Source of the DNA: a virus | Taxonomy: Duplodnaviria > Caudoviricetes | DNA: 64,000 bases | IMG/VR virus record: IMGVR_UViG_2660238492_000006 | Span: 1 to 64,000 of that record | Direction: 5' to 3' (one strand) | In this document: piece after piece, positions 1 through 64,000 of the stretch | Numbering within the stretch: the first letter of the stretch is position 1 | Layout: every line of letters starts with the position of its first letter | Position numbers and translations under genes: made by a program | The notes under the pieces: generated by a model | Told to the model about the DNA's origin: nothing | Seen by the model: only the letters and a program-made list of their open reading frames with translations | Databases searched by the model: none

Positions 1-141
1 ATTATTCACCTCATATATATATTATAGCACTTTAAGTAAAAAATAAACTGTTTTTCAATCTTAATATTCCCTAAAACTATTTACATATTACTTAAATAGG
101 AATATAATTATATTATAAGGTGTATGAAAGAGAGTGGTTAA

Positions 142-804
142 ATGTATGAATTACCAGAAACAATTAAATCAATTGATTTAGTGGAAATTATTAATGACTA
201 TAGGGAAATGGAAGGGAAAACAAAATTACTTCATAAAAATTTTATGGCTAAAATTAAAAATGAAGTTGAAACATTGAAAACACTAGGTTTAGACAACGAG
301 CTAAATTTTAAGCCCGTTGAATATGTAGATAAAAAAGGTGAAAAAAGACCATGTTATGAACTTAGTAAAGATGCAATGTTTGAAATGTTAGTTTCAGAAT
401 CTGTGCTTGTAAGATACAAAACAATACAATATGTTAATAAATTACAAGATAGATTAGAAGAGTATAAAAAAGAAATAACTAAAAAGTTAACTGGAGCTGT
501 TCCATCAGAAAACATTAAATTACTAGAATATGATTCATTGACTATAGAAAAAGTATTACAAATATTAAAATCATCATTATCTGATGGATTTATAGCCAAT
601 AAAGGTGAATATACTGCTATATTAAAAGAAGTAGTATATAAACAATTATCTGCTAATGGATTAAATAAAAGCAAGTTTAATAGATTTTTACGTGATAACA
701 ATTTAGTTAAAATATCTAAGAATGGTGGACTTGCATATTATCAAATTAGAATAGATGGTAAAAATTCATGGCATTATTTTGTAAGAACTAAAACATTGAA
801 ATAA
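142..804 (+). CDS. Rha-like phage regulatory/antirepressor protein
   Basis: N-terminus LLHKNFMAKI...FKPVEYVDKKGEKRPCYELSK typical of Rha-family domains. Confidence 0.7.
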   Translation: MYELPETIKSIDLVEIINDYREMEGKTKLLHKNFMAKIKNEVETLKTLGLDNELNFKPVEYVDKKGEKRPCYELSKDAMFEMLVSESVLVRYKTIQYVNKLQDRLEEYKKEITKKLTGAVPSENIKLLEYDSLTIEKVLQILKSSLSDGFIANKGEYTAILKEVVYKQLSANGLNKSKFNRFLRDNNLVKISKNGGLAYYQIRIDGKNSWHYFVRTKTLK

Positions 805-825
805 TAACAATGGAGGAATTAAAAA

Positions 826-1125
826 ATGATTAAGAATTATGTAGAAAAAGATGATATATTTGAAGCAATACAATGGGACGGAAATAATTTACAAGAAATA
901 TTAGATTTCTGCAATATAGCATCTTCTAGTGAAGATAGAAGTACATTATATTTTAAAACAAATTACTTTGATGAATCTAAAAAACAAATAATAAAAGGAA
1001 ATGTCAAAGTGGAAATTGGAGAATACATTTATAAATATGCACCAAGTGGAATGAAAAAAATGTGCTTTAAAATGAGCAAAGAAGAATTTGAAAAAGACAA
1101 TATTATAGTTAAGCCAATTTATTAA
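826..1125 (+). CDS. phage hypothetical protein (EAIQWDGNN motif)
   Basis: ORF with GGAGG RBS; motif common in small phage proteins. Confidence 0.6.
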   Translation: MIKNYVEKDDIFEAIQWDGNNLQEILDFCNIASSSEDRSTLYFKTNYFDESKKQIIKGNVKVEIGEYIYKYAPSGMKKMCFKMSKEEFEKDNIIVKPIY

Positions 1126-1204
1126 AAAAGAAATTTAAACACTTTGAATATAAAAATGATGAACGATATTTATAGACCTATAGGAGATTTTTATTTATAA
1201 ATTT

Positions 1205-1270
1205 AAGAGTAGCTAATCTACTCTTTTTATTTTGCGTAAAAATAAGACTAGAATATTATCTCCTAGTCTT
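1205..1270. terminator. paired intrinsic terminators between convergent genes
   Basis: AAGAGTAG/CTACTCTT hairpin followed by a T-run; second hairpin AAGACTAG/CTAGTCTT. Confidence 0.6.
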
Positions 1271-1661
1271 ACATTAAATATACAGAGCAAATAAATACTA
1301 TTGCCATTAACTGTATAAAATAATCTTCTCCACCTCTAGTTTTTATTTTCTTTAGTCCATAATATTTTCGACTCCAAGGATAAAGATATGGTGTTCCCAT
1401 CTTGGTAAAGCTATCAGCTATTAAATGTAATCCATAATTAATAAACCACACTAAAGCAATATTAAAATTAAATATACTTATAAAAGCTGTACTTATAGTT
1501 AAAAATAATAATGAATGAGTTATAGTTCTATGTTTTAATCCTAAATAAAAGTCCCAATCTGGAACAACACTTCCTAATACTCCTATGGCACTTACTGGCT
1601 CTTTTAATATTATTGGAATTGTAGCTGCTAATCCTAACGCTACATGAGTTCTTTTCATCAT
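1269..1661 (-). CDS. YdjM-like membrane metal-dependent hydrolase
   Basis: RTH...PDWD...HRTITHS...HLIADSFT motif set. Confidence 0.8.
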   Translation of the reverse strand: MMKRTHVALGLAATIPIILKEPVSAIGVLGSVVPDWDFYLGLKHRTITHSLLFLTISTAFISIFNFNIALVWFINYGLHLIADSFTKMGTPYLYPWSRKYYGLKKIKTRGGEDYFIQLMAIVFICSVYLM

Positions 1662-1773
1662 AAGATCACCTACTTAAATTATATGTATTATTTATTTTTA
1701 ACTTTTAAAAATTTTCTATTCAAAAAAGAAAGCTAAAACATTTCTGTAATAGCTCTCTAAAAATATAATTCAA

Positions 1774-2025
1774 TTATACTAATAATATATTTAAATCATT
1801 AGTTATTTCTGTTATTTCTTCATTTAATTCATTTAAATAAGTTTTAATAACAGAAAGTATCTCATTGTTCTCTACTAATCCTAAATCAAATGTACAGTAG
1901 AAATTTAAGTCTATTAAATATAAATGTTTTATATTTAATGAAACTAAATATTCTCCTTTTTTGATTATAGTTTGTGATCTATTAATAGATGTAAAAATTA
2001 TTGTTCCTGATTTTATTCCATTCAT
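1774..2025 (-). CDS. hypothetical protein
   Basis: ORF with AAGGAG RBS. Confidence 0.55.
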   Translation of the reverse strand: MNGIKSGTIIFTSINRSQTIIKKGEYLVSLNIKHLYLIDLNFYCTFDLGLVENNEILSVIKTYLNELNEEITEITNDLNILLV

Positions 2026-2040
2026 TTGTTAATCTCCTTT

Positions 2041-2418
2041 TTATGAAATAATTTTTTGTACTATAGCTAAATCTCTTTTACTTATATCTGTAGCTTTCAA
2101 AGCAGTATAAATGAAATGTATGTCGTTTTTAAACTTCTTATGTGGATATTGTTTAACACTTTGACTTAAGTACTCTCTAACAGCTTTTATTTGTTCTCTA
2201 GTAAGTTCTTTAGAATTAAACTTATCGTGAAAATTCTTATATACATAGTTATAAGTTTCCTCTACTTTTAATGATCTTATCTTTTTAGAGTTCATTTGCT
2301 CTACCACCATTTCTGCTGAAATATTTTTAACTGGTAGTACTCTTAATTTTAATGTTCCCCAGCTTGTGAATAATTTTATTGCTATTGGCAATATTAATAA
2401 TATGATTATTGTTGACAT
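2041..2418 (-). CDS. membrane-anchored hypothetical protein
   Basis: N-terminal hydrophobic helix; strong RBS. Confidence 0.6.
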   Translation of the reverse strand: MSTIIILLILPIAIKLFTSWGTLKLRVLPVKNISAEMVVEQMNSKKIRSLKVEETYNYVYKNFHDKFNSKELTREQIKAVREYLSQSVKQYPHKKFKNDIHFIYTALKATDISKRDLAIVQKIIS

Positions 2419-2644
2419 AATGTCACCCTCCTCTTTTAGTTTTGCATATCGCTTAAGCGTTTGTTGTGCGTGATTTTTTTCTTAAGTAATATGTAATCTA
2501 AAGTGTAGGATAAAATGTTGTGTTAGCTATAGGGTTAGTTGTAGGGGAATATATGTGTCCCCTATAAACTAACTTTTTTAATTGTTGTGATTACTATATT
2601 CGACTAACTCAATAAAATAGAGAGTATGCTGTAATAAATAAAAT

Positions 2645-3223
2645 TTAAAATAAAAAGGAATGCAGATTATTGTAGTGTAAATCTGTATATATTACATCAA
2701 AGTTGGACGAGTTATATCTAACATCATTTAGGCTTGGACGAGATATTATGACAATAGGAAAAGTTCCATAGCATTGTTTTTGAAGTGTTCCTTCTCTATA
2801 TAATTTCTCATAAAGTTGCATTTTTATATTAGAAGTGTAATGAGTGTAGTCTACTTCTAATATAATAAAGTATAAGTTATTTTCTAAAGTGAACTCTATA
2901 TAGGCATCTGGTCTAATGAGTCTTTTTAAATATTGAGGTTGGAGTTTTATTTGGCGTATTTCTCCACCTCTTTTCTTTACTACCTTTAGAAAGTCATATA
3001 CCAACAGCTCATGGTCCTTTAATTTCTTTTCTTGATAATAAATCTTTTCTCTTGAAAATTGACTTATATAACTCTTTAATAGTTCCATATCTTCTAACTG
3101 TTTAAGCCTTCTTCTACAACTCTCATAAGTTCCATTAAAGAATAATTCTGTTGCTTGTGGCACGCTTATAGCTTTATAATCTTCTATCCATTTTAAAACT
3201 TGTCTATCCCTCTCTGTTAGCAT
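2645..3223 (-). CDS. replication-relaxation (Replic_Relax)-like protein
   Basis: MLTERD..L winged-helix start, HELLV, IRPDAY, LEVD motifs; coupled to the FtsK gene. Confidence 0.7.
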   Translation of the reverse strand: MLTERDRQVLKWIEDYKAISVPQATELFFNGTYESCRRRLKQLEDMELLKSYISQFSREKIYYQEKKLKDHELLVYDFLKVVKKRGGEIRQIKLQPQYLKRLIRPDAYIEFTLENNLYFIILEVDYTHYTSNIKMQLYEKLYREGTLQKQCYGTFPIVIISRPSLNDVRYNSSNFDVIYTDLHYNNLHSFLF

Positions 3224-4469
3224 TCTTTATTTCCTCCAAACTTATTACACCTTTTCTTTTCCTTTTCTCTTGTACAGGCTTAATATCTTCTATAGGTACA
3301 TCTATAATAGTTGGAGCTTCTATCATTAGTATTTGTCCATTTTCCTTTTTTACATTTAATATTTGTTGCTTTTCTTCTTTGGTTGGAATCCTAATTTCAG
3401 AAACATATTTATTTAATATAACAAAATCATCATCTATATAAGGCACTTTAATATTTATTTCACCATTAGATCCACAAACAATGCACTCACCTTTTTTTAA
3501 CTTCATAGCATTATTAGAATTAATTACATTTTGAGAATCTATAATAGAATTTTGATGAAATGTAATTCTAGTCATTTGTGATTTTACATCTGTATTTAAA
3601 TTAGTTGCTGTAGTCCTTTGTAATGCTCCAATTAAATGTACACCTACACTTCGCCCTGCTTTAACTACTTGCCACAATTCTTCCCATACTGGCAATTCCA
3701 TTAGTTCTGACATTTCTTCACAGATTAAGATTACTCTTTTCATTTTTTTACTTTTAAAATGTTTATTCCATTGATTTATATTTCTTATACCATGTGCTTT
3801 AAACAGATTACTTCTATCATCTATTTTCTTTTTAACCTTATTTATTGCTATCAATAATTCGTTGCAATTATAAGCTACCATTTTTACTGGCAAACAATCT
3901 TCAAATGAACTTATCTCTCCCTTTATTAGTTGAGTAAGATATAATTCTATATTCTTAGAGCTGTTATATATTAAGTTTGTTAATATACTTGATAATAACA
4001 TTGATTTTCCATAACCTGTTGCTCCTGCTATTAATAACATTGGATGTTCATCTAAATTTAAAAAATATGGTTGTCCTTTATAATCTCTTCCTATATAAAG
4101 TTGATTTTCTCTACATTTAACTGGTTCAAAATAGAACTTAGCAATATCTTTATTAATCGCATATAGCCTTATATCATTATTAAATTTATCTTTTTCTATA
4201 TTAATTATTGAATTTAAATTGCATTCCAGTATATTTAATTTACTTTCTAAATGTTCTATACTTAAGCCTTTAACATTGTTCAAATGAGCTATATATCCAT
4301 AATTGGTTGTTTCAAGCTTATATATACTAAATGTTTCATCTTGCCTGTTTCTAATTCCTGTAGCATTCATTATTTCATTAAAATCATTCTTAAATTTTCT
4401 TTCATCTGCTGTATTTAAATAGTTATACATATAAGTACCTGCTATAGCTAAACCTAATTCAACAAACAT
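3204..4469 (-). CDS. FtsK/SpoIIIE-domain ATPase
   Basis: Walker A GATGYGKS, ILICEE, GRSVGVHLIGALQR. Confidence 0.9.
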   Translation of the reverse strand: MFVELGLAIAGTYMYNYLNTADERKFKNDFNEIMNATGIRNRQDETFSIYKLETTNYGYIAHLNNVKGLSIEHLESKLNILECNLNSIINIEKDKFNNDIRLYAINKDIAKFYFEPVKCRENQLYIGRDYKGQPYFLNLDEHPMLLIAGATGYGKSMLLSSILTNLIYNSSKNIELYLTQLIKGEISSFEDCLPVKMVAYNCNELLIAINKVKKKIDDRSNLFKAHGIRNINQWNKHFKSKKMKRVILICEEMSELMELPVWEELWQVVKAGRSVGVHLIGALQRTTATNLNTDVKSQMTRITFHQNSIIDSQNVINSNNAMKLKKGECIVCGSNGEINIKVPYIDDDFVILNKYVSEIRIPTKEEKQQILNVKKENGQILMIEAPTIIDVPIEDIKPVQEKRKRKGVISLEEIKNANREG

Positions 4470-4627
4470 TAACTTTTCGCCTTCTTGCTAATTGCTGTTG
4501 TTATAACCATTAATATTGTTCCTCCGTATAATATAAAACCTTCAAACGTACCGAAACCAAATGCTGAACCTAGGACTTTACAATTGCTATAAATGTAATT
4601 AAATAGTCTAATATCTAAATCAAACAT
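4469..4627 (-). CDS. small membrane protein (52 aa, not in ORF track)
   Basis: MFDLDIRLFNY...FILYGGTILMVITTAISKKAKS; stop overlaps the FtsK ATG (TAATG). Confidence 0.65.
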   Translation of the reverse strand: MFDLDIRLFNYIYSNCKVLGSAFGFGTFEGFILYGGTILMVITTAISKKAKS

Positions 4628-4790
4628 ATCTATTCTCCTTTCTTAAATATTTTTCCGGATAATATATTTCCCCCAAAGTTTGTTTAATTTCATCTCCTCT
4701 GTCCTCCATCTCAAACAATCTTTTATATAATTCTAATTCTTTTTTAGAAGTAGTTTTAAAACTAATCCTTATTACTAAAGCTTGGCTCAT
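4620..4790 (-). CDS. small RHH-like DNA-binding protein (56 aa)
   Basis: MSQALVIRISFKTTSKKELELYKRL...; AAGGAG RBS. Confidence 0.6.
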   Translation of the reverse strand: MSQALVIRISFKTTSKKELELYKRLFEMEDRGDEIKQTLGEIYYPEKYLRKENRYV

Positions 4791-4888
4791 TTTTAAACTC
4801 CTTTTTGTTAATTCTATACTCTATACTATGCAGAAACTTTATTAAACTTTCCTAAAATTTAATAAAATATAAAAAAATAAGAGTAGGT

Positions 4889-5062
4889 TTATTCCCTACT
4901 CTTAAGCATTTTTTCATATATTAACTGTTTTAGATAAGAACTTTTGCCAATTACCTTACTATTTTTTGCTAAAAAACTGTACAATTCCATATCCAGTTCA
5001 TTTTCCTTGTTAAATGTAGCTTCTGCTTTTTCATATTCATACTTTCCAACCTTTTTAGTCAC
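4889..5062 (-). CDS. small RHH-like DNA-binding protein (57 aa, GTG start)
   Basis: MTKKVGKYEYEKAEATFNKENELDMELYSFL...KSSYLKQLIYEKM; GAGGTGG RBS. Confidence 0.6.
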   Translation of the reverse strand: MTKKVGKYEYEKAEATFNKENELDMELYSFLAKNSKVIGKSSYLKQLIYEKMLKSRE

Positions 5063-5185
5063 CAAACCACCTCTATAATAATTTTACTATATTTTGTAAA
5101 TAATATCCACATAGTATATATTTTACAATTTAGTTTTATTAATATATAATGGTAATAATTAGGCTAGACTGGTGGTGATTTTTAA

Positions 5186-5392
5186 ATGTTATACCTTTTA
5201 GGAGCTGTTATAGCAATACTTTTGTTTTTCTTGTTCAGTGGACAAGTTAATTACTTTCTTAATTCAAACTATGTTATTCCAACAATAATAATTATTATTT
5301 CTATAATTTTAATAAAGTTTATAATTGTAAATCCCATAATAAATGCCCTACATAATAATAAAAGGAAAAATAAAAAAGTTAAAAGGTGGTAA
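5186..5392 (+). CDS. small two-TM membrane protein
   Basis: two hydrophobic segments, basic tail, GGTGGTG RBS. Confidence 0.6.
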   Translation: MLYLLGAVIAILLFFLFSGQVNYFLNSNYVIPTIIIIISIILIKFIIVNPIINALHNNKRKNKKVKRW

Positions 5393-5778
5393 AAGATATG
5401 AGAAAAATATTAATGAAAATTTTTAGTATGCTATTTATAAGTTGTACGTTATTTTCAACTAATGCTTTTGCTGGAACTTGGACACCACATGAAGGATATA
5501 ATGGTGTTGCTGTATCATGGGAATATTATAACGATGATGGTAGTATGCCTATAGAATGGAAATATATCGATGGATATTGGTATTACTTTGAAGATGGGAT
5601 TACAAGAACAGCACCTCTAAAGGAGAATGGAAAATGCTATTATTTTAATAGTGATGCTCAATTACTTACTAATCAATATGTTAAAGTTGGTAGCGGTAAA
5701 TATGGTTTTTGGTATTGGGCAGATAGTTCTGGTGCTATTAATTATGATTATAGTTGGTTACCTGAAAATTTATCTTAA
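5386..5778 (+). CDS. secreted cell-wall-binding-repeat protein
   Basis: signal peptide plus WKYIDGYWYYF-type repeats. Confidence 0.8.
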   Translation: MVKDMRKILMKIFSMLFISCTLFSTNAFAGTWTPHEGYNGVAVSWEYYNDDGSMPIEWKYIDGYWYYFEDGITRTAPLKENGKCYYFNSDAQLLTNQYVKVGSGKYGFWYWADSSGAINYDYSWLPENLS

Positions 5779-5941
5779 AACTAAAGCAGTAAGTAAGATT
5801 AATTCTTTACCTACTGCTTTTATTAATGCATATTATCACTAGTTTTGGTCAATGATTTTAATATAAGAGAAATATAACTTTAAATCTCCTGTTATCTTTT
5901 TCTTTGTAATTTCCTCTTAAGATTATATCGCATATAAAAAT

Positions 5942-5979
5942 AAGGGCAATACATAGATATTTCTCTACATACTGCCCTT
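5942..5979. terminator. terminator hairpin, homologous to 48983-49020
   Basis: AAGGGCAATACATAG...CTACATACTGCCCTT. Confidence 0.6.
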
Positions 5980-6104
5980 AAGTAGTTTATATTACAAAAT
6001 AGTATTCTCTAGCTACTGTTTAATCTTTTCTAAAAACATTGTATCTCTTTATATAGTAAGCTATAATTAAATTATAAATCATCATTCAAAAGGAGGTACT
6101 ATTT

Positions 6105-6299
6105 ATGTTTAAAGAAATGAAAAAGTTATTAAATTATCATTTTGAAAAAATGCAAACTTTTAATAAAGAAAATGAAATTAATAAATTAAATATAGCTGAA
6201 AAAAATGATTCTTTTTCTAAAGTTTTAAATAATAAAATAGCATCTTCTGAATCTAGAATATCAGAACTTAGAAAATCTATTCAAAATACAAAGCTATAG
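6105..6299 (+). CDS. hypothetical coiled-coil protein
   Basis: AGGAGG RBS; overlaps the 3' end of the convergent gene. Confidence 0.5.
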   Translation: MFKEMKKLLNYHFEKMQTFNKENEINKLNIAEKNDSFSKVLNNKIASSESRISELRKSIQNTKL

Positions 6300-7185
6300 G
6301 CATAACTATCTTCATATTTTCATTAAACCCAAGAAAGTTTATATATAGTTCTTTAAATGTCTGCTCTAGAATTGTATTTATTTCTCCAAAAGCAGTTTCT
6401 CTTTCATTTTCCTTATTCATGGAATTTTTCAATGTACTTGTAAGTTTACCCAATATCTTTATTTTGCCAGAATAATTAAATTTTATTTGATTTAAAGATT
6501 CTCTTAAGTATTTATTTGTTATAGGAATTAAGAAATTTTCACAAATTATAAATTCTGAATATGGTATCATACTACCTATAATTTTAAATATTTTTTTATA
6601 TCCTAAAAATTCATTACATGAATTTTTTTTTATTGTTTCTATTTGTTTTTCTTTAGTTTTTTTAACATTGGAACTCATATTAGTTGCATTTGCTTCAAAT
6701 TCATTTCTTAAATCTCCAATAGTCGTTTCACCCATAAAATCAATAAACTCATCTGTAAAAATATTAGTTAAATATTCTAAATCTCTAATTGCAAAATTGT
6801 TATTAATCTCTAAGTAATCGCCTATTTTGCATTCTGATATATTATTTATTAATTTTTCTTTTTTTAAATATGATACAAGTAAATCAAATGCATTATCATG
6901 TAATATTTTTTCAATTAACTCTTTACCAATTTCTGTTTGAGATAATGTATTAGTAGTACTTAATGAATCTTTATCTTCTGATAGTGTAAAATTTAAAAGT
7001 GGTTTAAATCCTATTTCAGTTTTAAAACTTCCTTTGTTAGGCTGAGAAGTTTCCATTTTCGTTGTTGCTACTTCATCTGCTGTTTCAGCAACTGTTGATT
7101 TTAAAAGTCCTCCGTTTATTTGTGATAGATAAGAATTTAGTGTATCTGTATCTAAATATACAAAATGTCTCATAATATCCTCCAT
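6277..7185 (-). CDS. DUF6414-like accessory protein
   Basis: N-terminal FVYLDTDTLNSYLSQI.GG and C-terminal PIALY resemble DUF6414. Confidence 0.6.
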   Translation of the reverse strand: MEDIMRHFVYLDTDTLNSYLSQINGGLLKSTVAETADEVATTKMETSQPNKGSFKTEIGFKPLLNFTLSEDKDSLSTTNTLSQTEIGKELIEKILHDNAFDLLVSYLKKEKLINNISECKIGDYLEINNNFAIRDLEYLTNIFTDEFIDFMGETTIGDLRNEFEANATNMSSNVKKTKEKQIETIKKNSCNEFLGYKKIFKIIGSMIPYSEFIICENFLIPITNKYLRESLNQIKFNYSGKIKILGKLTSTLKNSMNKENERETAFGEINTILEQTFKELYINFLGFNENMKIVMPIALYFE

Positions 7186-7556
7186 TATAATATTAAATTT
7201 AACTAAATAAATGATATAATAAAGTTATATTAAACGAACTCTATTATATCTAAGAACTCATTATTGATTGGTAGTCGCATGAGTTCTTTTTTATTGGTTA
7301 TATTTACATAATACTACAAATTGTACAGGTTTTCCATAAGAAGAAAAAGGGTAGCAAATAAGATTTCTCCTATCTGCTACCCTTCGTTTTCTAATTTTAT
7401 GTGTAATTTAGCCACATATATTATATACTATTTCATAGAATAAAACCAACTGCCTAAAATATTGACTTCTATACGACAACTTACACGACACTAGAACCTG
7501 TGTCATACTATTAATATATCTATTTTGCAATTAATTGTTCCTTAATATTAATTATT

Positions 7557-8342
7557 CTATATATTCCCTGTATAATCTCCATTTAAAAACATAGCTGCTT
7601 CTTTAGTTCTACGTCTGTAAAGTCCTTCTATTCTTTTACCGCCCCCATTACTCCATGCTTGAAAGTTAGATGTAATTGTATTTTTATCTCTTATGCCACT
7701 ACATACATTTCTATATAGTGTTGAACCTAAAAGACCACTAGTTCCACAATTATATGCAAATGAAACCAAAGCATCAAATTCATTTTGCTTTAATGTAATA
7801 CCTTTAGAATTTAAGTCTTTCTTTATTGGTGGAGCATATTTATTTTCAATTAGATCTTTTAGCATACTTGTTGCATGTTCCTCTGTTACATATTCCAACC
7901 CTTCTATTTCTTTTCCTGTCATTCCATAACCTAATGTTCTAACTCCTACACAATCTATATAAGGTTTAGAAAAGTAACCTTCCCAAGACTTTATAAAATC
8001 TATACACTTTTCTGATACTAAATATCCTTTTTCTATCCATGCACCTTTACAATCAAAACTATATTCTTTACCATCAATTATTTTAGTAGAGTTACCAAAC
8101 ATCTCACCCTTAAATCCATTGCCTATAGGATTTAGATAATACCACTTATTTTTATCTTTTAACCACCCTGTTTTCATAGCTCCATTAGAATCTAAGTAAT
8201 ACCATCTTCCATCTTTATCTTTTGCCCATCCAGTCTGCATTATACCTTCATCATTTAAATAGTACCATTTTCCATTATCTTCATACCAACCTTTTGTGAC
8301 TTTTCCATCTGTACCTTCAACACACCATTTCCAATTAGACAT
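7557..8342 (-). CDS. endolysin: cell-wall-binding repeats plus GH24 lysozyme
   Basis: WYYL..G.M.TGW repeats; EG...PY.DCVG..TLGYG, FDALVSFAYN, GL.RRR.KEA. Confidence 0.9.
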   Translation of the reverse strand: MSNWKWCVEGTDGKVTKGWYEDNGKWYYLNDEGIMQTGWAKDKDGRWYYLDSNGAMKTGWLKDKNKWYYLNPIGNGFKGEMFGNSTKIIDGKEYSFDCKGAWIEKGYLVSEKCIDFIKSWEGYFSKPYIDCVGVRTLGYGMTGKEIEGLEYVTEEHATSMLKDLIENKYAPPIKKDLNSKGITLKQNEFDALVSFAYNCGTSGLLGSTLYRNVCSGIRDKNTITSNFQAWSNGGGKRIEGLYRRRTKEAAMFLNGDYTGNI

Positions 8343-8400
8343 TTATACATTCCTCCTTCTATTTATATAACAAAAAAGGTAGCTAAAAACGCTACCTCTA

Positions 8401-8571
8401 TTATTCATTATTTTTTCTATCCTTGCTAAAATAAAAAGCTATAATCATAGTATATATAGTTATAAACTCTGTTGTAAGCTTATTAGTACAAGCAAGAATT
8501 GCAAACACAATAGTCATAATAACTGCTATTAACCACCTTGCACTAGTGACTTTATTTAGTAATCTGTCCAT
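8401..8571 (-). CDS. small two-TM holin-like protein (56 aa, not in track)
   Basis: MDRLLNKVTSARWLIAVIMTIVF...MIIAFYFSKDRKNNE, lying between BhlA and the lysin. Confidence 0.65.
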   Translation of the reverse strand: MDRLLNKVTSARWLIAVIMTIVFAILACTNKLTTEFITIYTMIIAFYFSKDRKNNE

Positions 8572-8582
8572 ATAAATCACTC

Positions 8583-8822
8583 CTATTTTTCAATTTTACT
8601 TTTAATTTCTTTTACATCTTCCTTTATATCCTCAACAACATTAAACTTTTGAGCTAAAGTATCTAATAAATCTTGATATCTATTTTCTCTATTTCCTGTT
8701 GTCTTTAGAACATATAATAGTAGAAAAACAAATAATGCATATCCTAATCCCTGACTTAAGGCCATTTTCATTATTTCATCCATAACAGACTCCTTCCTTA
8801 ATTTTATATACGAAAAAGACAC
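8583..8822 (-). CDS. BhlA/UviB-family holin (likely start MDEIMK)
   Basis: SQGLGYALFVFLLLYVLK...RENRYQ. Confidence 0.85.
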   Translation of the reverse strand: MSFSYIKLRKESVMDEIMKMALSQGLGYALFVFLLLYVLKTTGNRENRYQDLLDTLAQKFNVVEDIKEDVKEIKSKIEK

Positions 8823-8864
8823 CTACATTACATAAGTGCCTTTAATAAACTTTATTTTTTAATT

Positions 8865-10034
8865 TTATTCCACTACAAGAACTGGTATTTTTATTATAAC
8901 TTTTCCTAATGGGGGAATATCTCCAACATTAACTATAATACTTTTAGATGTTGAATTTGAATCAATTGTCCCTTGAGTTGTTATTACTTCACTAGGTATA
9001 AATTGAATATGGTTGGGCGCACTATCATTGATTACTACCTCTTTAGCTGTTTTATCACTTGTGTTAGTAACTTCTATTGTATATGTAAAATTATCTCCTA
9101 CATACACAGAATCTACATCTGCTGTTTTTACAACTTTTAATTGTGCTTCTGCAACTCCCTTAAATATTATAGATACTTGACCACTAGCATTATTAGTATT
9201 ATCTCCTTTGGCATAAGCAGTGTTAATTATATACTCTTGTTCCGGATCTGTTGGTTTAGGTTCAGTATCTTCTTTTGTAACTGTAACTATACAATCAGCT
9301 TTTATATCTGTTCCCTTAATTTGTGCTGTTATTGTTGCTTGTCCTTCTTTTATAGCTTTAACATTACCATTAGAATCTACTGTTGCAATTGCGTCATCTG
9401 ATGATGACCAGTCTATATCTACAGCTGATGGTGTAGTTGTTGCTATTAATTTCTTTGTGTTATTTTCTTTTAAGTTTAATGATGATTTATCTAATGATAT
9501 AGTTGAAATATTTTCATTATAAAGTTTTAATACTTCATTTTCATCTATATCTACTGCATTTATTGTAAGATACTCATCAGTATTATTTACAAGTTCCAAA
9601 CTGTGTTCTTTTTTATTTAAATCTAATTTTTCATAAACTAAAATATTTTCACTACTATTAGTACCATTATTTATAACATATTTATCTATTTTCTTTCCAT
9701 CAATAATTATATCAACATCTTTAGACGTTGTTTGCCAATATCCACAAATTAATCTTAATTTATCACCCGTAAAATTAAATTTTATTTTAGATCCACTATA
9801 GTTATATCTTGAATGTAGAGTTTCTGCCCAGGTTGAACCATAATGCCATCCTTCGCCTATATAAGTTATTTGTTCATCTCCACATTTATACCTTTTCCAT
9901 CCATCTTCTGGTTGAGTTAATTGTTGTCCAACTGTTGCCGCATTAGCTATAGTTCCATTTTTCATTATTCCTACACTCATAATGGTTAATACCATTACAA
10001 GCATTATAAGTATCTTTTTAAAACAATTTTTCAT
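8865..10034 (-). CDS. secreted Ig-like (Big_2) plus DUF11 surface protein, moron
   Basis: signal peptide; WSSSD..IATVD.NG.V.A.KEG.ATIT; LKVVKTAD..V.VGD..TYTIEVTN. Confidence 0.8.
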   Translation of the reverse strand: MKNCFKKILIMLVMVLTIMSVGIMKNGTIANAATVGQQLTQPEDGWKRYKCGDEQITYIGEGWHYGSTWAETLHSRYNYSGSKIKFNFTGDKLRLICGYWQTTSKDVDIIIDGKKIDKYVINNGTNSSENILVYEKLDLNKKEHSLELVNNTDEYLTINAVDIDENEVLKLYNENISTISLDKSSLNLKENNTKKLIATTTPSAVDIDWSSSDDAIATVDSNGNVKAIKEGQATITAQIKGTDIKADCIVTVTKEDTEPKPTDPEQEYIINTAYAKGDNTNNASGQVSIIFKGVAEAQLKVVKTADVDSVYVGDNFTYTIEVTNTSDKTAKEVVINDSAPNHIQFIPSEVITTQGTIDSNSTSKSIIVNVGDIPPLGKVIIKIPVLVVE

Positions 10035-10276
10035 TGTATATTATTTCTCCCTTGTTTCCATTATTGAACGCGTTCATAAATTATTTTAACTTTATATATG
10101 GTAAAATCCAACAATAATCGTAATACAAATTCCCTTATATCTAAGAAATTTAGTAAATTTTTACTATTTAGAATATAGTTTCTTTTAACTCTTTGTTTTA
10201 CAGGCAATAAAAAAGACACCTTAATAGCGCCAATCTATTGCCTACTATTTTATTTATCCTCTATTCCTATTGCGAA

Positions 10277-10471
10277 CTAAATTACAGGTGTAATTAATAC
10301 TGTAAATTCTGAATATTGCTCTGTAGTAATCTTATTTCCTGCAAGGAAAATATCCATAGTTTCTTGAATACTCTTAAACTCCTTAACTTCATTTTTAAAC
10401 TCTGCATTAATTCTGTTCTTTAAAATTCTTCCTAATAATTCTTGCATTTTTGTCATTTTACATTCCTCCAT
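10277..10471 (-). CDS. small tail-fibre-associated protein (XkdX-like position)
   Basis: DIFLAGNKITTEQYSE; identical to 50424..50618. Confidence 0.7.
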   Translation of the reverse strand: MEECKMTKMQELLGRILKNRINAEFKNEVKEFKSIQETMDIFLAGNKITTEQYSEFTVLITPVI

Positions 10472-10769
10472 TTTCTACAACTTTATTTTTTTCTGTTTCT
10501 AAAATAGTTTTTTCTACATTAGTAACAGTAGTTTCATCTGTATTATCTAAGTATGTTTTTATATCATCTACTCTTGTATTTTTATCTCTTACAATTACTT
10601 TACTGTTTTCTGTATCTACAGAAACTAATTCTTTACCGTTCTCTATATCTGCAACTAAACAATTATAATTATCTTCTATACTAGTTCCAGACGTAGAAAA
10701 AATAATTTTTCCCAAAGAATTATATATTACTAAAGTTTTCATTTTTTCTATTCCTCCTACTCTCCCCAC
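10458..10769 (-). CDS. tail-fibre-associated/chaperone protein
   Basis: MKTLVIYNSLGKII; follows the fibre gene; near-identical to 50605..50916. Confidence 0.7.
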   Translation of the reverse strand: MGRVGGIEKMKTLVIYNSLGKIIFSTSGTSIEDNYNCLVADIENGKELVSVDTENSKVIVRDKNTRVDDIKTYLDNTDETTVTNVEKTILETEKNKVVENGGM

Positions 10770-11953
10770 GCATTAAATGGAAAATTTCCTGTACTTACAC
10801 TGCTTGATATTGATAGAATCTTTTTTGTAGAATCATAATATATTCCACTTACAGAATTTGAAGATTGAAAAGGATAAAAGCTTCCTCCTACTTTTGTTAT
10901 ACATACATATGGATATTGTGAATATGATGAATTAGGTTGATCTACTGTTATTGATCCAGCATTAAAATTTAGAAATATTTCATCTCTAGTACCATTAGTA
11001 TGATTTATAACTCCTTCCAAGAAATTTTTTCCACCCATACCTTGAATACTTATATTAGCTATTTTAGAAACTAAACTAGCCAAAGCTTCGTTTCCACTAG
11101 CACTTACACCTTTGCTATTAAGATTACTAGCTGTTGTATTCTTATCTGTTTGTATTCTATTTGCTATCTCTGCATGTGTATTGTTTCCTGTAATATTTCC
11201 TACCTTGCCAGCAATAGCATTTTTACCATTACTGGCAAATGTAAAAAGTTCTTGTATTCCTGATTGTACATTCTTTGCAGACATACCATTAATTGTTGCA
11301 AGATTAACCTTAGTTGCACTCAAGTCTATATTAGCTACTGTATTTTTTAAATCCTCTAACTCTGTCTTACTTGCCTTATTGTTCGCAATATCTTTCGATT
11401 GTTCAGCAAGCTCCGATAATTTTTTATCTATACTTTTATTAATTTCCTTCTGATTACCACCACTTATTACTATAAATGTTGTATTAGTGTTTTTGACTCC
11501 ATAATCAAAAGTTAGATTACTTAATTCAACTGTAACATTAGCTGCATTTCCAATAGCAGCTTCTATATCATAACTCCAACTGAATGGCCCACTAGTTGCA
11601 GGTGCATAATAATCACCATATTTACCTGCTGTTCCGTAAGCATAGAGTACCTCTCCATCGTCAGGATCTTCAGCAAAAAGACCAATCTCACATATATATG
11701 TTGCTTCTATCATAGAACTATTGTCTATTTTCCCTGAAATTACAGCAATTTTCTGCTCTGTATTTGGAGTTATGCTTTGAATGCCAACATCAAATTTTGG
11801 CTCTATTAATGCTAATAATGTTGCTGGATTTCTTGAATCAATATCCCCTGATCCTACCATCATTTTAGTAAATTTTATTTCTTGTCCTGCTTGAGCTTTA
11901 ACATATAGTAGCTGACCTTTTGTTGTTAAAGTCATATTATTAAATATTGCCAT
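10757..11953 (-). CDS. tail fibre (phage A N-terminal anchor plus shared C-terminus)
   Basis: N-terminal collar-like EIGLFAEDPD..EVLYAY; C-half shared with 50904..52031 from KDIANN onward. Confidence 0.85.
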   Translation of the reverse strand: MAIFNNMTLTTKGQLLYVKAQAGQEIKFTKMMVGSGDIDSRNPATLLALIEPKFDVGIQSITPNTEQKIAVISGKIDNSSMIEATYICEIGLFAEDPDDGEVLYAYGTAGKYGDYYAPATSGPFSWSYDIEAAIGNAANVTVELSNLTFDYGVKNTNTTFIVISGGNQKEINKSIDKKLSELAEQSKDIANNKASKTELEDLKNTVANIDLSATKVNLATINGMSAKNVQSGIQELFTFASNGKNAIAGKVGNITGNNTHAEIANRIQTDKNTTASNLNSKGVSASGNEALASLVSKIANISIQGMGGKNFLEGVINHTNGTRDEIFLNFNAGSITVDQPNSSYSQYPYVCITKVGGSFYPFQSSNSVSGIYYDSTKKILSISSSVSTGNFPFNAWGE

Positions 11954-12614
11954 TTATTTCTTTACCTCCTTCACATTTTATTGTGCTAACATGAATACCT
12001 TGTATAGTCATATTTGAATAAAAATTCATCGATAATCGTTCAATTGGATCAAAAGTCATTTTTATTGTTGAATGCTGCTGAACAGATACAACTATCCCTG
12101 AATAAGTATTAAATGTTATAGGAGTTTTACCTACATAATTAATTCTTACACCTTCTGGCTTCGGAACTATATATCCATGTTGAATTAAATCTTGTCTTAT
12201 TTGATTTACATATCCAGTAATATATGCTGTAAGGCTCATATCTTGATTATCTTGTATTTGAATACCTATGTCTTTGAATGTATTGTCCCAAATTTCATAT
12301 GCAGAAGGTATTTGCCCATTCCACATGTTCATTGCAACTTTAGCTTTTAAAACTAACCTATAGGTATTATCATCCATAATAGGATCATGCCCATTTAAAG
12401 GTTGAAAAGTTAATGTTCTTTGCCTTCCAATTGTTTGTCCGAGCATATCCAATTGTTTACCTATAGCATTATCTAAATCAAAATCATTATCCATATTTTT
12501 AGTCATAACATAAGCATGATCTATAATAGTTAAACTACTACTTAACCATGCTATAAATTTAGACTTATCTCTATGTTGAGATGTCACATTATTTAAATAT
12601 TTATCTATTGCCAT
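11940..12614 (-). CDS. DUF2612 baseplate protein
   Basis: FDLDNAIGKQLDMLG..IG..R, DD.TYRLVLKAK, PKPEGV. Confidence 0.8.
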   Translation of the reverse strand: MAIDKYLNNVTSQHRDKSKFIAWLSSSLTIIDHAYVMTKNMDNDFDLDNAIGKQLDMLGQTIGRQRTLTFQPLNGHDPIMDDNTYRLVLKAKVAMNMWNGQIPSAYEIWDNTFKDIGIQIQDNQDMSLTAYITGYVNQIRQDLIQHGYIVPKPEGVRINYVGKTPITFNTYSGIVVSVQQHSTIKMTFDPIERLSMNFYSNMTIQGIHVSTIKCEGGKEINGNI

Positions 12615-12624
12615 AAAATCACCT

Positions 12625-13800
12625 CTAAGTCACATTTGCAGTAATATAATTAATATTACCTCTACAAACTTCATTAAAAGCTAATTTTATATCTGATGTT
12701 GTTTGTACTTCACCATGTTTTGATGCTGTGATTGAAGTTATTGAGAATAAAGGATTCATTAAATTAGGCATAGCTTGTAATGCTATACCCCACAATGATG
12801 ATATAGCTAATTCACTTCCTATATCCATACTATTTAAATATATTTGTAGATTTTTTTTAATTGAATCTGTTGTAGCAGTCGTATATCCATTTAATGATTT
12901 TATATTTACTGTTACATCTATATCAATATATTTAGGTCTAAAATACCTTATTGAAGTAATTTGATGTTTAGAGTCTTCTATATCTATAATTACATCACCA
13001 TTAGTGTAACAACCTGGCCCCTTATGAATCCATATAGCTTCAGCTATTTTTTTATCCTCTCCTCCCTCTACAACTACAGTAATAGAATGCGCTGGAAGAC
13101 CTAATGCATTAACTTCATTAGTATCATTTTCATATACCTTTGATCTTGTCACATCATTTAATTTAGCTACAGCACCAGAAGTTCCTTCGAGCATGCTTTG
13201 TGATGGTTGGGCGGTACTGTCAGATTGTCTTTTCCTTAATTTTGTATCATCTTCTATACATGATCCTAACGTTCCATTTTTAGGATTATAAACTCCATTC
13301 CATCCATATGTTGGATTATAAATTCCAATTAACTCTCCAGGATTAGAAACAATTGGTCCTTCTATTTTACATATTGCTTTAACATTTATTTGTCCACTAT
13401 CTGGTATTTTTACACTTAAGGGTAATTTCCATTTAATATTACCCTTATCAACAACTATACCATTTTTAATCTCTGTTCCTGGTAATCCACTTATAATAAC
13501 ATCACATTTACTATAGGTTGCTGCTTTTCTTTTTATTCCATTTATTTTTACAATAGAATCTAGTGCAGGACCTATTGCAGTATTAGGTGCTCTATTATTA
13601 TAAACTTGTTGAGATATTTGAAATGCATCATATAATTTTTCAGATATAATAGCAATCCATTGATAATCTTGACTGTCTTCACCTAAGTATATATCTTGTC
13701 CAAATATATCTTGAGCATATTTAATCAATTCTTGTTTTATATCAATATAAGTAGGCATATGGAATCCACTTTCATCTATATAAGGACTAAAATAAGTCAT
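12625..13800 (-). CDS. baseplate J/gp47-like protein
   Basis: A.G.ALD, EDD..LR.R, YENDT..PAHSI.VVVEGG. Confidence 0.85.
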   Translation of the reverse strand: MTYFSPYIDESGFHMPTYIDIKQELIKYAQDIFGQDIYLGEDSQDYQWIAIISEKLYDAFQISQQVYNNRAPNTAIGPALDSIVKINGIKRKAATYSKCDVIISGLPGTEIKNGIVVDKGNIKWKLPLSVKIPDSGQINVKAICKIEGPIVSNPGELIGIYNPTYGWNGVYNPKNGTLGSCIEDDTKLRKRQSDSTAQPSQSMLEGTSGAVAKLNDVTRSKVYENDTNEVNALGLPAHSITVVVEGGEDKKIAEAIWIHKGPGCYTNGDVIIDIEDSKHQITSIRYFRPKYIDIDVTVNIKSLNGYTTATTDSIKKNLQIYLNSMDIGSELAISSLWGIALQAMPNLMNPLFSITSITASKHGEVQTTSDIKLAFNEVCRGNINYITANVT

Positions 13801-13815
13801 TTAACTAACTCCTTT

Positions 13816-14211
13816 CTACATAGTAACATTATCCAATTCAACCCTTCCAAATTTAGAATTTACTACACATGAAAAAGAGTAATTTCTATTATCAAAATTA
13901 CTCTTAAAATTATCTATTGAAATCACATTTTGAGTATTCATTATCCTTTGTTTTATTAATGAATCTATTATATAAAGATTATCAGCTGTTCCATTAACAC
14001 CCAAAATTTTTTGGTACAATGGTAAGCCTTCAGACGTGTTTTCCCACCACTCACCTTTTAATAGTTTTAATCTAGTTTTTATAGCTTGTGCTACTGCATA
14101 AGTACCATATGTGAAATTTTGTTGACCTTTTCCAAATTGGTAGTCACCATTAACATCTAATATTCTATATCTCATTATTTCCTCCAATCGGCATTGATGT
14201 TGTTGTATCAC
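13816..14211 (-). CDS. baseplate wedge protein (likely start MRYRILD)
   Basis: AVAQAIKTRL.L.KGEWW..T.EGLP. Confidence 0.75.
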   Translation of the reverse strand: MIQQHQCRLEEIMRYRILDVNGDYQFGKGQQNFTYGTYAVAQAIKTRLKLLKGEWWENTSEGLPLYQKILGVNGTADNLYIIDSLIKQRIMNTQNVISIDNFKSNFDNRNYSFSCVVNSKFGRVELDNVTM

Positions 14212-14809
14212 CTACATTATGTTTGTGATTAGCAAAATTAATTCCATTAATATTTACGCTTTCTGAAGTAATATTAATAGAATCATCTTTTAATTCAATC
14301 ATTGAAGTGCCTTTTTCATTTCTAAGTTGACATGAATCCATAGAATAATTTTCTAATACTCTAGGTTGTGACCATACACCTAATATTGCAAATCCATCTG
14401 ATAGATCATGCCTTCTTTTTTCTTGCTGATTTTGTATTCCTCCAAGTTCCCACCATGAATCTATGCACATATCACCAAAGATAACTAAACATTCATCTCC
14501 TTTATTTATTGGCATAGTTAAACAATATCCTCCTGATCTAGGAACGACTATTGGCACATCTAAAAGCATAGGAATATCCATCCATTGTTTGTTATATTCA
14601 CAGTCTGATACATGTTCTCTTAAGGCTAATTGTACTGTTACAGTTTGCTCTTTTTTATCAAAACCTTGTATTATTCCAGGACATGCTACTTTCAGATTAC
14701 TTTTCCATCCATCACCCATGTTTCTATACATTTCACTTTTTGAATTGCTTATTTCACTAATAGTTCTCATATAATCACCCCTAATTTGATACAGCTGCCA
14801 TTGCTCCAC
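14165..14809 (-). CDS. Gp138-like tail spike
   Basis: GDECLVIF.D.CID.WW, RRHDLSD, C-terminal HKH. Confidence 0.8.
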   Translation of the reverse strand: MEQWQLYQIRGDYMRTISEISNSKSEMYRNMGDGWKSNLKVACPGIIQGFDKKEQTVTVQLALREHVSDCEYNKQWMDIPMLLDVPIVVPRSGGYCLTMPINKGDECLVIFGDMCIDSWWELGGIQNQQEKRRHDLSDGFAILGVWSQPRVLENYSMDSCQLRNEKGTSMIELKDDSINITSESVNINGINFANHKHNVGDTTTSMPIGGNNEI

Positions 14810-16778
14810 CTAATTGATCTATAGTATCAAAATTTAAATACCAATCATTCCCTCGTGTATCACCTATATACTTAATTTTAATAACTCTATATATTCCATC
14901 CTTATCAAGTGACCTAAATAATCCTTGTGAAGCTTCATCATTATTTGTATTATCATTTGAACTGCAATTAGGTATTTGACCACCATCTGCATCTATTAAA
15001 CATTTAGGTCTACCAAATTCAGGTTCACCATATAATGCATGATAAGCTACTTGATCAGCAGGTTCTTTCCCATCTCTGCCTCTTGCTGCATATAAATATC
15101 CATCACCAGCATAAATTGCTATATGATGACATGCATTACCTTTTCCCCAAAAAACTAAATCTCCTGGTAATGCTTCTGATTGAGATATAAATTTACCTCC
15201 ATCATTTGCTACTTGATTATATTGAGGACCAGTTATATCTGTAATTGATAAACCAGCAATTTCATAACAATGTTTAGCAAAGCTAGAACAATCCCAATAT
15301 TTAATACCCCCAACAGTTTGTCCTCTATATTCTTGGCTATATTGAACATTAGGATCATCGCATATTTGTTTAGCTTCAGCAATTATTTTATTTCTTATTC
15401 CTGTTACACTATTGGTTGATACTCCGCCAACTGGACTAACATTAGAACCACTAATATCAATTCTTTTAGCTCTAACTAACGAATTATCTACGTGTATTAA
15501 TGAATTTAATTTTATTTGTGGATTCAATAAACATTTCCCACTTATCCCATAATCACTCTGTTCAGGAGTTCCAACAAGTCCACTTTTAGGACTTAAATCA
15601 AATATTTCGCCTTCTGGTAGATCTCCCATGCTTATTAAATTTAAGCTCCCATCATCCATATAAAATTGCAGATCATTACTTTTAGCAATTTGTCTATAAT
15701 AATCACTAGCTTTTCCAAATACAACCTTACCTCTTGAAAGTTTTTGTCCATTTAAATTTTCTGATATACTTCCTAAATTAATAGGGTTACTTGCAGTATT
15801 TGACATATGATTTACTATATCTCTTTGTGTTTGTCCCCTAACAATAGAAAAATTAACTATATCAAAGTTTATTGCTCTATCACTATCTAAAGCTATTATT
15901 TCTAGTTTGCAAGTTGTTCCATCATCTCTGCTATTAATACATTGAATAATATCTCCATCAAATATTAAGCCAAATTGAGAACCTTCATAACCAGCTTCTA
16001 CTGTTATTCGCTTACCACTAGCTATTATTGCATTTTCAGTTTTAACATTTAAATTGTATACAGTAATAATTGATAAATTTGGCTCCATCTGAATAGTTTT
16101 AGTTATATCAAATAAACAATGTAATTTAGATATGTCTAAAGCATTTCCTTGATAATCAGATACAGTTATTCTATATCTTCTACCAAATAAGGAATCTCCT
16201 TCTTTTTCGCTTCCTTTTACAATCTCATAATTAGTAGATTCTATTGTAATCATTTCAGATTGGCTATTTGCACTATCACCACCAGTATAAGTACCAGTAT
16301 CATATTGAATTAAATTATTATCTTTTATTATTTGCATTATGTTGCTAACATAATTAGAATTTTCAGCATATCCAGCTGCTTTAATAGATTTTATTTGATC
16401 TTGTGGAGCTTTTGCATTAAAGACTCCTGCATCTGTGTATATAGAATTATTCTTCAAAAAATAAGCATGGTCTTGAACTGAATCACTCCATGATTCATAA
16501 TGCCTATATATACCTTGCCTATCTCCATCAGTAGGCTTTGAGCCTTGTGTTATATTTAAACTTGGGTCTTTTGCCCCTGCATATTTTATACCAAATAAAT
16601 TTTTGTCTGTTTTAGCTAGTGAGCTTTTACCCCATCCACTCTCTTCTATCGCTTGTGCTATAGTAACAGATGCAAAAATTCCATATTTACTATATCCCTT
16701 TTGTGCACCTGGTATTATAAAATTTAAAAAGTCTTGATTACTCATTTGTATCACTCCATAAAAGAATAAATTTATCAC
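14781..16778 (-). CDS. baseplate hub with glucosaminidase and NlpC/P60 domains
   Basis: IAQAIEESGWG.S..NLFGIK; EAGY..GLIFDGDI; WDCSS...HIAIYAG. Confidence 0.85.
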   Translation of the reverse strand: MINLFFYGVIQMSNQDFLNFIIPGAQKGYSKYGIFASVTIAQAIEESGWGKSSLAKTDKNLFGIKYAGAKDPSLNITQGSKPTDGDRQGIYRHYESWSDSVQDHAYFLKNNSIYTDAGVFNAKAPQDQIKSIKAAGYAENSNYVSNIMQIIKDNNLIQYDTGTYTGGDSANSQSEMITIESTNYEIVKGSEKEGDSLFGRRYRITVSDYQGNALDISKLHCLFDITKTIQMEPNLSIITVYNLNVKTENAIIASGKRITVEAGYEGSQFGLIFDGDIIQCINSRDDGTTCKLEIIALDSDRAINFDIVNFSIVRGQTQRDIVNHMSNTASNPINLGSISENLNGQKLSRGKVVFGKASDYYRQIAKSNDLQFYMDDGSLNLISMGDLPEGEIFDLSPKSGLVGTPEQSDYGISGKCLLNPQIKLNSLIHVDNSLVRAKRIDISGSNVSPVGGVSTNSVTGIRNKIIAEAKQICDDPNVQYSQEYRGQTVGGIKYWDCSSFAKHCYEIAGLSITDITGPQYNQVANDGGKFISQSEALPGDLVFWGKGNACHHIAIYAGDGYLYAARGRDGKEPADQVAYHALYGEPEFGRPKCLIDADGGQIPNCSSNDNTNNDEASQGLFRSLDKDGIYRVIKIKYIGDTRGNDWYLNFDTIDQLGGAMAAVSN

Positions 16779-17064
16779 CTAAATTATATTCATCAGGTCT
16801 AGTAGAACTTATATTATTGTCAACTTTTACAATATAGGCTGAACCTATATTCAAATATGAATGTTGTTCTAATAAATTACATCCACAAACTAAAGGAATT
16901 GAATTTACTAATTGTTTTTTATCTGAATTAGATATATCCATTTCCCAACATTTTTGTTCAGTATTATATCTAAGAAAAAACATTAATTTAATCTTTTTTC
17001 CGTCTATCGGTATAGTACTCGTAAAAGTTTGATTAGGAGATGTTGTTAATGGTATTATATACAC
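16738..17064 (-). CDS. baseplate plug-like protein
   Basis: PNQTF...RYN....W.MDI...IPLV.G.NLL; synteny. Confidence 0.65.
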   Translation of the reverse strand: MYIIPLTTSPNQTFTSTIPIDGKKIKLMFFLRYNTEQKCWEMDISNSDKKQLVNSIPLVCGCNLLEQHSYLNIGSAYIVKVDNNISSTRPDEYNLGDKFILLWSDTNE

Positions 17065-17076
17065 TCATATTCCCCC

Positions 17077-17607
17077 TTATCTCAATATACTTGAAAATAA
17101 ACTTTCATCAGCTTTTTGTGCTTTTTGATCTCCCTCATTTGTTTGCTCTGATTTTTGAGGTCTTTCTGAGATTTTAACAGTAGTAACATTAACTACAAAT
17201 ATTTCTTTTAATGTTATTGTTGCTTTAAGTCCATATGCGGTATTTTTATCATCTGGCACACTTATAGTCTCTATAAGCATGTTATTATACGTCCATAATC
17301 TTGTAACTATATTGATAGGGATTCTTTCTTCTTGAAGCCGTCTAAGCATTTTATAAGCACTTACTGATCTTGAATTATCTGCATTAAATTTATCAAATCC
17401 TGATATATCATTCATAACATCACTCATACCTATTTCAAATGTTACTTGTTGTGGCTCCATATATGCATGATCTGATATACTAGCCCCATCTTGTATTGGA
17501 TGTTCTGTTATTGCCAAACTGCTTTCATGATTTATATTTAAATATGCATCAAAGATAAATTTACCTAAACTTGTATCTATATAAGTCTTAACTACTTGAT
17601 CTGCCAT
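17077..17607 (-). CDS. tail tube initiator/baseplate protein
   Basis: ITEHPIQDGASISDHAY; YNNMLI. Confidence 0.75.
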   Translation of the reverse strand: MADQVVKTYIDTSLGKFIFDAYLNINHESSLAITEHPIQDGASISDHAYMEPQQVTFEIGMSDVMNDISGFDKFNADNSRSVSAYKMLRRLQEERIPINIVTRLWTYNNMLIETISVPDDKNTAYGLKATITLKEIFVVNVTTVKISERPQKSEQTNEGDQKAQKADESLFSSILR

Positions 17608-17609
17608 TT

Positions 17610-19379
17610 TTAGAACACTCCTTGAAAACTTCGTGTTGTTATTCCTGCTAAATTCTTATTTACTGCATTAGCAGTTGATTTAGATTCATTTCCATAAACA
17701 TTAATAACATTTGAATTACTTACCTTATTATTACTATTTTTAGTTTCAACGCTGCTACTAGATGTATTATTAGAAGTAACATAGCTTGCACTTGTATTAA
17801 CTTTATCTTCACCTTTAACAAAATCTTTTACTTTAGAACTAGCATTGGAAACAAAATCTTTCGCTGATTCCATCTTATCTCCAGCCCATTCTTTTACTTT
17901 TTCCCAAGTTTCTTTTGCTTTATTTTTTATTTTTTCAAATGTTTCCTTCGCTTTTTCCCAGTATTTATCCCAAGGTAATAAAGATAATCCGCCTGTGAGA
18001 ATAGCTTTTATAGTAGTAATAATACCTTTAATTACCTTACCAGCATCTTTGGCTTTTCCTACAATCTTATCAATAAAGCTTCCAATCAATGATTTTCCAC
18101 CTCTAAAATAAGAAAATAAATCATCTATAATTCCAATTACTATTAAAATTGGATTGGTAATAAGCAAAATTAAACCTATTATTATCTTTATTGCTTTTTT
18201 AACTGGCTCTGGAGCTTTCTCAAATGCACCAAATAGTTTTCCTATTAAACCAAATATTGCTCTTATAGGTGATGTTAATTTCCATATTATACTTATAATC
18301 TTTCCTATTATTAATAAAATACGTGCTAGAACTCCTATTACAGTTCCCACTACTTTGCCTATCTGCGGTATATGCTCAACTAACCAATCATTAAATTCAT
18401 GCACATTACTTTTTATTTTTGATAAAGGTCCTGCACAATATTTCAGAATATAATTTCCTATCCATTGAAAAGCCAAGGTTCCTAATTGCTTTAATCTTTT
18501 AAATTCTAAACTTATTCCCTGAATCACTTTAAGATTATCATTATATTCTTTGGGCAATTTTAAGTCTTTTGAATCTTTTCTAAGTTGATTAAATTGATTT
18601 AGCATCGTTGGACTTATCCAAAGGTCATTTAAATCAGCACCTAATGTACTTAAAGCCATATCAACTTCTTTAGCATTTTCTTTGGTTGTCCAAAGTTGCC
18701 TACTTAGTTTTTCAAATTTAATATCTTGTTGAGCTAAATCTCCTAAATAAGATATTATTTTTTTAGTTGATACTGCCAAAGCTACCATAGAAGCAATAAC
18801 TATACCAATAGATGATGCACTTACATTAGAAAAATTTAATATAGATTTTGCACCATTTTTACTTAAAGATGCAGCTGAATTTTCAACTACTTGAAAGTTG
18901 TCAGCTGCATTTTTTTTTAAATCTTTTAAATTTTTTTTAGCATTAACTATATTTTTATCTTCAGGTTTAAAACACCATTCTTTGCAATCATGACTTTTCC
19001 CTTTTTTATCTTTAAAAGCATCCTTATTTTTATTAATACTTTTATCCTTTTCTTTAGATAACTCTACTTTAGTAGTTATTTTTTCTTTAGATAAATCATC
19101 GTACATTTTTTTAACTAAACATATATCCTTTATAAGGTTTTTAAATGGTCCTTGCATTCCAGGAAACATTTTACCTAAAGTAGATCCTGATGAATTTATC
19201 AATGAAAAAAGACTTTTCATTGAATCATTTGTCTTTGAAAAGCCTTTGTTACTATTATCATTAAATTTTCCTATTTTATCTTCTACTTTTGTCATTGATT
19301 GTTTAGCATTTTCTAAAGATTCTGAATCTACATTAAATCCAATTCCAACAAGATATTGTTTTATTAAATCAAGTGACAA
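17610..19379 (-). CDS. tape measure protein (phage A)
   Basis: IKQYLVGIGF start, amphipathic repeats, position after the chaperone. Confidence 0.8.
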   Translation of the reverse strand: MSLDLIKQYLVGIGFNVDSESLENAKQSMTKVEDKIGKFNDNSNKGFSKTNDSMKSLFSLINSSGSTLGKMFPGMQGPFKNLIKDICLVKKMYDDLSKEKITTKVELSKEKDKSINKNKDAFKDKKGKSHDCKEWCFKPEDKNIVNAKKNLKDLKKNAADNFQVVENSAASLSKNGAKSILNFSNVSASSIGIVIASMVALAVSTKKIISYLGDLAQQDIKFEKLSRQLWTTKENAKEVDMALSTLGADLNDLWISPTMLNQFNQLRKDSKDLKLPKEYNDNLKVIQGISLEFKRLKQLGTLAFQWIGNYILKYCAGPLSKIKSNVHEFNDWLVEHIPQIGKVVGTVIGVLARILLIIGKIISIIWKLTSPIRAIFGLIGKLFGAFEKAPEPVKKAIKIIIGLILLITNPILIVIGIIDDLFSYFRGGKSLIGSFIDKIVGKAKDAGKVIKGIITTIKAILTGGLSLLPWDKYWEKAKETFEKIKNKAKETWEKVKEWAGDKMESAKDFVSNASSKVKDFVKGEDKVNTSASYVTSNNTSSSSVETKNSNNKVSNSNVINVYGNESKSTANAVNKNLAGITTRSFQGVF

Positions 19380-19382
19380 TAT

Positions 19383-19619
19383 CTACACCTCCTTTTTTGA
19401 GGACTCGTACGCTCTAATTTCATTTTCATTAGATACCTCCATAAGTTCATGTATATCTAATAAATCATCAAGATTATATGTTCCATCCCATAATTCATGG
19501 TGTTTCCAATATTTAGCTTGAACTGGAGCATATAAAAAAGCATTTATATTTTTGTATTTAGCTTGGATAAATTCACTCCCTCGATTATCGAAGTCAAGGG
19601 ACTTCCTGCGAAAAAACCC
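19383..19619 (-). CDS. -1 frameshift extension of the tail assembly chaperone
   Basis: G GGT TTT TTC slippery site; -1 frame open to TAG at 19383 (LWDGTYNLDDLLDIHE). Confidence 0.75.
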   Translation of the reverse strand, partial: GFFRRKSLDFDNRGSEFIQAKYKNINAFLYAPVQAKYWKHHELWDGTYNLDDLLDIHELMEVSNENEIRAYESSKKEV

Positions 19620-20020
19620 ATTAAATTAAATGCTAACGATTGAATTGTTAAGTTCATAACTAATCCTGTATCATTTTCTATGTCTAATACCCCCCATTCA
19701 TTATTTTTATTTAATACTGATTGAAGTCCTGCTGGTAGAATTTCATATATAACTTTTAAACAATTATCTTGTATATATCTAAATTCCTCTTCTGGTAATT
19801 CAAAAATCGGATTTAGCATTTGAGTTAAATTCAAATCTTTTAAATTATTTATACTTAAATTTTCAGGATCTAATTTATCTAAATTGATGTTTTCAAGTAT
19901 AGATGGTAATATCTTCATTATTTTAAATAACATAAACGATCCTGTTCTTGCATCTAATTTTTTTAATCTAAAATTACGTCCATTAATTTCTATATCTTTA
20001 TTATTTTTTGGCATTTCCAT
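19544..20020 (-). CDS. tail assembly chaperone
   Basis: lies between tube and tape measure genes. Confidence 0.75.
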   Translation of the reverse strand: MEMPKNNKDIEINGRNFRLKKLDARTGSFMLFKIMKILPSILENINLDKLDPENLSINNLKDLNLTQMLNPIFELPEEEFRYIQDNCLKVIYEILPAGLQSVLNKNNEWGVLDIENDTGLVMNLTIQSLAFNLMGFFAGSPLTSIIEGVNLSKLNTKI

Positions 20021-20034
20021 TGTTTATCCCTCCA

Positions 20035-20472
20035 TTAAACCTCTGTTATTTCTGCAGCCATTAGATTCCATGTTACTGATTGTCCTTGTGCTTGATATCC
20101 TCTATCTGCAAGTTTCTGTGGAGATACGCCTGTACATGTAGTTATATCTCCCAAATTATTTGATTTTATAGTAATATTCATTTTAGCCCATTCTGAAGTA
20201 GGTCCTATTTTAACATAGTTGTACCATTTTAATAAATATTTATGAAATTCAGATGTTTGCTGCATAGTTAATGCTACATTTCCATTTGAACCTGGTATTT
20301 TACTAATCATTACAGTTCCGTCTGCTGCTACATCATGCACTGTATCATCATTTGCTTTTGAAACACTAACTGTTCCCACCCCAGCACCAGTTGATGATGC
20401 TGCTCCAACTCCGTTATGAGCACATGAAACTGTTACATCTTCAAAACTATAAGTCTTAAACATATATTTCAA
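20035..20472 (-). CDS. tail tube protein (DUF3277-like)
   Basis: TYSFEDV...VAADG...QQTS; follows the sheath gene. Confidence 0.75.
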   Translation of the reverse strand: MKYMFKTYSFEDVTVSCAHNGVGAASSTGAGVGTVSVSKANDDTVHDVAADGTVMISKIPGSNGNVALTMQQTSEFHKYLLKWYNYVKIGPTSEWAKMNITIKSNNLGDITTCTGVSPQKLADRGYQAQGQSVTWNLMAAEITEV

Positions 20473-20475
20473 CTC

Positions 20476-21606
20476 CTATCTATTAACATATAATTTTATT
20501 CCTACTGATTCTATTGCTCCAGCACATTTTATTAATATATAAATTGGCGGTGCTTTTCTTGCTTCTCTATCAGCTTGCGATTGATTATCCACGCTATCGG
20601 ATAATATCATATAACCTCTTGGTAATGTATCTCCTGTATTAACGCTTAAAATGCTTGCTGTATTCCAAACTCCTGGTGCGATAAATCCTATTTCTCTTGC
20701 TTTTTCAAGTGGCTCTGTAATCGCATTTAACAATGAATCCATTCCTGCATCAGTCTGTGCTATTTTTGAAGTTCTTGCTAAAGCTTCTACTACAGATGTT
20801 TGAATACTATTAGTAAGCATATCTAAATTAAGAATTTCATCAAATTTGCTTCCATCAGCAGATACCCCCATTTCAAATAAGTTATATACAGAACCTCTAT
20901 TTAAATAAAGATTACCATTTAAATTTTTAACAGCAGTAACTTGTGTAGAATTTAAAGGCTCTGTTTCTACTCCTGAAACAGTTTTATGAGCTAATGTATA
21001 GGCACTTCCAGATGTTTGAGTATTTCTGCCCATTGCAACCCCCATAATTCCAACAGCAGCATCATTAGTTTTAGTAGAATATTGTCCTAAAGCTCTATGA
21101 ACTCCATTTTTCTTTAAAACAGAAAATATATTACCTTCTGCTCCAGTTAAAATATCACTGTCACTAGTTGTATAGAATAAATAACTTTCAGGTGATGCGG
21201 AATCTATATACTGTGCTAATGAAATTATTTCATTCTTTTCAGCTTCACATACATATACTGCATACCATTCGCTATTTACTTCCCTACATGCAGATATTGC
21301 TTGTACTATAGTTTCTTTATCTTCTCCCTCTTCTCCCTCTTCATTATTCCATCTACCTATTGCTACTTTATTAGGTCTTGGATTTTGTGAAAAATACTTT
21401 TGTGCAGCTAAATATTCTGGTTCTGTCCCCTTCCACTTATCAGCTGTTAAATCGTCCATTTTAGAATAAGTTTTTACTCTAGTTTCTTTACTTATTATTT
21501 TTGATTTTCCTACTATTAATCCCAAATTGAAATTAGTTCTTACTGCACTAGCAGGACCAACACTTACACTAACATCGCATATATCGCTTAATGGTAAAGT
21601 TGCCAT
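20476..21606 (-). CDS. tail sheath (DUF3383-like)
   Basis: EYLAA..YFSQNPRP...IGRW; QADREARKAP..AGAI. Confidence 0.85.
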   Translation of the reverse strand: MATLPLSDICDVSVSVGPASAVRTNFNLGLIVGKSKIISKETRVKTYSKMDDLTADKWKGTEPEYLAAQKYFSQNPRPNKVAIGRWNNEEGEEGEDKETIVQAISACREVNSEWYAVYVCEAEKNEIISLAQYIDSASPESYLFYTTSDSDILTGAEGNIFSVLKKNGVHRALGQYSTKTNDAAVGIMGVAMGRNTQTSGSAYTLAHKTVSGVETEPLNSTQVTAVKNLNGNLYLNRGSVYNLFEMGVSADGSKFDEILNLDMLTNSIQTSVVEALARTSKIAQTDAGMDSLLNAITEPLEKAREIGFIAPGVWNTASILSVNTGDTLPRGYMILSDSVDNQSQADREARKAPPIYILIKCAGAIESVGIKLYVNR

Positions 21607-21618
21607 TCTATCTTCCTC

Positions 21619-22173
21619 CTATCTATTTTTTATAACCTTAAATTCTGTATTAGTGATATAAGGTACTTCACTTTCTCTTATTACGCCTTCATTAAATGTT
21701 GCTGAAAAATCTGTTCTTTCCCACCATTGGCCATTATAATATTCTGGTAATCTTGTAGGCATTGGTACATCTGTTATAAGAAATAAATTCTTTTTCTTAA
21801 ATTTACTCATATACTCACTATCAAATATAAGATTCCTTATTATATCAGCATTATCATAAGAATTAGGACCATATAATGTCCAATTTATTTTATGAACTCT
21901 TGTATATCCAACTTTCTTTTTTGCATATGGTTCATCATTTTTTACTGGATCATAACAAATATTTAACTCTCTAGTCATAGCATCATCAACTGGTGTTATT
22001 CTCAAAAAGCAAATATCATCTTGTATTTTCCATCCTGGAGCTCCACCTGTAGGCCATGCAATTCTAACTTTATTTTGATTTTCTTTCTTACTTAAATCTA
22101 TATCTAACATTTCACAAGTTATCTCTTGAAAAAAATCTTCTATTTCTTTAAGTTTTAATACTGTATCTGCCAC
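21619..22173 (-). CDS. neck/tail terminator protein
   Basis: YGPNSYD, PE..NGQWWER.D. Confidence 0.7.
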   Translation of the reverse strand: MADTVLKLKEIEDFFQEITCEMLDIDLSKKENQNKVRIAWPTGGAPGWKIQDDICFLRITPVDDAMTRELNICYDPVKNDEPYAKKKVGYTRVHKINWTLYGPNSYDNADIIRNLIFDSEYMSKFKKKNLFLITDVPMPTRLPEYYNGQWWERTDFSATFNEGVIRESEVPYITNTEFKVIKNR

Positions 22174-22547
22174 TAATTACTCACCAACCTCATACCAATA
22201 GCAAACCAATATCCATATTTTTTATAATTTCCAAGTGAATAAATCTTATATCGTTCACCTTCCCATTCTATTTCATCAGATGTTCCCTCTTCATTTGCTT
22301 CTGAATGTGTAGTGTATAATTCTTTTGTAGTATGAATTGATATTTCTCCTTTTGTCCTGTCACCTTCTGGAATCATTTCTATTTCCTTATTAGTTGCAGG
22401 AACTATTACTCCACTCATACCAATTTCCTTTTCTTCTTGAATAAATCTACCCTTTATCCATTCACCTGATTTTCTAAAAACTTTAAAAGGCTCTGAAATT
22501 CTAGGATCATTAACAGCTCTTGAAACATTAATCAAATTATTCACCAC
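22173..22547 (-). CDS. head-tail joining protein
   Basis: PEGDR, D.I.W.G.RY; synteny. Confidence 0.65.
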   Translation of the reverse strand: MVNNLINVSRAVNDPRISEPFKVFRKSGEWIKGRFIQEEKEIGMSGVIVPATNKEIEMIPEGDRTKGEISIHTTKELYTTHSEANEEGTSDEIEWEGERYKIYSLGNYKKYGYWFAIGMRLVSN

Positions 22548-23109
22548 CCTTTATAACATAAGTTATACTTTTTCTAAGTTCTCCAGTATCTATTAATGGT
22601 TTATCACTATCTTTTCTTTTAATGGTTTCAGCACTATTTTCAGCCCAATTATTACTTGGATTAGTAAACCATGCTCTAGCAATATTTTGACCTTGCATAC
22701 CTACTTTTTCTAAGCTTTGAGTAATATTTTTACCTTCTAGTGCATTACCTGCAGCATCTTTCATTAATTCTGCTAATTGTTCCTTCCCATTTTCCATAGC
22801 TGGTTCAAGAATAGGTCTTGGGGGAACATTCCACAACGGAGAACCCTTTTCATGTACATAGAATTCATGTACTGCACTATATGGTCTACCATCATCTATA
22901 TCATGTTGCATAGCTCTTATCATTGTAGTATCTCTGACACCATTAGTATGAATATACATTAATTCAGAATTTGTAATTTTAGATGAAGGATGCTCTGTAC
23001 TATCTGGAACTCCAATACATACTGTCTTTTTTGCCAAAGTATTTAGAGATTCTAGTAGATTATCTGTTAAATCTCTATCTATAGCTACATTTACAAAACC
23101 ATTAAGCAT
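22537..23109 (-). CDS. neck/tail completion protein
   Basis: VPPRP.L, KPLIDTGELRKSITY. Confidence 0.75.
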   Translation of the reverse strand: MLNGFVNVAIDRDLTDNLLESLNTLAKKTVCIGVPDSTEHPSSKITNSELMYIHTNGVRDTTMIRAMQHDIDDGRPYSAVHEFYVHEKGSPLWNVPPRPILEPAMENGKEQLAELMKDAAGNALEGKNITQSLEKVGMQGQNIARAWFTNPSNNWAENSAETIKRKDSDKPLIDTGELRKSITYVIKGGE

Positions 23110-23120
23110 ACTCTCTCCTC

Positions 23121-23600
23121 CTAATACACATACATACCACCTTTGCCTAATAATCTACCTATAGTTGCTAATTGTTGTCCATATGTTGTTAATTTCCATC
23201 CTGCCCATCCATCAATCCCACTAGCTATAGTTGAATAATCAGTACTAACTGATACACTTCCTACACTAACAGATGTATCAAGTCCTTTAGCTTTTCCAGC
23301 TTCTAATATTCCTGCAGCTCCACTATTAGAATCAGCACTTCCTTCTAAATATAAAGTACAAAAATGAGCAATGAAAAATCCCATTCCAACTTTCCAATAA
23401 CTATGCCAACGACTTTCTTTTATACAATTATTAGCTAAATCTAAATACATCTGAATAACAACTTCAGGTATTAATGTATTCCCTTGGCCATCTGGTCCAA
23501 ATTGAGGATATATACTATAAAAATCTTTCAAAGTAAAAGGGGGATTATCCCCAGTTTTTATATTACTGGCATCCCCTACTATTCCATTAAAATTACTCAT
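23121..23600 (-). CDS. DUF4054 head-tail adaptor
   Basis: F...YPQF, AHF.TL, SVGSVSVS, W.LT.YGQQ. Confidence 0.8.
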   Translation of the reverse strand: MSNFNGIVGDASNIKTGDNPPFTLKDFYSIYPQFGPDGQGNTLIPEVVIQMYLDLANNCIKESRWHSYWKVGMGFFIAHFCTLYLEGSADSNSGAAGILEAGKAKGLDTSVSVGSVSVSTDYSTIASGIDGWAGWKLTTYGQQLATIGRLLGKGGMYVY

Positions 23601-23610
23601 AAAAAAACAC

Positions 23611-23838
23611 CTACTTCTTATCTTCAGTAGATGTTTCTTTTAGATTTTCATCATTTTCTGCTCTTTTCTTATCTTTTTTATTTGCTATTACTAATAAACT
23701 TTGGTCTTTTTGTGCTAATTTAAATAACTCTGTTTTTCCTACCCAATCTGGTAAAGCTTTTGTTTCTCCTGCTTGGATTATTTCTTCTTCATCATCACCA
23801 TTTTTAAATAAAAAAGTTTTATCACTTCTAATTATCAT
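23611..23838 (-). CDS. small head-associated protein
   Basis: PDWV..T.LF.LA; follows the capsid gene. Confidence 0.6.
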   Translation of the reverse strand: MIIRSDKTFLFKNGDDEEEIIQAGETKALPDWVGKTELFKLAQKDQSLLVIANKKDKKRAENDENLKETSTEDKK

Positions 23839-23850
23839 TATATATTCCTC

Positions 23851-24864
23851 CTAAATTCCATCAGTATAACTAACGCATTGATAATATAAGATTTTAACTT
23901 GTCCTATATTAGCCATATATGCTGTCATATATGCTATATTTTCAACACTTGGCTGTGTCATTGCTCTCATAAGTGGTACTGGTATATCAATAAGAACCTT
24001 ACTTTCATCATTTACATATGCAACCATTCTATCGGTTTTACCAGTTCCAGCACCAACACACCATCGGCTTGGCTCTATTGCTAAATCAACTTGCTGATTT
24101 TTAGCAATATTATTTTCTAATAGATAATTTAATATTGATATATTTCCAGCTTCGCTTACTTTTCTACTTACAATATAAGCATAATTTTGTGGACTTATTA
24201 GAATATGATTTGGAATACCACTATTATCATACTCTGAATATTTCCAAGCATCATTAATTGCAGTATTAACATCATCTAAGATTTCATCTGGAGTTTTGTC
24301 TTTCCATGTAGCTTTACCACTTGCTCCATTTTTCGCTATTGTTGTTACTACATTAGGATCATTTACTAACCCATAAACTTTTTCTTCTTCTACACCCTTA
24401 TAAACTATTAAATCAATAGATTTATTATAATTTAATCTAATACCATTATCTAATATAGAATCGAGTGACCTTCCTATTCCCTGCATCTTTTGTTGGTCAA
24501 TAAATGGTATCTTTAGTACATTAGACCAAGGGAATACTTTAAATTGATCCTTGCTAGTATTCGCTTGAATTATTGGAATATTATTTGATTGACCTCTAAT
24601 AAGTCCATTACCATTACCTCCTGTTGTTGCATAATCTACAAACATATTAGATGTAGTTTCAATCCATCCACCACCAGTCTTTACTGGTATATCTCTTGCA
24701 AATGTTACACTAGTTAAAGGTTCATTTAATTTTGTATCTCTTTTTTCAAGTTCTCCATTTAAATATACCATGCCATTTCCTATAGATGCATTATCCATAG
24801 CCATCATAGCATTAGGTGCTAGTCCTGGTAATGGATGAACTACATTATTCCCAATTAAACTCAT
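23851..24864 (-). CDS. major capsid protein (DUF2184)
   Basis: ELE..D..L.EPL, GLVNDPNV, KTPDEILDD.N, Y.DGI. Confidence 0.85.
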   Translation of the reverse strand: MSLIGNNVVHPLPGLAPNAMMAMDNASIGNGMVYLNGELEKRDTKLNEPLTSVTFARDIPVKTGGGWIETTSNMFVDYATTGGNGNGLIRGQSNNIPIIQANTSKDQFKVFPWSNVLKIPFIDQQKMQGIGRSLDSILDNGIRLNYNKSIDLIVYKGVEEEKVYGLVNDPNVVTTIAKNGASGKATWKDKTPDEILDDVNTAINDAWKYSEYDNSGIPNHILISPQNYAYIVSRKVSEAGNISILNYLLENNIAKNQQVDLAIEPSRWCVGAGTGKTDRMVAYVNDESKVLIDIPVPLMRAMTQPSVENIAYMTAYMANIGQVKILYYQCVSYTDGI

Positions 24865-24876
24865 ATTCTATTCCTC

Positions 24877-25407
24877 CTATATTGTTCTAGTAAGTACTGT
24901 AACTTCTGCTACATTGTTACTATCTTTTTTACCGGTAGTCCATTTAAGATTTGGAATTTCTACTGTGTTTTCTCCATCTGCTACAGCTTCAAATTGTCCA
25001 ATAACTCCCTTTGGAATTGATACATTTTCTTTAATTCTTATATATACCTTTCCACCTGCTGTTGGAGTACCATTATTGCAAAGAACAGTAACAGAACCTC
25101 TATTAAGTACATCACATACCTCGTTTGGTAGGTACTCTCCACTAGCTGCGTAATAGTCAGTAGCCTGTTTTATTTCTCTTACTGCAATACCTGCAAATAT
25201 ATCTGCTGTACTATTTGCTGCGAATCTACTGTAAGTATTATCAGCATTTAATATAACTGGAGCACCAAATGCTATTGGAAGTTCTGTTTCCTTTCCTGAT
25301 GCTATATTACTTTTTACAACCTTTGGAGTTATAATTGCATCAATTGATCTTGATACAGTTCCTGGATAACCTAAATTTAATTCAATTCCTATTGCTTTAC
25401 CTGGCAT
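24877..25407 (-). CDS. capsid decoration/cement protein
   Basis: FAGIAVRE, RG.VTV....TP.AGG.VY.R. Confidence 0.7.
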   Translation of the reverse strand: MPGKAIGIELNLGYPGTVSRSIDAIITPKVVKSNIASGKETELPIAFGAPVILNADNTYSRFAANSTADIFAGIAVREIKQATDYYAASGEYLPNEVCDVLNRGSVTVLCNNGTPTAGGKVYIRIKENVSIPKGVIGQFEAVADGENTVEIPNLKWTTGKKDSNNVAEVTVLTRTI

Positions 25408-25408
25408 A

Positions 25409-26665
25409 TTATTTTACCTCCTTATAATGTGCATTTTGCTTTTTATAGCCATCTTCGATAGCTTTTAACTTAGTTTCAGCTGCATCTGCTACCTTTTGTC
25501 TTTGCAATGCACTACTTCTTTGCGATTGCATTATTTCAGCATATGAGTTTTTATTTTGTGATGATTTTGTAGATGTCTTGAATTGTGCCATGACTGAATC
25601 ACAAGCTTTCTTTCTTGCTTTCTTATCTGGAATACTTGCAATTATTGGTCTTACTGCCTTTAATGCCATAAGCATAGCTGCACTATCAGCATTTGGTATA
25701 GGATTCTCAGGTAATTCTCCTTCGCTTTGTACTACACCATCTGGAATATCTTCGTCTGACATTTGTTCAGGTGGAATTGTTACAGATTCTTCTTCATCTC
25801 CTGTAGTAGTTTCCTTACCTTTTTCTAATGTATTAATCAGTTCATCAATTGCACTTTCTGGCTCTTCATCTTCTGCTTTTGGAGTTCCTCCACTTAATAT
25901 TGAAATCAACTTATCTAATTTAGCACTTACTGATGCTAAATCTCCTCCCTCATCATTTGCAGGAGTTGGATTTGCTTCTGGTTCTTCATCGCACCCCTTA
26001 TTCATTTCTTCTAATGTATCTGCAACCTCTTCTGGTTCTGCATCTGCTAGATAATGTTTTAATCCTATAGCTTGTAAAATACTTTTTGTTACTTTCTTCT
26101 TAGCCATCTTATTTTTTTCTCCCTTCTCTTTTTGAATTTTAGAATCTTTTATCGCAACACGGTCTCCTGCTCTTCCAGCTTCAACGACTGCCACATGATT
26201 ACCACATATATTAATTTGACTATATGTGCCATCTCCATTGTCTTTGTATTGGCATTCATAGCCACAACTTACTTCTCTTTTTCCTTGTCCTATTTCATTA
26301 ATTAAAACTGAATCATAGATCATTAAGTCACCCACAAGTAAATCAGGCTCTTTTGTATCTTGCCTAACATTCTGCGTTGTGCCTTTTACAAATATATTTA
26401 CATTTTGTGGTGTTAATAAATCTGGAGGATGTTCGTCCGTTGCTGGCTTGCCTTCAAATGAAGCTATAGCAGATTTACTAAATACCTCTTCTGGACTTCT
26501 ATATACTTTTACAATTTCATCACCGCCTACACCAAGTTCACTTGCTAGATAGTCATACCAGCCAGTACGTGCAATAGGTACATTGTGACAAATTAAAAAT
26601 CCATCTGGTGTTTTAGTCATATTAGCACTAAAACGTGCTCCGTAATAAGCTTTCAATCTTCTCAC
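25409..26665 (-). CDS. DUF2213 prohead protease/scaffold
   Basis: TPDGFLIC.NVPIARTG, T.EHP, REVSCGY, NHVAVV..GRAG. Confidence 0.9.
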   Translation of the reverse strand: MRRLKAYYGARFSANMTKTPDGFLICHNVPIARTGWYDYLASELGVGGDEIVKVYRSPEEVFSKSAIASFEGKPATDEHPPDLLTPQNVNIFVKGTTQNVRQDTKEPDLLVGDLMIYDSVLINEIGQGKREVSCGYECQYKDNGDGTYSQINICGNHVAVVEAGRAGDRVAIKDSKIQKEKGEKNKMAKKKVTKSILQAIGLKHYLADAEPEEVADTLEEMNKGCDEEPEANPTPANDEGGDLASVSAKLDKLISILSGGTPKAEDEEPESAIDELINTLEKGKETTTGDEEESVTIPPEQMSDEDIPDGVVQSEGELPENPIPNADSAAMLMALKAVRPIIASIPDKKARKKACDSVMAQFKTSTKSSQNKNSYAEIMQSQRSSALQRQKVADAAETKLKAIEDGYKKQNAHYKEVK

Positions 26666-26686
26666 CCCCTTTCAAATATCAATTTG

Positions 26687-26884
26687 TTATATACTTATTG
26701 TTATTCCGTCACTTACTTCAATTCTTTTTTTAGGCTTTTCTGTAAAACAATTGACTCCTTGCTTGGCAGTTCTTTCAATTTTATCCTTCAGTTCAACAAC
26801 TTCACTTATTGTATTAGCTTCAAATGTTTCTATTATTCTACAAGCTCCTTGAACAGTTTCCTTTGAATACTTCATATATTTCAC
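26687..26884 (-). CDS. hypothetical protein
   Basis: co-oriented ORF with RBS. Confidence 0.5.
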   Translation of the reverse strand: MKYMKYSKETVQGACRIIETFEANTISEVVELKDKIERTAKQGVNCFTEKPKKRIEVSDGITISI

Positions 26885-26918
26885 CCCTATTTATATATAA
26901 TTAAAAGCCTTAGATTTA

Positions 26919-27398
26919 CTAAGACTTATCTTCACACTTGTTTTCTAATTCTGATACACTAATTACTGATTTTCGTTTTACATTTAAATTTCCAATTGTT
27001 ATAAATTCTTTATTTGAATTTAATTTTGAATTTATTTCATCAATTGTTTCATCAGAAAAAGTATCAATGAACTCTTTATTTTCTAAAGTAATAAAAATCT
27101 TTGTTCTTTCCCTTTTTTCATTAATATTAACTTGTATACCATCTAAAGTTCCAAAATTAAATTTTGCTAATTCTAACTTTAAAGCTTGTATATCCTTAGG
27201 ATCAATTCCACTAATATTTATAACATTACTAAAATGTAATGGTGGTTTTATACTCATTAATGATTCTGCAGTACTTGTTCCTGGTCTTTTAGGTCTTTCA
27301 TACTTTGGTGACTTTACATCTTTAGGAATTTCTATATTCCATTTTTTCGTTAAGTTAGCAAAATCACTATTATCTCTTTTTCTACTTTTTAAAAACAC
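26919..27398 (-). CDS. hypothetical protein
   Basis: GGAGG RBS, GTG start. Confidence 0.55.
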   Translation of the reverse strand: MFLKSRKRDNSDFANLTKKWNIEIPKDVKSPKYERPKRPGTSTAESLMSIKPPLHFSNVINISGIDPKDIQALKLELAKFNFGTLDGIQVNINEKRERTKIFITLENKEFIDTFSDETIDEINSKLNSNKEFITIGNLNVKRKSVISVSELENKCEDKS

Positions 27399-27413
27399 TT
27401 TAAATCCTCCTAA

Positions 27414-28271
27414 TTAAACAGCTATTTCTTCAAACTGCTTTCTTGTCATATTTTTAATTTCTCCATTATAATAAACTTTGTGTGGCCATGTGATGAAATC
27501 TAAACTTACTACTGGTTCTGGATAACATCTACAGTTATAAATATTACCTGCATGATAATATCCTACAATTTTTTTACCTATAAGCCTTTCGGGGCTTGGT
27601 GGATTGTTCCAACATATCAAAACATCTTCCATATGTTCATGTGAATTTCTTACCCTTTGGTCCTCTGATGTCCTCCAAATGTACCAATTAATTCCTAAGT
27701 TTTCACATCTAGCTTTTGTTAATGCAGTACTTGTTTTGCTAACCTCTGTTCTAGCAATAAGCTTAACTTTTTTTTCAGAAGTAATATAAAATTCATTTTG
27801 TAGATCCTTAGCTATATCTTCTGCTCTTCTTCCACTAAAACTTTCTTTTGCCACATAATCAGTAATTTCTTTTGCAAAATCTAAAGGAATACTTTTAATT
27901 AATTCAGCATTTCTTTGTATTTGTTCATTTATAGCTCCACCTATAGGACCTTTTAATTCTTTTTTCAATGCTTCATAAATAGATCTCCCTTTTGAATTTT
28001 CTCTTGCTGCTTCTCTCCATGTTCTTCCTGCATCACTAAATAAGCTAGTCACCATCTTTTGAGAACATCTTGAAGCATACTTTTTAAATTCAGTTGAATT
28101 AGCAATTTTTCTTAACTCTCTTACTATGTCAGTATGAGAATTTAATCCTAACAATGATTTATTAATTTTTTTAATTAATTGTTTTAATGAGCGCTTATAA
28201 GTAAGCTCTATTCTTCTTCTTGGCTTCCATAAGTCTTTAATAGTATTTTTTCTTGGTATCATACTATTCAA
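27414..28271 (-). CDS. head morphogenesis protein (SPP1 gp7/Mu F)
   Basis: LIARTE, W.TS.D.RVR.SH, NCRC. Confidence 0.9.
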   Translation of the reverse strand: MNSMIPRKNTIKDLWKPRRRIELTYKRSLKQLIKKINKSLLGLNSHTDIVRELRKIANSTEFKKYASRCSQKMVTSLFSDAGRTWREAARENSKGRSIYEALKKELKGPIGGAINEQIQRNAELIKSIPLDFAKEITDYVAKESFSGRRAEDIAKDLQNEFYITSEKKVKLIARTEVSKTSTALTKARCENLGINWYIWRTSEDQRVRNSHEHMEDVLICWNNPPSPERLIGKKIVGYYHAGNIYNCRCYPEPVVSLDFITWPHKVYYNGEIKNMTRKQFEEIAV

Positions 28272-29694
28272 CTACTTCCATATTATTTTCTAGGAATTCG
28301 TCTTCAGGCATATCTCCTATACTGTCTATTTCATCGTCTGCATTATTTATATCTTCATCTGTAATATTAGTAAACATTCCAGTCGTATCAGACATTTGTT
28401 TTAATTCCTTTAAGGCAATTTTCTGACTTATTAATCCAGCATTGAACACATTAATTATTGCAGTGGATTTTTTATCCACTATATTTGATAATTCATCTTC
28501 ACTTGGAGTAGCTATTGGATTATAAGTGTAATCCAAATCATCTGGTATTGCTCCAAACTCACTCATAAACATTATTGGAAGTAGCTTATCTAATACAGGA
28601 TCTAACTGTGCAACTTGTTTTTGCTCTATTGTTTCATAATAATTTTTACTATCACTTTCTCCAGTAGCATTAAATCCAGCTGGTGAACGTCCAAATAATT
28701 TAGTTACTGGTATTTCAGCAGCACCACTTACATCTAGCATAAAACTTTCATATATTTCATTTAATCCTGAAAAACTATACTGATGTGTTTGAAAATCATC
28801 ATCTTTATTTAATATATACATTCCCATGTTAGACATAAGCCAATTTTGGGCTTGTACAGTATTATATAAATCCTTTTGTGATTGTTCATCTCCAATTGCT
28901 AATGTTTCTCCTAGGTCTGACATCTTTAAAACTCTTAAGTTAGCTAAGAAAATAAGTTGTGCTATATTGTAACTTGTATTATCTCTCTTCTTTAGTTCAT
29001 CAAAAATAATTTCAATTTCACTAGCTCCCCACCCTATTTCTGCACATTTTTCAATATAAGGAAGTTCTCTACCTGTAAATCTTAATATTCTACTATGGTG
29101 TACCTTAATAGTAAAAGTATCAGTATTCCAAATATAATGTTCTGGTAATCCAAAATCAGGACTAGAAACATCTTCTATTAAATTTTCTCCTGGAGTTATA
29201 CCAGACCACCTATCTCCAATAATAAGTCCTTTAAAACTTTGTGGCATTATCATGTCATAATCCAAATGTTGATCTAAAATATCCTCATGTCCATCAATTA
29301 TAACTACTGCTGCAGCGCCTCCATAAAGTCTGCCCCACTTTAATCCTTCAAGTATATCTCTTTGAATTCTTGTAGTTCTTTGTAGTTTATCAAATCTTTT
29401 TAACTGTTCAGGTTCTAATTGTGTGGTTATATTAATCCAATTTTTAACCATATCTTCTGGAATTGTATCTATTATTTTTCTCACAATCCAATGCGATCTA
29501 TATAAACTATTCATTAATTGAAAGTTTTGAGTAAGTCTTGTAATTGGATAATCTGTACCTTCTAATAGATTAGGAGTTCCAACTCCTAATCTTGCTAATA
29601 CATTTTGAAATGCATCTAATGTTGCTCTTGGCTTATTTTTTATATTTGAATTTGAATCCTTAGTTACTTTTTTATACCTTTTACTTTTTTTCAC
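28264..29694 (-). CDS. portal protein (DUF1073-like)
   Basis: WGRLYGGA, VHHSR, IP.TKLFGRSP.G.NATGESD..NYY. Confidence 0.9.
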   Translation of the reverse strand: MKKSKRYKKVTKDSNSNIKNKPRATLDAFQNVLARLGVGTPNLLEGTDYPITRLTQNFQLMNSLYRSHWIVRKIIDTIPEDMVKNWINITTQLEPEQLKRFDKLQRTTRIQRDILEGLKWGRLYGGAAAVVIIDGHEDILDQHLDYDMIMPQSFKGLIIGDRWSGITPGENLIEDVSSPDFGLPEHYIWNTDTFTIKVHHSRILRFTGRELPYIEKCAEIGWGASEIEIIFDELKKRDNTSYNIAQLIFLANLRVLKMSDLGETLAIGDEQSQKDLYNTVQAQNWLMSNMGMYILNKDDDFQTHQYSFSGLNEIYESFMLDVSGAAEIPVTKLFGRSPAGFNATGESDSKNYYETIEQKQVAQLDPVLDKLLPIMFMSEFGAIPDDLDYTYNPIATPSEDELSNIVDKKSTAIINVFNAGLISQKIALKELKQMSDTTGMFTNITDEDINNADDEIDSIGDMPEDEFLENNMEVVE

Positions 29695-29715
29695 TTTGTC
29701 CCTCCTTTCTTTTTA

Positions 29716-31032
29716 CTATCTTGATAATCTTCTAGGTTTAACAATTGTTTTCACATAATACCTAAGTGCATCAGCTCCATGATCATTTTCCTTAATTGGC
29801 TTTTCATCTCCATGTTCAGCTGCTTTTTTATCCCAAACATAACTTAATATATCTCCTATAGTTCTTTTGCATTTATCCTTTACCATTTTAATTTTTTCTT
29901 GGCCAATAAATGTAGATGTCATTCTTATTCCATCTAGCACCTCATTATCTGCATCTTTAATTCTATATCCTCTACTTCTCATTTCAGCTTTAAATGATGC
30001 AGCACTTGGATCTAAAATTATTGCTACTGGTGGTGGTCCATCATTTATAAAATCAACTAAATCATCAGCATACTGTTTGTCTGTTTTTTGTACCATTTTA
30101 ACTTTACTATCATAATAATATTCTCTTGGTATCCATGCTGTATCACCATCATCATAAATATCTAAGAATACTGTTGCATTAGTAGTACCATAGTCTATAG
30201 CAATATATCTTCTTGAAATTTGTTTTAATCCTGGTGGCAAATCTTCTTCTTTAATCTCATTTTCTTCTGACCACATGTCAAAAATAGCACCTTCGGCCAT
30301 AGCCCAAAGTCCTTGAATATAACGCTTAAAGAATACCCCTATATATCTATTTCTATAACGTTGTTTAATCTTTTCTGATAAAGACAAATTATCATCCATA
30401 GTAAAGTGTAAATATAATAAATTCTTTTTCTTGGCTGTTAATATCCAATTTTGATTAAACCAATGCATTGGACCATCAGGATTACAATTAAACCAATATT
30501 TAGAACCTTCAACAGAGCAACGTCCTGTACCTTGGTTTACAAAGCTTTCAGGCATTAATGCTACTTCATCACATAATATTCCTGCTAGGGTTATACCTTG
30601 AATTAAGTCTTGACTTGATTCATCTCTTCCACCAAATATATAAAAGTAATTTACTTTACCATTTTTCTTTATCTCAATATAATTATCAGTTTTATGATCT
30701 TTATACCTATATCCTCTACTTAAAAGCATTATCTTTAGCCCAAACCATACATTTCTTCTAAAACTCCCAACAGTTTTACCACACATTCCAAAGTTTTGAC
30801 CTGAGAACTTTTCCATAGCCCACATAACAAAAGATAATGACATAGATACTGTTTTCCCACTTCTTATTGCTCCGTCAGCTATTATTCCATCTGCATCATT
30901 AACTGGACTTTCATCAGTCCACCAATTAAATACTTTTCTTTGCTTTTTAGAAAAGGGTTTGAATTTAAAGACTATACTTGATTTTTTACTTTTACTCCTC
31001 TTCATCAGACCAATCTTCTTTTGCTGTTCCAT
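29716..31032 (-). CDS. terL: terminase large subunit (PBSX family)
   Basis: DGAIRSGKT, DEVALMP, DYGTTN, DPSAASF, DH.ADALRY. Confidence 0.95.
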   Translation of the reverse strand: MEQQKKIGLMKRSKSKKSSIVFKFKPFSKKQRKVFNWWTDESPVNDADGIIADGAIRSGKTVSMSLSFVMWAMEKFSGQNFGMCGKTVGSFRRNVWFGLKIMLLSRGYRYKDHKTDNYIEIKKNGKVNYFYIFGGRDESSQDLIQGITLAGILCDEVALMPESFVNQGTGRCSVEGSKYWFNCNPDGPMHWFNQNWILTAKKKNLLYLHFTMDDNLSLSEKIKQRYRNRYIGVFFKRYIQGLWAMAEGAIFDMWSEENEIKEEDLPPGLKQISRRYIAIDYGTTNATVFLDIYDDGDTAWIPREYYYDSKVKMVQKTDKQYADDLVDFINDGPPPVAIILDPSAASFKAEMRSRGYRIKDADNEVLDGIRMTSTFIGQEKIKMVKDKCKRTIGDILSYVWDKKAAEHGDEKPIKENDHGADALRYYVKTIVKPRRLSR

Positions 31033-31681
31033 TCAATGCTTCTATGAATCCATCATCTTCAGTTTCTTCATCTTCATTTTCTCCTGTTATTTCTGCTACT
31101 TCTGCTTTTAATTTAGCTACTCTAATTTTTTGTTCATCACTTGCCAACTCCCAATTTTTATGAAGTAACTCTTCATATTTACTTATTAAATTTTGCAATG
31201 TTGATATAGCTTTACTTTGAGTATTTAAAAAAGTAGCTTGTCTATCCCAAGCAAATTGAAATTCATAAGAGAACTCTTCTTCTGTTTCATCTGTTGAGGT
31301 TTTTTCTGTAGATCTAGTTTTAGATTTAATTTTAGATTTTTTAATTTCTTTTATCATTTCTGATTTACTCTTAACATGCATTATTTTTTGACTTCGAATT
31401 ATCGCTGCAAATTGTAATTGAATATTAGTCCATAAAATATCTAATGTACTTATTCCACATTCTACAGTTTCCTTAATTATATTTTTAGTTGCTGTTGGAA
31501 TATATTTTTTTAAAAAATCTTTTTCTAAATGCTTAGCTGCATCAAAATATTCTCCGTGTTTTAGGCTATTAAGATTTCCAACTGGTGCTCCACCTTTATT
31601 CCCCACAGCATTCTTATTTCCAGCTGGTGCTCCGCCCTTATTACCTTTAGCGTTCTTATTGCCCTTTGGTGCTCCTGCCAT
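30992..31681 (-). CDS. terS: terminase small subunit
   Basis: GAP.GNKNA repeats, KHG, EFQFAWDRQATFL; start taken at MAGAPKG. Confidence 0.85.
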   Translation of the reverse strand: MAGAPKGNKNAKGNKGGAPAGNKNAVGNKGGAPVGNLNSLKHGEYFDAAKHLEKDFLKKYIPTATKNIIKETVECGISTLDILWTNIQLQFAAIIRSQKIMHVKSKSEMIKEIKKSKIKSKTRSTEKTSTDETEEEFSYEFQFAWDRQATFLNTQSKAISTLQNLISKYEELLHKNWELASDEQKIRVAKLKAEVAEITGENEDEETEDDGFIEALNGTAKEDWSDEEE

Positions 31682-31753
31682 TCCCCCATCTCCTTTCATA
31701 AAAATATAGCAAATAAAAAACAGCATTCATTTTTGAATACTGTCTTTGATTTA

Positions 31754-32455
31754 CTATATACTCTGATTTTTTGTTTCATTAATTATTTCTTTTTTATATT
31801 TATAATAAGTGTTTCTTGCAAGGCCTATTAACTTCATTGCTTCAACATCTTTAAGAGTACCTCCAAAATCTTTACTGTATTTTTTTATTTGTTCCTTTGC
31901 TGAAATACTCTTTTTAGTAGTTAATTTAATACCCACTTGCTGCCCTATTTGTTTTCCATTAAGTCTTGCTGTTTCTATTCCTTCTTTTGTTCTTTGCTGT
32001 AAGTCCTTAACTTCCTTTTCAGATTGATTAAAAGCTATCTTTATTTGCTCTTTTGCTAGTGCTAATAAAAAATTATTAATGCCTTCAATAATAAAGTCAA
32101 CGTTCGTTCCTGTCATTTCAAAATTATTTGTAAGTGCTTTCTTATATGTCTCTGTATTTATATGTTGCTCTTTTATGAATACCAACTCAACACCTTTATT
32201 AAATAATTCCTCATATAGTTTAAATCCCTCCTCTGCATTTCTACTCATTCTACTTACAGAATCAAATACAATAGTATCACCTTTAGAAATATTACCTAAT
32301 AACTTTTTAAACTCTTTACGACCTTGAACTTTAGTTCCAGTAAATATTTCATTAATTATTATTGCACTTGGATATAATGCACTAATATTTCTATGTTGTC
32401 TTTCAATACTTTGTTTATTAGTTGATATTCTACAGTAACCATATATTTTATTCAT
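31754..32455 (-). CDS. serine recombinase (resolvase family)
   Basis: YGYCRIST..Q...RQ, GDTIVFDSVSRMSR, RT.EG...A, C-terminal HTH. Confidence 0.9.
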   Translation of the reverse strand: MNKIYGYCRISTNKQSIERQHRNISALYPSAIIINEIFTGTKVQGRKEFKKLLGNISKGDTIVFDSVSRMSRNAEEGFKLYEELFNKGVELVFIKEQHINTETYKKALTNNFEMTGTNVDFIIEGINNFLLALAKEQIKIAFNQSEKEVKDLQQRTKEGIETARLNGKQIGQQVGIKLTTKKSISAKEQIKKYSKDFGGTLKDVEAMKLIGLARNTYYKYKKEIINETKNQSI

Positions 32456-32471
32456 ACTCTACACCTCATAT

Positions 32472-32586
32472 ATTAATAGTATTAAATTTAACGACCGTTT
32501 TATTTGATACTACTAATATATAAGATTTTTAATCTAATGTCAATGACTTTTAATACTTTTCTAAATAACGTCACTTTTAATACTAA
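32472..32586. promoter_or_regulatory. putative res site upstream of the resolvase
   Basis: imperfect IR TAGTATTAAAT...ATTTGATACTA plus ACTTTTAATACT repeated twice. Confidence 0.45.
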
Positions 32587-32842
32587 ATATTTATACACAC
32601 ATATATATTTAATTGAGTTGAGTTGTTCTTGAGTTGTTTTTATGCCTAAAATAATTTTAAAAAACTACTCAAATCTATTAATGAAGCTAAACCTATTGAT
32701 TTTACTAGCTTTGAATGTATTTTCCCATTTTTCTTACAATAAGTAATAACATGGAGAATTACTGATACTATTTTTAAGATACATATAATAGTAAGAATTT
32801 TTTATTTATATACTAAATAAGTACCATTTTATTTTTTACCGA

Positions 32843-33499
32843 TTATAAATCTTTATCAGCTATTTTACCAGCATCCTCTAACATAATATCTTTAAGTCCC
32901 AAATAACGTTTTGTTTCTTCTATAGATTGGTGATTTAAAGCAACTCTAACTTTTTCTATATTATGATTAGAGTTCTCATAAATTGTAGTAGCATAAGTCT
33001 TTCTAGGACTATGCCCACTTATATGTTTTAATCCAATCTTTTCACCAACATCTTTTAATATAGCACTATATGATTTTTGACTTATATATTCATCTCCCTC
33101 ACCTTTATTAGATGGAAATGCAAATTCTTTTCTTTTTTTATTTTTAATATATTCTTCTAAATATTTTTTTAATGAAGAACCTATAATAGCTTTTCTTTTA
33201 TCAGGCTTCTTTCTGTTAGGATGTTCTGCTAAACTACTTTGCCATTGTTTAAATTGCTTACTCTCCTGGATTAGAAAAAATCCTTCACTTAGTGCATCAT
33301 CAATTTCTCCAATTGTAAGTCCAACAAGATCACCTAATCTATATCCTGTAGCCCTAGCTAATAAAAATAATGTTATATTTCTGTCAGCATACTTTTTACT
33401 ATGCTCTATTAATGATTCTTTAAATCTCTTATATTTATTATCTGGTATAGGTAAGGCAGTTCCTTTTTCCCAGTTCCTTTTCTTATCTTCATCCACCAT
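32843..33499 (-). CDS. small tyrosine recombinase (catalytic domain only)
   Basis: TGYR.GD, HSPRKTYA, LNHQS, TKRYLG: the R-H-R-H-Y residues are present. Confidence 0.9.
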   Translation of the reverse strand: MVDEDKKRNWEKGTALPIPDNKYKRFKESLIEHSKKYADRNITLFLLARATGYRLGDLVGLTIGEIDDALSEGFFLIQESKQFKQWQSSLAEHPNRKKPDKRKAIIGSSLKKYLEEYIKNKKRKEFAFPSNKGEGDEYISQKSYSAILKDVGEKIGLKHISGHSPRKTYATTIYENSNHNIEKVRVALNHQSIEETKRYLGLKDIMLEDAGKIADKDL

Positions 33500-33720
33500 T
33501 AATTCACCTGCCTTATATATCCATTCATTCTTTTGTAATAATTACTTTTCATACAATCCTTAGCATTATTAGTTGAAAATTCTTTCTTAAATGACTTACA
33601 ACCACAATGAGCACATGATAAGTATTTTCTATTTTTTATAGTATCTTCAACTTCTTCTTTCAAAAGAATAGTAGTTTTTTTACATCTTTTACATATTAAA
33701 ATAATATAAATACTTTCCAT
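33499..33720 (-). CDS. zinc-ribbon protein
   Basis: CKRC...CAHCGC; translationally coupled to the recombinase. Confidence 0.7.
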   Translation of the reverse strand: MESIYIILICKRCKKTTILLKEEVEDTIKNRKYLSCAHCGCKSFKKEFSTNNAKDCMKSNYYKRMNGYIRQVN

Positions 33721-33771
33721 CTACTCACCTTCTTCCCATAAAAATAACCAGTAAAACTACTGGTTTAAAAT

Positions 33772-34179
33772 TTACATTATAACAACATCATTTTCTTTTC
33801 TATAATCACTTTTAAGTATATTTTTATTGATTTTATCTGCTGCATACTCATTTGTTAATCTTCTAGGTGTATCAAAACTTACTGTAACATCTTTGTTAAG
33901 AACTATATTGCCGTTCTTTTTATTAGTTTTATATATGGATCTATTTCTTTTAACAAAATCTTTATCACTCATATAATTTTTAGATTCTTGCCTTGTTATT
34001 CTATCAACTTCTTTTTTCCTTATTTTTTCAGCTTCATTGGATTTTCTAAATTCTTTTAGATTTCTATGTATGCATTGTCTTACTGTACTAGGCTTACATT
34101 TTAATGTTCTTGCTATTTGAGAAGAATTATAACCTTCAAGATACTTTTCTTTTACTTTTTCTATATCTAACATATACAT
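33772..34179 (-). CDS. HTH DNA-binding protein
   Basis: YLEGYNSSQIARTLKCKPSTVRQCI. Confidence 0.7.
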   Translation of the reverse strand: MYMLDIEKVKEKYLEGYNSSQIARTLKCKPSTVRQCIHRNLKEFRKSNEAEKIRKKEVDRITRQESKNYMSDKDFVKRNRSIYKTNKKNGNIVLNKDVTVSFDTPRRLTNEYAADKINKNILKSDYRKENDVVIM

Positions 34180-34311
34180 ACCTCCTAAAAATGGATATAG
34201 TTATTCCATACCAAAAGTGTGACATTTTTTTATTTTAAATAAGACATTTGTTGCAAATTTTTATCTTATTACTTATTTATATTAATTATAAAAAAAATAT
34301 CGTGCTTGTAC

Positions 34312-34352
34312 CACGACACAAACACGACATTTTTATGACATTTTCACGACAT
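34312..34352 (-). promoter_or_regulatory. phased direct repeats, candidate late-activator operator
   Basis: (C/T)GACA at 34314, 34325, 34336 and 34347, an 11-bp period. Confidence 0.6.
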
Positions 34353-34553
34353 TTTTAAATTTTTTTCTATTCTTTGCAGATGTCTTGGACTTATTCCAGC
34401 TATATTAGCTGCTCTTTCTTGTGTATAACCTTTAATTAATCTCAAATACTTTACCTTATCAATATTTCTATTCAACTTATCAACATATCTTTTATCTTCT
34501 TCTTCATCTGCAATAGAAACATCAATATCTTCCAATATTACTGTTTTAGTCAT
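34344..34553 (-). CDS. HTH regulator (candidate late-gene activator)
   Basis: LRLIKGYTQERAANIAGISPRHLQRIE. Confidence 0.75.
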   Translation of the reverse strand: MTKTVILEDIDVSIADEEEDKRYVDKLNRNIDKVKYLRLIKGYTQERAANIAGISPRHLQRIEKNLKMS

Positions 34554-34734
34554 TTATTATCCTCCTCTTTATTCTTTAACATCTATTTCAGTTTTATAAG
34601 GTTTTAGGATATTCCTAATTATTTAAAAAATTGGATTGTGGCCACAAATCCAATGCTTGCTATTCTTATAATTCAGCAGGATTCTTAAGGACTTTATTCC
34701 TTGAGCAAGTATGGATTTAATTTTAAATCCAATG

Positions 34735-34786
34735 CTTGCTATACTTGCTATACTTGCTATACTTGCTATACTTGCTATACTTGATA
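34735..34786. repeat. 9-bp tandem repeat (CTTGCTATA)x5 plus a partial copy
   Basis: read directly from the sequence. Confidence 0.95.
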
Positions 34787-34924
34787 AAATTATTAGTAAA
34801 TACAAAAATACTTGATGCAATATTCCTGATTTACTAGTATGACGAAGTAACCTTAAATAAAAAATACTGCACTATCAATTGAATAGTGCAGTATAAAACT
34901 TATTAAAATCTATTTTCTAAAAAC

Positions 34925-35494
34925 TTATGAATTAATAAAACCATCTATAAATTCATTCCAAGGTAATAATGGATATTCTCTCATTAGCAATGCTATCACT
35001 TCGATATTAGCTTTGCATTTACCACTTTTCATGTCTGAAATTATTTGTCTACTCTTATTGATTTTCCTTGCAATTTCGGACTGATTGTCTTTTATAAGCA
35101 TAAGTATATCATTGAATGTAAAAGGTTCATTTTCGTATAAGTTTAAAATCTTATTAATAATTCTTGCGGGTACATTAGCTTGATAGTAATCTAATACTTC
35201 ATCAAATAAACTCAATATATTTTTGTATTCTTCTTCAGTAACTTTTCTTGTAACTGTTATGCTGCATACGTCCATATATTGTTTTCTACCAACACTAGGA
35301 AAATATATCCCTATATCTGTTCTATCAAATTCAAAAGTATTACATTTAATATTTTTTCTTTCTAAAAATTCAACTAAATCCTTTCTATTAAAATAAGTTT
35401 CAACAAGATCTTGACTTGGTACTCCCACTATAGTAAAACTAGTAATCTTACCTTCTTCAATTAATTTAAACAACATTTTCTTTTTTAATAACAT
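34925..35494 (-). CDS. hypothetical protein with C-terminal HTH
   Basis: NQSEIARKINKSRQIISDMKSG. Confidence 0.65.
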   Translation of the reverse strand: MLLKKKMLFKLIEEGKITSFTIVGVPSQDLVETYFNRKDLVEFLERKNIKCNTFEFDRTDIGIYFPSVGRKQYMDVCSITVTRKVTEEEYKNILSLFDEVLDYYQANVPARIINKILNLYENEPFTFNDILMLIKDNQSEIARKINKSRQIISDMKSGKCKANIEVIALLMREYPLLPWNEFIDGFINS

Positions 35495-35591
35495 TTTAAA
35501 AACAACTCCTTTATGATATAATTTATTTGAATAATTTATAAAATATTTTGTTTTAGGAGAGTATAGAGTGCTTATCTATACTCTCTATTTA

Positions 35592-35825
35592 TTAATTAAG
35601 CTTTAATATTGCTGTATCAAGACCACCTCTTGCACCTCTTATTAATGTTGCGTTTGTATGCAATTCTTTAACTGATTCTATGAAATTTTCAATGGTTCTA
35701 TTAGTTACTCTTCTTGGAGAATTAGCAAAGCTTCTATATGTTGCTCCTAAACTTTTAACTTCGCCTTCTTTTAATAAAATTTCATAAACAGCTTTTTGAT
35801 TTGAACCTTTAATCATTTTTACCAC
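35592..35825 (-). CDS. hypothetical protein
   Basis: AAGGAG RBS; own upstream region and downstream hairpin. Confidence 0.55.
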   Translation of the reverse strand: MVKMIKGSNQKAVYEILLKEGEVKSLGATYRSFANSPRRVTNRTIENFIESVKELHTNATLIRGARGGLDTAILKLN

Positions 35826-35994
35826 TCCTTAATTTGTTTTAATTTATCTTATAAATATATTGTACGATATTTTCTTACACATTGCAATAGTTTTGTAGGA
35901 AATTTTCTTACAAATATTTCGACAAAAAAGGATTAATAATAAACTTTATACTACACTATTCAATTTTCAAAGAACAATTTTTTATTTAAGTTAC

Positions 35995-36021
35995 TACATC
36001 ATATATACATATTGCGAACTA
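35995..36021. other. dyad recombination-like site TACATCATA-TATACA-TATTGCGAA
   Basis: abuts the TAG of 36019..36312. Confidence 0.6.
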
Positions 36022-36312
36022 ACTTAGTTTCAATTTTGTACCATATTCCTTATTGTGTATGTCTACTAATTTTTTAACTTTTTCTATATAATCAACAAAA
36101 TCATTTTTATCTTTTATAGCTTCATATTTTACTTTTGTCCCTTGCTTATTTGTCTTATATATTTTTTTAACCTTAAATCCATCTTTGCATTTTTCTATAT
36201 ATAACCCTAATATCACTAAATCATAATCTTGCTTTTTATTTTCCTTAAATTCTAAATTAATTTTTGGATATGTTTCTGTAAATCCTAAAACGGATACTGC
36301 AGCATTATTCAT
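36019..36312 (-). CDS. phage early hypothetical protein
   Basis: ORF with RBS. Confidence 0.6.
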   Translation of the reverse strand: MNNAAVSVLGFTETYPKINLEFKENKKQDYDLVILGLYIEKCKDGFKVKKIYKTNKQGTKVKYEAIKDKNDFVDYIEKVKKLVDIHNKEYGTKLKLS

Positions 36313-36321
36313 TGCTCTACC

Positions 36322-36531
36322 TCACTTTATAATTTTTATTCCATACTTTATATAATCCTCTGCCAGTACGAAATGTTTACATTCTGTTTTTCTATTAAGT
36401 CTTTTGCTATTATCAAAACTATAGTAATAACACTCTTCACAGTTAAAACAATCTTCTATACTACCTTTTCTGCTATATAAACAATCTACATTGTTGGAAC
36501 ATTTATTGCATATGCAATTACATACAGGCAT
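36322..36531 (-). CDS. Cys-rich small protein
   Basis: CNCICNKC, CFNCEEC. Confidence 0.6.
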   Translation of the reverse strand: MPVCNCICNKCSNNVDCLYSRKGSIEDCFNCEECYYYSFDNSKRLNRKTECKHFVLAEDYIKYGIKIIK

Positions 36532-36566
36532 GTCTTACATCCTTTCTCTGACTATATTGTGTATTG

Positions 36567-37292
36567 TTAATTATCTATATCAAAATAAGTTTCTATATCA
36601 TCATCACCCTCAATATCAATTATTATTGGAGTTTTATTGTAATAAATATTTGTGATTAATGACTCTATTTCCGTCATATTTCCTAATTTAAATGTATTTT
36701 CTAATCGTTTATCCCCTATATACACAGTGTTCATGCTTCCTATTTTTTTATCATCTCTATCCGGATATACTGTAAACTCAATATAGTTTTCATCATCTCT
36801 GTAATATGATCTTTCAGGTTTTTCTCTTGCCATTTTATAAGTTATCCATCCATATTCAGACTCTTCTATATCAACCCAGAAGTTTTCTAATGAATACTTG
36901 TCTTCTTCATCAGTACTTTCATTCATATAATCTCTATATTTTTCAAATATCTCTGAAAGCTTTATATTTTCTCTTTTTATAACCAATATGTCATTAAATG
37001 TTTTTTGAATTTTTTCTGCAACATCTTTCCTACATACTTCTTCAGTAATCATTTTTATTTTTTCTGCTATAAAACCGTTATAGCCAGTAAATCCTATTTC
37101 ACTTACTACTTCTGAAACCTGCTTTTCTACTTTATCTTCTATTTGATGTTTTAAACTATAACTATCTAGTGCCCCTTCAATTCCTTTAATAATAGCTTTT
37201 TCAATATTTTCCTCTAGTACTTTTTCGATTGTATTATTTTCTTCCATTTCCTTTAACTTATTGTTTACAATTGCATTTATATCTATATTCAT
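36567..37292 (-). CDS. phage early hypothetical protein
   Basis: 241-aa ORF with GAGGT RBS. Confidence 0.7.
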   Translation of the reverse strand: MNIDINAIVNNKLKEMEENNTIEKVLEENIEKAIIKGIEGALDSYSLKHQIEDKVEKQVSEVVSEIGFTGYNGFIAEKIKMITEEVCRKDVAEKIQKTFNDILVIKRENIKLSEIFEKYRDYMNESTDEEDKYSLENFWVDIEESEYGWITYKMAREKPERSYYRDDENYIEFTVYPDRDDKKIGSMNTVYIGDKRLENTFKLGNMTEIESLITNIYYNKTPIIIDIEGDDDIETYFDIDN

Positions 37293-37330
37293 AATTCTCT
37301 ACCTCACTTTATTTTATTTTTTAATTTTTC

Positions 37331-37354
37331 TTCGTCATATCTGACTATTATTTT
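37331..37354. other. dyad site TTCGTCATA-TCTGAC-TATTATTTT
   Basis: overlaps the stop of 37348..37614. Confidence 0.5.
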
Positions 37355-37614
37355 TCATATTTCTTTCCACAAAACGGACAATATGCATAACACATATTAA
37401 CTTTTTCCTTCTTATGCTTAATCTCACCTTTTCTATTTTTATAGTCATACTCTATTACCATAAGTGAATATAATTGGCTTTGGCATCCTGCTTCTGTAAA
37501 CATCAACGCTGCATTTTCTAAAGATACTTTGTTTACTTTTTCTATGTCTTCTCTTTTTTGAAATTTTTCTTCTATTCCTTTTTTTACTGATTCTATACAA
37601 TCACATTTGCTCAT
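37348..37614 (-). CDS. zinc-finger phage protein
   Basis: CDC...YCPFCG. Confidence 0.7.
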   Translation of the reverse strand: MSKCDCIESVKKGIEEKFQKREDIEKVNKVSLENAALMFTEAGCQSQLYSLMVIEYDYKNRKGEIKHKKEKVNMCYAYCPFCGKKYEK

Positions 37615-37865
37615 TGATCAATCCCACTTTCCATAATTTCTTTCTTAAAATTTTCTAACTTTTCAATTTCTGCCTGGTGCTCTTTGATTTTTATATCAGT
37701 TATCTTTAAAGCCATAAATTTATTTGAATTAGAATAAGTTAATGAATAATTACCAAAGGAGCTGTATATATGCTGCTTTGATACTCCAAATTCTTTGGCT
37801 ATCATTTCATAACTATATCCAGTTAAATCTTTTAACTTTTTAAATAACTCGTTTATTCTTGCCAT
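37611..37865 (-). CDS. HTH protein
   Basis: YSYEMIAKEFGVSKQHIY. Confidence 0.7.
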   Translation of the reverse strand: MARINELFKKLKDLTGYSYEMIAKEFGVSKQHIYSSFGNYSLTYSNSNKFMALKITDIKIKEHQAEIEKLENFKKEIMESGIDQ

Positions 37866-37938
37866 TTTCTTATTTCCTCCTTTTGTTTTATTCTGTCAAC
37901 TCATTCTCTTATTTCTTTGTTTTAAGTCAATTATTTAC

Positions 37939-37965
37939 TACGCAATATCTGACTATTGTGTACTA
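37939..37965. other. dyad site TACGCAATA-TCTGAC-TATTGTGTA
   Basis: near-perfect inverted arms; abuts the TAG of 37963..38277. Confidence 0.65.
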
Positions 37966-38277
37966 TATTGCTACCATACAAATTCCTTTATAACTATTTT
38001 GAAAGTGCCTAAATGAAAAGGAAAAATCAATGTTTTTGTATTCTTCTTTCAATTCTCTTAGTACAATTTCAGATATTTCATTTTCAAAGCCATATGTTAC
38101 ATTTCCATAAAAATCAACTGTAGTTGTTGTTTTTCCTTTTTCGATATTATCTTCAAATCTTTTAATACAAAGTTTTTTAAAATTATTAACTTCTTTTCGT
38201 ATTGTTTTATTTCTTATTCTTTCAGCCTTCTCTTTATAAGAAAAATCACTTTTAGATTTCAAAAAACCAAATAACAT
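37963..38277 (-). CDS. hypothetical protein
   Basis: AGGAGG RBS. Confidence 0.6.
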   Translation of the reverse strand: MLFGFLKSKSDFSYKEKAERIRNKTIRKEVNNFKKLCIKRFEDNIEKGKTTTTVDFYGNVTYGFENEISEIVLRELKEEYKNIDFSFSFRHFQNSYKGICMVAI

Positions 38278-38304
38278 TTATTTCCTCCTTTTTCTCATTT
38301 TGTG

Positions 38305-38550
38305 CTAGTCTTCATCAACATTATTTCTATATTCTTCTTCTGAAATTGAAGTTATATATTTTATATTTCCATCAATTTTCCCAGCTATAGCTTTTATATA
38401 GATTCTTTCAAGTTCCTTAATTTGTTCATCATTAGGCATTTTTCCAACTGTTAATGTACAACAAGAATACACTTCTCCATAATTCCCATCTTCATCTATT
38501 GCCATTTTAAGTTCTTTCCCTAATTTAAAATAAAACTTTAGTTCAATCAT
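38305..38550 (-). CDS. hypothetical protein
   Basis: GAGGT RBS; C-terminal ISEEEY. Confidence 0.6.
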   Translation of the reverse strand: MIELKFYFKLGKELKMAIDEDGNYGEVYSCCTLTVGKMPNDEQIKELERIYIKAIAGKIDGNIKYITSISEEEYRNNVDED

Positions 38551-38713
38551 TGCTTTTTACCTCATTTTCTTTAATTTCTAATTTCCATCCACACTTACAT
38601 TCAATACTTGCTTCACTTTCATCAGACTTAAAACCGTCACACATCATTGTTTTTCCACATTTAGGACAAGTTGAATATGCTCTCATAAGTCTTATTATTG
38701 TTTCAATTATCAT
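38543..38713 (-). CDS. zinc-ribbon protein (DUF3797-like, 56 aa, not in track)
   Basis: LMRAYSTCPKCG...IECKCGW. Confidence 0.65.
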   Translation of the reverse strand: MIIETIIRLMRAYSTCPKCGKTMMCDGFKSDESEASIECKCGWKLEIKENEVKSND

Positions 38714-38790
38714 TACTTTACCTCGTTATTTATAAACTGTTATAAATTAATATTAATATTAAATATTAATATATAGTTTTGATATTAATA

Positions 38791-39210
38791 TTAAAATGGC
38801 ATATCTCCATCATCTACTGGAGTTATATCTTCTTCAAAATTGAAATTTTCAAATGGATTATTAGTTGTTGAATTATTTGAGACTCCTGCACTATTTGACT
38901 TGCTTAAAAATTTTACTTCTGTAGCAACTACTTCTGTAACATACCTTTTAGTTCCATCTTTAGCTTCATAATTTCTTGTTTGAATTCTACCACTTATAGC
39001 CATTTGGCTACCCTTTACCATGTAATTTGCTGTGCTTTCGGCTTGTTTACCCCATACAACCACTGGTACAAAGTCCGCTTCTTTTTGACCAGACTTAGAA
39101 TTATACTTATCAACTGCTAATGTTAATTTAGTAACTGCTGTTCCTGCTCCTGGCGTAAATTTCAATTCAGGATCTTTTGTCAATCTTCCGATAAGAACTA
39201 CTTTATTCAT
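38791..39210 (-). CDS. ssb: single-stranded DNA-binding protein
   Basis: MNKVVLIGRLTKDPEL...DDGDMPF. Confidence 0.95.
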   Translation of the reverse strand: MNKVVLIGRLTKDPELKFTPGAGTAVTKLTLAVDKYNSKSGQKEADFVPVVVWGKQAESTANYMVKGSQMAISGRIQTRNYEAKDGTKRYVTEVVATEVKFLSKSNSAGVSNNSTTNNPFENFNFEEDITPVDDGDMPF

Positions 39211-40084
39211 CTTCTTTATTCTCCCAACCTAATAGTTTTTTTTCTAAATTGTCATAGTCATATTCTCTTGATTTAAAATTATCAAATCTTAAAGGTGCTT
39301 TTTCATTTTTAGCTTTTTTACCTAATTCTCTTTTTTTATCTTCATAATTGCATTCTAATACTTTAATAAAATTGTTAGGTTTTATTAGCCAATCAAAAGT
39401 TATTACCCATGATTTATTATTTTGACCTTTAAGGAAAGAGCTACTCTTTATATTACTAATAGCTTTTAATACATTTTCAATTCCATATTCTTTGATTCTT
39501 GCATTAAGTAACTTATATCTATTAGTACCAGCTTTTATAGATATAACCCTTTGTAATCCTAACAAATTCCATGCATCTATTATTGGTTGCACTTTAGTGC
39601 TACTAACTATATCTTTAGATATAGTATTATCTATATCTATCTTTATATCTATATCTATATCTGTGTTACTTTTTGTTACTTGATTGTTACATTGTAACGC
39701 CCTAACTTCTTTTTGCTTTTTTTCTTTTTCTCTAAGTGCTCTTACTCTTGATGCACTTTCACCTTCACTTCCAATCATATTTTGTGTTGCAACCATAAAT
39801 AATTTTCCATCGTCCCATTGTTCCATTAGACCTAATTGGGTTAATATATCTACTGCAACTTTTACAGTATCAACATTAGTATTTGTAATGCTTGCTAACA
39901 TATTTGGTGTGAATGGTATGCAACCATTAAAGATTAAAATCCCATCTGTTGATACTGATTTTAATAAAAGTTTCATATAAAAAATTATATAATCTTTTCC
40001 GTTAGGCATATTTTCTAAGATTTTAATTTCATCTCTTTCAAAAAAATCTTCTTTAAGTCTTAACCAATAATATCTTTTTGCCAT
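39203..40084 (-). CDS. phage replisome organiser/replication initiator
   Basis: KRYYWLRLKEDFF, DIDID linker, FLKGQN...W..TFDWLIKP.NF.KVLE; GTTAC repeats near 39663-39699. Confidence 0.85.
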   Translation of the reverse strand: MAKRYYWLRLKEDFFERDEIKILENMPNGKDYIIFYMKLLLKSVSTDGILIFNGCIPFTPNMLASITNTNVDTVKVAVDILTQLGLMEQWDDGKLFMVATQNMIGSEGESASRVRALREKEKKQKEVRALQCNNQVTKSNTDIDIDIKIDIDNTISKDIVSSTKVQPIIDAWNLLGLQRVISIKAGTNRYKLLNARIKEYGIENVLKAISNIKSSSFLKGQNNKSWVITFDWLIKPNNFIKVLECNYEDKKRELGKKAKNEKAPLRFDNFKSREYDYDNLEKKLLGWENKEDE

Positions 40085-40099
40085 AGCTTTCCCCTTTTG

Positions 40100-40399
40100 T
40101 TATAATGAAATAGAATTATTTGTATTTGCTATCAAGATATTTTTTTCAGCATACTTTTTCTTGGTAGCTTTTACTCTTACTCTTAAATATTCTCCATCTA
40201 CTCTATAAATTTCTCCTAACTCATTCCATGTATGGTCTGTTTTTAATTCCTCTAATTTATTTATTTCTTTTTCACTTAAACAAATTTTCTTATTTCTTTT
40301 TTCTATTTTTTTAGGTTTTATTCCTAATAATCCAAGTGTTTTTTCAGCACTATTTTTTGATATTATAGATGCGTATAACGCTAACCAATTTTCTTTCAT
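40100..40399 (-). CDS. hypothetical/HTH-like protein
   Basis: ENWLALY.SI; TWNELGEIY. Confidence 0.6.
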   Translation of the reverse strand: MKENWLALYASIISKNSAEKTLGLLGIKPKKIEKRNKKICLSEKEINKLEELKTDHTWNELGEIYRVDGEYLRVRVKATKKKYAEKNILIANTNNSISL

Positions 40400-40401
40400 T
40401 T

Positions 40402-40548
40402 CTAGCAGCTCCTTTCTAAGTAAATTTCTTTTGCTTTTTTAAAAGCATCTTTATATCCCATTCCTTGAATATATAATTCTTGTGTTTTCTTTGCTATAGC
40501 TCTATCAAGCTTGTCTTTTTTTTCTGCATAAATTGCTAACTTACCCAA
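40402..40548 (-). CDS. small hypothetical protein (48 aa, TTG start)
   Basis: GGAGG RBS; MGKLAIYAEKK...AFKKAKEIY. Confidence 0.55.
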   Translation of the reverse strand: MGKLAIYAEKKDKLDRAIAKKTQELYIQGMGYKDAFKKAKEIYLERSC

Positions 40549-40683
40549 TTAATTTCCTCCTAAAATTTTTCTTTGTTCTACTACTATATAAGAATCTAGT
40601 TTTTGACTTAATTTAATTGTTATATACGCATTCCTTCCATTTTCCTTAATACTTTTTATTAATTTTTCTCTTAACTCCTCCAT
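40549..40683 (-). CDS. Spo0E-like aspartyl-phosphate phosphatase (44 aa, not in track)
   Basis: MEELREKLIKSIKENG...LSQKLDSYIV, compared with the family SQELD signature; GAGGT RBS. Confidence 0.65.
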   Translation of the reverse strand: MEELREKLIKSIKENGRNAYITIKLSQKLDSYIVVEQRKILGGN

Positions 40684-40717
40684 TATTAATACCTCTAATC
40701 CAATTAGCACTATAGTG

Positions 40718-40864
40718 CTAATTGGCTTCTTTTTTTATTACATTTCTTGTAAACACCATAGCATGCATAACAGCTAATACATATTCTTGGCATTCTGTTG
40801 GTATTTGACTTGCTTCATCAACAATTTTACTTATATAACTTTGTTGCATTTCTTTAGTTTCCAT
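40718..40864 (-). CDS. first early leftward gene (Cro position)
   Basis: start at METKEM after AGGAAG; divergent from the repressor. Confidence 0.55.
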   Translation of the reverse strand: METKEMQQSYISKIVDEASQIPTECQEYVLAVMHAMVFTRNVIKKEAN

Positions 40865-40900
40865 CAAAACACTTCCTTTCCGTTTTTGTATTATAAATAC

Positions 40901-41002
40901 ATAATATACCATAGTTTTTGTATTGTCAAACCATTTTGTCGTATTTTTATTGTATTTTTAATACACAATTGTATTGACAATACAATTGTGTATATATATA
41001 AT
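40901..41002. promoter_or_regulatory. divergent lysis/lysogeny promoters with a 33-bp palindrome
   Basis: + TTGACA-17-TATAAT (40974-41002); - TTGACA at 40929-40924; IR ATACACAATTGTATTG-A-CAATACAATTGTGTAT. Confidence 0.75.
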
Positions 41003-41024
41003 TATTTATGTTGGAGGTGATGAT

Positions 41025-41369
41025 TTGAATATTGGAACTAGACTAAAAAAGGCTAGAAAATTTAGGGGAATATCTCAGACATGCTTAGCGGAACATTTAG
41101 GTTTCTCTAGGGGAGTTATAACTAATATTGAAAGTAATAAAACAGTTCCATCTCAGCTTATTTTAGAAGGTATATGTCAATTGCTTAATATAAATAAAGA
41201 TTGGTTACTAACTGGTAACGGTGAAATGGATTATAAACAAGTTTCAAAAACTGTAAAAATATTAAGTGAAATAAATGAAACGGCAAAAGAACTTTCTATT
41301 GACGAACAATTATATATACTAGATTTAATTAACACTTTCAAAAAGCATAAAGAATGCTTTAAAAAGTAA
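41025..41369 (+). CDS. XRE-family repressor (CI-like)
   Basis: IGTRLKKARK.RGISQ..LA...I.NIE...WLLTG.GEM; TTG start after GGAGGTG. Confidence 0.85.
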   Translation: MNIGTRLKKARKFRGISQTCLAEHLGFSRGVITNIESNKTVPSQLILEGICQLLNINKDWLLTGNGEMDYKQVSKTVKILSEINETAKELSIDEQLYILDLINTFKKHKECFKK

Positions 41370-41641
41370 TATTTCCCCAAAAGAGTAACACAAAGTTGTT
41401 GCTCTTTTTATCTGTAATATATTCTCTTTTTAAAATGTTTTAGCATTTTAAATTTAAATTATTCAAATTACATATAGTTAATTTATTAATTTTTCGCTCG
41501 AGCACATTAATAATTTTAGCAGATTCAAACTCCGCAATAGCGGAGTTGTTCGACTTTTTATCCATTTTTCCAACATTTTCCCCTTGTTTTTATGTATATA
41601 AATGTCGAAAATATAGTAAAGACTTCTATTGATGGTGAATA

Positions 41642-41851
41642 ATGCTGAAAATTAGATTGAAAAAATTAAGGTTAGAAAAAAATCTTACACAAAAAGAGCT
41701 TGCAAAAATAAGTAGAGTTGGAAAAAGTACAATTTCAGATATAGAGAATAATTTAAAATCACCTAGATTAGTTACCATTTATAAGTTAGCAAAAGCATTA
41801 AATATAAGCTGGAAAAAGTTAATTTATGATGATGATAACGACATTAATTAA
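41642..41851 (+). CDS. XRE HTH regulator
   Basis: LTQKELAK.S.VGKSTISDIEN. Confidence 0.85.
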   Translation: MLKIRLKKLRLEKNLTQKELAKISRVGKSTISDIENNLKSPRLVTIYKLAKALNISWKKLIYDDDNDIN

Positions 41852-41952
41852 TGTTTTTTAGTTTATTAAAGACATAAAATATGACATTTCTATATTTATT
41901 AATATAATAGTTTAAACTTATTGGATTGAAACTATTATATTAGGAGAAAAAA

Positions 41953-42246
41953 ATGACTTTTGGAGATAGATTAAAGGAACTAAGAGAAGATAATGGATTA
42001 CGTCAAACTGAATTAGCTGATAAATTAAATTTATCTAGAAATGCAATAAGTGCTTACGAAACAAATACTAATGAACCTAATTTAGATATTTTGGTTAAAT
42101 TTGCAGATATATTTAACGTAAGCTTAGATTATCTTTTATGTAGAACTAAAGAAAAATATAATTTAAATTTAGAAAATAACACCAACAAGGAACTTTTATT
42201 AAAGATATGTGATATTTTGAGCTTATATAAAATAGAAAAAAAGTAG
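41953..42246 (+). CDS. XRE HTH regulator
   Basis: FGDRLKELRE...YET...EP....A.IFNVSLDYLL. Confidence 0.85.
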   Translation: MTFGDRLKELREDNGLRQTELADKLNLSRNAISAYETNTNEPNLDILVKFADIFNVSLDYLLCRTKEKYNLNLENNTNKELLLKICDILSLYKIEKK

Positions 42247-42300
42247 TTATATTATATATTTTAATTAACTACTTTTTCTCTTTATTTTAAATTGTTAAAT

Positions 42301-44595
42301 TTAGTGTGGTAATTTAGTAATAAATTTTGCATATCCATCATTACATTTTATAAGATTTAAACTATAGTATCTTTTTAGGTTTAATAGATCATCTAATTCG
42401 AAAGGTTCTAATTCTTGTTTTAACTCTAAATAATTATCTTTATTGCATCCTGCAATAAGCATATAGCTTGTATTAGCACTTTTTAATTCTGGTCTTATAT
42501 ATTTTATTTGCTCTAAACTATGACAGCTTATAATTGATTTTGCTGTTTTTTTAGCAATTTGATTAAGTTTAATTTTTAAAAATGTTTGGCAACAAGGGAC
42601 TTGATATAATTCATCAAAAAACAGATTTACTTTTACTCTATCTTCTTCTTTTAATATGCTATGCCTTTGTTGTAATGCTCCCCATATCTTATTAATCCAA
42701 TAAGTACAGTATACATCTTTTTCTTCATCTGTACTAAACATTGTTTCTTTCATTTTTAAACAAATAAGTTGATTCTTTTGCATTTCTTGTACTAGATTTA
42801 TATTATTGCTGCAATCTTTTTTTAACATTAATTCCATATAAACATTACTTTTAATAACATCCAATCTATTTAAAATTCCTTGAATATATGAAACCTTAGT
42901 ACCTACAACTTGTGGTTCTTTGGTTTTACACCAATCATCTAATTCTTGCAATGCTAATACATATTCTTCTAAGTTACTTCTTTGAGTAGATTGTATTTTA
43001 TCTATAAATTGCCTTCTAATTTTATAATCTTCTAATACATTAAATACATCTTTAATACTTCCGTTACTTATAAAGACAACTAAACTACTTGCTTTTAAAT
43101 ATCTATTCATACGTGGCTCTAATTCATTATCTATATTAATAGAATTAATAAAATTAACTAATTGTGCTGTTTGCATTTTAGCACTTTTATATACTTCAAA
43201 AGTATTATTACTATCTGCAAATATTTCATTAAAGCCTAATCCTTGTAATTCATCAAAATTTGAGCAATCAATATTTAATATTTTCTTTTTATCAATTGCA
43301 TAACTAACATCATTGGAAAACTCACACTCTCCACAAAAGTCAAATATTATTGAACACTCATTATTATCTATAGAATCTTTTACTAAATGTTTTAATAATG
43401 TAGTTTTTCCGCTTCTTGTAGGAGCAATAGCACATAATGTTAAATTCCTAAAATCCTTATCTGTACTTAAATATGCTTTTGAACTTTTCCCCTTACATAT
43501 ATTTGAACCTATACACATAGTTCCTTCCAACAACTCTACAGGAATTGGAGTTTCTGTTGTTTCTATATGATTTATTTTAAAATCTTTTAGTAGGTGATCT
43601 GCTGGTATCTGAATAAAATTTTGACATTCATCACTAGAGCACATATTTATATCTATTTTATAATCATAATCTTCTATGTTTATTGTTTTTTTAACTTTTT
43701 TATATATTAACTCATTATCCTCAGATAAGACATTATAAGATTGACATATACTTAAAGCGTTATTCTCTTGTCTAGTTTTATCAATGCTGTCTGAAATAAC
43801 TGCAATCTGAGTATTAATTATAGTAGCTTCTTTCTTTTTCTTTGTATTTTTAGATGTATCATTTTGTTGTCCTATAATAGACATAACATTTTTATACAAG
43901 CTTTCATTATCTTTATTAGTGTTTCCTCCTGTAAAGTCTTGTAATACTTCTAAAATGCAATCTAGTGTAGTTAAAACAGTACCTAAAATAGCCTTTAATA
44001 TATATTCAAAACTTGTTATTTTCTTTTCAAGTGGTTTATTATTCTTAACCTTATTTTCCATTTCTTCATAGCGTTCTTTCCAACCAATTTGGCGTATAGG
44101 CATAAAATTATAAGCTATTCTTAATCTATCTGTATCTTGCATTATATCCATTACATTTAAAATAGAATTTAATGGTTCATTATTTGTTTTATTTACATTC
44201 AGACTAAGCGCATCATCTTTTTTATAGTTTAATGAATAAGTAGTAGAATTTACTGAAAATGTTGGTATATCTTCTACTTCTTTTATAGTAGCTTTTGACC
44301 ATATTTCACTAATTTTTTCTAAAATTATAGATTTATAGATAACTGGAACTAAAAAATAGAAATTAGCATTATTCTTTTCTATATCAATAATATAAGATAT
44401 TTTAAAGTTAGTTTCTATAAATATCTTTTTTTGTTCCTTATGAACACGTTTATTAATGCTTTTATATGTGTGTGAAATAGCTTTGGCAATATTGCTTGAA
44501 TTATAATTCCTAATAGATCTGTGTGGTACTATTTGAATATATGTGTATGTTGGATTGATTAATTGAAAATAATTACTTAATTTTATAGCTTCCAT
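42301..44595 (-). CDS. large FtsK/HerA/VirB4-like P-loop ATPase
   Basis: Walker A APTRSGKT, IFDFCGE, Walker B LFFDE. Confidence 0.75.
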   Translation of the reverse strand: MEAIKLSNYFQLINPTYTYIQIVPHRSIRNYNSSNIAKAISHTYKSINKRVHKEQKKIFIETNFKISYIIDIEKNNANFYFLVPVIYKSIILEKISEIWSKATIKEVEDIPTFSVNSTTYSLNYKKDDALSLNVNKTNNEPLNSILNVMDIMQDTDRLRIAYNFMPIRQIGWKERYEEMENKVKNNKPLEKKITSFEYILKAILGTVLTTLDCILEVLQDFTGGNTNKDNESLYKNVMSIIGQQNDTSKNTKKKKEATIINTQIAVISDSIDKTRQENNALSICQSYNVLSEDNELIYKKVKKTINIEDYDYKIDINMCSSDECQNFIQIPADHLLKDFKINHIETTETPIPVELLEGTMCIGSNICKGKSSKAYLSTDKDFRNLTLCAIAPTRSGKTTLLKHLVKDSIDNNECSIIFDFCGECEFSNDVSYAIDKKKILNIDCSNFDELQGLGFNEIFADSNNTFEVYKSAKMQTAQLVNFINSINIDNELEPRMNRYLKASSLVVFISNGSIKDVFNVLEDYKIRRQFIDKIQSTQRSNLEEYVLALQELDDWCKTKEPQVVGTKVSYIQGILNRLDVIKSNVYMELMLKKDCSNNINLVQEMQKNQLICLKMKETMFSTDEEKDVYCTYWINKIWGALQQRHSILKEEDRVKVNLFFDELYQVPCCQTFLKIKLNQIAKKTAKSIISCHSLEQIKYIRPELKSANTSYMLIAGCNKDNYLELKQELEPFELDDLLNLKRYYSLNLIKCNDGYAKFITKLPH

Positions 44596-44792
44596 TATTT
44601 TAAACCTAATTTTAATGCTTGTAATAAAAAATTAATTGCAAAACTTATACTTGCAACTCTTCCTGCCTTCTTTTGTCCTGCCATATACAAGATTATAGCA
44701 ATCATGCAAACATACAAACATATCCAATAACTCATTCCTATAAATTCTAAAGCTGTAGATGTTCCTAATTTAATGAAAAAATTCTTAATCAT
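44595..44792 (-). CDS. small two-TM protein
   Basis: hydrophobic; coupled by TAATG overlaps. Confidence 0.7.
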   Translation of the reverse strand: MIKNFFIKLGTSTALEFIGMSYWICLYVCMIAIILYMAGQKKAGRVASISFAINFLLQALKLGLK

Positions 44793-45196
44793 TAAAATGC
44801 CTCCCTTACCAATCCAAACATATATGGCATTAAATATAAACTTGCATATATTAGAAGATATTTCATAATTATTTTTCCAATTTCTGCTGTATTATTTCCA
44901 CCTCGCATAGATGTTTTAACTATTTCAGCAAGTGCAGACAATAATGCAATCCAATACCCTACTCTTTGTAAAATATTTAAAAATGTATTTCCTAATTTAT
45001 CTACTGATTCTAAATCAACTGCTAAAACATGGGTAGGATTATTTATTAAAAATAATGTTGTTCCAATCCCTATTATTAATTCTTTTTTAAATCTTTTTCC
45101 ATCTTTTAATCCTAAATTTTCTAACTTTATATCTAATGTACTTTTGTTGTTATTTTTCCAATTTAAGTATTGTTCATGGTTCATTACTATTTCCAT
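44792..45196 (-). CDS. membrane protein, VirB2/pilin-like topology
   Basis: leader ending ...HVLA, followed by two hydrophobic helices. Confidence 0.6.
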   Translation of the reverse strand: MEIVMNHEQYLNWKNNNKSTLDIKLENLGLKDGKRFKKELIIGIGTTLFLINNPTHVLAVDLESVDKLGNTFLNILQRVGYWIALLSALAEIVKTSMRGGNNTAEIGKIIMKYLLIYASLYLMPYMFGLVREAF

Positions 45197-45260
45197 AAAA
45201 CCTCCGAATAAAAATTAATTGATTGGTTAAAATATAAATATTAAAAGGATGGTGATTAAA

Positions 45261-45338
45261 ATGACAATACCATTTGCAATTACAGTAGGATATACTATTG
45301 CATACGGAGTTGCTTGTTTTGCAGTTTATTTTTTATAA
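45261..45338 (+). CDS. 25-aa hydrophobic peptide (type I toxin-like)
   Basis: MTIPFAITVGYTIAYGVACFAVYFL; AAGGATGGTG RBS. Confidence 0.5.
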   Translation: MTIPFAITVGYTIAYGVACFAVYFL

Positions 45339-45482
45339 ATTTCTTAATATTTGTAACAATTAAATATATACTTGCATATACTTAACGTATACACGTATAC
45401 GAGAAGTTACTTAGCTATAGTCTACCAACAATTGGTAGACTTATTTTTTTTATAAAGAATATATAAATTTATATAAAATTAA

Positions 45483-45638
45483 CTATCTTTTCTCTTTTTC
45501 TTCTTGCTCCATTATATCTCTCAAAATTGATTTTATAAAAGCAGACTTATATTTATTTTTACAAATCCAATTATATAATTTTAAATCATCTATATCTTTT
45601 TTAAAACTTAATGGTATAAGTAACGGTTTATCACTCAT
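45483..45638 (-). CDS. small RHH-like protein (51 aa, not in track)
   Basis: LIPLSFKK...LKLYNWI...KSAFIKSILRDIM; AGGAGG RBS. Confidence 0.65.
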   Translation of the reverse strand: MSDKPLLIPLSFKKDIDDLKLYNWICKNKYKSAFIKSILRDIMEQEEKEKR

Positions 45639-45670
45639 AATTTACCTCCTATTTCTAATTATTTATAATA

Positions 45671-45699
45671 TATAGTATGTATAAGACTATATAAGTGTT
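45671..45699 (-). promoter_or_regulatory. sigma-K-like promoter
   Basis: AACA-N16-CATACTATA. Confidence 0.5.
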
Positions 45700-45859
45700 A
45701 CTATTTTTATATAACTTTATATATTTATTTATAATTTTAAGTGTATTGCTTACGCCTATACATTCATGATCTTAACTTCATTTTATTGTTTATTTATATG
45801 TATATTTGAGAATTACAAGAATTTTAGAATTATTATTGAATTTTGAATTAAGAAACGAA

Positions 45860-46620
45860 TACTGATTAAACCTGTGGACACGTTTTAGGGTATAGTTTAC
45901 CCTAAAAATATAGGATAAACAAAATATTACTGACATAACTGAATTGTATCTTAGTAACATTACCTACCTTGCCCTTCAAATGTACTTTAATAACTTACTA
46001 CTTGCCCATAAGCTACGATATTAAGAAATATCTTGTACAAGTTCCTGTCTTGCGACCAAGCGGACCACCCACATACACTTTTATTTATCTATCCTGTAGA
46101 TGTTGGGAGTGTTGTATCTTACCCAACTGACGACATGCTGCATATGGTAGGCAATGCATACACGCCGAGTTAATTAGTCGGAACTACCCGAGACGTTTAT
46201 TTAAAGTGTTTCTCCCCTATTCCACCAAACCTGTTCCCTAAAAAAGGTAACAAGAAATTAAGCCTATACACTTCCTTTTTTAAAAAAATTGTGATAAACT
46301 TAATCTATCGGGAATAAGTTTATCTTTTTAAGATAAAGAAAATATATAAGAATAATTAATCTATATTTAATTTTTAAATGAAGGTAATTGGTTGTTACCT
46401 TCATTTTTATTCTATAAAAACAAAAAAACTTTATCGGTACACACCAATAAAGTTATAAAAAATCTTATTTACATTTCACCTATCATTTGATATAATAAGG
46501 TCAGAAATAAGTCTTTCAGTTATAGCTTGTTTTGGTAGTTCGTGTACCATTCGAGTTCCTTTTATTAGAATTTCCGTTCTAATAAAGGTGAAAGGCTTTA
46601 TTTTTTTGTTTTTTTATTAT
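45860..46620 (-). ncRNA. putative long structured RNA / replication origin region
   Basis: no ORF in track, locally GC-richer, many hairpins, promoter TAGACT-17-TATAAT at 46655-46627. Confidence 0.55.
46503..46612 (+). ncRNA. putative ~110-nt antisense RNA
   Basis: promoter TTTACA-17-TGnTATAAT (46468-46496); three-stem fold; T-run end. Confidence 0.6.
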
Positions 46621-46637
46621 GTTTACATTATAATTCT

Positions 46638-46683
46638 TTTTTGTGGATAAGTCTACATTTTTTTATAAACTTATCCACAAAAA
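46638..46683. promoter_or_regulatory. inverted pair of perfect DnaA boxes, also the par operon terminator
   Basis: TGTGGATAA at 46642-46650 and TTATCCACA at 46671-46679. Confidence 0.7.
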
Positions 46684-46688
46684 GTATT

Positions 46689-47000
46689 TTAGTCTGTAAA
46701 TTCTAATGTGTCTAAACAATGTTGTATCATCATATTAATTAATTCATTTCTACTATATCCAGTTCTTTTAACTATTTTATCTAATTCTTTTTGTACTGCT
46801 CCATCTACATAAAGTGGAAATGATTTTCTTACGCTTTTATCCTCTTGTTTTTTCCCAATTTTAAATGCTATAGTATTTTCATTTAGTTCTTGATTTTCTT
46901 CTTTAATATCAATATTAGATATTGATTCTTGATTTTCCTTTTTAATGCTATTTTTTATATTATTTTTAAAATCATTTTTCATTTTAATATCACCTTTCAA
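46689..47000 (-). CDS. RHH centromere-binding partner of ParA (type Ib)
   Basis: C-terminal KSFPLYV....ELDKI...GYSRNELINMMI; downstream of parA. Confidence 0.7.
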   Translation of the reverse strand: MKGDIKMKNDFKNNIKNSIKKENQESISNIDIKEENQELNENTIAFKIGKKQEDKSVRKSFPLYVDGAVQKELDKIVKRTGYSRNELINMMIQHCLDTLEFTD

Positions 47001-47036
47001 TATGTAGTATTAATATTTAAAATTAATATTATATAT

Positions 47037-47789
47037 TTATTTCATTCTTTTTATGATTTCGTAATACAGATCTTTATAAGGTTCTGCATACTTTTTATTG
47101 TAATCTTGTATTGTTATATTTGATGCAACAGCTTCTTTATATTTTACACTATTATTTATAATTGTTTTGAATACATCTTCTGTAAGTTCTTCTGTTATAA
47201 CTTCATTTATTTGTTTTGAAAATATAGTCTTTTTATCAAAATTATTTCTTAATATTCCTAATAATTTTATATCTTCATTTACACGATTTTCTTTTATTGT
47301 CGTAACAAGATTATCAACTAAATTCAATCCTTGAAGTGCTGATGTAGAATTATCTATTACCTCTATGTAATAATTACTCATACACATAGCATTAGTTGTA
47401 CATAAACCTAAAAATGGTGAATTGTCTATTATTATTACATCATAATTATTCTTAAATTTTTCAAATTTATTTTTTAATATGGTTTCTCTTGTTATCTTAT
47501 TATGAAGTTCTGATTCTAAGACAGCACTTTCAATCGTGTTTGGTATTAAATCTATCATTTCATTGTATTGTGCTATACAATCCTTAAAATTCACTTTAGA
47601 ATTAGAATACAAATCATATAAATTATATTCAGCTTCAACATTTAAAATTTGACTTAAATTTGATTGGCTATCATTATCTATTAATAAAACTTTATGTCCT
47701 TGTTTTGCGAATTGTCCTGCTAAATTTACACAAGTAGTAGTCTTACCAACTCCTCCTTTAACATTTATTATTGATATAATATCGCACAT
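47037..47789 (-). CDS. parA: ParA/Soj partition ATPase
   Basis: KGGVGKTT, LLIDND.Q.N, YDVIIIDNSP. Confidence 0.9.
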   Translation of the reverse strand: MCDIISIINVKGGVGKTTTCVNLAGQFAKQGHKVLLIDNDSQSNLSQILNVEAEYNLYDLYSNSKVNFKDCIAQYNEMIDLIPNTIESAVLESELHNKITRETILKNKFEKFKNNYDVIIIDNSPFLGLCTTNAMCMSNYYIEVIDNSTSALQGLNLVDNLVTTIKENRVNEDIKLLGILRNNFDKKTIFSKQINEVITEELTEDVFKTIINNSVKYKEAVASNITIQDYNKKYAEPYKDLYYEIIKRMK

Positions 47790-47869
47790 TAATATTTCAC
47801 CTCTTTATATAATATTAATTTATAATATCATTATATCATACTAATATATAATGTAAATACTAAATATTA

Positions 47870-48019
47870 TTATACCCCATATAATTTAAAAAACTCCATA
47901 ACTCTTAGATCTAATTGTTCCTTAATACATTCATTTTTTTTTAGCAACTCTCGCTGTGCTTTATTTATTCTAATACTGTATACATAATCTTTTTTTTCTT
48001 TCTTTTTATTATATTCCAT
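47870..48019 (-). CDS. small basic protein (49 aa, not in track)
   Basis: MEYNKKKEKKDYVYSIRIN...; GAGGTGG RBS. Confidence 0.5.
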   Translation of the reverse strand: MEYNKKKEKKDYVYSIRINKAQRELLKKNECIKEQLDLRVMEFFKLYGV

Positions 48020-48153
48020 ATTTTACCACCTCTAAAACAATTATAACATAATTTTTAACGTATACAAGTGTTTACTTATGTCTACTAGCGTATACTTTTA
48101 AAAAATAGCAAAAAATAAAGCAATAAGAGAAAATCTTATTGCTTTATTTTCTA

Positions 48154-48849
48154 TTAATTTCTTGTATTGCCTGTAGTTGCATTTACATAACAACTATCTA
48201 CTTTTTGACCATTCATATTATAGAATTCAAAATAATATTCACTAGTGCTCTTATTTAATACTTCATCACTTTTTATATTAAATTTATATCCATTTTGATG
48301 AGAGTTTGCAAAAAAAGCATCTGCTATTTCTTTACATTGAGAATATGAATATTTAGTTATAAGTTCATTAGTATATATATCTGTATAAATTCCTTGATTT
48401 AATTTTAAAGCTTTCCCAGTTTCAGGACTATAATAATATTCATTAGGTGAATCTATACTACTACCAACAAATATATATATTATTTTCCCGTTTATTGTAG
48501 TTGATTCAAAATACTTTATTTCTTCATTCACATACTTATTTATGCTAACTTTTGCTGTTGCTAATTCTCCTGGATATTGAGTAGTTGTTTTTGAATTATC
48601 CCACGATCCATTACCATTCATATAATACCATTTATTAGAATCATATACCCAACCTGTTTTCATTTGACCATAAGAATCAAAATAATACCAAATATTATTA
48701 ATAATTTTCCATCCAGTTACTTTATTAATCCCTTCAGTATAGCTCCATTTATCTTCTAATTGTCTCCATTCTGCATTAACCCCTACTGGAATAGCTACTA
48801 ATGATGTTATTATCATTAAACTAGCAATTAAACTTTTTATTTTTTTCAT
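48154..48849 (-). CDS. secreted cell-wall-binding-repeat protein, moron
   Basis: signal peptide, TGWK.I...WYYF..G.MKTGW. Confidence 0.8.
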   Translation of the reverse strand: MKKIKSLIASLMIITSLVAIPVGVNAEWRQLEDKWSYTEGINKVTGWKIINNIWYYFDSYGQMKTGWVYDSNKWYYMNGNGSWDNSKTTTQYPGELATAKVSINKYVNEEIKYFESTTINGKIIYIFVGSSIDSPNEYYYSPETGKALKLNQGIYTDIYTNELITKYSYSQCKEIADAFFANSHQNGYKFNIKSDEVLNKSTSEYYFEFYNMNGQKVDSCYVNATTGNTRN

Positions 48850-49082
48850 AATTACCCCTCCTATATTTTTATTGTATAATACATGAAAATATTGTCAATG
48901 ATAAGCCACTAATCTTTTATATTCATTTTTTATGTATAATATAAACATATTCTATTTATATAAAAAATATTTACTAAAAAGAAAGGGCAGTATGTAGACT
49001 GATTTCTACATACTGCCCTTAAAGTTTTCTAATTTTATGCATGTAATTTAACCACACATATTATATCATAAATATTTAATTT

Positions 49083-49865
49083 TTATATATTTCCAGCATA
49101 ATCTCCATCTAAAAACATAGCTGCTTCTTTAGTTCGTCTGCTATATAAACCTTCTATCCTTCTTCCACCACCATTACTCCAAGCAATAAAATTAGCTGTA
49201 ATTGTATCTTTATCTATTATTCCATTACATACATTTCTATATAATGTTGAACCTAAAAGTCCTGATGTTCCACAATTGTATGCAAAGCTTACCAATGCAT
49301 CAAATTCATGTTGTTTTAAATTTACATTCTTAGACTCTAAATCTTTCTTTATAGGTGGAGCATACTTCTTATTAATCCATTCCTTTAGCATAGATGTTGC
49401 CTGTCCTTCTGTTACATATTCCAATCCTTCTATTTCTTTCCCTGTCATTCCATAGCCAAGAGTTTTAACTCCTACGCAATCGTAGTAAGGTTTGGAGAAA
49501 TAGCCTTCCCAACTCTTAATAAACTCTATACATTTAGCACTTACTAAACTATCTTCTATCCATGCACCTGTGGAATCAAAGTTATATTCTTTACCATCTA
49601 TAAGAGCTGTACGATTTCCATACATTTCTCCTTTATAGCCTGTACTGTTAGGCTCTAAGTAATACCACTTATCTTTATCTTTTAACCACCCTGTTTTCAT
49701 AGCTCCATTAGAGTCTAAGTAATACCATCTACCATCTTTATCTTTCATCCATCCTGTTTGCATTACACCTTCATCATTTAAATAGTACCAAGTTCCATTA
49801 CCTTCATACCATCCTTTTATAACTTTTCCATCTGAATCCTCAACACACCATTTCCAATTAGACAT
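49083..49865 (-). CDS. endolysin: cell-wall-binding repeats plus GH24 lysozyme
   Basis: close paralogue of 7557..8342. Confidence 0.9.
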   Translation of the reverse strand: MSNWKWCVEDSDGKVIKGWYEGNGTWYYLNDEGVMQTGWMKDKDGRWYYLDSNGAMKTGWLKDKDKWYYLEPNSTGYKGEMYGNRTALIDGKEYNFDSTGAWIEDSLVSAKCIEFIKSWEGYFSKPYYDCVGVKTLGYGMTGKEIEGLEYVTEGQATSMLKEWINKKYAPPIKKDLESKNVNLKQHEFDALVSFAYNCGTSGLLGSTLYRNVCNGIIDKDTITANFIAWSNGGGRRIEGLYSRRTKEAAMFLDGDYAGNI

Positions 49866-49901
49866 TTTACATTCCTCCTTCTCTTAAAAAAGCAATCTAA
49901 G

Positions 49902-50324
49902 TTATAGATTGCTTTTTACACCTTTCTTTTCTCCATCTTTAAGTTGTGCTAGTGCATCTAATAATTTTTCTGGAACTGGTGCACCAAGTGCTGCACAATT
50001 TTCTATTAAACTTAATCCCTCATTTGCTATATAAAAATAAGCAACGGTAGTTCTAAAAATCCACTCTCCAGTATTCATAAGTCTATCTAAACATACAGCC
50101 ACAATAAGAACTATAAGTATAACTGCTTTTCTTGCGATACCACGCAATCCTATATCACTAGACAATTCTTTATTTACATACCCTCTTAGCACTCCTGTTC
50201 CATAATCAAGTAGCATAAATATTATTAAAATAATTAATGCCATATCCCATGCTCCAAACAACCAAGTAAATCCTGTTCCTATTATTGCCACTAGATAACG
50301 TAATACATTTAAAATTTTTTCCAT
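49902..50324 (-). CDS. phage holin (holin 4 family)
   Basis: LDY.TG...LSS.IG..GI.RK...NEGLSLIEN...G.PVP. Confidence 0.9.
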   Translation of the reverse strand: MEKILNVLRYLVAIIGTGFTWLFGAWDMALIILIIFMLLDYGTGVLRGYVNKELSSDIGLRGIARKAVILIVLIVAVCLDRLMNTGEWIFRTTVAYFYIANEGLSLIENCAALGAPVPEKLLDALAQLKDGEKKGVKSNL

Positions 50325-50423
50325 TATTAATCCTTCTCTCTATAAAATTAAGCAATAAAAAAACACCTTAATGGTGCTAATCTATTGCCTGATATTTAAT
50401 TTATTCTATATTCCTATTGCGAA

Positions 50424-50618
50424 CTAAATTACAGGTGTAATTAATACTGTAAATTCTGAATATTGCTCTGTAGTAATCTTATTTCCTGCAAGGAAAATAT
50501 CCATAGTTTCTTGAATACTCTTAAACTCCTTAACTTCATTTTTAAACTCTGCATTAATTCTGTTCTTTAAAATTCTTCCTAATAATTCTTGCATTTTTGT
50601 CATTTTACATTCCTCCAT
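50424..50618 (-). CDS. small tail-fibre-associated protein
   Basis: identical to 10277..10471. Confidence 0.7.
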   Translation of the reverse strand: MEECKMTKMQELLGRILKNRINAEFKNEVKEFKSIQETMDIFLAGNKITTEQYSEFTVLITPVI

Positions 50619-50916
50619 TTTCTACAACTTTATTTTTTTCTGTTTCTAAAATAGTTTTTTCTACATTAGTAACAGTAGTTTCATCTGTATTATCTAAGTA
50701 TGTTTTTATATCATCTACTCTTGTATTTTTATCTCTTACAATTACTTTACTGTTTTCTGTATCTACAGAAACTACTTCTTTACCGTTCTCTATATCTGCA
50801 ACTAAACAATTATAATTATCTTCTATACTAGTTCCAGACGTAGAAAAAATAATTTTTCCCAAAGAATTATATATTACTAAAGTTTTCATTTTTTCTATTC
50901 CTCCTACTCTCCCCAC
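50605..50916 (-). CDS. tail-fibre-associated/chaperone protein
   Basis: one residue differs from 10458..10769. Confidence 0.7.
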   Translation of the reverse strand: MGRVGGIEKMKTLVIYNSLGKIIFSTSGTSIEDNYNCLVADIENGKEVVSVDTENSKVIVRDKNTRVDDIKTYLDNTDETTVTNVEKTILETEKNKVVENGGM

Positions 50917-52031
50917 GCATTAAATGGAAAATTTCCTGTACTTACACTGCTTGATATTGATAGAATCTTTTTTGTAGAATCATAATATATTCCACTTACA
51001 GAATTTGAAGATTGAAAAGGATAAAAGCTTCCTCCTACTTTTGTTATACATACATATGGATATTGTGAATATGATGAATTAGGTTGATCTACTGTTATTG
51101 ATCCAGCATTAAAATTTAGAAATATTTCATCTCTAGTACCATTAGTATGATTTATAACTCCTTCCAAGAAATTTTTTCCACCCATACCTTGAATACTTAT
51201 ATTAGCTATTTTAGAAACTAAACTAGCCAAAGCTTCGTTTCCACTAGCACTTACACCTTTGCTATTAAGATTACTAGCTGTTGTATTCTTATCTGTTTGT
51301 ATTCTATTGGCTATCTCTGCATGTGTATTACTTCCTGTAACATTTCCAACCTTGCCAGCAATAGCATTCTTACCATTACTGGCAAATGTAAAAAGTTCCT
51401 GCATTCCAGCCTGTACATTCTTTGCAGACATACCATTAATTGTAGCAAGATTAACCTTACTTGCACTCAAGTCTATATTAGCTACTGTATTTTTTAAATC
51501 CTCTAACTCTGTCTTACTTGCCTTATTGTTCGCAATATCTTTCAATTGGGCGGTTATATCTGTTCTTAATTGTTCTACTTCACCTTTTTTAGCAAAGATA
51601 ATAGTTGGATCTACTTTAAGTTCTACTGTATCTGTATTGACTACACATAAAATTAAATCTAGTAATAATTCTTTAGTAGAACCATCTGCTATTACAGGCT
51701 TATAGGTTTCAGCACATTTACAAATTCCTATAAGATTATTTTCATCATCAAAAGCACCATATTCTCTTATAGTAAATCCTCCAACTGTACTTGGAATCAT
51801 AACTTCTATGTGAATCCAGTTTGGATTTTTTTCATCAACTGTAACATGATTTATATTTCCTTCCCAAACAACATTTTTTAAATCTGTTTGGCCTTCTGTT
51901 GGCTCGTAATATGCTCCTCCTCCATCTCCTATCTTCATTTTTGCAAAGTTTATTTTAGTACCTAAACCTATAGAATTAGCAACTTTAGCTTTTCCTATAT
52001 TGGTTAATATGCTATAAAATTTTTCTGCCAC
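50904..52031 (-). CDS. tail fibre (DUF3751-like N-terminus plus shared C-terminus)
   Basis: LT.IGKAK.AN, GDGGG, GGF.IRE.G.FD, ETYKP...GS. Confidence 0.85.
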   Translation of the reverse strand: MAEKFYSILTNIGKAKVANSIGLGTKINFAKMKIGDGGGAYYEPTEGQTDLKNVVWEGNINHVTVDEKNPNWIHIEVMIPSTVGGFTIREYGAFDDENNLIGICKCAETYKPVIADGSTKELLLDLILCVVNTDTVELKVDPTIIFAKKGEVEQLRTDITAQLKDIANNKASKTELEDLKNTVANIDLSASKVNLATINGMSAKNVQAGMQELFTFASNGKNAIAGKVGNVTGSNTHAEIANRIQTDKNTTASNLNSKGVSASGNEALASLVSKIANISIQGMGGKNFLEGVINHTNGTRDEIFLNFNAGSITVDQPNSSYSQYPYVCITKVGGSFYPFQSSNSVSGIYYDSTKKILSISSSVSTGNFPFNAWGE

Positions 52032-52648
52032 TATAATCCCTCCTCTACTGGATATGTTCTAATGTTTTCGAAACTTTTAGGTTGCATAAGTGGAATTTTA
52101 ACATCTACCTTATTAATTAAATCGTTAGGAGTCCATGGAAATGTTTTTATTGTTTCTCCTTGAAGTCCAAACATTACTACTCTAAAATCTGTTTCTGTAA
52201 TTGCTCTTAAAATGTAATTAACACCCAAGTGTGACGGTTTTACTTCTCTTATAGAATCATATAAAGTATCAAAGCCGCTTGGAAATCCACTATGACTAAG
52301 TAAATCTATTTCAAAATAATACTCTGGATTATGTTCTATAACCTCAACATCTTCAACAAAGCTTTTACATATATTCTTAATCGCTTCTATGGTAGTTGTT
52401 CCTTGACCTTTTAATTTTGCTAAAATCCTACTTCTTCTAATGGCATAACTATAATTTATATTATTCTGTATTCCTAATTCCTTTTCCCAAGTATCTAATC
52501 CCCAAGTTGCAGTTTCAATAAAACATTGATTAATTAAATTTTGTATATCTTCATTAGTAGAATCTACTTGCTTTTGCTGTTCTTCATAGACTTTAGATAA
52601 AATCTTATCACCACTCAAAAAAGATGGTACATAATCTTTAAGTTGCAT
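52031..52648 (-). CDS. DUF2313/XkdU-like baseplate protein
   Basis: TATWGLD.WEKELGI, RR.RI.AKL.G, KPSHL. Confidence 0.85.
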   Translation of the reverse strand: MQLKDYVPSFLSGDKILSKVYEEQQKQVDSTNEDIQNLINQCFIETATWGLDTWEKELGIQNNINYSYAIRRSRILAKLKGQGTTTIEAIKNICKSFVEDVEVIEHNPEYYFEIDLLSHSGFPSGFDTLYDSIREVKPSHLGVNYILRAITETDFRVVMFGLQGETIKTFPWTPNDLINKVDVKIPLMQPKSFENIRTYPVEEGL

Positions 52649-53708
52649 TACATACCACCTCTCCTAAAACAGCTATTTGATTGTCATTTACAGTTACATT
52701 AGTAGCGCTACTATTAATGGTTAAATTATTATAATCTTCAACACCATCTGAACTAAGTATTAAAGCTCCTATTTTAGCAATACTTATATAATTAATATTT
52801 AAAGCTACTTTCTTTAAATACTCTTCTATAGAACTTTTTATATTTTCCTTAATCTTATCTAATGTAATTTCTTTAGAATTATAAATTAAACTTACAGATA
52901 TATTTAAAAGTAATTCTTCTACAGAAACTACAGTTACAGTTGCTCCTATAGGTCTATTTTCTTCAATATGCTTTGCTACCTTATCTATCAGCTCTTTACT
53001 GGCAGCTCTTTTATTACTATTTGAAATAACACATTTTACAGTACCATTACCATTCCAAAGTGGATATACTTTTGCACTTCCGCACCCCTCTGTTTCTAAA
53101 CACCATTGTTTATAGTGGTAGTCATTCCCGCTAGTGGCTGGAGTCTGTACCTTTAGTAAATATCTATTATATAAATCTTCATCACTCTCAATGTCATAAC
53201 CATTAGTTACAGCTTCTTTATTGGTAATACTAGTTATCCCATTATATTTTATTGGCAAATAATTTATTTCATTAACTTTTGCATTGTATTTGCTACCAGG
53301 CTTTTCTGCTCTTATAATAACTTCTCCATATCCATCTTGATCTAATACTAAATCATTTTGAGTTATATATAATCTGTTATCTTTAATTCCTGCAATACTA
53401 TTTGCCTTTAAATTTGCATTTGGAGAACCATTTACATCAATTTTAGTACTGGCATAAGTTGGTTGCTTTCTTTCTATTCCAACTTCTTTTATTCTCATTT
53501 CTAGATAATTAGAATATCCACTTTCTAAAGCAGAACTAGCAAATACTTTTTTTGTAGCTTCATCTAAATCTAATAAAGCAGTTGATAATTTAATACATAC
53601 TGGCATACAAGAGTTATAAATCAAACTTCCTTCATTTGTGTCAGTTTCTGTATATCCTAAGAACATTTCTTCATATATATCCTCAGCGCTTCTATAATAA
53701 GCCATCAA
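52638..53708 (-). CDS. baseplate J (XkdT-like)
   Basis: PATSGN..HY..W, PLWNG.GTVK, RPIGA.VTV. Confidence 0.9.
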   Translation of the reverse strand: MMAYYRSAEDIYEEMFLGYTETDTNEGSLIYNSCMPVCIKLSTALLDLDEATKKVFASSALESGYSNYLEMRIKEVGIERKQPTYASTKIDVNGSPNANLKANSIAGIKDNRLYITQNDLVLDQDGYGEVIIRAEKPGSKYNAKVNEINYLPIKYNGITSITNKEAVTNGYDIESDEDLYNRYLLKVQTPATSGNDYHYKQWCLETEGCGSAKVYPLWNGNGTVKCVISNSNKRAASKELIDKVAKHIEENRPIGATVTVVSVEELLLNISVSLIYNSKEITLDKIKENIKSSIEEYLKKVALNINYISIAKIGALILSSDGVEDYNNLTINSSATNVTVNDNQIAVLGEVVCNAT

Positions 53709-53716
53709 ATCGCCTC

Positions 53717-54199
53717 CTAATCTATATCTACATAAAAGCTATCATCTTTATTTCCATAGATACTTTCTATAGTATAATTTATCTTATAACAGCTTTTTTC
53801 CAATTCAGTTGAAAAATTATTTATTCCAGTTACATAAATTCCATCCACTAAACAATCATGAAGCATTTGATATGCATAAATATCACCATTACTTTTACTT
53901 TTTCCTATAAGTTTATGAAGTTGACTTCCAAAATTCTTACTATAAATTAAGTAACCGTCTCCTGTAAAAGGATCTAATTTCTTGGTGTATATCGTTCTCC
54001 ATGCCTGTACTATCACTGCATCTAAACCTTCTACGATAATTGCTTTTTTATTTTCATCAAGTAATATTTCTCCTGTATCAAGATTTATTGCATAATCCTT
54101 TAATAATTTAATTTCTTTTTTCTTTGTTCTATTCATTGCTTTATTACTATAAAAATCTTCCGGGAAAAAACTCATTATCCAATCACCCCTAACACACAA
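53717..54199 (-). CDS. DUF2634/XkdS-like protein
   Basis: IVEG.DA, YS..FGS.L..LIG; synteny. Confidence 0.75.
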   Translation of the reverse strand: MCVRGDWIMSFFPEDFYSNKAMNRTKKKEIKLLKDYAINLDTGEILLDENKKAIIVEGLDAVIVQAWRTIYTKKLDPFTGDGYLIYSKNFGSQLHKLIGKSKSNGDIYAYQMLHDCLVDGIYVTGINNFSTELEKSCYKINYTIESIYGNKDDSFYVDID

Positions 54200-54528
54200 T
54201 ATTTTTGATATGTTTTTCCACTCTCATCATATCCAATTCCATAGCAAGCAACATTTGAACCAAGTTTTAACTTTGAATGGTGCTGAATAATTGAAATTGT
54301 ATGACTATGTTCATTATTTATACTAGTTTTTATATTTACCTCTTCATCCCATGCCAGCAAATAAGGATTTATATATAAATTGTTTCTATATAAAGGAAGA
54401 CCCTCCAGTTCTATAACTAAAGGGTCTAATGAAGTTACTTTTCCAACTTCAAAAGGTTCATCAATCATATTCTTTTTTTGTTGATTATCTATAACATTCC
54501 AAAATTCATCAAATGATGAAGCCATCAT
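54175..54528 (-). CDS. DUF2577/XkdR-like protein
   Basis: GKV.S.DPL.I; HSH motif. Confidence 0.7.
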   Translation of the reverse strand: MMASSFDEFWNVIDNQQKKNMIDEPFEVGKVTSLDPLVIELEGLPLYRNNLYINPYLLAWDEEVNIKTSINNEHSHTISIIQHHSKLKLGSNVACYGIGYDESGKTYQKYCVLGVIG

Positions 54529-54539
54529 ATCATCCCCTT

Positions 54540-55997
54540 TTACTTTAATGCATTTTTAGTTTTTAATATATTGTAGGCCTTTAATACTTTTGAAGCATAA
54601 TATTTCTTTTCGTTTGGATCCCAGTCTGAATTATTTGCCTTCACATAACTATATAGTGCATCTCCTAATTGCTTAACTGTTACAGTTGATGTATTATATC
54701 CATTTTGCTTACAAGAATTAAGAACAGTACCTTCACCACTGTTATAAGCAGAAAATATTACATGAGGTTGAATTCCTACAGCACTCATTTTTTGCTTATA
54801 CTCTTTTAATCCTTGCTCTATATTAGTAGCCGAATCAGACGATCCACCTTCAACTTGCATTAAACCATGATAAGTGTTTCCACAATAAGGATTCCCTTCA
54901 CTTTCTATTGCAATAATTGCAGCAGTAACATAAGCATCTATTTTATATGCATTAGATTTATTTATAATAATATCTTTAAAATTATATTTACTCATATTAG
55001 AAATAAATGTATTGCAATTACCTTCAACAGCAGTTAAATTACCCACATATTCGTCTGGAACACCTTCAATATTAATGTCTGCATATCCAGTTTTACTTGC
55101 TGGTATTACTCTTTTAACAGAATAAATATCTGTTCTTGTAACATCTACAGTTTTTACTACATCTCCAGTTCTTGGGGCATGAAGCATTTTATTATCACCA
55201 ATATAAACACTAACATGAGCTGGTGCTTGATAACTACCATTACCAATCCAAAATAATAAATCTCCTGGTTCCCAACTCTCTTTACTATTTTTATCAACCT
55301 CAGTTCCTTGTTTACATTGCTCATAAGTAGTCCAACCAAGTGTTAGTCCTAATTCTGCTTTGTATTGATTATAACAATATTCTACTAGGCCACTACAATC
55401 GAATGTATCTGCTCCATGTGCACCCCAAACATACGATTTGCCTTCTTGTTGTTTTAAAACAGAATAAATTTTTTCCCATAAAGCAGAACTTGAAGCTGAA
55501 TTTCCTTCTTCATCTTCATCCTCATATAAATCTGTCCATTCCATTTCATCCATAACACGTGATGGTGTTAATGTAAGTTTGCTTATAAATAAATTATTAG
55601 CTTTCCATTTATGTTCTACTTCTTTAATATACATAAAACAATCTTCATATCCTTTTAAAAATTGCGCAACTAAATGAACTCCAAAACCTACTCTATAGTC
55701 TATATTGCCTATACATTCTACTTCTATAGTTTCTTTAGGTTTGCAGTTCTCATTTAATAATCTTTTTGCTTTTAAAGTGGGATCTTCTTTCTTAGATTTA
55801 AAAATAATATCCTGTATAAGTCCATATTTTTTAATAATGCCACTAGGAGCTGTTAAAGTATTATTAATTGCTTTAGCTTCTTCACCAGTTGTTTCATCTG
55901 TCAAATTCTTTAATCCTAATAATTCATTTACTTTTTTAGTTCCTAATGTTTGTGCTTTTCCAATACTCATATGTTCAAGTTCAGGAGACTTAGCCAT
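54540..55997 (-). CDS. hub C-terminal half with NlpC/P60 and SLT-like domains
   Basis: YVWGA.G.DTFDCSGL, HV..YIG, HAP.TG; AIIAIES, GLMQV, AYNSG. Confidence 0.85.
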   Translation of the reverse strand: MAKSPELEHMSIGKAQTLGTKKVNELLGLKNLTDETTGEEAKAINNTLTAPSGIIKKYGLIQDIIFKSKKEDPTLKAKRLLNENCKPKETIEVECIGNIDYRVGFGVHLVAQFLKGYEDCFMYIKEVEHKWKANNLFISKLTLTPSRVMDEMEWTDLYEDEDEEGNSASSSALWEKIYSVLKQQEGKSYVWGAHGADTFDCSGLVEYCYNQYKAELGLTLGWTTYEQCKQGTEVDKNSKESWEPGDLLFWIGNGSYQAPAHVSVYIGDNKMLHAPRTGDVVKTVDVTRTDIYSVKRVIPASKTGYADINIEGVPDEYVGNLTAVEGNCNTFISNMSKYNFKDIIINKSNAYKIDAYVTAAIIAIESEGNPYCGNTYHGLMQVEGGSSDSATNIEQGLKEYKQKMSAVGIQPHVIFSAYNSGEGTVLNSCKQNGYNTSTVTVKQLGDALYSYVKANNSDWDPNEKKYYASKVLKAYNILKTKNALK

Positions 55998-56806
55998 TAT
56001 TCTTCACCACCTTCATCATCATCACCTTCAGCAGATTCTCCAATTTCTATATCTACTGGATTTCCTTTACTATCAAATAATTGTACTCTTGTAATCATAT
56101 CTGACATATCATTTCTATAACTTAGCGAAATCATTGTACCATCTGGATTAGGTAAAGATGGACTAGAGCATGGTCTAATTGTTTGCTTACTCCAATATCT
56201 ATCACATTCCATTAAGTTTACATTTCCTGCTACATCCATAAACATATAATAGTAAGTTCCGAACTGGTTGTGAGTTTCTGTTGCTATCATCATACAGGCA
56301 TCATAAGCACTTTTGTTTTTAACTAAGTGTTCTATATTTATTGATGCCCCTTCTCCATTAGGGCCACCTAAAATTCCATCTACTGAATATGGAATTTCTA
56401 AATCATTAAAGATTTTACATACAGCATCAAAAGCACTTATATTATTAAAATTATAGACAACCTTAGATTTAGTTAAATACCAGATAAAATCGTAACAAGT
56501 TAGTTCTAGTTCTTCTTTATCGGCCTTTAAATTAGAAGTTATTACTTTACCTTTAAAAATATTTCTACTGCCAACATAGATTTCTATTTTTTGCCCTGGT
56601 TCTATATAACGAGAAGGTAAATCACTATAAATTCCATAAGCTAATGTTACATCTACTTGTTGTGCTATTTTATCTAAACTACAAGTGTATTTTACATTTG
56701 TAATTAAATCATTTAAAATTCTAAAAGTACCATCATTTTCATAAATATAAACGCTTAATTCCATATGTAATATTCCTTTCTTTAAATTTAAGTATAAAAA
56801 TAACAC
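55997..56806 (-). CDS. XkdQ-like hub N-terminal half
   Basis: IF.G.V...TCYD..YL.KS; position after the LysM gene. Confidence 0.75.
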   Translation of the reverse strand: MLFLYLNLKKGILHMELSVYIYENDGTFRILNDLITNVKYTCSLDKIAQQVDVTLAYGIYSDLPSRYIEPGQKIEIYVGSRNIFKGKVITSNLKADKEELELTCYDFIWYLTKSKVVYNFNNISAFDAVCKIFNDLEIPYSVDGILGGPNGEGASINIEHLVKNKSAYDACMMIATETHNQFGTYYYMFMDVAGNVNLMECDRYWSKQTIRPCSSPSLPNPDGTMISLSYRNDMSDMITRVQLFDSKGNPVDIEIGESAEGDDDEGGEE

Positions 56807-56836
56807 CTAGGATTTCCTAAGTGTTTAAAAATTTTT

Positions 56837-57121
56837 CTATTTATTTTTACGCATTTCTTCTAGTAGTTCTACTTGTTTCTCTGTATTTTCAGCTATAATA
56901 GCAATACAACCAAATAAGGCTTTAACAGCTAAACCTAATATAAAAATAGAAATAGATCCAACTATCAATGCTATTGCTGTTCCTATATTTCCAGTTAAAA
57001 AAGAGCCAATCATTCCAATTATCATTACTATTGCAACAATATTAAACACAGTAGCAATATTTTCTCCTGATAATTTGGTTTTTCTTATTATGTCGTTTTT
57101 TTCAATATTATTATTGTCCAT
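56837..57121 (-). CDS. two-TM moron protein
   Basis: own TTGACA promoter (57178-57173) and downstream hairpin. Confidence 0.65.
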   Translation of the reverse strand: MDNNNIEKNDIIRKTKLSGENIATVFNIVAIVMIIGMIGSFLTGNIGTAIALIVGSISIFILGLAVKALFGCIAIIAENTEKQVELLEEMRKNK

Positions 57122-57178
57122 GTATATCCCCCTAAACAGTATATACTATAATTGTATATTATTAGAAAGTTTTGTCAA

Positions 57179-57892
57179 TCATCTTATCTTATAGCTTTTT
57201 CCTGCTATAACTACAGGAGTAGTAAGATTATTTAAGCTCATTATTGTTTTATAATATTCACTGCTTCCATAAAGTTTTTTAGCCATATCCTGTATAGATT
57301 CACCTGATTCAGGATAATAAATATCGCTAGGGTAATCTGTTGTTCCATTTTCTCCAGTTTCTAAACTTATTTTTTTATATTCTTGAAATTGTAGGTCATA
57401 ATATACATTTCCTATTCCATCTTTTCTACCATATTTAAAATTAGTTATTTGACAATAATAATAGTTCCCCCAAGTATTAAACATAAATACTAATGGTATT
57501 TGTTTATTTTTCCATTCTAATAATGTCGCACAATAAAAAGTATACGGATCTTCTGTACCACTAGATAAGTCAAAAGGATATTTCCATATAGAATAAGCTT
57601 TATTTTTATTATAACAAGCTTTATTACTTCTCTTTGGGAAAAAAGATGATATTGACCATTTTGCCAATTTTCTATTTATACTAATAGGTATCTCTCCATA
57701 ATTCATTAATTTTAATGTTTGGCTGTCTGAACTTTCATCAAACATTAAATCAGAAGGTGATACTGGCAAAAGAATAACTCTTTCTTCTACTGGTTTAGAA
57801 TTATCACTATCAACTCTTAAGCCATTCATATTTTCATAATGTTTCAATGTAGTGATTACTATTTGTGAATCATTTAGTGCATATTGTGCCAT
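57179..57892 (-). CDS. XkdP-like LysM tail protein
   Basis: LPV.P, SSFFP, YY.L...EY, C-terminal LysM-like segment. Confidence 0.8.
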   Translation of the reverse strand: MAQYALNDSQIVITTLKHYENMNGLRVDSDNSKPVEERVILLPVSPSDLMFDESSDSQTLKLMNYGEIPISINRKLAKWSISSFFPKRSNKACYNKNKAYSIWKYPFDLSSGTEDPYTFYCATLLEWKNKQIPLVFMFNTWGNYYYCQITNFKYGRKDGIGNVYYDLQFQEYKKISLETGENGTTDYPSDIYYPESGESIQDMAKKLYGSSEYYKTIMSLNNLTTPVVIAGKSYKIR

Positions 57893-57900
57893 AAAATCAC

Positions 57901-59853
57901 CTACTTTCTATTCTTTTGAGCTGCTTTTATAGAGTTCATTATCTCATCAAAATTATTAGCTTCTACTTTATGAATAGTTATATTATATTTAGCCTTATCA
58001 TCATTATTTATCTCATATTTTAATTTACTTTTTTCATCATCTGATAACTTATTATTTTTATCTATTGCAGTACTTGCATTTGCATCAGTTAATAGCTTAG
58101 GACCCATCATAGGATTATCACTGTATAAAAGCCATTTAGGAATTCCAAATTTATTGTTCAACCAATTTAGATCATTTTTATTTCTTTCTTGTCTATCTTC
58201 TGCTGTCATTTTAGTTCCTTTACTTCCAAGTATTCCATAATCAGTTTTTATTCCTAAAGCATTATATACCCAATCTAATTTTCCACTAAACCAATCACCA
58301 GTAGCATCTAACCAATTTCCTTGAGCAATATCTGCTCCAACTTGAAAATCTGTAGTTTTATTTATTACTTCATTTCCAACTACTTTTTCTACTAATGAAG
58401 GTAAGTTATCTATAAGTTTATCAAGTTGCCCACTGTTAACAAAATTATTAATTAAATTAGCTAAAGCACCTCCAATTTTTGTTATAGATTCAGCTACTTT
58501 ATTTATGGTATCAGGTTCTAATGCATCACTAAATGCGTTTGAAATTGATGTAAATACACTACCAAATGAATTTCCGATTGTTTCTAGACCCTTAACAGTA
58601 TTTGCATCCTCTAATTTATCTTTCAAATTATCAACCATTTCAGCAACAGCAGCAAAAACCCCACCTTCTTTTGCAGTACCATTAATAGTATCAATCCCCA
58701 TTATTTCGGATTTTAGATTTGCCCAAACCCCTTCTAATCTTTCTAATTTACCTTTAACTGATTTAGCATAAGTTTCAGCATAACCATTCATAGGAGATTG
58801 TTCGATATAGCTAGCGAGTAAATTAAAATATTTTTGGGGATCACCAGCTGTACCTTTTTTGCTTAATGCACCTTTAAGGGATTTGTATTCTTCAGGATTA
58901 GATTTTTTTAAACTGTCATAATGACTTTTAAGATTTTTATTATTTATTCCATACATTTGTAGCATGGCAATTCTACCTTCAATGGCTTCTTTAACTGCTA
59001 ATCCTATGTGGCTTGTTTCTACTTCATCTCTAGTACCTGCTACGTCTAAAAGCTTTTCTAATTGATCTCTTGTAGGGGTTATACTCATCTGCGCTAGTTT
59101 TGATGTAATATCTATTGTATCTGTTTCACTAGCATATGTTTTTTTTGCTTCATATGTTGCATTTTGATATGCTTCTAATCCTTTTTGTTCATCACCATAA
59201 AATAAATTAAGTTTCATTCTACCGGTTTCAAAATCCATGGATTCTTCAACAGCACTTTTAACTCCATCATAACTGAATAATCCATCAGATACTTTATTGA
59301 GTATTCCAAAACCTTGTTCCATCCAATTATTCATAGTTTTCATAACTGCAATACTTGCCGTAATGCCTGCACCTATAAGACCTAGTTTCCCTATTATTCC
59401 ACCAAACCCACTTTGCAAAAAGCTTTGTGCAAAATCTTTAAATCCATCAGAACCACCTGAGCCACCAGAACTAGAACCACCGCCACCATTCCATATATTA
59501 TTGGATTCGTGTTCAGCCTTTGAATATGCATCTTGTATATTCATTCCCAACTTTATATATTTCTGTGCTAGTCCTTCTATTGTTTTCTCTTGATTCTGTT
59601 TAACTCTATCATTTGCTTTATTAATTGCATCAGCAACACTATCACCTTTTTGAATAAACTTTTGTGCTATTTTATCAACTTGTTGGGAAGTTTTAGTTGT
59701 ATCATTTATTATTTTCTGATTACTATTAACAACACTACTAGCAAATTGTTCAAACTTAGTTTCTGATGCTAATATTCCATTTGCAAATCTTTGAAATGCA
59801 CTAGTATAGTTATCCTCAATTGACAGCCTACCACCTAATATGTTTTCTGCCAT
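57901..59853 (-). CDS. tape measure protein (phage B)
   Basis: length, composition and position after the chaperones. Confidence 0.8.
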   Translation of the reverse strand: MAENILGGRLSIEDNYTSAFQRFANGILASETKFEQFASSVVNSNQKIINDTTKTSQQVDKIAQKFIQKGDSVADAINKANDRVKQNQEKTIEGLAQKYIKLGMNIQDAYSKAEHESNNIWNGGGGSSSGGSGGSDGFKDFAQSFLQSGFGGIIGKLGLIGAGITASIAVMKTMNNWMEQGFGILNKVSDGLFSYDGVKSAVEESMDFETGRMKLNLFYGDEQKGLEAYQNATYEAKKTYASETDTIDITSKLAQMSITPTRDQLEKLLDVAGTRDEVETSHIGLAVKEAIEGRIAMLQMYGINNKNLKSHYDSLKKSNPEEYKSLKGALSKKGTAGDPQKYFNLLASYIEQSPMNGYAETYAKSVKGKLERLEGVWANLKSEIMGIDTINGTAKEGGVFAAVAEMVDNLKDKLEDANTVKGLETIGNSFGSVFTSISNAFSDALEPDTINKVAESITKIGGALANLINNFVNSGQLDKLIDNLPSLVEKVVGNEVINKTTDFQVGADIAQGNWLDATGDWFSGKLDWVYNALGIKTDYGILGSKGTKMTAEDRQERNKNDLNWLNNKFGIPKWLLYSDNPMMGPKLLTDANASTAIDKNNKLSDDEKSKLKYEINNDDKAKYNITIHKVEANNFDEIMNSIKAAQKNRK

Positions 59854-59865
59854 ATACCTCCCTCC

Positions 59866-60084
59866 TTATTTCTTTTTCGCATATGGGTTAGCTAATTTTC
59901 CTGTGTATTCTGCTAACGCTATGTTATTATCAGTTTCTTGTTTCTTCATCAATAGCATACTTTCTATCATAAATGTTTTTTCTAATTCAGATAAATTACA
60001 TAATTCTTTTAAAGTATGTCCGTGCTGAAGATAGTGAGATATCATATAAAGTTCTATATCTATCTCTTTACCATCTTCGGACAT
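59866..60084 (-). CDS. tail chaperone frameshift partner
   Basis: in the -1 frame from A AAA AAC at 60096-60090. Confidence 0.7.
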   Translation of the reverse strand: MSEDGKEIDIELYMISHYLQHGHTLKELCNLSELEKTFMIESMLLMKKQETDNNIALAEYTGKLANPYAKKK

Positions 60085-60086
60085 TA

Positions 60087-60485
60087 TTAGTTTTTTATTT
60101 CTTCACTTTCCTTCATGAACATTTCTTGTGGATCTAATTTACTTAAACCATTTAATTTATTTAAAAGCTCTGTTATTGCAAATATTTGATTTTCCCTAGG
60201 AAACAATCTTTCTACTATATTTAAAGAGTTAGTTGTGCATCCATAAGCTTCTAACAATTTGGGATCTCTTAATGAATCTATACTCATATATATCATTTTA
60301 TAAGTTCCTCTTTTTGCATCTTTTTTCATTTCAGCTCTAACATCTGCTAAATCACCTTTTGAAAGAGAATGTGCTTCAAACTCTCCCTTAAGTTTTTCGC
60401 AGTGTATCATTCCTCTTTGTTCTTTTGCTTCTTCTTTTAATTCTTCTTTTTTAGATATAATATCCTCTATAGTTAATAATGCCAT
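60087..60485 (-). CDS. XkdN-like tail assembly chaperone
   Basis: L.DP.L..AYGC; ends EEIKN. Confidence 0.8.
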   Translation of the reverse strand: MALLTIEDIISKKEELKEEAKEQRGMIHCEKLKGEFEAHSLSKGDLADVRAEMKKDAKRGTYKMIYMSIDSLRDPKLLEAYGCTTNSLNIVERLFPRENQIFAITELLNKLNGLSKLDPQEMFMKESEEIKN

Positions 60486-60538
60486 GTATAATCATCCTTT
60501 CAATTTAAAATTAAAAGGTAGAGCATTAAAATTTTACT

Positions 60539-61000
60539 CTACCAATCTTCTCCATCATCTATAATATTAGTATAATTACTATTCTCAATCATGAATCCTG
60601 CTTCAAAACTATCTTCTCCAAAATCATTTTCACTTGCTAATTTCATTAATACTGTTTTCCCTTTTATCCATGCTTTTGTTATAGCAATACTCTCTTCTTC
60701 TTCTCCATTAGGAGTATAATTTGTAGCTTCAAAATCAAAGACAAAATTTTGTAGCTTTTTAGCAGCTTCTAAAATTGCTGGTTTAAATCTGCTGTATCTT
60801 TTATTTAGTTTAAATGCTATAGTACATTTGTAACTCATTGTCACTTCTGCATCTGTAGCACTATTCATTAATGGCAAGTTCTTAGTATTAGGTTCAACGC
60901 TAATTTCACATTCTTTTAATTCAGCTAATTCAATACCATTTATTTTCATGTACCCCTTATTGGTTCTAACAACATCATAAGGATTTAATTGTTGGCTCAT
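60539..61000 (-). CDS. tail tube (XkdM-like)
   Basis: follows the sheath gene; size and sequence fit. Confidence 0.75.
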   Translation of the reverse strand: MSQQLNPYDVVRTNKGYMKINGIELAELKECEISVEPNTKNLPLMNSATDAEVTMSYKCTIAFKLNKRYSRFKPAILEAAKKLQNFVFDFEATNYTPNGEEEESIAITKAWIKGKTVLMKLASENDFGEDSFEAGFMIENSNYTNIIDDGEDW

Positions 61001-61015
61001 TCAATTCACTCCTTT

Positions 61016-62101
61016 CTAAGTTTCATATTGTAGACAAATATGAATGTCTTCAATACAATCCATAATTTTTAATGTAATTTTTATAAATACATAACTTCCT
61101 GTTTTAGCTTTTAAAACTTCTTCATCTTTCATTTCATCAGTATTAATGCCTTTACTTTCTAAATATTTTCTAGTAGCTTCAGCATCTAATTCAGCAAAAG
61201 ATTCTTCATCATTACTTAAGTAACCTTCATTACTTAAAGTTCTTAAATAAGAGTTCAGCTCATTTATCAATGTTTTTCTATTTTTATATGAGTTTCCTAT
61301 TTTGCCTAAATAGTGTGATTCAAATATTTTATTAGAATCTGATTTCACAAGATCCATAGTTTCAACAATTCTTATTTTAGATAATGCTTCTGATTGTGTA
61401 TTTTCGATAACTTCAAGTGAATTTACACCTCTTGAGTAAACAATGTTAGTACCATTGTTATATAAAAATAATTCCCCATTAGATACACACTCATTGTTGT
61501 CTACTTTCACATCACAACTTTTTACATTCTTTGCAATGTGGTTTGTAACAGCTTCATTTGCGCCCAAAGTACATAATGTAGCTGCTGTTTGTATTGTATA
61601 TTCTTCTGGAGAAATATCCCCTAAGTCTTTTCCAGTAAAATTTACTATCCCTTCAAAATTACTTTTATAATTGTAGAGTACAGCTTTTATTTGATAGTCT
61701 TCTTCTTTTCTTTGAGATTTAATAAAATCTGCTACCTTCTTTTTATCCTCATCTGTTTTAATTTGTGGTACTGCCAACCATCCATTTTCATTTACTTTAT
61801 TAAGTAATGATAATGATTTATCTAGAGAACCAGTTAATCCACTTTCAGCGTGTCCAACAGATACTATTAATGTTTTAACTCCATAATCAGCGAAAATTGT
61901 ACTTATAAGAGATTTATTCTTTTCTTCATATTTTTCAACAACTTTTTTTAATTTGGAATATTGATATACTCCTGAAGTTACAGTTGGATCATCTAGAATT
62001 AGAAAAAGCACTCCATGCTTTGCTCTAATATTGGCTGTCTCTGCTAATGCCTGTACTGTAAATTTAGTACCATGCATAGTATTACTTGTTGCCATACACA
62101 T
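61016..62101 (-). CDS. tail sheath (XkdK-like)
   Basis: RGVNSL, KIRIVE.MD, Y.GK..N.Y.N. Confidence 0.85.
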   Translation of the reverse strand: MCMATSNTMHGTKFTVQALAETANIRAKHGVLFLILDDPTVTSGVYQYSKLKKVVEKYEEKNKSLISTIFADYGVKTLIVSVGHAESGLTGSLDKSLSLLNKVNENGWLAVPQIKTDEDKKKVADFIKSQRKEEDYQIKAVLYNYKSNFEGIVNFTGKDLGDISPEEYTIQTAATLCTLGANEAVTNHIAKNVKSCDVKVDNNECVSNGELFLYNNGTNIVYSRGVNSLEVIENTQSEALSKIRIVETMDLVKSDSNKIFESHYLGKIGNSYKNRKTLINELNSYLRTLSNEGYLSNDEESFAELDAEATRKYLESKGINTDEMKDEEVLKAKTGSYVFIKITLKIMDCIEDIHICLQYET

Positions 62102-62151
62102 CTCTCCTTTCTAATTTTGTGCATAAAAATAAGACCAGTTATAACTAGTCC

Positions 62152-62595
62152 TTAATCACTAATATTTAGTTTTAATATTCCCATAAGCTTATCATAAGTT
62201 GCATCTGGAGTTTCTGGAACAGGTTCAGCTTTTCCATCATAAAAGTTTAGAGTCATCATAAAATTAAGACAATCTTCATTATAATTTATATCTTTATTAA
62301 GTATAGGTAACATCCTTGACTTAACACATATATGTTCATCAAACAATTCAGTTAAATCATCAATCATTTTTAAAGAATTTTCTTGTGTTTTAATATCTTC
62401 CACAAAGGTTATATAGATATTACAAAGTTTCTTTCTAAAATTAAAATGATTGGTGCTTTTTAGTGGTTTAATTTTAATACTAAATGTTGGAATGATTATC
62501 TCTTTTTTATTATCATCAATAAATATATTATTTTTAGGAAACCTATCTTTTAATGTTTTACATACACTATATAAAAGCTCCACATTTTCAATCAT
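62152..62595 (-). CDS. tail terminator protein
   Basis: synteny; P.F.I motif. Confidence 0.65.
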   Translation of the reverse strand: MIENVELLYSVCKTLKDRFPKNNIFIDDNKKEIIIPTFSIKIKPLKSTNHFNFRKKLCNIYITFVEDIKTQENSLKMIDDLTELFDEHICVKSRMLPILNKDINYNEDCLNFMMTLNFYDGKAEPVPETPDATYDKLMGILKLNISD

Positions 62596-63029
62596 TTAAA
62601 TGTATCACCTATCTTTCTTCTTAACTTTTCTGGTAATTCAGATTGTACTATGATTAAGCTATCTCTTACTGTATGCTTTCCTGGTACAAACTCTTTAACA
62701 AGCTTTTTACCAATAGAAGGAACATATTTTCCTACTTCTTGTTTATGACCGTTCTCATAAGCATCAGCATAAGGTGCTTGATTTGAGTCATATCCAACTT
62801 TAATAGAATGAATGTTATTTTCTATTTCAATTTTCCCACTAGTTGCAGATCTTCTTAAGTTTCCTGTTTTTACTGAGGTTCTAGCTTGAATTTCAGCAAC
62901 ACCTTCTATTGAACCTTCCATTAATGTATCATCTATAACATTATTTAATTGTTGTTTAGCGAAATTAATTTTACTTATGAACTCATTGAAACCAAAAGTA
63001 CTACTCATTATTCTCAACCTCAGTTTCAA
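62592..63029 (-). CDS. HK97 gp10-like protein
   Basis: VKTGNLRRS, YA...E.GH.Q..G.YVP.IGK.L. Confidence 0.8.
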   Translation of the reverse strand: MKLRLRIMSSTFGFNEFISKINFAKQQLNNVIDDTLMEGSIEGVAEIQARTSVKTGNLRRSATSGKIEIENNIHSIKVGYDSNQAPYADAYENGHKQEVGKYVPSIGKKLVKEFVPGKHTVRDSLIIVQSELPEKLRRKIGDTFK

Positions 63030-63357
63030 TAATCTTTATATCTTCTTTAGTTTCTAGTATCATCAAATCTAAATAATCATCCCATTCAATTATTTTTTGT
63101 ATAGAATAAAACTTATTTCTATAACCAATAACAGCACTTTCAGTTATTTCGCTATAAATATCAGAAAAAACTCTTTTAGTACACTCAATGTCATATCCAT
63201 AATCTTTTTTACATTTCTCAGCAGAATAAGGTTGTACATCCACCAAGTAAGGTGCATTACATGCATTTATATAGCCATCACGTGTTATTTTGTGTTCATC
63301 TTCATAAGGTCTATAGGTATAAATATTTATCTCTTTATCGTAGTACATAATCACCAC
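63001..63357 (-). CDS. head-tail adaptor/closure protein
   Basis: DVQPYS.E....DYG, Y.I.KI.EWD. Confidence 0.7.
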   Translation of the reverse strand: MVIMYYDKEINIYTYRPYEDEHKITRDGYINACNAPYLVDVQPYSAEKCKKDYGYDIECTKRVFSDIYSEITESAVIGYRNKFYSIQKIIEWDDYLDLMILETKEDIKIIETEVENNE

Positions 63358-63635
63358 ACCTTAAAATTAATTGGATTAGGCAATAAAGCCTTAATATCTT
63401 CTGTTATCACCCAAGCTTCAATATTATCCATAAAAGTAGTACTTCTATCACCTTGACTTTGTGATATAACTCCAACGCTTTCTTTAGTCTTTTCAATTTT
63501 TTTAGAATTTTTAATAAGCTGCTCTACTGCAAATGAATAATTAGTTAGAATATATTCATTAGTCCATTTGGAATTATTAAATACTTTAAGATATTTTTTT
63601 ATAATAAAAATAGCTTTTTCTTGATCTTTATCCAT
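63351..63635 (-). CDS. head-tail connector (gp6-like)
   Basis: S.SQG.RS.TF...IKALLP.P. Confidence 0.75.
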   Translation of the reverse strand: MDKDQEKAIFIIKKYLKVFNNSKWTNEYILTNYSFAVEQLIKNSKKIEKTKESVGVISQSQGDRSTTFMDNIEAWVITEDIKALLPNPINFKVW

Positions 63636-63646
63636 AGGTGTATCAC

Positions 63647-63904
63647 CTACTTTCTAAAATTATTTATTATAAAATTAATCAATTCATCTTTTCCTAACTT
63701 GCTATATCCTTCTAAATTATTATCTTTGCAAATATTCTTTAACTGATCCATTGTCATATTCATTAGTTCTTCTTGATTGAAGGTTTCCATATCATTATTT
63801 TCTGTTTTTTCTTCAACTATCTTAAAACCTAAAGAAACAAGCTTTTCAGCCTGTTCCTCAGTACTTACAATCTTTTGAACATTCATATTTTCAAGCTTTA
63901 TCAT
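63647..63904 (-). CDS. Rho-N-domain protein
   Basis: MT..QLK.IC....L.GYSKL.KDELI. Confidence 0.75.
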   Translation of the reverse strand: MIKLENMNVQKIVSTEEQAEKLVSLGFKIVEEKTENNDMETFNQEELMNMTMDQLKNICKDNNLEGYSKLGKDELINFIINNFRK

Positions 63905-63914
63905 TCAATCACTC

Positions 63915-64000
63915 CTATGCCTTAGCTTGCTTAATGCTTACATGTGATGCTTTAATTTTTTCATCTGTAATCCATAAATCATGATACTTTCTATAAGCAA
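63915..64000 (-). CDS. C-terminus of major capsid protein (partial)
   Basis: YRKYHDLWI...; runs off the window edge. Confidence 0.65.
   Translation of the reverse strand, partial: AYRKYHDLWITDEKIKASHVSIKQAKA

Follow-up and report, generated by a model that had tools for sequence, protein, structure and literature searches.

How does a phage come by the receptor-binding tip of another? Host range is the main limit on the targets of a phage or phage-tail-like particle, and new anchor/tip chimeras between unrelated tails are usually ascribed to rare illegitimate or short-homology recombination. Homologous or short-homology recombination is the textbook route to tail-fibre mosaics, and Tetart is said to have described conserved-motif recombination in T-even distal fibre genes in 1998. 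The attC site of integrons consists of one imperfect hairpin, about 60-140 bp long, that has GTTRRRY and RYYYAAC cores.

Several described systems come close to the locus reported here. The Acinetobacter dif modules, according to passages of one account, are bounded by inversely oriented pdif sites that react when their spacers are identical or near-identical (PMC13141974). In bifidophages, extracts of PMC6109161 present Rin as an armless tyrosine recombinase with 11-bp asymmetric sites and mention a second locus with an 8-bp site and no adjacent enzyme; in both, the crossover sites stand where the constant part of the receptor-binding gene meets the variable part. The R64 sfx sites (Rci), as excerpts of PMC11852207 portray them, consist of one conserved arm, a conserved spacer and a variable second arm, and lie in adhesin coding sequence. 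Similarly, in portions of PMC3157838, short conserved stretches, with crossovers within, are reported to flank the hypervariable specificity segments of T-even distal fibre and gp38 adhesin genes.

The window analysed here, the whole stretch of 64,000 nucleotides, comprises positions 1 to 64,000 of IMG/VR record IMGVR_UViG_2660238492_000006 (Caudoviricetes; Clostridium provirus). The same tip cassette occurs in two different tails of this one provirus, and its edges coincide with two members of a short-site family. Literature on clostridial tail-fibre mosaics and on invertible fibres served by tyrosine recombinases yielded no description of these sites, and the motif strings led only to unrelated papers among the matches listed.

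Results

One tip cassette in two contractile tails

The cassette, its sites and its neighbours are the following.

10215..10231, minus strand: intrinsic terminator hairpin downstream of the cassette, inside the left flank of about 83% similarity
10252..10277, minus strand: S2 copy 1, with the inner arm at 10268-10277 (gene strand GTTCGCAATA), the spacer at 10262-10267 (gene strand GGAATA) and a degenerate outer arm at 10252-10261
10277..10471, minus strand: 64-aa ORF, last cassette gene; phrog_2310, a family without assigned function
10458..10769, minus strand: 103-aa ORF, second cassette gene; no family match, counterparts in related loci starting MKTLIIY..
10757..11395, minus strand: codes for the tip of fibre 1, 212 aa that begin with K-D-I-A-N and run to the stop
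11381..11406, minus strand: S1 copy 1, with the inner arm at 11381-11390, the spacer at 11391-11396 (gene strand GAAAGA) and a degenerate outer arm at 11397-11406
11396..11953, minus strand: anchor part of fibre 1; 186 aa, phrog_7037 type
50399..50424, minus strand: S2 copy 2; arm 50415-50424, spacer 50409-50414
50424..50618 and 50605..50916, minus strand: copy 2 of the 64-aa and 103-aa ORFs
50904..51542, minus strand: tip-coding part of fibre 2
51528..51553, minus strand: S1 copy 2; arm 51528-51537, spacer 51538-51543, outer arm 51544-51553
51543..52031, minus strand: anchor part of fibre 2; 163 aa, with the PF12571 tail-collar fibre N-terminal domain at residues 1-149

On the minus strand, the cassette encodes the last 212 amino acids of a tail fibre followed by two small ORFs. 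Fibre 1 has 398 residues (10757..11953) and lies directly downstream of a gene for a DUF2612 baseplate protein; fibre 2 has 375 (50904..52031). Neither the fibres nor the small ORFs found a match among solved structures or in NCBIfam. By its position we take the 64-aa ORF at 10277..10471 to be XkdX-like, and the two small downstream genes are probably needed for fibre assembly. The original prediction spoke of two unrelated tails. They are not wholly unrelated, both being contractile-tail baseplates with Baseplate_J, but the N-terminal parts of the two fibres are barely alike, with a weak common motif (BLASTP E 0.024).

The copies at 10262-11396 and 50409-51543 are 98.8% identical: aligned at a constant offset of 40147, they differ at 14 of 1135 positions. 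The coordinates predicted for them proved exact, as did the break at the hexamers: the first mismatches, at 10261 and 11397, stand directly outside both. The weaker leftward similarity that had been noted in the terminator continues through it down to about 10203 (44/59 matches ungapped, about 83% gapped). On the right, ATTG (11398-11401) is the sole remaining match before the sequences diverge (25/60). Thirteen of the 14 mismatches are clustered in 11162-11313, a pattern that shows a patch brought in by ordinary recombination.

Two sites at the cassette edges

TATTGCGAAC at 10268-10277 and GTTCGCAATA at 11381-11390 form the perfect 10-bp inverted repeat that had been predicted, each with its 6-bp outer extension (TATTCC on the left, TCTTTC on the right). 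The right site reads in frame as K-D-I-A-N in both fibres and, as foreseen, joins different anchors to the same tip: ..LAEQS in the 398-aa fibre, ..ITAQL in the 375-aa fibre. The inner arm of S2 copy 1 overlaps the TAG stop of the last cassette gene by one base. The length of the repeat is in itself unremarkable, since perfect inverted repeats of 13, 11 and 10 nt are present in the same 1.7 kb; its significance lies in its position. For random 21- and 17-nt blocks drawn from the window, the probability of an inverted match of at least 10 bp was 0.0004. With 40-nt blocks it was 0.003, or 0.0095 when direct repeats were counted too.

Each site in the window has one good arm, and the outer arms match at 5/10 (S1) and 3-4/10 (S2) positions. 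If the spacers are taken to set the orientation, S1 and S2 repeat a dyad site in the same direction. S1 keeps the right arm and S2 the left, and the inverted repeat is therefore better described as an attL/attR-like pair.

Conservation and shuffling among relatives

In the first group of related loci, S1 (GAAAGA-TATTGCGAAC, read as K-D/E-I-A-N) is present in 24/24, and S2 (GTTCGCAATA-GGAWNA, after the stop) in all 23 with enough downstream sequence, counts that are not independent events since every one of these loci comes from related Clostridium proviruses. The distance between the two sites ranges from 1097 to 2155 bp. A search that started from S2 by itself gave 18 stretches, 13 of them with S1 upstream; of the remaining five, the upstream sequence is shorter than 220 bp in four, and the fifth (L110) has an unrelated context. 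A DNA scan with the S2 17-mer gave 14 stretches, 4 from Clostridium and 10 unrelated. Two further loci, in Clostridium genomes (L125 and L136), contain both sites. The cassette itself had no blastn match in 50,697 phage records, and a scan of genome contigs with the tip protein found no relative.

In the loci of the first group, six anchor types are paired with four unrelated tip types in 12 ways, and the joint is always K-D/E-I-A-N/K. Synonymous conservation of the in-gene motif, put forward with the original prediction as a check, is borne out by rare codons. The Ala codon at S1 is GCG in 24/24 loci, against 3.3% of Ala codons in 16 structural genes of the window, and the Asn codon is AAC in 21/24, against 8.5% of Asn codons in the same genes. 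At S2, the same bases are conserved in non-coding DNA. The constraint acts at the nucleotide level.

The two arms of a site are conserved to very different degrees: inner arms agree with the consensus at 9.6-9.7 of 10 positions, outer arms at 4.6 and 3.9, and background at 2.7, and most sites of the window's own phage group have one good arm only. Counts of ATTGCGAAC over 0.9 Mb of related records come to 36, compared with 2 for the reversed control. Conservation halts sharply 6 bp past the arm in at least six different downstream contexts. A T/A polymorphism at S1 position 7 strictly tracks neither anchor nor tip.

Homology breakpoints

Tracts of at least 93% identity, followed over about 5.5 kb per locus, have 140 internal ends. 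Eighteen fall in a 41-bp interval at S1 and 15 in a 43-bp interval at S2, so that breakpoints cluster at both motifs in other phages, as had been anticipated. Of 16 tract ends in a second phage group, 8 are located at the site. Five whole-cassette tracts common to different anchors start 4-9 bp before GAAAGA. Their right ends are ragged, at +22 to +275 bp beyond S2, and S2 is mostly followed by a conserved intergenic region of roughly 90 bp. Contigs from four other sequencing runs break at 10262, 10285 and 11402-11406. Recurrent breakpoints at 11022-11027, 11102 and 11236-11237 have no motif, and 23 of the 140 tract ends are inside the cassette. Ordinary homologous recombination is also at work around the cassette.

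Full dyads, spacers and other module junctions

The sites of the family have as their consensus a 26-bp dyad of 10-6-10 form: GTTCGCAATA, a 6-bp spacer and TATTGCGAAC. In one relative (L048), S1 is GTTCGCAATT-GAAAGA-TATTGCGAAC, with 9+10 of the 20 arm bases. Full 10-6-10 dyads are likewise found at S1 of L049, at an S2-type site in G022:C18 and at junction sites in G019, G009 and G022:C54, and dyads at other junctions read GTTCGTAATA-TTTACA-TATTGCGAAT; the reversed-pattern control gave one match in all 22 genomes or records. The architecture of two arms and a spacer that had been proposed is complete in relatives, whereas the window sites have one good arm each.

The second, AT-rich phage group has a perfect dyad, GTTCGCAATA-TAAAGA-TATTGCGAAC, at S1 in a receptor-binding gene. 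It is present at all 13 S1 sites, reads S-S-Q-Y-K-D-I-A-N and places rare TCG and GCG codons in the coding sequence. The S2 dyad of this group, with the spacer TAAAAA, directly follows a stop codon: in 3/4 loci it lies 2.1-2.4 kb downstream, in L147 behind the preceding gene. The S2-type sites of L145 and L148 are full dyads. The spacer is 6 bp long in every dyad. At S1 it is invariant within each group (GAAAGA in 24/24, TAAAGA in 13/13); at S2 it is GGAATA in 14/23, with GGAWNA variants in the remainder, and TAAAAA in 4/4 of the second group. The S1 spacer equals the S2 spacer of the same locus in none of 27 loci, which is what the predicted idea of different spacers requires.

The window contains a third site with the same arm.

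35994-36019, minus strand: S3, CTACATCATA-TATACA-TATTGCGAAC, abutting the stop of the ORF 36019..36312

S3 is accompanied by a conserved box of roughly 40 bp (35945-35982), and the whole feature, 35945..36019, is at an early/late module junction. An unrelated Coat_F cassette is 95% identical between G019 and G022:C54, with homology ending no more than 10 bp from the same arms on both sides. We also considered that S3 might serve for prophage attachment, a junction in G019, at 29954, having first been taken as a phage/host border. This reading was dropped when comparison of G019 with G022:C54 and the window placed the Coat_F genes inside the phage, between the late-regulatory and early modules.

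A metagenome scan for the full dyad gave 66 loci in 44 distinct contexts. Only eight belong to the phage S1 type, with the spacer TAAAGA, and about 20 are REP-like palindromes beside housekeeping genes, on contigs of about 0.4 GC. We take these as coincidence, since by our estimate a perfect hairpin fixes only 10 bases.

Candidate recombinases and recombination products

Two genes of the window are candidates for the enzyme.

31754..32455, minus strand: serine recombinase, second candidate; 233 aa, Resolvase N-terminal domain
32843..33499, minus strand: tyrosine recombinase, candidate; 218 aa, PF00589, catalytic domain only, with weak XerA/XerC/XerD likeness below cut-offs

Both are about 20 kb from the sites and missing from most related records. 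Among 20 such records, many of them incomplete, four have homologues of the 218-aa recombinase of about 200 aa, seven match it at E <= 0.001, and two to four have the serine recombinase. The two Clostridium genomes with the sites gave no recombinase match at E <= 1e-8. A tyrosine recombinase of any kind is encoded in 14/25 records, and in 7/7 of those at least 90% complete, at no fixed position relative to the sites. Same-arm sites are found 1.3-3.2 kb upstream of 3/5 close homologues of the recombinase and of the window's own gene.

No inverted-cassette junction was seen among 80 S1 matches, and no circle-type junction (left part of S2, right part of S1) among the 8 viral-contig dyads or the metagenome dyads. 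Contigs of the four runs showed no strand-changing joint at the sites; these are Logan contigs, from which rare variants are dropped and none of which spans the whole stretch, and the absence of such joints is weak evidence since these contigs cannot show rare rearrangements. On the host side, a candidate chromosomal dyad, GTTCCCAATA-TACTTG-TATTCCTAA, is present in 12/41 genomes of the genus and is no commoner there than the reversed control (13 matches against 11). For C. beijerinckii and C. perfringens no dif could be predicted (PMC3025954); the one predicted for C. botulinum, in supplement file 2 of PMC3025954, agrees, by our count, at only 13/27 positions. Published Clostridium dif predictions are missing or dubious.

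Discussion

What are S1 and S2? Sites with this anatomy, conserved among relatives, standing where anchors and tips are shuffled and breakpoints cluster, and existing as full dyads, may bound a mobile receptor-binding cassette as sites of the tyrosine-recombinase type, in analogy to the Acinetobacter dif modules. Drawn from sequence comparison and analogy, this is the reading we favour, with as much in our judgement to be said for it as against it. We propose that the 1135-bp segment would be an exchangeable receptor-binding cassette bounded by two members of one short-site family. S1, in the fibre gene, retains the right arm and the spacer GAAAGA, translated as K-D/E-I-A-N; S2, from the last base of the final cassette stop codon, retains the left arm and the spacer GGAWNA. 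The nearly invariant cassette-facing arms and the degenerate outer arms would then be the attL/attR pattern left by an element with a perfect-dyad site. By conservative site-specific recombination, as carried out by tyrosine recombinases, cassettes would shift from one fibre anchor to another across tail types, S1 pairing with S1 and S2 with S2. The unlike spacers would stop S1 x S2 recombination, and hence deletion of the tip. That an enzyme acts on the sites, which one it would be (a phage Xer-like protein or a host Xer) and where the strands would cross, we infer.

Could the edge repeat be meaningless, and the segment the product of a simple gene conversion that two prophages underwent recently? 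DNA as AT-rich as this has many perfect inverted repeats of 10-13 nt, and this one was picked out by inspection, after the fact; the positional chance is nevertheless only 0.0004-0.01, the motifs recur in 23/23 loci and in a second phage group, and ATTGCGAAC outnumbers its reversed control (36 vs 2 in 0.9 Mb). The comparative data refute this reading, to which we give almost no credence. Very improbable, and largely refuted, is an on/off switch like Gin/Cin/Min or Rin, in which a recombinase flips the segment between the inverted arms. Inverted 10-bp arms do stand at the fibre constant/variable junction, as in Mu, P1, p15B and, by the extracts of PMC6109161, bifidophage Rin, and the same prophage encodes small tyrosine and serine recombinases. 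But the cassette ORFs are all on the fibre strand, with no opposite-orientation tip in the 8 loci with ORFs listed, and a flipped state would read K-D-I-A-N and then TAA at once. All 24 first-group loci are 'on', with no inverted junction among the S1 matches; the recombinases are distant and mostly missing from relatives; and the similarity of their spacers makes the sites direct, not inverted. The long cassettes of L049 and L081 (2.1 kb), considered as Mu-type double cassettes, have only a longer tip or extra same-strand ORFs.

The sites might instead be kept for gene expression, as an RNA or DNA hairpin, through long-range S1:S2 pairing in the mRNA or by binding a regulator, and mark breakpoints incidentally as the sole conserved sequence there. 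Full dyads would indeed form 10-bp hairpins, S2 and S3 always abut a stop codon, a T-rich run follows the S2-type dyad of L145 in terminator-like fashion, and the same palindrome stands between A and T runs, like a bidirectional terminator, in unrelated metagenome contigs (L160, L164, L165, L220). We nevertheless regard this explanation as improbable. S1 and S2 of the window's group are not hairpins (outer arms 3-5/10), the real terminator is 30-60 bp further on, a terminator within the fibre gene would be harmful, a dimeric regulator would require both arms, and the metagenome palindromes are, by the estimate given above, expected by chance. It is implausible that a 10-bp helix should bridge 1.1-2.1 kb of translated RNA. 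In L009 both arms carry a matching change, but in about 10 of 11 variant loci the arm variants have no compensating change, and S1-S2 RNA pairing was dropped as a main reading for this reason. The explanation with S1 and S2 as conserved linkers, where RecA or a phage annealing protein, together with selection for working fibres, puts crossovers without a dedicated enzyme, is the main rival, one that we hold to be unlikely while giving it real weight. A short sequence common to unrelated modules, with homology breakpoints within, is what such linkers would look like and what we find. The motif-free breakpoints and the 23 tract ends within the cassette speak for it, as do the divergent patch within an otherwise identical tract, the ragged right ends, the ordinary homology supplied by the conserved intergenic region after S2, and the fact that we found neither a recombination product nor a linked enzyme. 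Against it, homology of 16-26 bp is at or under the usual minimum for RecA-dependent exchange, and linkers leave much unexplained: the mirror orientation of the identical 10 bases (chance 0.0004-0.01), the full 10-6-10 dyads with rare TCG and GCG codons in coding sequence, the conserved yet never-alike S1 and S2 spacers, and the sharp stop of conservation 6 bp past the arm in at least six downstream contexts.

Boundary sites of a tyrosine-recombinase type remain our preferred reading, and we tentatively extend it, with somewhat more doubt than confidence. Receptor-binding tips in AT-rich Firmicutes phages could be true mobile cassettes that have a circular form with a perfect 26-bp site and enter, in frame, a weak K-D-I-A-N docking site where any fibre anchor ends. 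S1 and S2 would be left behind as an attL/attR-like pair, and heterospecific spacers would prevent loss of the cassettes. The same site family would bound other modules, such as the Coat_F cassette and the early/late junction. The whole would be a phage-borne counterpart of integron and dif-module systems, rewiring host range between unrelated tail machines and possibly tailocin-like elements too.

If true, a 26-bp site that is translated at the joint and repeated after the cassette would provide a specific, testable mechanism for the exchange of host-range modules, and would tell at which points natural fibres allow cutting and rejoining. To our knowledge, recombination-site-bounded modules have so far come from Acinetobacter plasmids and integrons; they would now extend to virion structural genes. 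Even as passive linkers, the motif would be a practical marker of the fibre constant/variable boundary in at least two phage groups.

How does the locus compare with the known systems? The conserved motifs of T-even fibre genes, in contrast to the sites here, are protein-structural repeats that have no mirror relation, dyad or spacer classes and are served by the phage general recombination system. Integron cassettes resemble this one in that a recombination site comes directly after an ORF and the cassette would move as one piece. Unlike attC, the arms TGCGAAC and GTTCGCA misfit the cores and are 1.1-2.2 kb apart; the window copies have no second hairpin arm within 150 bp, and no IntI-type integrase or attI was found. 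Gin (Mu), Cin (P1), Min (p15B) and Rin, like the system here, use a short crossover site exactly at the junction of a constant N-terminal and a variable C-terminal part, and the variable part moves with downstream helper genes. Those systems have several opposite-orientation tips per genome, flipping and an invertase next door, whereas here there is one tip per locus, 0/24 are inverted, no recombinase is adjacent and variation is between genomes only. The R64 shufflon sfx sites, as far as the excerpts describe them, share one-arm conservation and a location at the constant/variable boundary of an adhesin gene, but they are 12-7-12 in form and unrelated in sequence, and Rci performs inversion only, within one replicon.

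Finally, there is a likeness to the Acinetobacter dif modules of XerC/XerD. In the passages of PMC13141974, as here, two inverse sites present the same arm inward, the spacer is 6 bp, the modules recur across many backbones, and relatives have one module in place of another; our tip cassette is found in its 12 anchor/tip combinations and the Coat_F cassette in G019 and G022:C54. The present sites differ in their 10-6-10 form, in their sequences and in their mostly degenerate outer arms. One of them is in a reading frame and translated, and the cargo is a phage receptor-binding tip in place of a plasmid accessory gene.

The provirus and its duplicated tip cassette

The provirus record spans 89,678 bp, and the window, its first 64 kb, holds two contractile-tail modules; all genes discussed here are on the minus strand.

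Tail modules and fibres in the window
~6-33 kb, minus strand: module 1, with Baseplate_J, DUF2612, a DUF3383 sheath-like protein, portal and terminase
10757..11953, minus strand: fibre 1 (module 1), 398 aa
from ~48 kb, minus strand: module 2, with Baseplate_J, a Mu Gp48-like protein, sheath and tube
50904..52031, minus strand: fibre 2 (module 2), 375 aa; residues 1-149 are a PF12571 tail-collar fibre domain

The N-terminal parts of the two fibres have only a weak motif in common (E 0.024). Their tips belong to a duplicated cassette: at an offset of 40147, positions 10262-11396 and 50409-51543 differ at 14 of 1135 positions, and each copy codes for the C-terminal 212 aa of its fibre and contains two ORFs, of 103 and 64 aa. 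Beyond this tract the copies first differ at 10261 and 11397. Leftwards, ~83% similarity runs through an intrinsic terminator (hairpin 10215-10231) down to ~10203, while to the right the copies diverge past ATTG. Thirteen of the 14 differences fall within ~150 bp (11162-11313) with identical sequence on either side; this stretch looks as if ordinary recombination in the conserved island 11022-11237 had brought in a patch from a third source.

At the cassette's left edge, TATTGCGAAC (10268-10277) adjoins the stop codon (TAG) of the 64-aa ORF; at its right edge, GTTCGCAATA (11381-11390) lies inside the fibre gene and, with the adjacent hexamer, is read K-D-I-A-N. The shared segment and edge repeats described in the original prediction are all present. 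In a window of 28% GC a perfect 10-bp inverted repeat is unremarkable as such. The chance of an inverted match so placed at the edges is 0.0004 for random 21- and 17-nt window blocks, 0.003 with 40-nt blocks, and 0.0095 when direct repeats are included; the repeat is unusual by its position, not by its length.

Several other features of the region deserve mention. The near-identical 1.2-kb direct repeats (10203-11402 and 50350-51549), 40 kb apart and in the same orientation, could delete the intervening DNA by homologous recombination. A 389-aa secreted protein (8865-10034) with CE2_N, Big_2 and DUF11 domains, encoded between the cassette terminator and BhlA, the holin of prophage 1, looks like a moron; a related locus (L005) encodes a 411-aa counterpart at the equivalent position. 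Prophage 1 is itself flanked by mobile genes that are not phage-like (window 1-7200 and 42301-47789), and several elements seem to have been pieced together in the "provirus" record.

Genes flanking prophage 1
2645..4469: Rha-like regulator, Replic_Relax and FtsK/SpoIIIE proteins
6277..7185: DUF6414 protein
42301..44595: 764-aa protein without a family
47037..47789: ParA

Two sites bound the cassette in related loci

A search with the tip protein returned 12 viral loci, and a search for the exact in-gene site, S1, added 10 further fibre loci. Counting both window copies, S1, of the form G-AAAGA-(T/A)-ATTGCGAA-(C/G/T), is in the fibre of 24/24 loci. The second site, S2, of the form (A/G)TTTAG-TTCGCAATA-GGAWNA, is found past the stop codon of the last small ORF in all 23 loci with enough downstream sequence, 1097-2155 bp from S1. 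When the search was begun from S2, S1 was upstream in 13 of 18 matches; four of the remaining five are truncated by contig ends and one is in an unrelated context. Two loci from Clostridium genomes, of C. aquiflavi and of an uncultured Clostridium, have the pair as well. Across the 0.9 Mb of related records there are 36 occurrences of ATTGCGAAC versus two of the reversed control, and the former are nearly always part of S1/S2-type pairs.

Within S1, Ala is encoded by GCG in 24/24 loci and Asn by AAC in 21/24; their shares of the Ala and Asn codons across 16 structural genes from the window are 3.3% and 8.5%, respectively. S2 has the same bases as the S1 arm, in non-coding DNA. Conservation stops 6 bp past the arm in no fewer than six different downstream contexts. 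Of the 10 consensus positions, inner arms share 9.6-9.7 and outer arms 4.6 and 3.9, with a background of 2.7. Judged from codons and non-coding bases, the constraint on both sites is one that acts at the DNA level.

Tips are shuffled at S1 and S2

Six types of N-terminal anchor (three are domains 163-194 aa long, the other three short heads with 36-47 aa) and four unrelated types of tip occur in 12 combinations, and the joint is invariably K-D/E-I-A-N/K. Near-identical tracts shared between loci have 140 internal ends, of which 18 fall in the 41-bp window around S1 and 15 in the 43-bp window around S2, in ~5.5 kb per locus. Five tracts span the whole cassette across different anchors; each starts 4-9 bp ahead of GAAAGA, and their other ends are +22 to +275 bp beyond S2. 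Contigs of four other sequencing runs break at 10262, 10285 and 11402-11406, and also at 11027 and 11236-11237. The tract ends and contig breaks together identify S1 as a sharp breakpoint hot spot and S2 as a softer one. That breakpoints would cluster at the motifs, and that the motif would be kept at synonymous positions, had been foreseen in the original prediction; the tract ends at the two sites and the invariant GCG bear it out.

S1 and S2 as halves of one dyad

In one locus (L048) S1 is the full dyad GTTCGCAATT-GAAAGA-TATTGCGAAC, and near-dyads occur in L049 and at an S2-type site of a related genome (G022:C18). Likewise, GTTCG(C/T)AATA-N6-TATT(G/C)CGAAT is found at other junctions of three related records (G019, G009 and G022:C54), with one match in the control. 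Set beside these sites, the S1 and S2 arms prove to be two halves of one dyad.

A second AT-rich phage group carries the perfect dyad GTTCGCAATA-TAAAGA-TATTGCGAA(A/C/T) within its receptor-binding gene, read S-S-Q-Y-K-D-I-A. Another dyad, with spacer TAAAAA, lies directly past a stop codon. The distance downstream is 2.1-2.4 kb in L145, L146 and L148, and L147 has this dyad behind the preceding gene instead, 1.7 kb ahead of S1. Upstream homology in this group stops at the site's right edge and downstream homology begins at its left edge, and 8 of 16 tract ends are at the site.

Spacers read G-A/G-A-A-G/T-A in the first group and TAAAGA/TAAAAA in the second. By its spacers, the pair forms direct repeats of one site, the right arm being kept in S1 and the left in S2, which is why an inverted repeat was originally seen. 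The pair has the look of attL and attR. S1 and S2 spacers are identical within a locus in 0 of 27 cases.

The same arms at other modules

A third site in the window, S3 (CTACATCATA-TATACA-TATTGCGAAC, 35994-36019), lies at the stop codon of ORF 36019..36312, on the boundary between the early and late modules, and the operon with a small tyrosine recombinase is 2.5 kb downstream. S3 adjoins a conserved ~40-bp box (box plus site, 35945-36019), and G019 and G022:C54 have this box next to full dyads as well. Of the three box-plus-site copies in G019, two enclose a Coat_F cassette that this record has in common with G022:C54 at 95% identity; on either side, homology ends no more than 10 bp from the arms.

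Coat_F cassette with the same arms at its edges, in a phage and in a contig
G019:C1:29880-31890 (L118, L139)
G022:C54:3640-4640 (L137, L141)

On the G022:C54 contig there is also a series of small accessory modules (ParA fragment, MerR/TipAS, DUF2268, isochorismatase, HxlR), each delimited by arm-plus-hairpin or box-plus-arm elements. In metagenome contigs of GC ~0.4 (L156-L217), the same 26-bp palindrome, with spacer GTGTAC, GTACAC or GTATAC, sits inside a longer repeat, with many copies beside housekeeping genes (cysS, APS reductase) and sometimes two copies 2.2 kb apart. This is a REP-like element whose match to the phage site is most likely accidental. Scaffolds of Nonlabens xylanidelens (Bacteroidota; L124, L126, L134) hold at least three copies of a repeated element containing TTTTAGTTCGCAATAGGAA.

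Candidate enzymes

Two small recombinases are encoded next to each other, just upstream of the terminase genes.

Small recombinases of the window
within 31754-33499, minus strand: serine recombinase, 233 aa, Resolvase domain, weak likeness to Mpi invertase
within 31754-33499, minus strand: tyrosine recombinase, 218 aa, catalytic domain only

Together with ParA (47037..47789), they could resolve multimers of a plasmid-like prophage. No enzyme is linked to the sites: among the related records, ~200-aa homologues of the tyrosine recombinase are in 4 of 20 (7 of 20 match at E <= 0.001) and the serine recombinase is in 2-4 of 20, and the two Clostridium genomes with sites have no close match. As a class, tyrosine recombinases occur in 14 of 25 records, in no fixed position. 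Three of five close homologues of the 218-aa enzyme have half sites 1.3-3.2 kb upstream.

Discussion

What are S1 and S2? We favour, with about even confidence, the proposal that they are tyrosine-recombinase-type sites with heterospecific spacers, at which tips would be exchanged site-specifically. A more tentative possibility is that they are conserved linkers of the kind treated in PMC3157838; ordinary recombination is clearly at work in the cassette region, and additional recurrent breakpoints there are free of the motif, as this explanation would have it. We consider it unlikely that the two sites are instead an expression element. An invertible switch is very improbable. In data able to reveal common forms, the cassette was never seen inverted, excised or circular. 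Chance receives almost no credence from us as the source of the edge repeat, given the probabilities of 0.0004-0.0095 for an edge-placed match and the recurrence of S1 and S2 in every locus that could show them.

Word and motif searches of the literature, with subscription journals mostly outside their scope, returned no description of S1/S2-type sites. If S1 and S2 are indeed recombinase sites, their closest counterpart in logic is the dif module of Acinetobacter (PMC13141974), and the closest to S1 in position are the invertible fibre junctions of Rin (PMC6109161) and, likewise, the one-armed sfx sites (PMC11852207).

Follow-up and report, generated by a model that had tools for sequence, protein, structure and literature searches.

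The stretch of DNA considered here (the window) comprises 64,000 nucleotides from a virus of the class Caudoviricetes, positions 1 to 64,000 of IMG/VR record IMGVR_UViG_2660238492_000006. Between positions 34838 and 36004, two genes are bracketed by a long inverted repeat. The region is a self-contained accessory cassette, made up of a predicted promoter with two putative palindromic operators, a gene of 74 codons, a gene of 189 codons for a helix-turn-helix (HTH) protein, and a terminator. I will refer to the ends of the cassette, in the direction of transcription, as E5 (upstream) and E3 (downstream). The coordinates of all features are given in Table 1.

Table 1. Features of the cassette and its ends. 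Positions are those of the window.
Feature	Position	Strand	Remarks
E5, upstream end element	35937..36004	-	Inverted, hairpin-disabled counterpart of E3; holds the motif and the arm 35947-35965
Near-invariant motif within E5	35957-35979	read on +	TATTCAATTTTCAAAGAACAATT; exact in 28 viral-contig stretches
Right AAACTT copy	35941..35946		AAGUUU on the RNA strand; pairs with the E3 copy via G·U and U·G
Predicted promoter TTGCAA-17-TACAAT	35887..35859 (region 35859..35915)	-	Promoter scan, consensus match only
74-aa gene (77 aa from GTG 35825)	35592..35816	-	ORF, 225 bp in pCBI; small helical protein, no known family
12-bp intergenic hairpin	35556..35586		Between the two cassette genes
189-aa gene	34925..35494	-	N-terminal alpha/beta domain and C-terminal XRE-type HTH
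Left AAACTT copy	34896..34901		Sequence read
E3, downstream end element	34838..34905	-	Terminator hairpin 34864-34894; U-tract 34854-34863 (on +)

Both open reading frames of the original prediction (34925..35494 and 35592..35825) are present. For the second, the ATG at 35816 is the likelier start, since it follows an AAGGAG and is the one annotated in the near-identical plasmid pCBI. The resulting 74-aa protein found no match in Pfam, PHROG or PADLOC, and its single-sequence structural model is of low confidence (pLDDT 55.5), the matches to it in the Atlas being unnamed clusters at 0.90-0.91. The partner gene in plasmid pCLD is 53% identical. The 189-aa protein gives a weak match to HTH_3 and has 54 homologues, which in C. 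botulinum and C. sporogenes are named XRE/HTH regulators. Its model is better defined (pLDDT 91.6), and the HTH part resembles domains of the DdrO/434 type (prob 0.87-0.99, none at E<=0.001); the model as a whole found no match at E<=0.001 in the PDB. This protein is probably the regulator of the cassette. It had no tblastn match in the phage collection, and a search of viral contigs for related loci came back empty; an alignment search of genome contigs found only a relative with 29% identity, in Romboutsia (L041). The N-terminal domain has some likeness to ACT domains (prob 0.44-0.75), which may serve as a lead.

The predicted promoter is overlapped by two near-palindromic direct repeats of 23 bp (35860-35882 and 35893-35915; 87% identity, repeat D19), whose palindromy was read by eye from the sequence. 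They are putative operators for the HTH protein. The hairpin between the genes is missing from the copy of the cassette in pCLD, where the genes are 16 nt apart.

The ends of the cassette are largely as originally described. The left flank reads AATTGAATAGTGCAGTATA-AAACTT (34877-34901) and the right flank AAACTT-TATACTACACTATTCAATT (35941-35965), the starts of the two AAACTT copies are 1,045 bp apart, and the 19-nt arms are inverted with one mismatch (34877-34895 on the plus strand, exact; 35947-35965 on the minus strand, one mismatch). Allowing up to three mismatches, the 19-nt arm has two matches in the 64-kb window, as compared to a mean of 0.18 in shuffled sequences, of which 2 of 100 reached two matches. 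The repeat is longer than had been noted. A repeat search gives inverted arms of 54 nt with 80% complementarity (34852-34905 and 35937-35990), and BLAST with global alignment stretches them to about 68 nt with one indel (~34838-34905 against ~35937-36004). The inverted repeat therefore passes through AAACTT, reaches another 4 nt into the cassette (ATTA/TAAT) and extends some 45 nt further outward. The original description spoke of other sites with the same ATA-N6-TAT core; a scan of the window for palindromes of at least 12 pairs found 18, and no further site with these arms.

A further feature, overlooked in the original description, is a local hairpin (34864-34894) to which the left arm contributes one half; it has 13 pairs and is followed on the minus strand by TTTTTATTTA. 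The RNA of the left copy folds at -20.4 kcal/mol (z -5.84), a value reached by none of 200 shuffles, and with its U-tract it therefore has the form of an intrinsic terminator for both cassette genes. E3 is, as predicted from this fold, a strong intrinsic terminator of those genes. Both the inner 10 nt of E3 (34896-34905) and its outer flank belong to the inverted repeat with E5, and contigs from three sequencing runs that carry other cargo match E3 exactly as far as 34905. In the right copy, 11 central bases are changed (TTCAAAGAACA as against GATAGTGCAGT), and there is no fold (z -0.25). A search of Rfam returned two matches only, far below gathering scores, which I took as chance.

The site of the cassette is a conserved cargo hotspot of phages and plasmids of the C. 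botulinum group, with early genes on one side and, on the other, the regulators that come before the packaging genes. In all seven loci tested against PHROGs, the gene that follows the hotspot was classed as phrog_36 ('transcriptional regulator'); these regulators had no match above the cut-off in Pfam. The phage collection held no close DNA match to the region, and a distant search gave only a chance-level match of 94 nt to a Staphylococcus phage. The cassette lies between co-oriented phage genes and is absent or replaced in two close relatives. One of them (L004) is 93% identical over 31568-34851 and has in the same place a cargo of three genes, one of which matches the RmrA models of PADLOC (E 5.9e-104). 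In the other (L046), the flanking HTH gene is 96% identical, all of 37948-34746 is replaced by other genes, and there is no motif, so this locus is uninformative on what an empty site would look like. Over 6,461 nt, plasmid pCBI and the window share 99.985% identity. The two cassette genes and both ends are found also in six large Clostridium plasmids, at 72-74% identity; in all six the homology begins at ~34857-34859 and stops at ~35985-35986, and in the two that were read beyond the ends (pCLD and pRSJ11_1) the adjoining DNA is unrelated. Ends of the same type surround other cargo in L012 (three genes), in L061 (two genes) and in a contig from one run (X2; 323 nt). The notion of a discrete cassette with edges within a few bases of the proposed junctions stands.

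E5 contains a motif that is exact over 23 nt in 28 viral-contig stretches and near-invariant over 19-23 nt. A co-oriented ORF starts within 400 nt of it in 26 of the 28, the remaining two having no sequence on that side. The cargo differs between loci, and 11 of 26 cargo proteins belong to Pfam families: HEPN, PLD, ADP-ribosyltransferase, SLATT, NUDIX, Barstar, Mn catalase, M78 with HTH, and others. When the motif was relaxed to at most two changes, a terminator of the E3 family was found 241-1617 nt downstream of 37 of 42 E5 copies; for the other five, L004 included, a well-matched terminator is missing. In 30 of 44 copies, E5 is followed by an extended -10 sequence (TGnTAnnWT) at a distance of 8-130 nt, most commonly 19 nt. 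About 40 cassettes with unrelated cargo have a common layout: the E5 motif and arm, the cassette's own promoter and cargo, and the E3 terminator, the 5' arm of which complements the E5 arm. I considered the motif also as a -35 element, a dif/Xer-like site, a CRISPR repeat, a parS site and a group-5 sigma promoter, and dismissed each by eye on grounds of spacing or lack of similarity.

The two ends of a cassette complement each other better than they do the ends of other cassettes. In permutation tests, which (like the raw G·U counts below) overstate independence because the cassettes are related to each other, E5 scored better with its own E3 than in mixed pairs (mean 13.9 vs. 11.4), and the mean duplex energy was likewise lower (-24.7 vs. 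-17.2 kcal/mol); in neither case did any of 5000 permutations match the observed value. Several positions of the helix use two types of Watson-Crick pair, for example one with A-U in 16 cassettes, G-C in 13, G·U in 4 and A·C in 1, and at least five such positions have few mismatches. In 37 of 37 cassettes the E5 arm comes closer to an exact complement of the 5' arm of the terminator than of the 3' arm, and in 36 of 37 it pairs with the 5' arm better than does the terminator's own stem; both comparisons are favored by the choice of each E3 partner for its complementarity to E5. By duplex energies, the helix with the upstream partner is the more stable one in 34 of 37.

The mismatches in the helix are mostly G·U on the sense strand. 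The raw ratio of G·U to A·C is 34:6 (p 8e-6), and a looser rule gives 43:8; collapsed to distinct events, the two become borderline, 15:6 (p 0.08) and 20:8 (p 0.036), respectively. The ratio predicted by base composition, calculated from the skews, is about 1.2:1. The direct AAACTT pair of the window amounts, in these terms, to one G·U and one U·G pair.

Whole transcripts were also folded by minimum free energy, a procedure that disregards kinetics and translation. For transcripts started upstream, the predicted fold joins the terminator's 5' arm to E5 in 24 of 37 cassettes (in the window through all 19 of its 19 bases), and the terminator is retained in the other 13 of 37; in transcripts started 40 nt past the motif, the terminator forms in 36 of 37. 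Two mutually exclusive helices are thus predicted to share one strand, and the alternative helix shows covariation, within a set of related cassettes and with collapsed counts that are borderline.

I tentatively take the locus for a portable cassette of the moron type in a phage-plasmid, whose ends act both as an antiterminator/terminator pair and as handles for recombination, and this reading may well be right. On this reading the palindrome is the pair of end elements of the cassette rather than an interrupted target site. E5 is an inverted copy of the terminator E3 in which the near-invariant motif takes the place of the arm that would close the hairpin, and the E5 arm is therefore complementary to the terminator's 5' arm. 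Transcripts of the early operon would include E5, which would capture the 5' arm and block the hairpin (antitermination) or, as an alternative outcome, form a long duplex enclosing the cargo; phage transcription would thus be able to cross the cassette. The cassette promoter lies downstream of E5, and transcripts begun there would lack E5 and end at E3, so that a cassette expressed in the lysogen would not thereby drive the phage regulators downstream. The conserved ends would, in addition, offer short identical stretches for recombinational swaps of cassettes between phages and plasmids. Of all this, the anatomy, the layout common to the family, the covariation of the arms and the predicted folds are what the analysis shows; the RNA switch and the manner of exchange are inferred from them.

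The part of this account that concerns RNA is possible but more doubtful: a long-range cis-acting antiterminator, in which an upstream arm co-evolves with the terminator's 5' arm over as much as 1.6 kb, hiding the terminator from transcripts of the phage operon and stopping those begun in the cassette. Were it true, any cargo could be 'plug-and-play' inside an essential operon, and the motif of 19-23 nt could be a handle for some factor or for exchange. It leads to the testable idea that the cassette is silent to its neighbors in the lysogen and transparent in lytic growth. Several considerations stand against the account, among them the five E5 copies that lack a well-matched terminator and the 13 cassettes whose whole-transcript fold retains it. 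The pairing spans 240-1600 nt, and the local hairpin would be kinetically favored; known antiterminators work locally. The near-invariance of the motif beside the arm is not accounted for. Finally, I infer recombination at the ends from mosaic boundaries, and the contigs of four runs contain no circle or deletion junction.

The original prediction saw in the ends an attL/attR pair, left when a single site-specific integration into the center of a palindromic att site duplicated AAACTT. This attractive reading of the ends as an integration scar has to be corrected as unsupported, and it is very improbable. It draws on the perfect direct repeat of the 6-mer between inverted 19-nt arms in the window, on the presence of other cargo at the same position in relatives, and on a nearby tyrosine recombinase gene (a 218-aa Phage_integrase protein, 1.4 kb from the cassette), no counterpart of which lies within the DNA read in the plasmid and many phage contexts. 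However, the 6-mer is a direct 6/6 repeat only in the window and in pCBI. In the orientation of transcription, the 5' and 3' 6-mers are AAACTT/AAGTTT in the diverged copies in pCLD and pRSJ11_1 and in L061 (direct identity 4/6), and AAGCTT/AAGTTT in L012 (5/6); the 6-mers are therefore an inverted repeat with 0-2 changes. Four of the six core bases (AA..TT) agree through palindromy alone, the two central bases are AC or GC in the other cassettes, and the inverted repeat continues across the 6-mer. Only ATT/AAT is conserved inside the core among four types of cargo, so there are no recognizable cassette-side recombinase arms, and the supposed left half-site is the functional-looking terminator hairpin. 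The empty site did not appear in four kinds of search: scans for exact arms found no two-arm site among one viral-contig stretch and eight metagenome-contig stretches, a gapped pattern of the motif next to a hairpin had no occurrence in viral contigs, and among contigs of four sequencing runs (many bins being without cover), where reads across an empty site had been proposed as a check, none joins the flanks directly, one linking them with 323 other letters between. This absence, in searches with the arms alone or the gapped motif, is weak evidence against an att site; precise insertion between the arms is therefore possible, without positive support. Such insertion could be the work of a hairpin-directed or integron-like recombinase, or the cassette could be a non-autonomous element with terminal inverted repeats of about 50-68 nt, moved in trans. 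Sharp edges (TTATT / cargo / AATAA) do recur in five cargo contexts, the motif fused to half a hairpin resembles a hybrid site, the hairpins are imperfect like attC sites, cassettes occur in tandem (L020, L026 and pRSJ11_1), and the window has the tyrosine recombinase and a serine recombinase 1.4-2.4 kb off. I nonetheless consider a precise DNA mechanism improbable. Besides the lack of an empty site or circle junction in the arm, gapped-pattern and four-run contig searches, the outer ends have no visible target-site duplication, the arms vary and co-vary between cassettes, as base pairing would explain more readily than would recognition by one protein, and the G·U strand bias is unexpected for a site acting at the level of DNA. 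The loci read have no consistent recombinase near the motif (in seven, the ORF downstream of the cargo is the phrog_36 regulator), and the cassettes have their own promoters, unlike those of integrons. The serine recombinase, a phrog_125 'DNA invertase' encoded at 31754-32455, together with the inverted repeats on both sides, might suggest an invertible segment with the repeats as crossover sites. This is scarcely credible: the cargo has one orientation relative to E5 and E3 in the window, pCBI, the two plasmids read, L012 and L061, no contig of the four runs has a strand-change joint, the layout is found also without a recombinase among the ORFs listed within ~2.6 kb of the motif in loci whose neighbors were examined, and the promoter of an inverted cargo would oppose the early operon.

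A more serious competitor, though still unlikely, is that the ends reflect history only. The two ends would be copies of one terminator family shuffled by homologous recombination, E5 would be a disabled upstream terminator, and its pairing would have no function in RNA, the match of the arms being explained by both ends travelling linked to the cargo. Mosaic breakpoints do fall at the edges of the conserved blocks (at -11, -12, +7, +26 and +48), different phages reuse the terminator family, there are just 1-3 copies of the motif per replicon, and the G·U:A·C ratio is borderline once collapsed to distinct events. There is precedent, too, in the PeSLs of T4-type phages. As described by Arbiol et al. 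(2010; PMC2839356) and Comeau et al. (2014; PMC4122927), these are short conserved intergenic motifs, including a terminator stem-loop, beside variable and mostly unknown ORFs in plastic regions, and they mark points of module exchange between related phages; they are direct copies of a promoter and terminator, and recombination between copies yields mini-circles. The cassettes share with PeSLs a conserved intergenic motif and a terminator stem-loop beside variable ORFs, and mosaic breakpoints fall at the motif. In contrast to PeSLs, the ends are inverted, the upstream one having no hairpin but a near-invariant motif, the arms co-vary cassette by cassette, and the cassettes reside in temperate Clostridium phages and plasmids, with no circles in the contigs of four runs. 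Since the inversion takes in 10 nt on the inner side of the hairpin and about 25 nt on the outer side, simple excision of the PeSL type between the ends is impossible. Furthermore, linkage keeps a match but cannot make one, and at least five positions have two types of Watson-Crick pair; the E5 arm complements the 5' arm better than does the terminator's own 3' arm (36/37, with the bias of partner choice given above), and the raw excess of G·U (34:6) counts against history alone.

The cassettes resemble other systems in part. Integrons have attC hairpins at the 3' ends of promoterless cassettes, an attI site, the integrase IntI and a common promoter. The cassettes here are likewise variable units of one or a few genes ending in an imperfect hairpin of conserved shape and variable sequence, they may stand in tandem, and a conserved site seems to be fused to half a hairpin at the upstream junction. 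Unlike integron cassettes, each has its own promoter and two end elements, the hairpin is a terminator with a U-tract, and no free or empty sites were found; nor was an IntI-type integrase found beside the cassettes in the loci read. Attenuators also work by mutually exclusive RNA helices, and here as there the terminator's 5' arm has two possible partners. Known attenuators are compact, however, spanning tens of nucleotides, whereas the second partner here lies 240-1600 nt upstream, with the whole cassette looped between, and the choice would depend on where transcription started.

A moron, as known from lambdoid phages, is an accessory gene that sits between two phage genes and brings its own promoter and terminator. 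The cassette is like one in being an extra transcription unit that has a predicted promoter and ends in a strong intrinsic terminator, surrounded by co-oriented phage genes and absent or replaced in relatives. Classical morons are not known to have a matched upstream element. Lambdoid phages achieve read-through by means of polymerase modified by N or Q; in contrast, each cassette here appears to bring its own complementary arm. How insertions avoid disrupting the transcription around them has seldom been addressed beyond antitermination of the lambda type, and the layout described here may let phage transcripts pass while the cassette's own stop.

Temperate phages and plasmids gather defense genes, toxin-antitoxin systems and other accessory genes at hotspots, those of prophages and satellites being defined by flanking core genes. 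The present site is similar in that one position holds varied defense-like and accessory genes (the RmrA-model match, HEPN, PLD, SLATT and others). A simple non-coding signature, an invariant motif and arm upstream with a matching terminator downstream, tags some 40 cassettes with unrelated cargo, carried by elements of the C. botulinum/sporogenes group and by other Clostridium plasmids, and offers a practical route to the accessory cargo of these elements. Unlike the flanking genes of known defense hotspots, these markers are non-coding end elements that travel with the cargo into unrelated plasmids.

The flanks named in the original prediction are borne out, with the starts of their 6-mers 1,045 bp apart (see table), and the 19-nt arm, allowing up to three mismatches, occurs at only two sites in the window, one per strand (shuffled controls averaged 0.18 matches, and two matches were reached in 2 of 100 shuffles). 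The repeat is present where it was placed but was understated in length: a repeat search of the window finds inverted arms of 54 nt, which in BLAST and a global alignment reach about 68 nt, one indel included. The downstream element, E3, contains a hairpin with a predicted RNA folding energy of -20.4 kcal/mol (z -5.84, equalled by none of 200 shuffles). Since this hairpin lies 30 nt past the stop codon of the 189-aa gene, it is taken to be that gene's intrinsic terminator. The upstream element, E5, differs in the 11 bases that close the hairpin and gives no fold (z -0.25). In many loci (L013, L017 and L020 among them) the terminator T-run is followed by a semi-conserved box (about TTCGCAAT), which also stands inverted ahead of E5, so that the inverted symmetry reaches past the hairpins; in the tandem cassettes of L020 a gap of about 45 nt separates the two boxes, which point towards each other.

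Features of the cassette and its surroundings, in window coordinates
Feature	Position	Strand	Remarks
E5, upstream end element	35937-36004	-	
Arm beside the E5 motif	35947-35965		
E3, downstream end element	34838-34905	-	
Left flank	34877-34901		AATTGAATAGTGCAGTATA-AAACTT
Right flank	35941-35965		AAACTT-TATACTACACTATTCAATT
Inverted arms	34852-34905 / 35937-35990		80% complementary
E3 local hairpin	34864-34894	-	13 pairs, then T-run on minus strand
Predicted cassette promoter		-	TTGCAA-17-TACAAT, overlapped by two 23-bp near-palindromic repeats
74-aa gene		-	no known family
Intergenic hairpin	35556-35586		12 bp
Semi-conserved box	36008-36024		
9-bp tandem repeat	34723-34794		CTATACTTG; upstream of 69-aa HTH gene
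Duplicated 22-nt element	34646 and 34725		near the 9-bp repeat
Hairpin with T-runs	34293-34334		19 pairs; between 69-aa HTH gene (stop 34344) and 135-aa gene
Serine and tyrosine recombinase genes	31754-33499		upstream of terminase genes
Two strong palindromes	40697-40728 and 40961-40993		15 and 16 pairs; between divergent cro-like and cI-like genes

Between 29.7 and 41 kb the window has genes on the minus strand only, which lead from an early/replication region (SSB etc.) to recombinases and terminase. Within the cassette the order in the direction of transcription is E5, promoter, 74-aa gene, small hairpin, 189-aa gene and E3. The small hairpin is missing from the copy in the Clostridium plasmid pCLD, where the two genes are 16 nt apart. 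The 189-aa protein has an XRE-type helix-turn-helix at its C-terminus (the HTH_3 match is weak) and 54 homologues, named as HTH/XRE regulators in C. botulinum and C. sporogenes; its structure model has a pLDDT of 91.6, and the HTH part resembles DdrO/434-type domains, with no match at E ≤ 0.001. PHROG families were assigned to the surrounding genes and not to these two. Such an arrangement is that of an autonomous accessory unit, probably self-regulated.

Over 6,461 nt the window shares 99.985% identity with pCBI, a circular 40-kb plasmid of C. botulinum 202F whose annotation includes terminase and integrase-family genes; this makes the element a phage-plasmid of that group. The viral contig L004 has the same backbone (92.9% over 31568-34851) with other cargo at the cassette site, homology resuming at 35948. 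Its cargo (2176-4026) comprises a 226-aa gene of no family, a gene for a 376-aa XRE+M78 peptidase protein that matches PADLOC RmrA models (E 5.9e-104), and a 79-aa gene; the first two products may form a defence pair at this hotspot. The two-gene unit itself occurs in six large Clostridium plasmids at 72-74% identity, with homology that begins at about 34857-34859 and ends at about 35985-35986 in all six, both end elements included. The flanking DNA in pCLD and pRSJ11_1, the two that were read, shows no relation to the phage, and the 74-aa partner there has 53% identity. Similar ends enclose other cargo in L012 (three genes), L061 (two genes) and one contig of the sequencing run X2 (323 other letters). 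E5-only matches extend to plasmids from C. estertheticum, C. beijerinckii and C. butyricum. In L062 (pCLL, CP001057.1) there is an E5-like copy at 3001-3073 (86.8% over 76 nt), followed by three small genes of which one has a putative PemI antitoxin annotation; this copy is about 1.6 kb away from ha70, as annotated, on the margin of the toxin gene cluster.

The same architecture extends across a family of loci. An exact match to TATTCAATTTTCAAAGAWCAATT, the core of the right copy, is present in 28 viral-contig stretches, usually preceded by ATACCGyAy, and the motif is low-copy (1-3 per replicon). A co-oriented ORF begins within 400 nt on the cargo side in 26 of the 28 instances, the remaining two having no sequence on that side. 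The first cargo genes are mutually unrelated, and Pfam families could be assigned to 11 of the 26 that were scanned: HEPN, PLD, ADP-ribosyltransferase, SLATT, NUDIX, Barstar, Mn catalase, HTH_60, M78+HTH and two DUFs. Among the first genes after the motif in L016, L018, L025, L026, L030, L038 and L040 are HEPN, PLD-like nuclease, ADP-ribosyltransferase-family, SLATT, NUDIX, Barstar-like and Mn catalase genes. Where pairs of loci share one side, homology ends at the edges of the conserved block (-11, -12, +7, +26 and +48 relative to the motif), and the gene downstream of the hotspot belongs to phrog_36 ("transcriptional regulator") in all seven loci tested. With the motif relaxed to at most two changes, the collected loci yielded 42 E5 copies having at least 600 nt downstream, after same-record or near-identical copies were left out (L001, L002, L027, L032, L039, L042, L045, L048 and L050). 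A terminator of one family (ATACCG..TATTCA-loop-TGAATA..CGGTAT plus T-run, with an ACTGCAC variant in the window) lies 241-1617 nt downstream in 37 of the 42. In 30 of 44 copies E5 is followed, at a distance of 8-130 nt and most commonly at 19 nt, by an extended -10 sequence, and RNAs initiated within the cassette would therefore be without E5.

The two ends of a cassette are matched to each other. The arm beside the motif is complementary to the 5' arm of the terminator, and E5/E3 pairs from the same cassette exceed mixed pairs both in mean local score (13.9 vs 11.4) and in mean duplex energy (-24.7 vs -17.2 kcal/mol), neither value being reached in 5000 permutations of what are related cassettes. 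Several helix positions show two Watson-Crick types with few mismatches, for example A-U 16, G-C 13, G·U 4 and A·C 1 at one position and G-C 16, A-U 17, G·U 3 and A·C 1 at another. With the partner picked by complementarity, the E5 arm in 37 of 37 cassettes resembles the terminator 3' arm less closely than it does an exact complement of the 5' arm, and in 36 of 37 its pairing is better than that within the terminator stem itself (again related cassettes); it is thus more than a copy of the terminator 3' arm. Transition mismatches in the helix, read on the sense strand under a rule alike for both types, favor G·U over A·C by 34:6 (p 8e-6), or 43:8 under a looser rule, against about 1.2:1 expected from composition (plus-strand GC skew about -0.3, AT skew about -0.2); collapsed to distinct position/type events, the ratios are 15:6 (p 0.08) and 20:8 (p 0.036), which is borderline. 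Minimum free energy folds of whole transcripts depend on the start. In transcripts beginning 60 nt before the motif end (upstream-type), the terminator 5' arm is paired with E5 in 24 of 37 cassettes, including 19 of 19 arm bases in the window, and the terminator is retained in 13; in those beginning 40 nt after the motif (cassette-type), the terminator forms in 36 of 37.

The original observation is real and more general than first seen, but its interpretation as an integration scar, an attL/attR pair with a duplicated AAACTT core, is not supported. In transcription orientation the 6-mers at the 5' and 3' ends are both AAGTTT in the window and pCBI; they are AAACTT and AAGTTT in pCLD, pRSJ11_1 and L061, and AAGCTT and AAGTTT in L012. 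What is conserved between the two 6-mers is therefore an inverted relation rather than a direct one. Their outer four bases agree in either reading, and inward of the 6-mer only ATT/AAT is common to the compared cassettes. The direct pair in the window would place RNA AAGUUU on AAGUUU, giving G·U and U·G pairs. Scans with the arms for an empty site returned one viral-contig and eight metagenome-contig stretches, seven of the eight being unrelated chance matches and none two-armed; a gapped pattern of motif abutting hairpin had no matches, and the flanks are directly joined in no contig of four sequencing runs. I consider the att-site model improbable, and an invertible segment between the inverted arms more improbable still.

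The reading I favor, tentatively, is that the two ends of the cassette itself make up the palindrome and serve as an E5/E3 switch on a portable cassette. E3 would stop transcripts from the cassette promoter and so, during expression of the cassette in the lysogen, shield the phage regulators that lie downstream. E5, found only in RNA coming from the early operon, could sequester the terminator 5' arm, and lytic transcription would then pass, either by antitermination or through a long duplex looping out the cargo. The near-invariant motif and the conserved terminator may also provide identical stretches for cassette swapping, a role likewise described for the PeSL motifs of T4-type phages (PMC2839356, PMC4122927). 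Against the switch, the pairing distance is unusually long, the terminator survives in those 13 folds, the collapsed statistics are borderline, and the switch does not account for the invariance of the motif. A history of shuffled terminators with no RNA role is somewhat unlikely, and against it stands the better fit of the E5 arm; some precise DNA mechanism, integron-like or based on terminal repeats, is less likely still. Cassettes of this kind resemble morons, and their ends resemble boundary elements of the PeSL type, both known kinds. A full-text literature search gave no description of such a device among the matches listed, which is weak ground for novelty; the ends of the cassette nonetheless offer a testable and potentially new regulatory principle.

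The window has several other features of note. The 9-bp tandem repeat falls in a probably spurious 65-aa ORF reading SIASIASIA; in ORF translations the window has two SIA copies more than L004, and L046 has at most two by eye. Together with the 22-nt duplication it may mark a variable regulatory region. The hairpin beyond the 69-aa HTH gene looks like another strong terminator on the same transcription path. The serine recombinase gene (phrog_125, "DNA invertase", 233 aa) adjoins that of a short tyrosine recombinase (218 aa, Phage_integrase) across a 388-bp gap, and the pair may serve to resolve multimers of the circular phage-plasmid. The two strong palindromes are probably immunity operators.

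Follow-up and report, generated by a model that had tools for sequence, protein, structure and literature searches.

A short polar junction element at gene-unit boundaries and homology breakpoints of a Clostridium botulinum plasmid-prophage and related elements

Judged by sequence comparison, the stretches flagged between 34823 and 37965 of the window (the whole 64,000-nucleotide stretch of DNA that was analyzed) are copies of a short conserved polar junction element, most of them one-armed hybrids. On the transcribed strand, a stop codon comes first, followed by a 9-bp left arm (consensus TTCGCAATA, variant TACACAATA), a 6-bp core whose last base is nearly always A, and a 9-bp right arm (consensus TATTGCGAA, with TATTACGAA and TATGACGAA as variants). 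Each arm is an inverted copy of the other, with conservation in sequence and not in pairing alone, and the junction sites share one orientation, aligned with transcription. We found the element at the 3' ends of accessory early genes and also at the constant/variable boundary inside tail-fiber genes, both in the C. botulinum plasmid-prophage studied here and in other AT-rich Clostridium phages and plasmids. As the original prediction of a cassette array had proposed, the sites part gene units and mark where relatives differ in gene content, with homology blocks that stop at the 6-bp spacer. Phage genomes are mosaic, and a defined sequence can seldom be assigned to their joints; in Clostridium phage-plasmids, a short element with an explicit sequence predicts the exchange points of accessory genes and tail-fiber ends.

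All of the site sequences initially reported were present in the DNA as quoted, namely 37939 TACGCAATA-TCTGAC-TATTGTGTA, 37331 TTCGTCATA-TCTGAC-TATTATTTT, 35995 TACATCATA-TATACA-TATTGCGAA, 34823 TTCCTGATT-TACTAG-TATGACGAA and a half-site at 36547-36563. Arms do abut TAG stops at 36019, 37963 and 10277, which are the stops of minus-strand ORFs. The TCTGAC spacer recurs in two sites that form direct repeats at a distance of 608 bp and enclose the ORFs 37611-37865 and 37348-37614; the identity of TATTGCGAACTA at 36010 and 10268 was likewise confirmed. The five junctions, together with the unit inserted between the last two, read as follows.

37936..37965, minus strand: site A, the only full site in the window; TAG stop, TACACAATA, core GTCAGA, TATTGCGTA
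37325..37350, minus strand: site B, a hybrid; TAA stop, core GTCAGA, right arm TATGACGAA, no recognizable left arm
36545..36569, minus strand: site C, a hybrid; TAA, CAA, left arm TACACAATA, TA, GTCAGA, without a right arm
35990..36021, minus strand: site D; TAG stop, TTCGCAATA, core TGTATA, weak right arm TATGATGTA, GTAAC
34852..35990, minus strand: two-gene unit (moron) between D and E, with ORFs of 77 aa and 189 aa (weak HTH)
34823..34851, minus strand: site E, which directly follows the terminator of the two-gene unit; TTCGTCATA, CTAGTA, AATCAGGAA

Site A agrees with the consensus arms at 15/18 positions, and its arms match at 10/12 when extended to a 12-6-12 layout. Site D reaches 14/18 (left arm 9/9, right arm 5/9), with D-type junctions that have full arms present in the related loci L207, L208 and L340, and sites B and E score below 13/18. 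In site C, GTCAGA directly adjoins the ribosome-binding site of a 69-aa ORF. The left arm of site E together with TTTAAGGTTAC is an inverted copy of the right arm of site D together with GTAACTTAAA (inverted repeats I1 and I16). D and E flank the inserted unit yet differ in core, TGTATA versus CTAGTA. This moron unit has its own promoter (TTGCAA-17-TACAAT at 35887-35859), a terminator (34894-34864), 54-nt terminal inverted repeats and, at its upstream end, the conserved box TCTTTGAAAATTGAATA; it shares 74-79% identity with a counterpart in large C. botulinum plasmids. Both arms are present in the window at only one of the five flagged junctions (A), which does not support a regular array. The stretch 34823-37965 would rather represent an archive of past exchange events, in which A is the one full site and the other four are hybrids.

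To characterize the distribution of the element, we counted its left-arm word relative to ORF ends. T[AT]C[AG]CAAT lies 0-4 nt past the stop at 6/159 ORF stops of the contig, where 0.089 are expected. The left arm had been defined from the window only and was then counted in five related loci, where it occupies the same position at 6/139 ORF stops (0.117 expected; 3/35, 2/16, 1/38, 0/17 and 0/33 by locus). TATTGYGWA has 11 matches against a mean of 3.66, a count that none of 100 shuffles reached; these matches include three pairs that are copies within a 1.2-kb repeat. On the minus strand, ATAGTCAGA occurs three times, each time intergenic and all inside 1.4 kb. Full 9-6-9 sites with both arms were identified in G006/L340, L208, G002/L336 and loci of other Clostridium genomes, and G002 carries two sites with the identical core CAAAGA, in direct order, around a 1.28-kb unit. 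Megablast and blastn with the region gave no match in the phage collection, tblastn with the 241-aa protein recovered only distant Burkholderia phages there, and a protein scan of genome contigs with the same protein did not find a relative. Among the papers listed in searches of open-access text we found no description of the element, and the literal-sequence matches listed there were primers or otherwise unrelated. Exact 15-16-nt patterns matched 117 and 83 stretches of viral contigs, mostly unrelated, and these scans were uninformative because only L163, which is the G001 contig, is relevant. Such unrelated matches, about 100 in the viral collection, together with a dyad symmetry at background level in the four sites, are what unrelated ATA-N6-TAT coincidences in AT-rich DNA would give, but chance is contradicted by the post-stop enrichment in the contig and in independent relatives, by the coincidence with breakpoints and by an exactly bounded tail-fiber block, and we find it scarcely credible.

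The sites had originally been described as arm-N6-arm dyads. The sequences are there, but three of the four are no more symmetric than chance would give, and symmetry as good as that of the fourth is not rare. Arm complementarity at 37939, 37331, 35995 and 34823 is 8, 4, 5 and 6 of 9, respectively; within the window, 9-6-9 dyads of 8/9 occur at 29 of 63,977 positions (12-31 in 10 simulations), and 4/9 is reached at 15,778 positions. Site A (37939-37962), at 8/9, is the sole good dyad among the four. Folded as RNA, it yields -7.4 kcal/mol (z -4.0), and the full sites range from -7.4 to -9.5 kcal/mol (z -4 to -5). Neither B (z -2.3, from a different small hairpin) nor C (z +0.9) nor D (z -0.2) forms the element hairpin. 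The stem-loop of the element is weak and has no T run after it, and true terminators adjoin it. A 3'-cistron hairpin that serves as a processing site, a stabilizer or the target of an RNA-binding protein would explain the folding of full sites, their position directly after the stop and their constant polarity relative to transcription. Most window copies, however, are one-armed and unfolded, the arm changes in hybrids are mostly non-compensatory, and Rfam held no relevant family (2 weak matches, E > 0.5, both elsewhere), which makes an RNA element very unlikely.

Next, we compared the homology blocks among six related sequences. Of 35 block ends, 9 lie at most 3 nt from a core edge, against a null mean of 0.41 and a maximum of 4 in 2000 randomizations, with the ends being partly dependent (two per block; L208 and G006 are near-identical). 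At site A, homology to L209 stops at 37948, one core edge, and homology to record 6 of run X1 stops at 37953, the other core edge. At site B, homology to G001 begins exactly at GTCAGA (37345), and homology to L207 and L208 is gone directly past GTCAGA. At site C, the window and a run X5 contig have the 241-aa gene and the left arm in common and diverge at 36554 into TGTAGA-TCGGACGAA. In these alignments the upstream gene keeps its left arm and the downstream gene its right arm, and homologous and unrelated sequence join at either core edge. Around the GTCAGA core, the left flank took four different forms and the right flank five, as a common overlap region would lead one to expect. Against pCBI, which is 99.95% identical, the window displays no rearrangement at any site. 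Sequencing runs contained at most 0.27 of the sampled stretch words per run, and in the four runs examined the contig pieces and joints derive from relatives and do not represent excision products. A joint from 34905 to 35946 was discarded, as its shorter side comprises 24 letters inside an inverted repeat.

The tail-fiber region provides a further exchanged unit. A 1,135-bp block, 10262-11396, is near-identical in the two phages of the contig (14 mismatches, of which one falls in 10262-11161), and the cores GGAATA and GAAAGA mark its exact ends; past the upper core, the two phages are unrelated. The bounding sites are the following.

11382..11405, minus strand: in-gene site within the tail-fiber ORF 10757-11953; TGAACAATC, core GAAAGA, perfect right arm TATTGCGAA
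10253..10279, minus strand: post-stop site after a 64-aa ORF; TAG, TTCGCAATA, core GGAATA, GAGGATAAA

The in-gene site, copied at 51529-51552, forms the upper block edge (first mismatch 11397), and the post-stop site, copied at 50400-50426, forms the lower one (first mismatch 10261, the first base beyond the core). G006 has a non-homologous tail-fiber gene with the core GAAAGA and the same right arm as 11382..11405, and its non-homologous tail-fiber cassette lies between the two site types that bound 10262-11396. Stop enrichment, breakpoints and this block support the idea that the sites are cassette boundaries.

The reading we prefer is a cassette-exchange crossover at the core by a tyrosine recombinase, to which, on sequence evidence, we give nearly an even chance. 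The 9-6-9 layout, which tyrosine-recombinase core sites share, was counted in its favor, as were the same-core pair of sites in G002 and the single PF00589 match in each site-bearing phage tested. Breakpoints at the core edges are indirect evidence that a cognate recombinase may bind the arms and cut where the overlap ends. The generic form of such a site (inverted arms, 6-8-bp overlap) is seen in A and in the full sites of L340, L208, L336 and other Clostridium, and not in B, C and E. Phages and plasmids resident in the same cell would exchange cassettes by crossing over at the element. A conservative site-specific recombinase would exchange the strands inside the 6-bp core; the likeliest is a tyrosine recombinase like the small catalytic-domain-only ones carried by these phages. 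Unlike cores at the two ends would keep a cassette from deleting itself, yet would permit a swap with a genome holding the same core pair. If exchange is enzyme-driven and core-specific, this would be a new kind of cassette system, and its matching-core rule could be tested on genomes alone. A broader claim is doubtful, namely a natural cassette-exchange system of Clostridium phages and phage-plasmids in which polar 9-6-9 sites with a few mutually incompatible cores, and small catalytic-domain-only tyrosine recombinases, swap accessory and host-range (tail-fiber) cassettes between co-resident elements with the same core pair and never excise them. If true, phages would have their first native cassette system, a third kind next to integrons and dif modules.

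Short-homology exchange is a close rival of the core crossover. It would involve a PeSL-like regulatory junction (attenuator, insulator or promoter region) that acts as a homology patch for ordinary or relaxed homologous recombination, with no dedicated recombinase; we hold this possible, with the balance against it. The PeSLs (promoter-early stem-loops) of T4-type phages comprise an upstream stop, a sigma-70-type promoter, a stem-loop terminator and a Shine-Dalgarno sequence with start codon (PMC2839356), likewise running from the upstream stop to the next Shine-Dalgarno/start, and are credited with indels and replacements among relatives (PMC2839356, PMC4122927). PeSLs and the element here are both short, conserved and intergenic, begin at the upstream stop and cluster among small early accessory genes; both lie at indel or replacement breakpoints of related phages, and some units have a promoter of their own. 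D-type junctions are followed by the conserved box TCTTTGAAAATTGAATAATAYGGTATT and then by promoters, and the units close with terminators. L208 holds an extra 342-nt unit relative to L207 between 15-nt direct repeats (stop, left arm and T), of which the upstream copy lacks a right arm and has a different core; this indel is what short-homology recombination would give, no full site being needed. Another boundary falls in the conserved ribosome-binding block AAAGTGAGGTAGAG, away from any site.

Of the PeSL features, stop abutment is seen here; promoters occur at D-type units only, and the stem-loop, weak, devoid of a T run and accompanied by real terminators, is missing in hybrids, with this hairpin impossible for B, C and D. 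The element here differs from a PeSL in its sequence-conserved 9-bp inverted arms, for which pairing alone does not account, its 6-bp core and its breakpoints at core edges, and in a weak hairpin without a terminator tail. It also lies within the coding sequence of tail fibers, an implausible place for a promoter or terminator, and the upper tail-fiber edge shares core and right arm only, ~15-16 nt, very short for homologous exchange. The hosts differ too, being Clostridium temperate phage-plasmids here and T4-like myoviruses there. Were the element a mere homology patch, it would bring temperate phages of Gram-positive anaerobes, beside T4-like phages, under the PeSL idea, and it would still be of practical use as a marker when cassette boundaries are annotated in these elements.

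A regulatory role as operators was also considered, either as extra immunity-repressor sites across the early operon or as sites for the small HTH protein downstream of A. Mycobacteriophage stoperators are dispersed repressor sites that carry the same word as the immunity operator. A 31-bp perfect palindrome at 40962-40992 has outer arms equal to the arm TACACAAT of site A, and two divergent promoters, TTGACA-17-TATAAT and TTGACA-17-TATTAT, overlap it. Downstream of A comes an 84-aa ORF whose HTH match is weak, and the sites are all in one orientation. However, G001 has the post-stop motif at four junctions together with a different immunity-region repeat, TTGAAC...GTTCAA, the half-site spacing of A is unlike that of the main palindrome, and TACACAAT occurs 9 times in the contig against ~8 expected from base composition (a hand count and an estimate). 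Operators would also leave the core breakpoints unexplained, and we consider them quite improbable. As the target of a 233-aa serine recombinase, a Chi-like site, a nuclease target or the box of a known regulator, the sites gave no fit.

A candidate enzyme is encoded in the operon.

32843..33499, minus strand: tyrosine recombinase of 218 aa, catalytic domain only; candidate enzyme for the sites

Its gene is co-directional with the operon, at the distal end, and translationally coupled to a 73-aa ORF (33499-33720) that has no Pfam or NCBIfam match. The protein matches PF00589 (E 9.4e-19) and phrog_216 (E 1e-39), and alignment to XerA places R54, H163, R166, H190 and Y199 (numbering counted by hand on the translation); it has the catalytic residues and is without a core-binding domain. 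The best NCBIfam scores are 63 bits for XerA-like (cut-off 220) and 38 bits for XerC (cut-off 335). The near-identical pCBI record carries a frameshift in the gene. In the window, the region around the gene, 32400-34800, contains no site of at least 13/18. A homologue of the 218-aa protein was found in only one of the related loci searched, and no single recombinase family accompanies the sites. PF00589 has exactly one match in each of five site-bearing phages tested, and in three of the five the open frame measures only 184-200 aa. G001 encodes a 335-aa enzyme of marginal similarity to the 218-aa protein (E 0.025), and G002 a start-less catalytic recombinase fragment. G002 and G006, two of those with 184-200-aa frames, also have a large serine recombinase, which is likely the integrase. 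The argument that the 218-aa recombinase lies far from any prophage end, and so is hardly the integrase, is beside the point, because the source element is a circular plasmid-prophage (PMC9202375). In the weighing of the core crossover, the points counted against it were the few two-armed window sites, the unlike cores of D and E, the L208 indel and the ribosome-binding-block boundary, and also the lack of a single recombinase family, the pCBI frameshift and the absence of rearrangement between window and pCBI.

Membership in the integron or pdif class was not supported, and the stretch is neither an integron nor an Xer/dif system. The suggested resemblance to dif, and with it the use of host Xer, found no support in a comparison with the host dif, here the predicted site of group II C. 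botulinum from Kono 2011 supplement file 2: the match is at background level, with sites A, B, D and E agreeing at 5-8/22 arm positions where the background mode is 6-8, and the predicted host dif has no match in the window at up to 3 mismatches. Sites occur in just 17/130 Clostridium genomes with up to 2 mismatches allowed and are thus not a one-per-chromosome site. The strict dyad pattern hit 111 stretches of genome contigs, mostly in unrelated taxa, so it is not a Clostridium dif. The dif modules of Acinetobacter plasmids are likewise small accessory modules bounded by arm-6 bp-arm (pdif) sites, and same-spacer sites exchange with crossovers centered on the sites (PMC13141974); those pdif sites copy the host dif, their XerC and XerD arms are distinct, and the unlike arms set the alternating C/D orientation of the modules. 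In contrast, the sites here have two like arms, are co-oriented, are often one-armed and are unlike the predicted host dif. With regard to a same-spacer rule, breakpoints fall at core edges and cores recur across phages, but D and E differ and one indel has unlike cores.

Integron attC sites are long imperfect inverted repeats conserved in structure rather than sequence, and attI and the cassette promoter adjoin a divergently transcribed integrase gene. The stretch has a likeness to integrons, including the parts of them borne by phages (PMC9892861), in that gene units each with a post-stop site, in one orientation, have a tyrosine recombinase gene nearby. We found no IntI-type integrase, no attC-like structure and no full site beside the recombinase gene, and the 218-aa protein passed no integron-integrase model. 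In contrast to the long, structure-conserved attC, the sites here measure 24-30 bp and have the sequence-conserved arms TTCGCAATA and TATTGCGAA; an attI/Pc arrangement is absent, and some units have their own promoter and terminator.

The tail-fiber switching segments of Mu and P1 use serine invertases. As in those phages, a site lies at the constant/variable border, and the variable end with small downstream genes forms the movable unit. Here, in contrast, the sites are in direct order, there is no alternative inverted segment, and the unit is replaced between genomes, not inverted. The site architecture also fits tyrosine recombinases better than serine recombinases.

On the transcribed strand, the junctions flagged between 34823 and 37965 align as a polar element, in which a stop codon is followed by a left arm, a 6-bp core and a right arm. 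All sequences quoted in the original prediction were found where it had placed them. The dyad character it emphasized proved weak, with 8, 4, 5 and 6 of 9 arm positions complementary in four sites; a score of 4/9 is reached by a quarter of all window positions, and at least 8/9 by 29 positions (12-31 in simulations), so symmetry is not the signal. The signal is instead a set of shared words at a fixed place. The sites in the window and the full forms in related phages and loci read as follows.

Site A, 37936..37965 (-): stop TAG, left arm TACACAATA, core GTCAGA, right arm TATTGCGTA
Site B, 37325..37350 (-): stop TAA, TA only without a left arm, core GTCAGA, right arm TATGACGAA
Site C, 36545..36569 (-): TAA, then CAA, left arm TACACAATA, then TA, core GTCAGA, no right arm, ribosome-binding site next
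Site D, 35990..36021 (-): stop TAG, left arm TTCGCAATA, core TGTATA, right arm TATGATGTA
Site E, 34823..34851 (-): no stop given, left arm TTCGTCATA, core CTAGTA, right arm AATCAGGAA
Full form in phage G006 and locus L207: TTCGCAATA-TGTAAA-TATTACGAA
Full form in locus L208: TTCGGAATA-TGTAGA-TATTACGAA
Full form in phage G002: TTCGCAATA-CAAAGA-TATTGCGAA

Similar full sites are present in loci of several other Clostridium genomes, and the last core base is A in all but one site of a compilation made by eye, in which many sites are homologous copies. There are three copies of the word ATAGTCAGA, all between genes and on the transcribed strand, and T[AT]C[AG]CAAT begins 0-4 nt after 6 of the 159 ORF stops in the contig (0.089 expected). 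Independent replication came from five related loci: with its definition taken solely from the window, the left arm lies after 6 of their 139 ORF stops, against an expected 0.117.

Comparison with relatives showed that the element marks joints. A 241-aa gene is common to the window and provirus G001 (96.7% identity), in a block that starts exactly at GTCAGA of site B and ends at the stop codon. Locus L209 matches the window over 3.3 kb up to the last core base of site A, beyond which both its right arm and its gene differ. A contig from run X1 covers the gene on the downstream side of A and ends at the opposite edge of this core. In L207 and L208 homology is lost directly after the core of site B, and a run X5 contig matches the window in the 241-aa gene and in the left arm of C, then reads TGTAGA-TCGGACGAA. 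When six related sequences were all compared with one another (blocks of at least 100 nt, at least 85% identical), 9 of 35 block ends lay at most 3 nt from a core edge (mean 0.41 and maximum 4 in 2000 trials of random placement), supporting the proposal that the sites are cassette boundaries, and a further 11 lay at most 17 nt away; not all 35 ends count as independent observations, as every block supplies two and L208 is nearly identical to G006.

The tail-fibre region displays the same pattern within a single contig. Positions 13731-51548 of the window are 99.95% identical to pCBI (Clostridium botulinum 202F, CP006904.1), a 40,142-bp circular plasmid described in its announcement as a putative phage-like plasmid (PMC9202375). 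The source record is one 89,678-nt virus contig with a second, related phage on either side of this element (window 1-13730 and 51548-64000), and the joins carry a 1.2-kb repeat (10204-11401 and 50352-51548, 98% identity). This arrangement, with the pCBI-like element set inside the second phage, is either a chimera of the assembly or a cointegrate that arose when the two crossed over within the tail-fibre cassette they have in common. The two phages share an almost identical block, 10262-11396, with 14 mismatches, only one of them in 10262-11161. The first mismatch below it, 10261, is the first base past the core of a post-stop site, TAG-TTCGCAATA-GGAATA, and the first above it, 11397, is the base preceding the core of an in-gene site within the tail-fibre ORF, GAAAGA-TATTGCGAA, past which the two tail-fibre genes are unrelated. 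The same two site types enclose a tail-fibre end in G006 without DNA similarity to that of the window, and tail-fibre-like ORFs of metagenomic phages also hold perfect copies of the dyad. Since the in-gene copies, as read by eye, encode K-D-I-A-N in one frame with identical codons, some protein-level constraint may add to conservation there.

How the joints are made is a separate matter, on which our preference, held tentatively and a little short of probable, is conservative site-specific exchange in the core. This is favoured by the 9-6-9 architecture, by joints at both core edges, by the occurrence of one core with many different arms, by the shortness of the sequence shared at the upper edge of the tail-fibre block, and because unlike cores flanking a cassette would block its self-deletion while permitting its swap. 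Exchange through short homology is a serious if doubtful possibility: a 342-nt indel between L207 and L208 has 15-nt direct repeats at its ends, no right arm and unlike cores, one boundary falls in the conserved ribosome-binding block AAAGTGAGGTAGAG, one-armed sites are numerous, and no one matching recombinase family accompanies the sites.

As the enzyme, the original prediction proposed the 218-aa tyrosine recombinase at 32843-33499 (-) or host Xer. The window gene for the 218-aa candidate is intact; its product matches PF00589 with R54, H163, R166, H190 and Y199 in place in an alignment to XerA, lacks a core-binding domain, and falls far short of the Xer cut-offs. In the pCBI copy (CP006904.1 19350-19766) an A run is one base short, so that the product ends after 138 aa, without the catalytic His, Arg and Tyr; this deletion may be a sequencing error. 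G006 has a homologue (29% identity) at the equivalent position, and G001 a 335-aa enzyme at that position. Five other phages with sites were examined, and each had exactly one PF00589 match (open frames of 200, 184, 342, 391 and 194 aa), accompanied in three of them by a large serine recombinase. A recombinase is usual in temperate phages, which makes this co-occurrence weak evidence. In G002 (locus L336, 5800-6374 and 7275-7976) a tyrosine recombinase gene is split or rearranged: the catalytic domain lies in an open frame without a start codon, and 0.9 kb further downstream, in a unit bounded by two sites sharing the core CAAAGA, a separate 233-aa ORF carries the N-terminal SAM-like domain alone.

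The likeness to dif did not hold. With the dif predicted for two group II strains (PMC3025954) the sites agree at 5-8 of 22 arm positions, which equals the background mode. With at most two mismatches a site was found in 17 of 130 Clostridium genomes (8 for a reversed control pattern), hence it is sporadic rather than one per chromosome, and we rejected a dif-like site. Separately, 33795-33822 (+), about 300 bp from the recombinase gene, is among the contig's five best matches to that predicted dif (17/22 arm positions, perfect left arm; five such matches is the chance number), and could be a plasmid dimer-resolution site. The set of sites is not an integron either, as neither an IntI-type integrase nor a full site beside the recombinase was found (none scoring at least 13 of 18 in 32400-34800). 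A conserved RNA hairpin was rejected, as only full sites fold and Rfam gave no relevant match for the site. Site A shares TACACAAT with a 31-bp perfect palindrome at 40962-40992, TACACAATTGTATTGACAATACAATTGTGTA, whose outer 8-mer equals an arm of A; the sites are probably not operators, because in G001 the junction motif coexists with a different operator repeat. The palindrome itself overlaps divergent promoters, TTGACA-17-TATAAT (plus) and TTGACA-17-TATTAT (minus), and is likely the immunity operator. The closest known systems are the PeSLs of T4-type phages (PMC2839356, PMC4122927), dif modules (PMC13141974) and integron parts in phages (PMC9892861); the element works like all three without showing the full set of defining features of any. 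Searches of open-access text found no description of it.

Sites D and E enclose a 1.13-kb unit (34852-35990) with its own promoter and terminator, 54-nt inverted repeats at its termini, and genes for a 77-aa protein and a 189-aa weak HTH protein, neither of which matched Pfam, NCBIfam or PADLOC. A unit 74-79% identical to it lies on large plasmids of C. botulinum group I strains, which keep the inner 48 nt of the terminal repeats and lack the site arms. D-type sites are followed on their downstream side by a conserved box, TCTTTGAAAATTGAATAATAYGGTATT, which recurs in G006 (in three consecutive units), in L208, in several Clostridium genomes and on the large plasmids, and which resembles one half of the terminator hairpin closing units of this kind. 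The three G006 units (locus L340, 7100-9900) stand in series, each running from a site and the box through a promoter-like stretch and one or two genes to a terminator, and the box there resembles the right half of the preceding unit's terminator hairpin.

The window genes run along the minus strand. Divergent HTH repressor genes with a perfect promoter pair (40900-41002) are followed by small early genes, by genes for a replisome organiser and for SSB, and by a series of small ORFs without known function. Two genes for HTH proteins and the 73-aa ORF come next, then the genes for the 218-aa tyrosine recombinase, for a 233-aa serine recombinase and for the terminase; ParA is encoded at 47037-47789. 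Upstream of the serine recombinase and terminase genes, a strong promoter, TTGACA-17-TATATT (32515-32620, -), is preceded by two direct repeats of AGTATTAAAAGT, likely an activator site for late transcription. At 34723-34794, within a doubtful 65-aa ORF, the 9-nt unit ATACTTGCT is repeated six times in tandem, and its copy number differs among relatives, since the run X1 contig skips 97 nt there. Adjoining the immunity region, a gene at 42301-44595 (-) encodes a 764-aa protein of phrog_5156 with a weak PADLOC match to mad8 (E 2.6e-06), which could be a defence gene.
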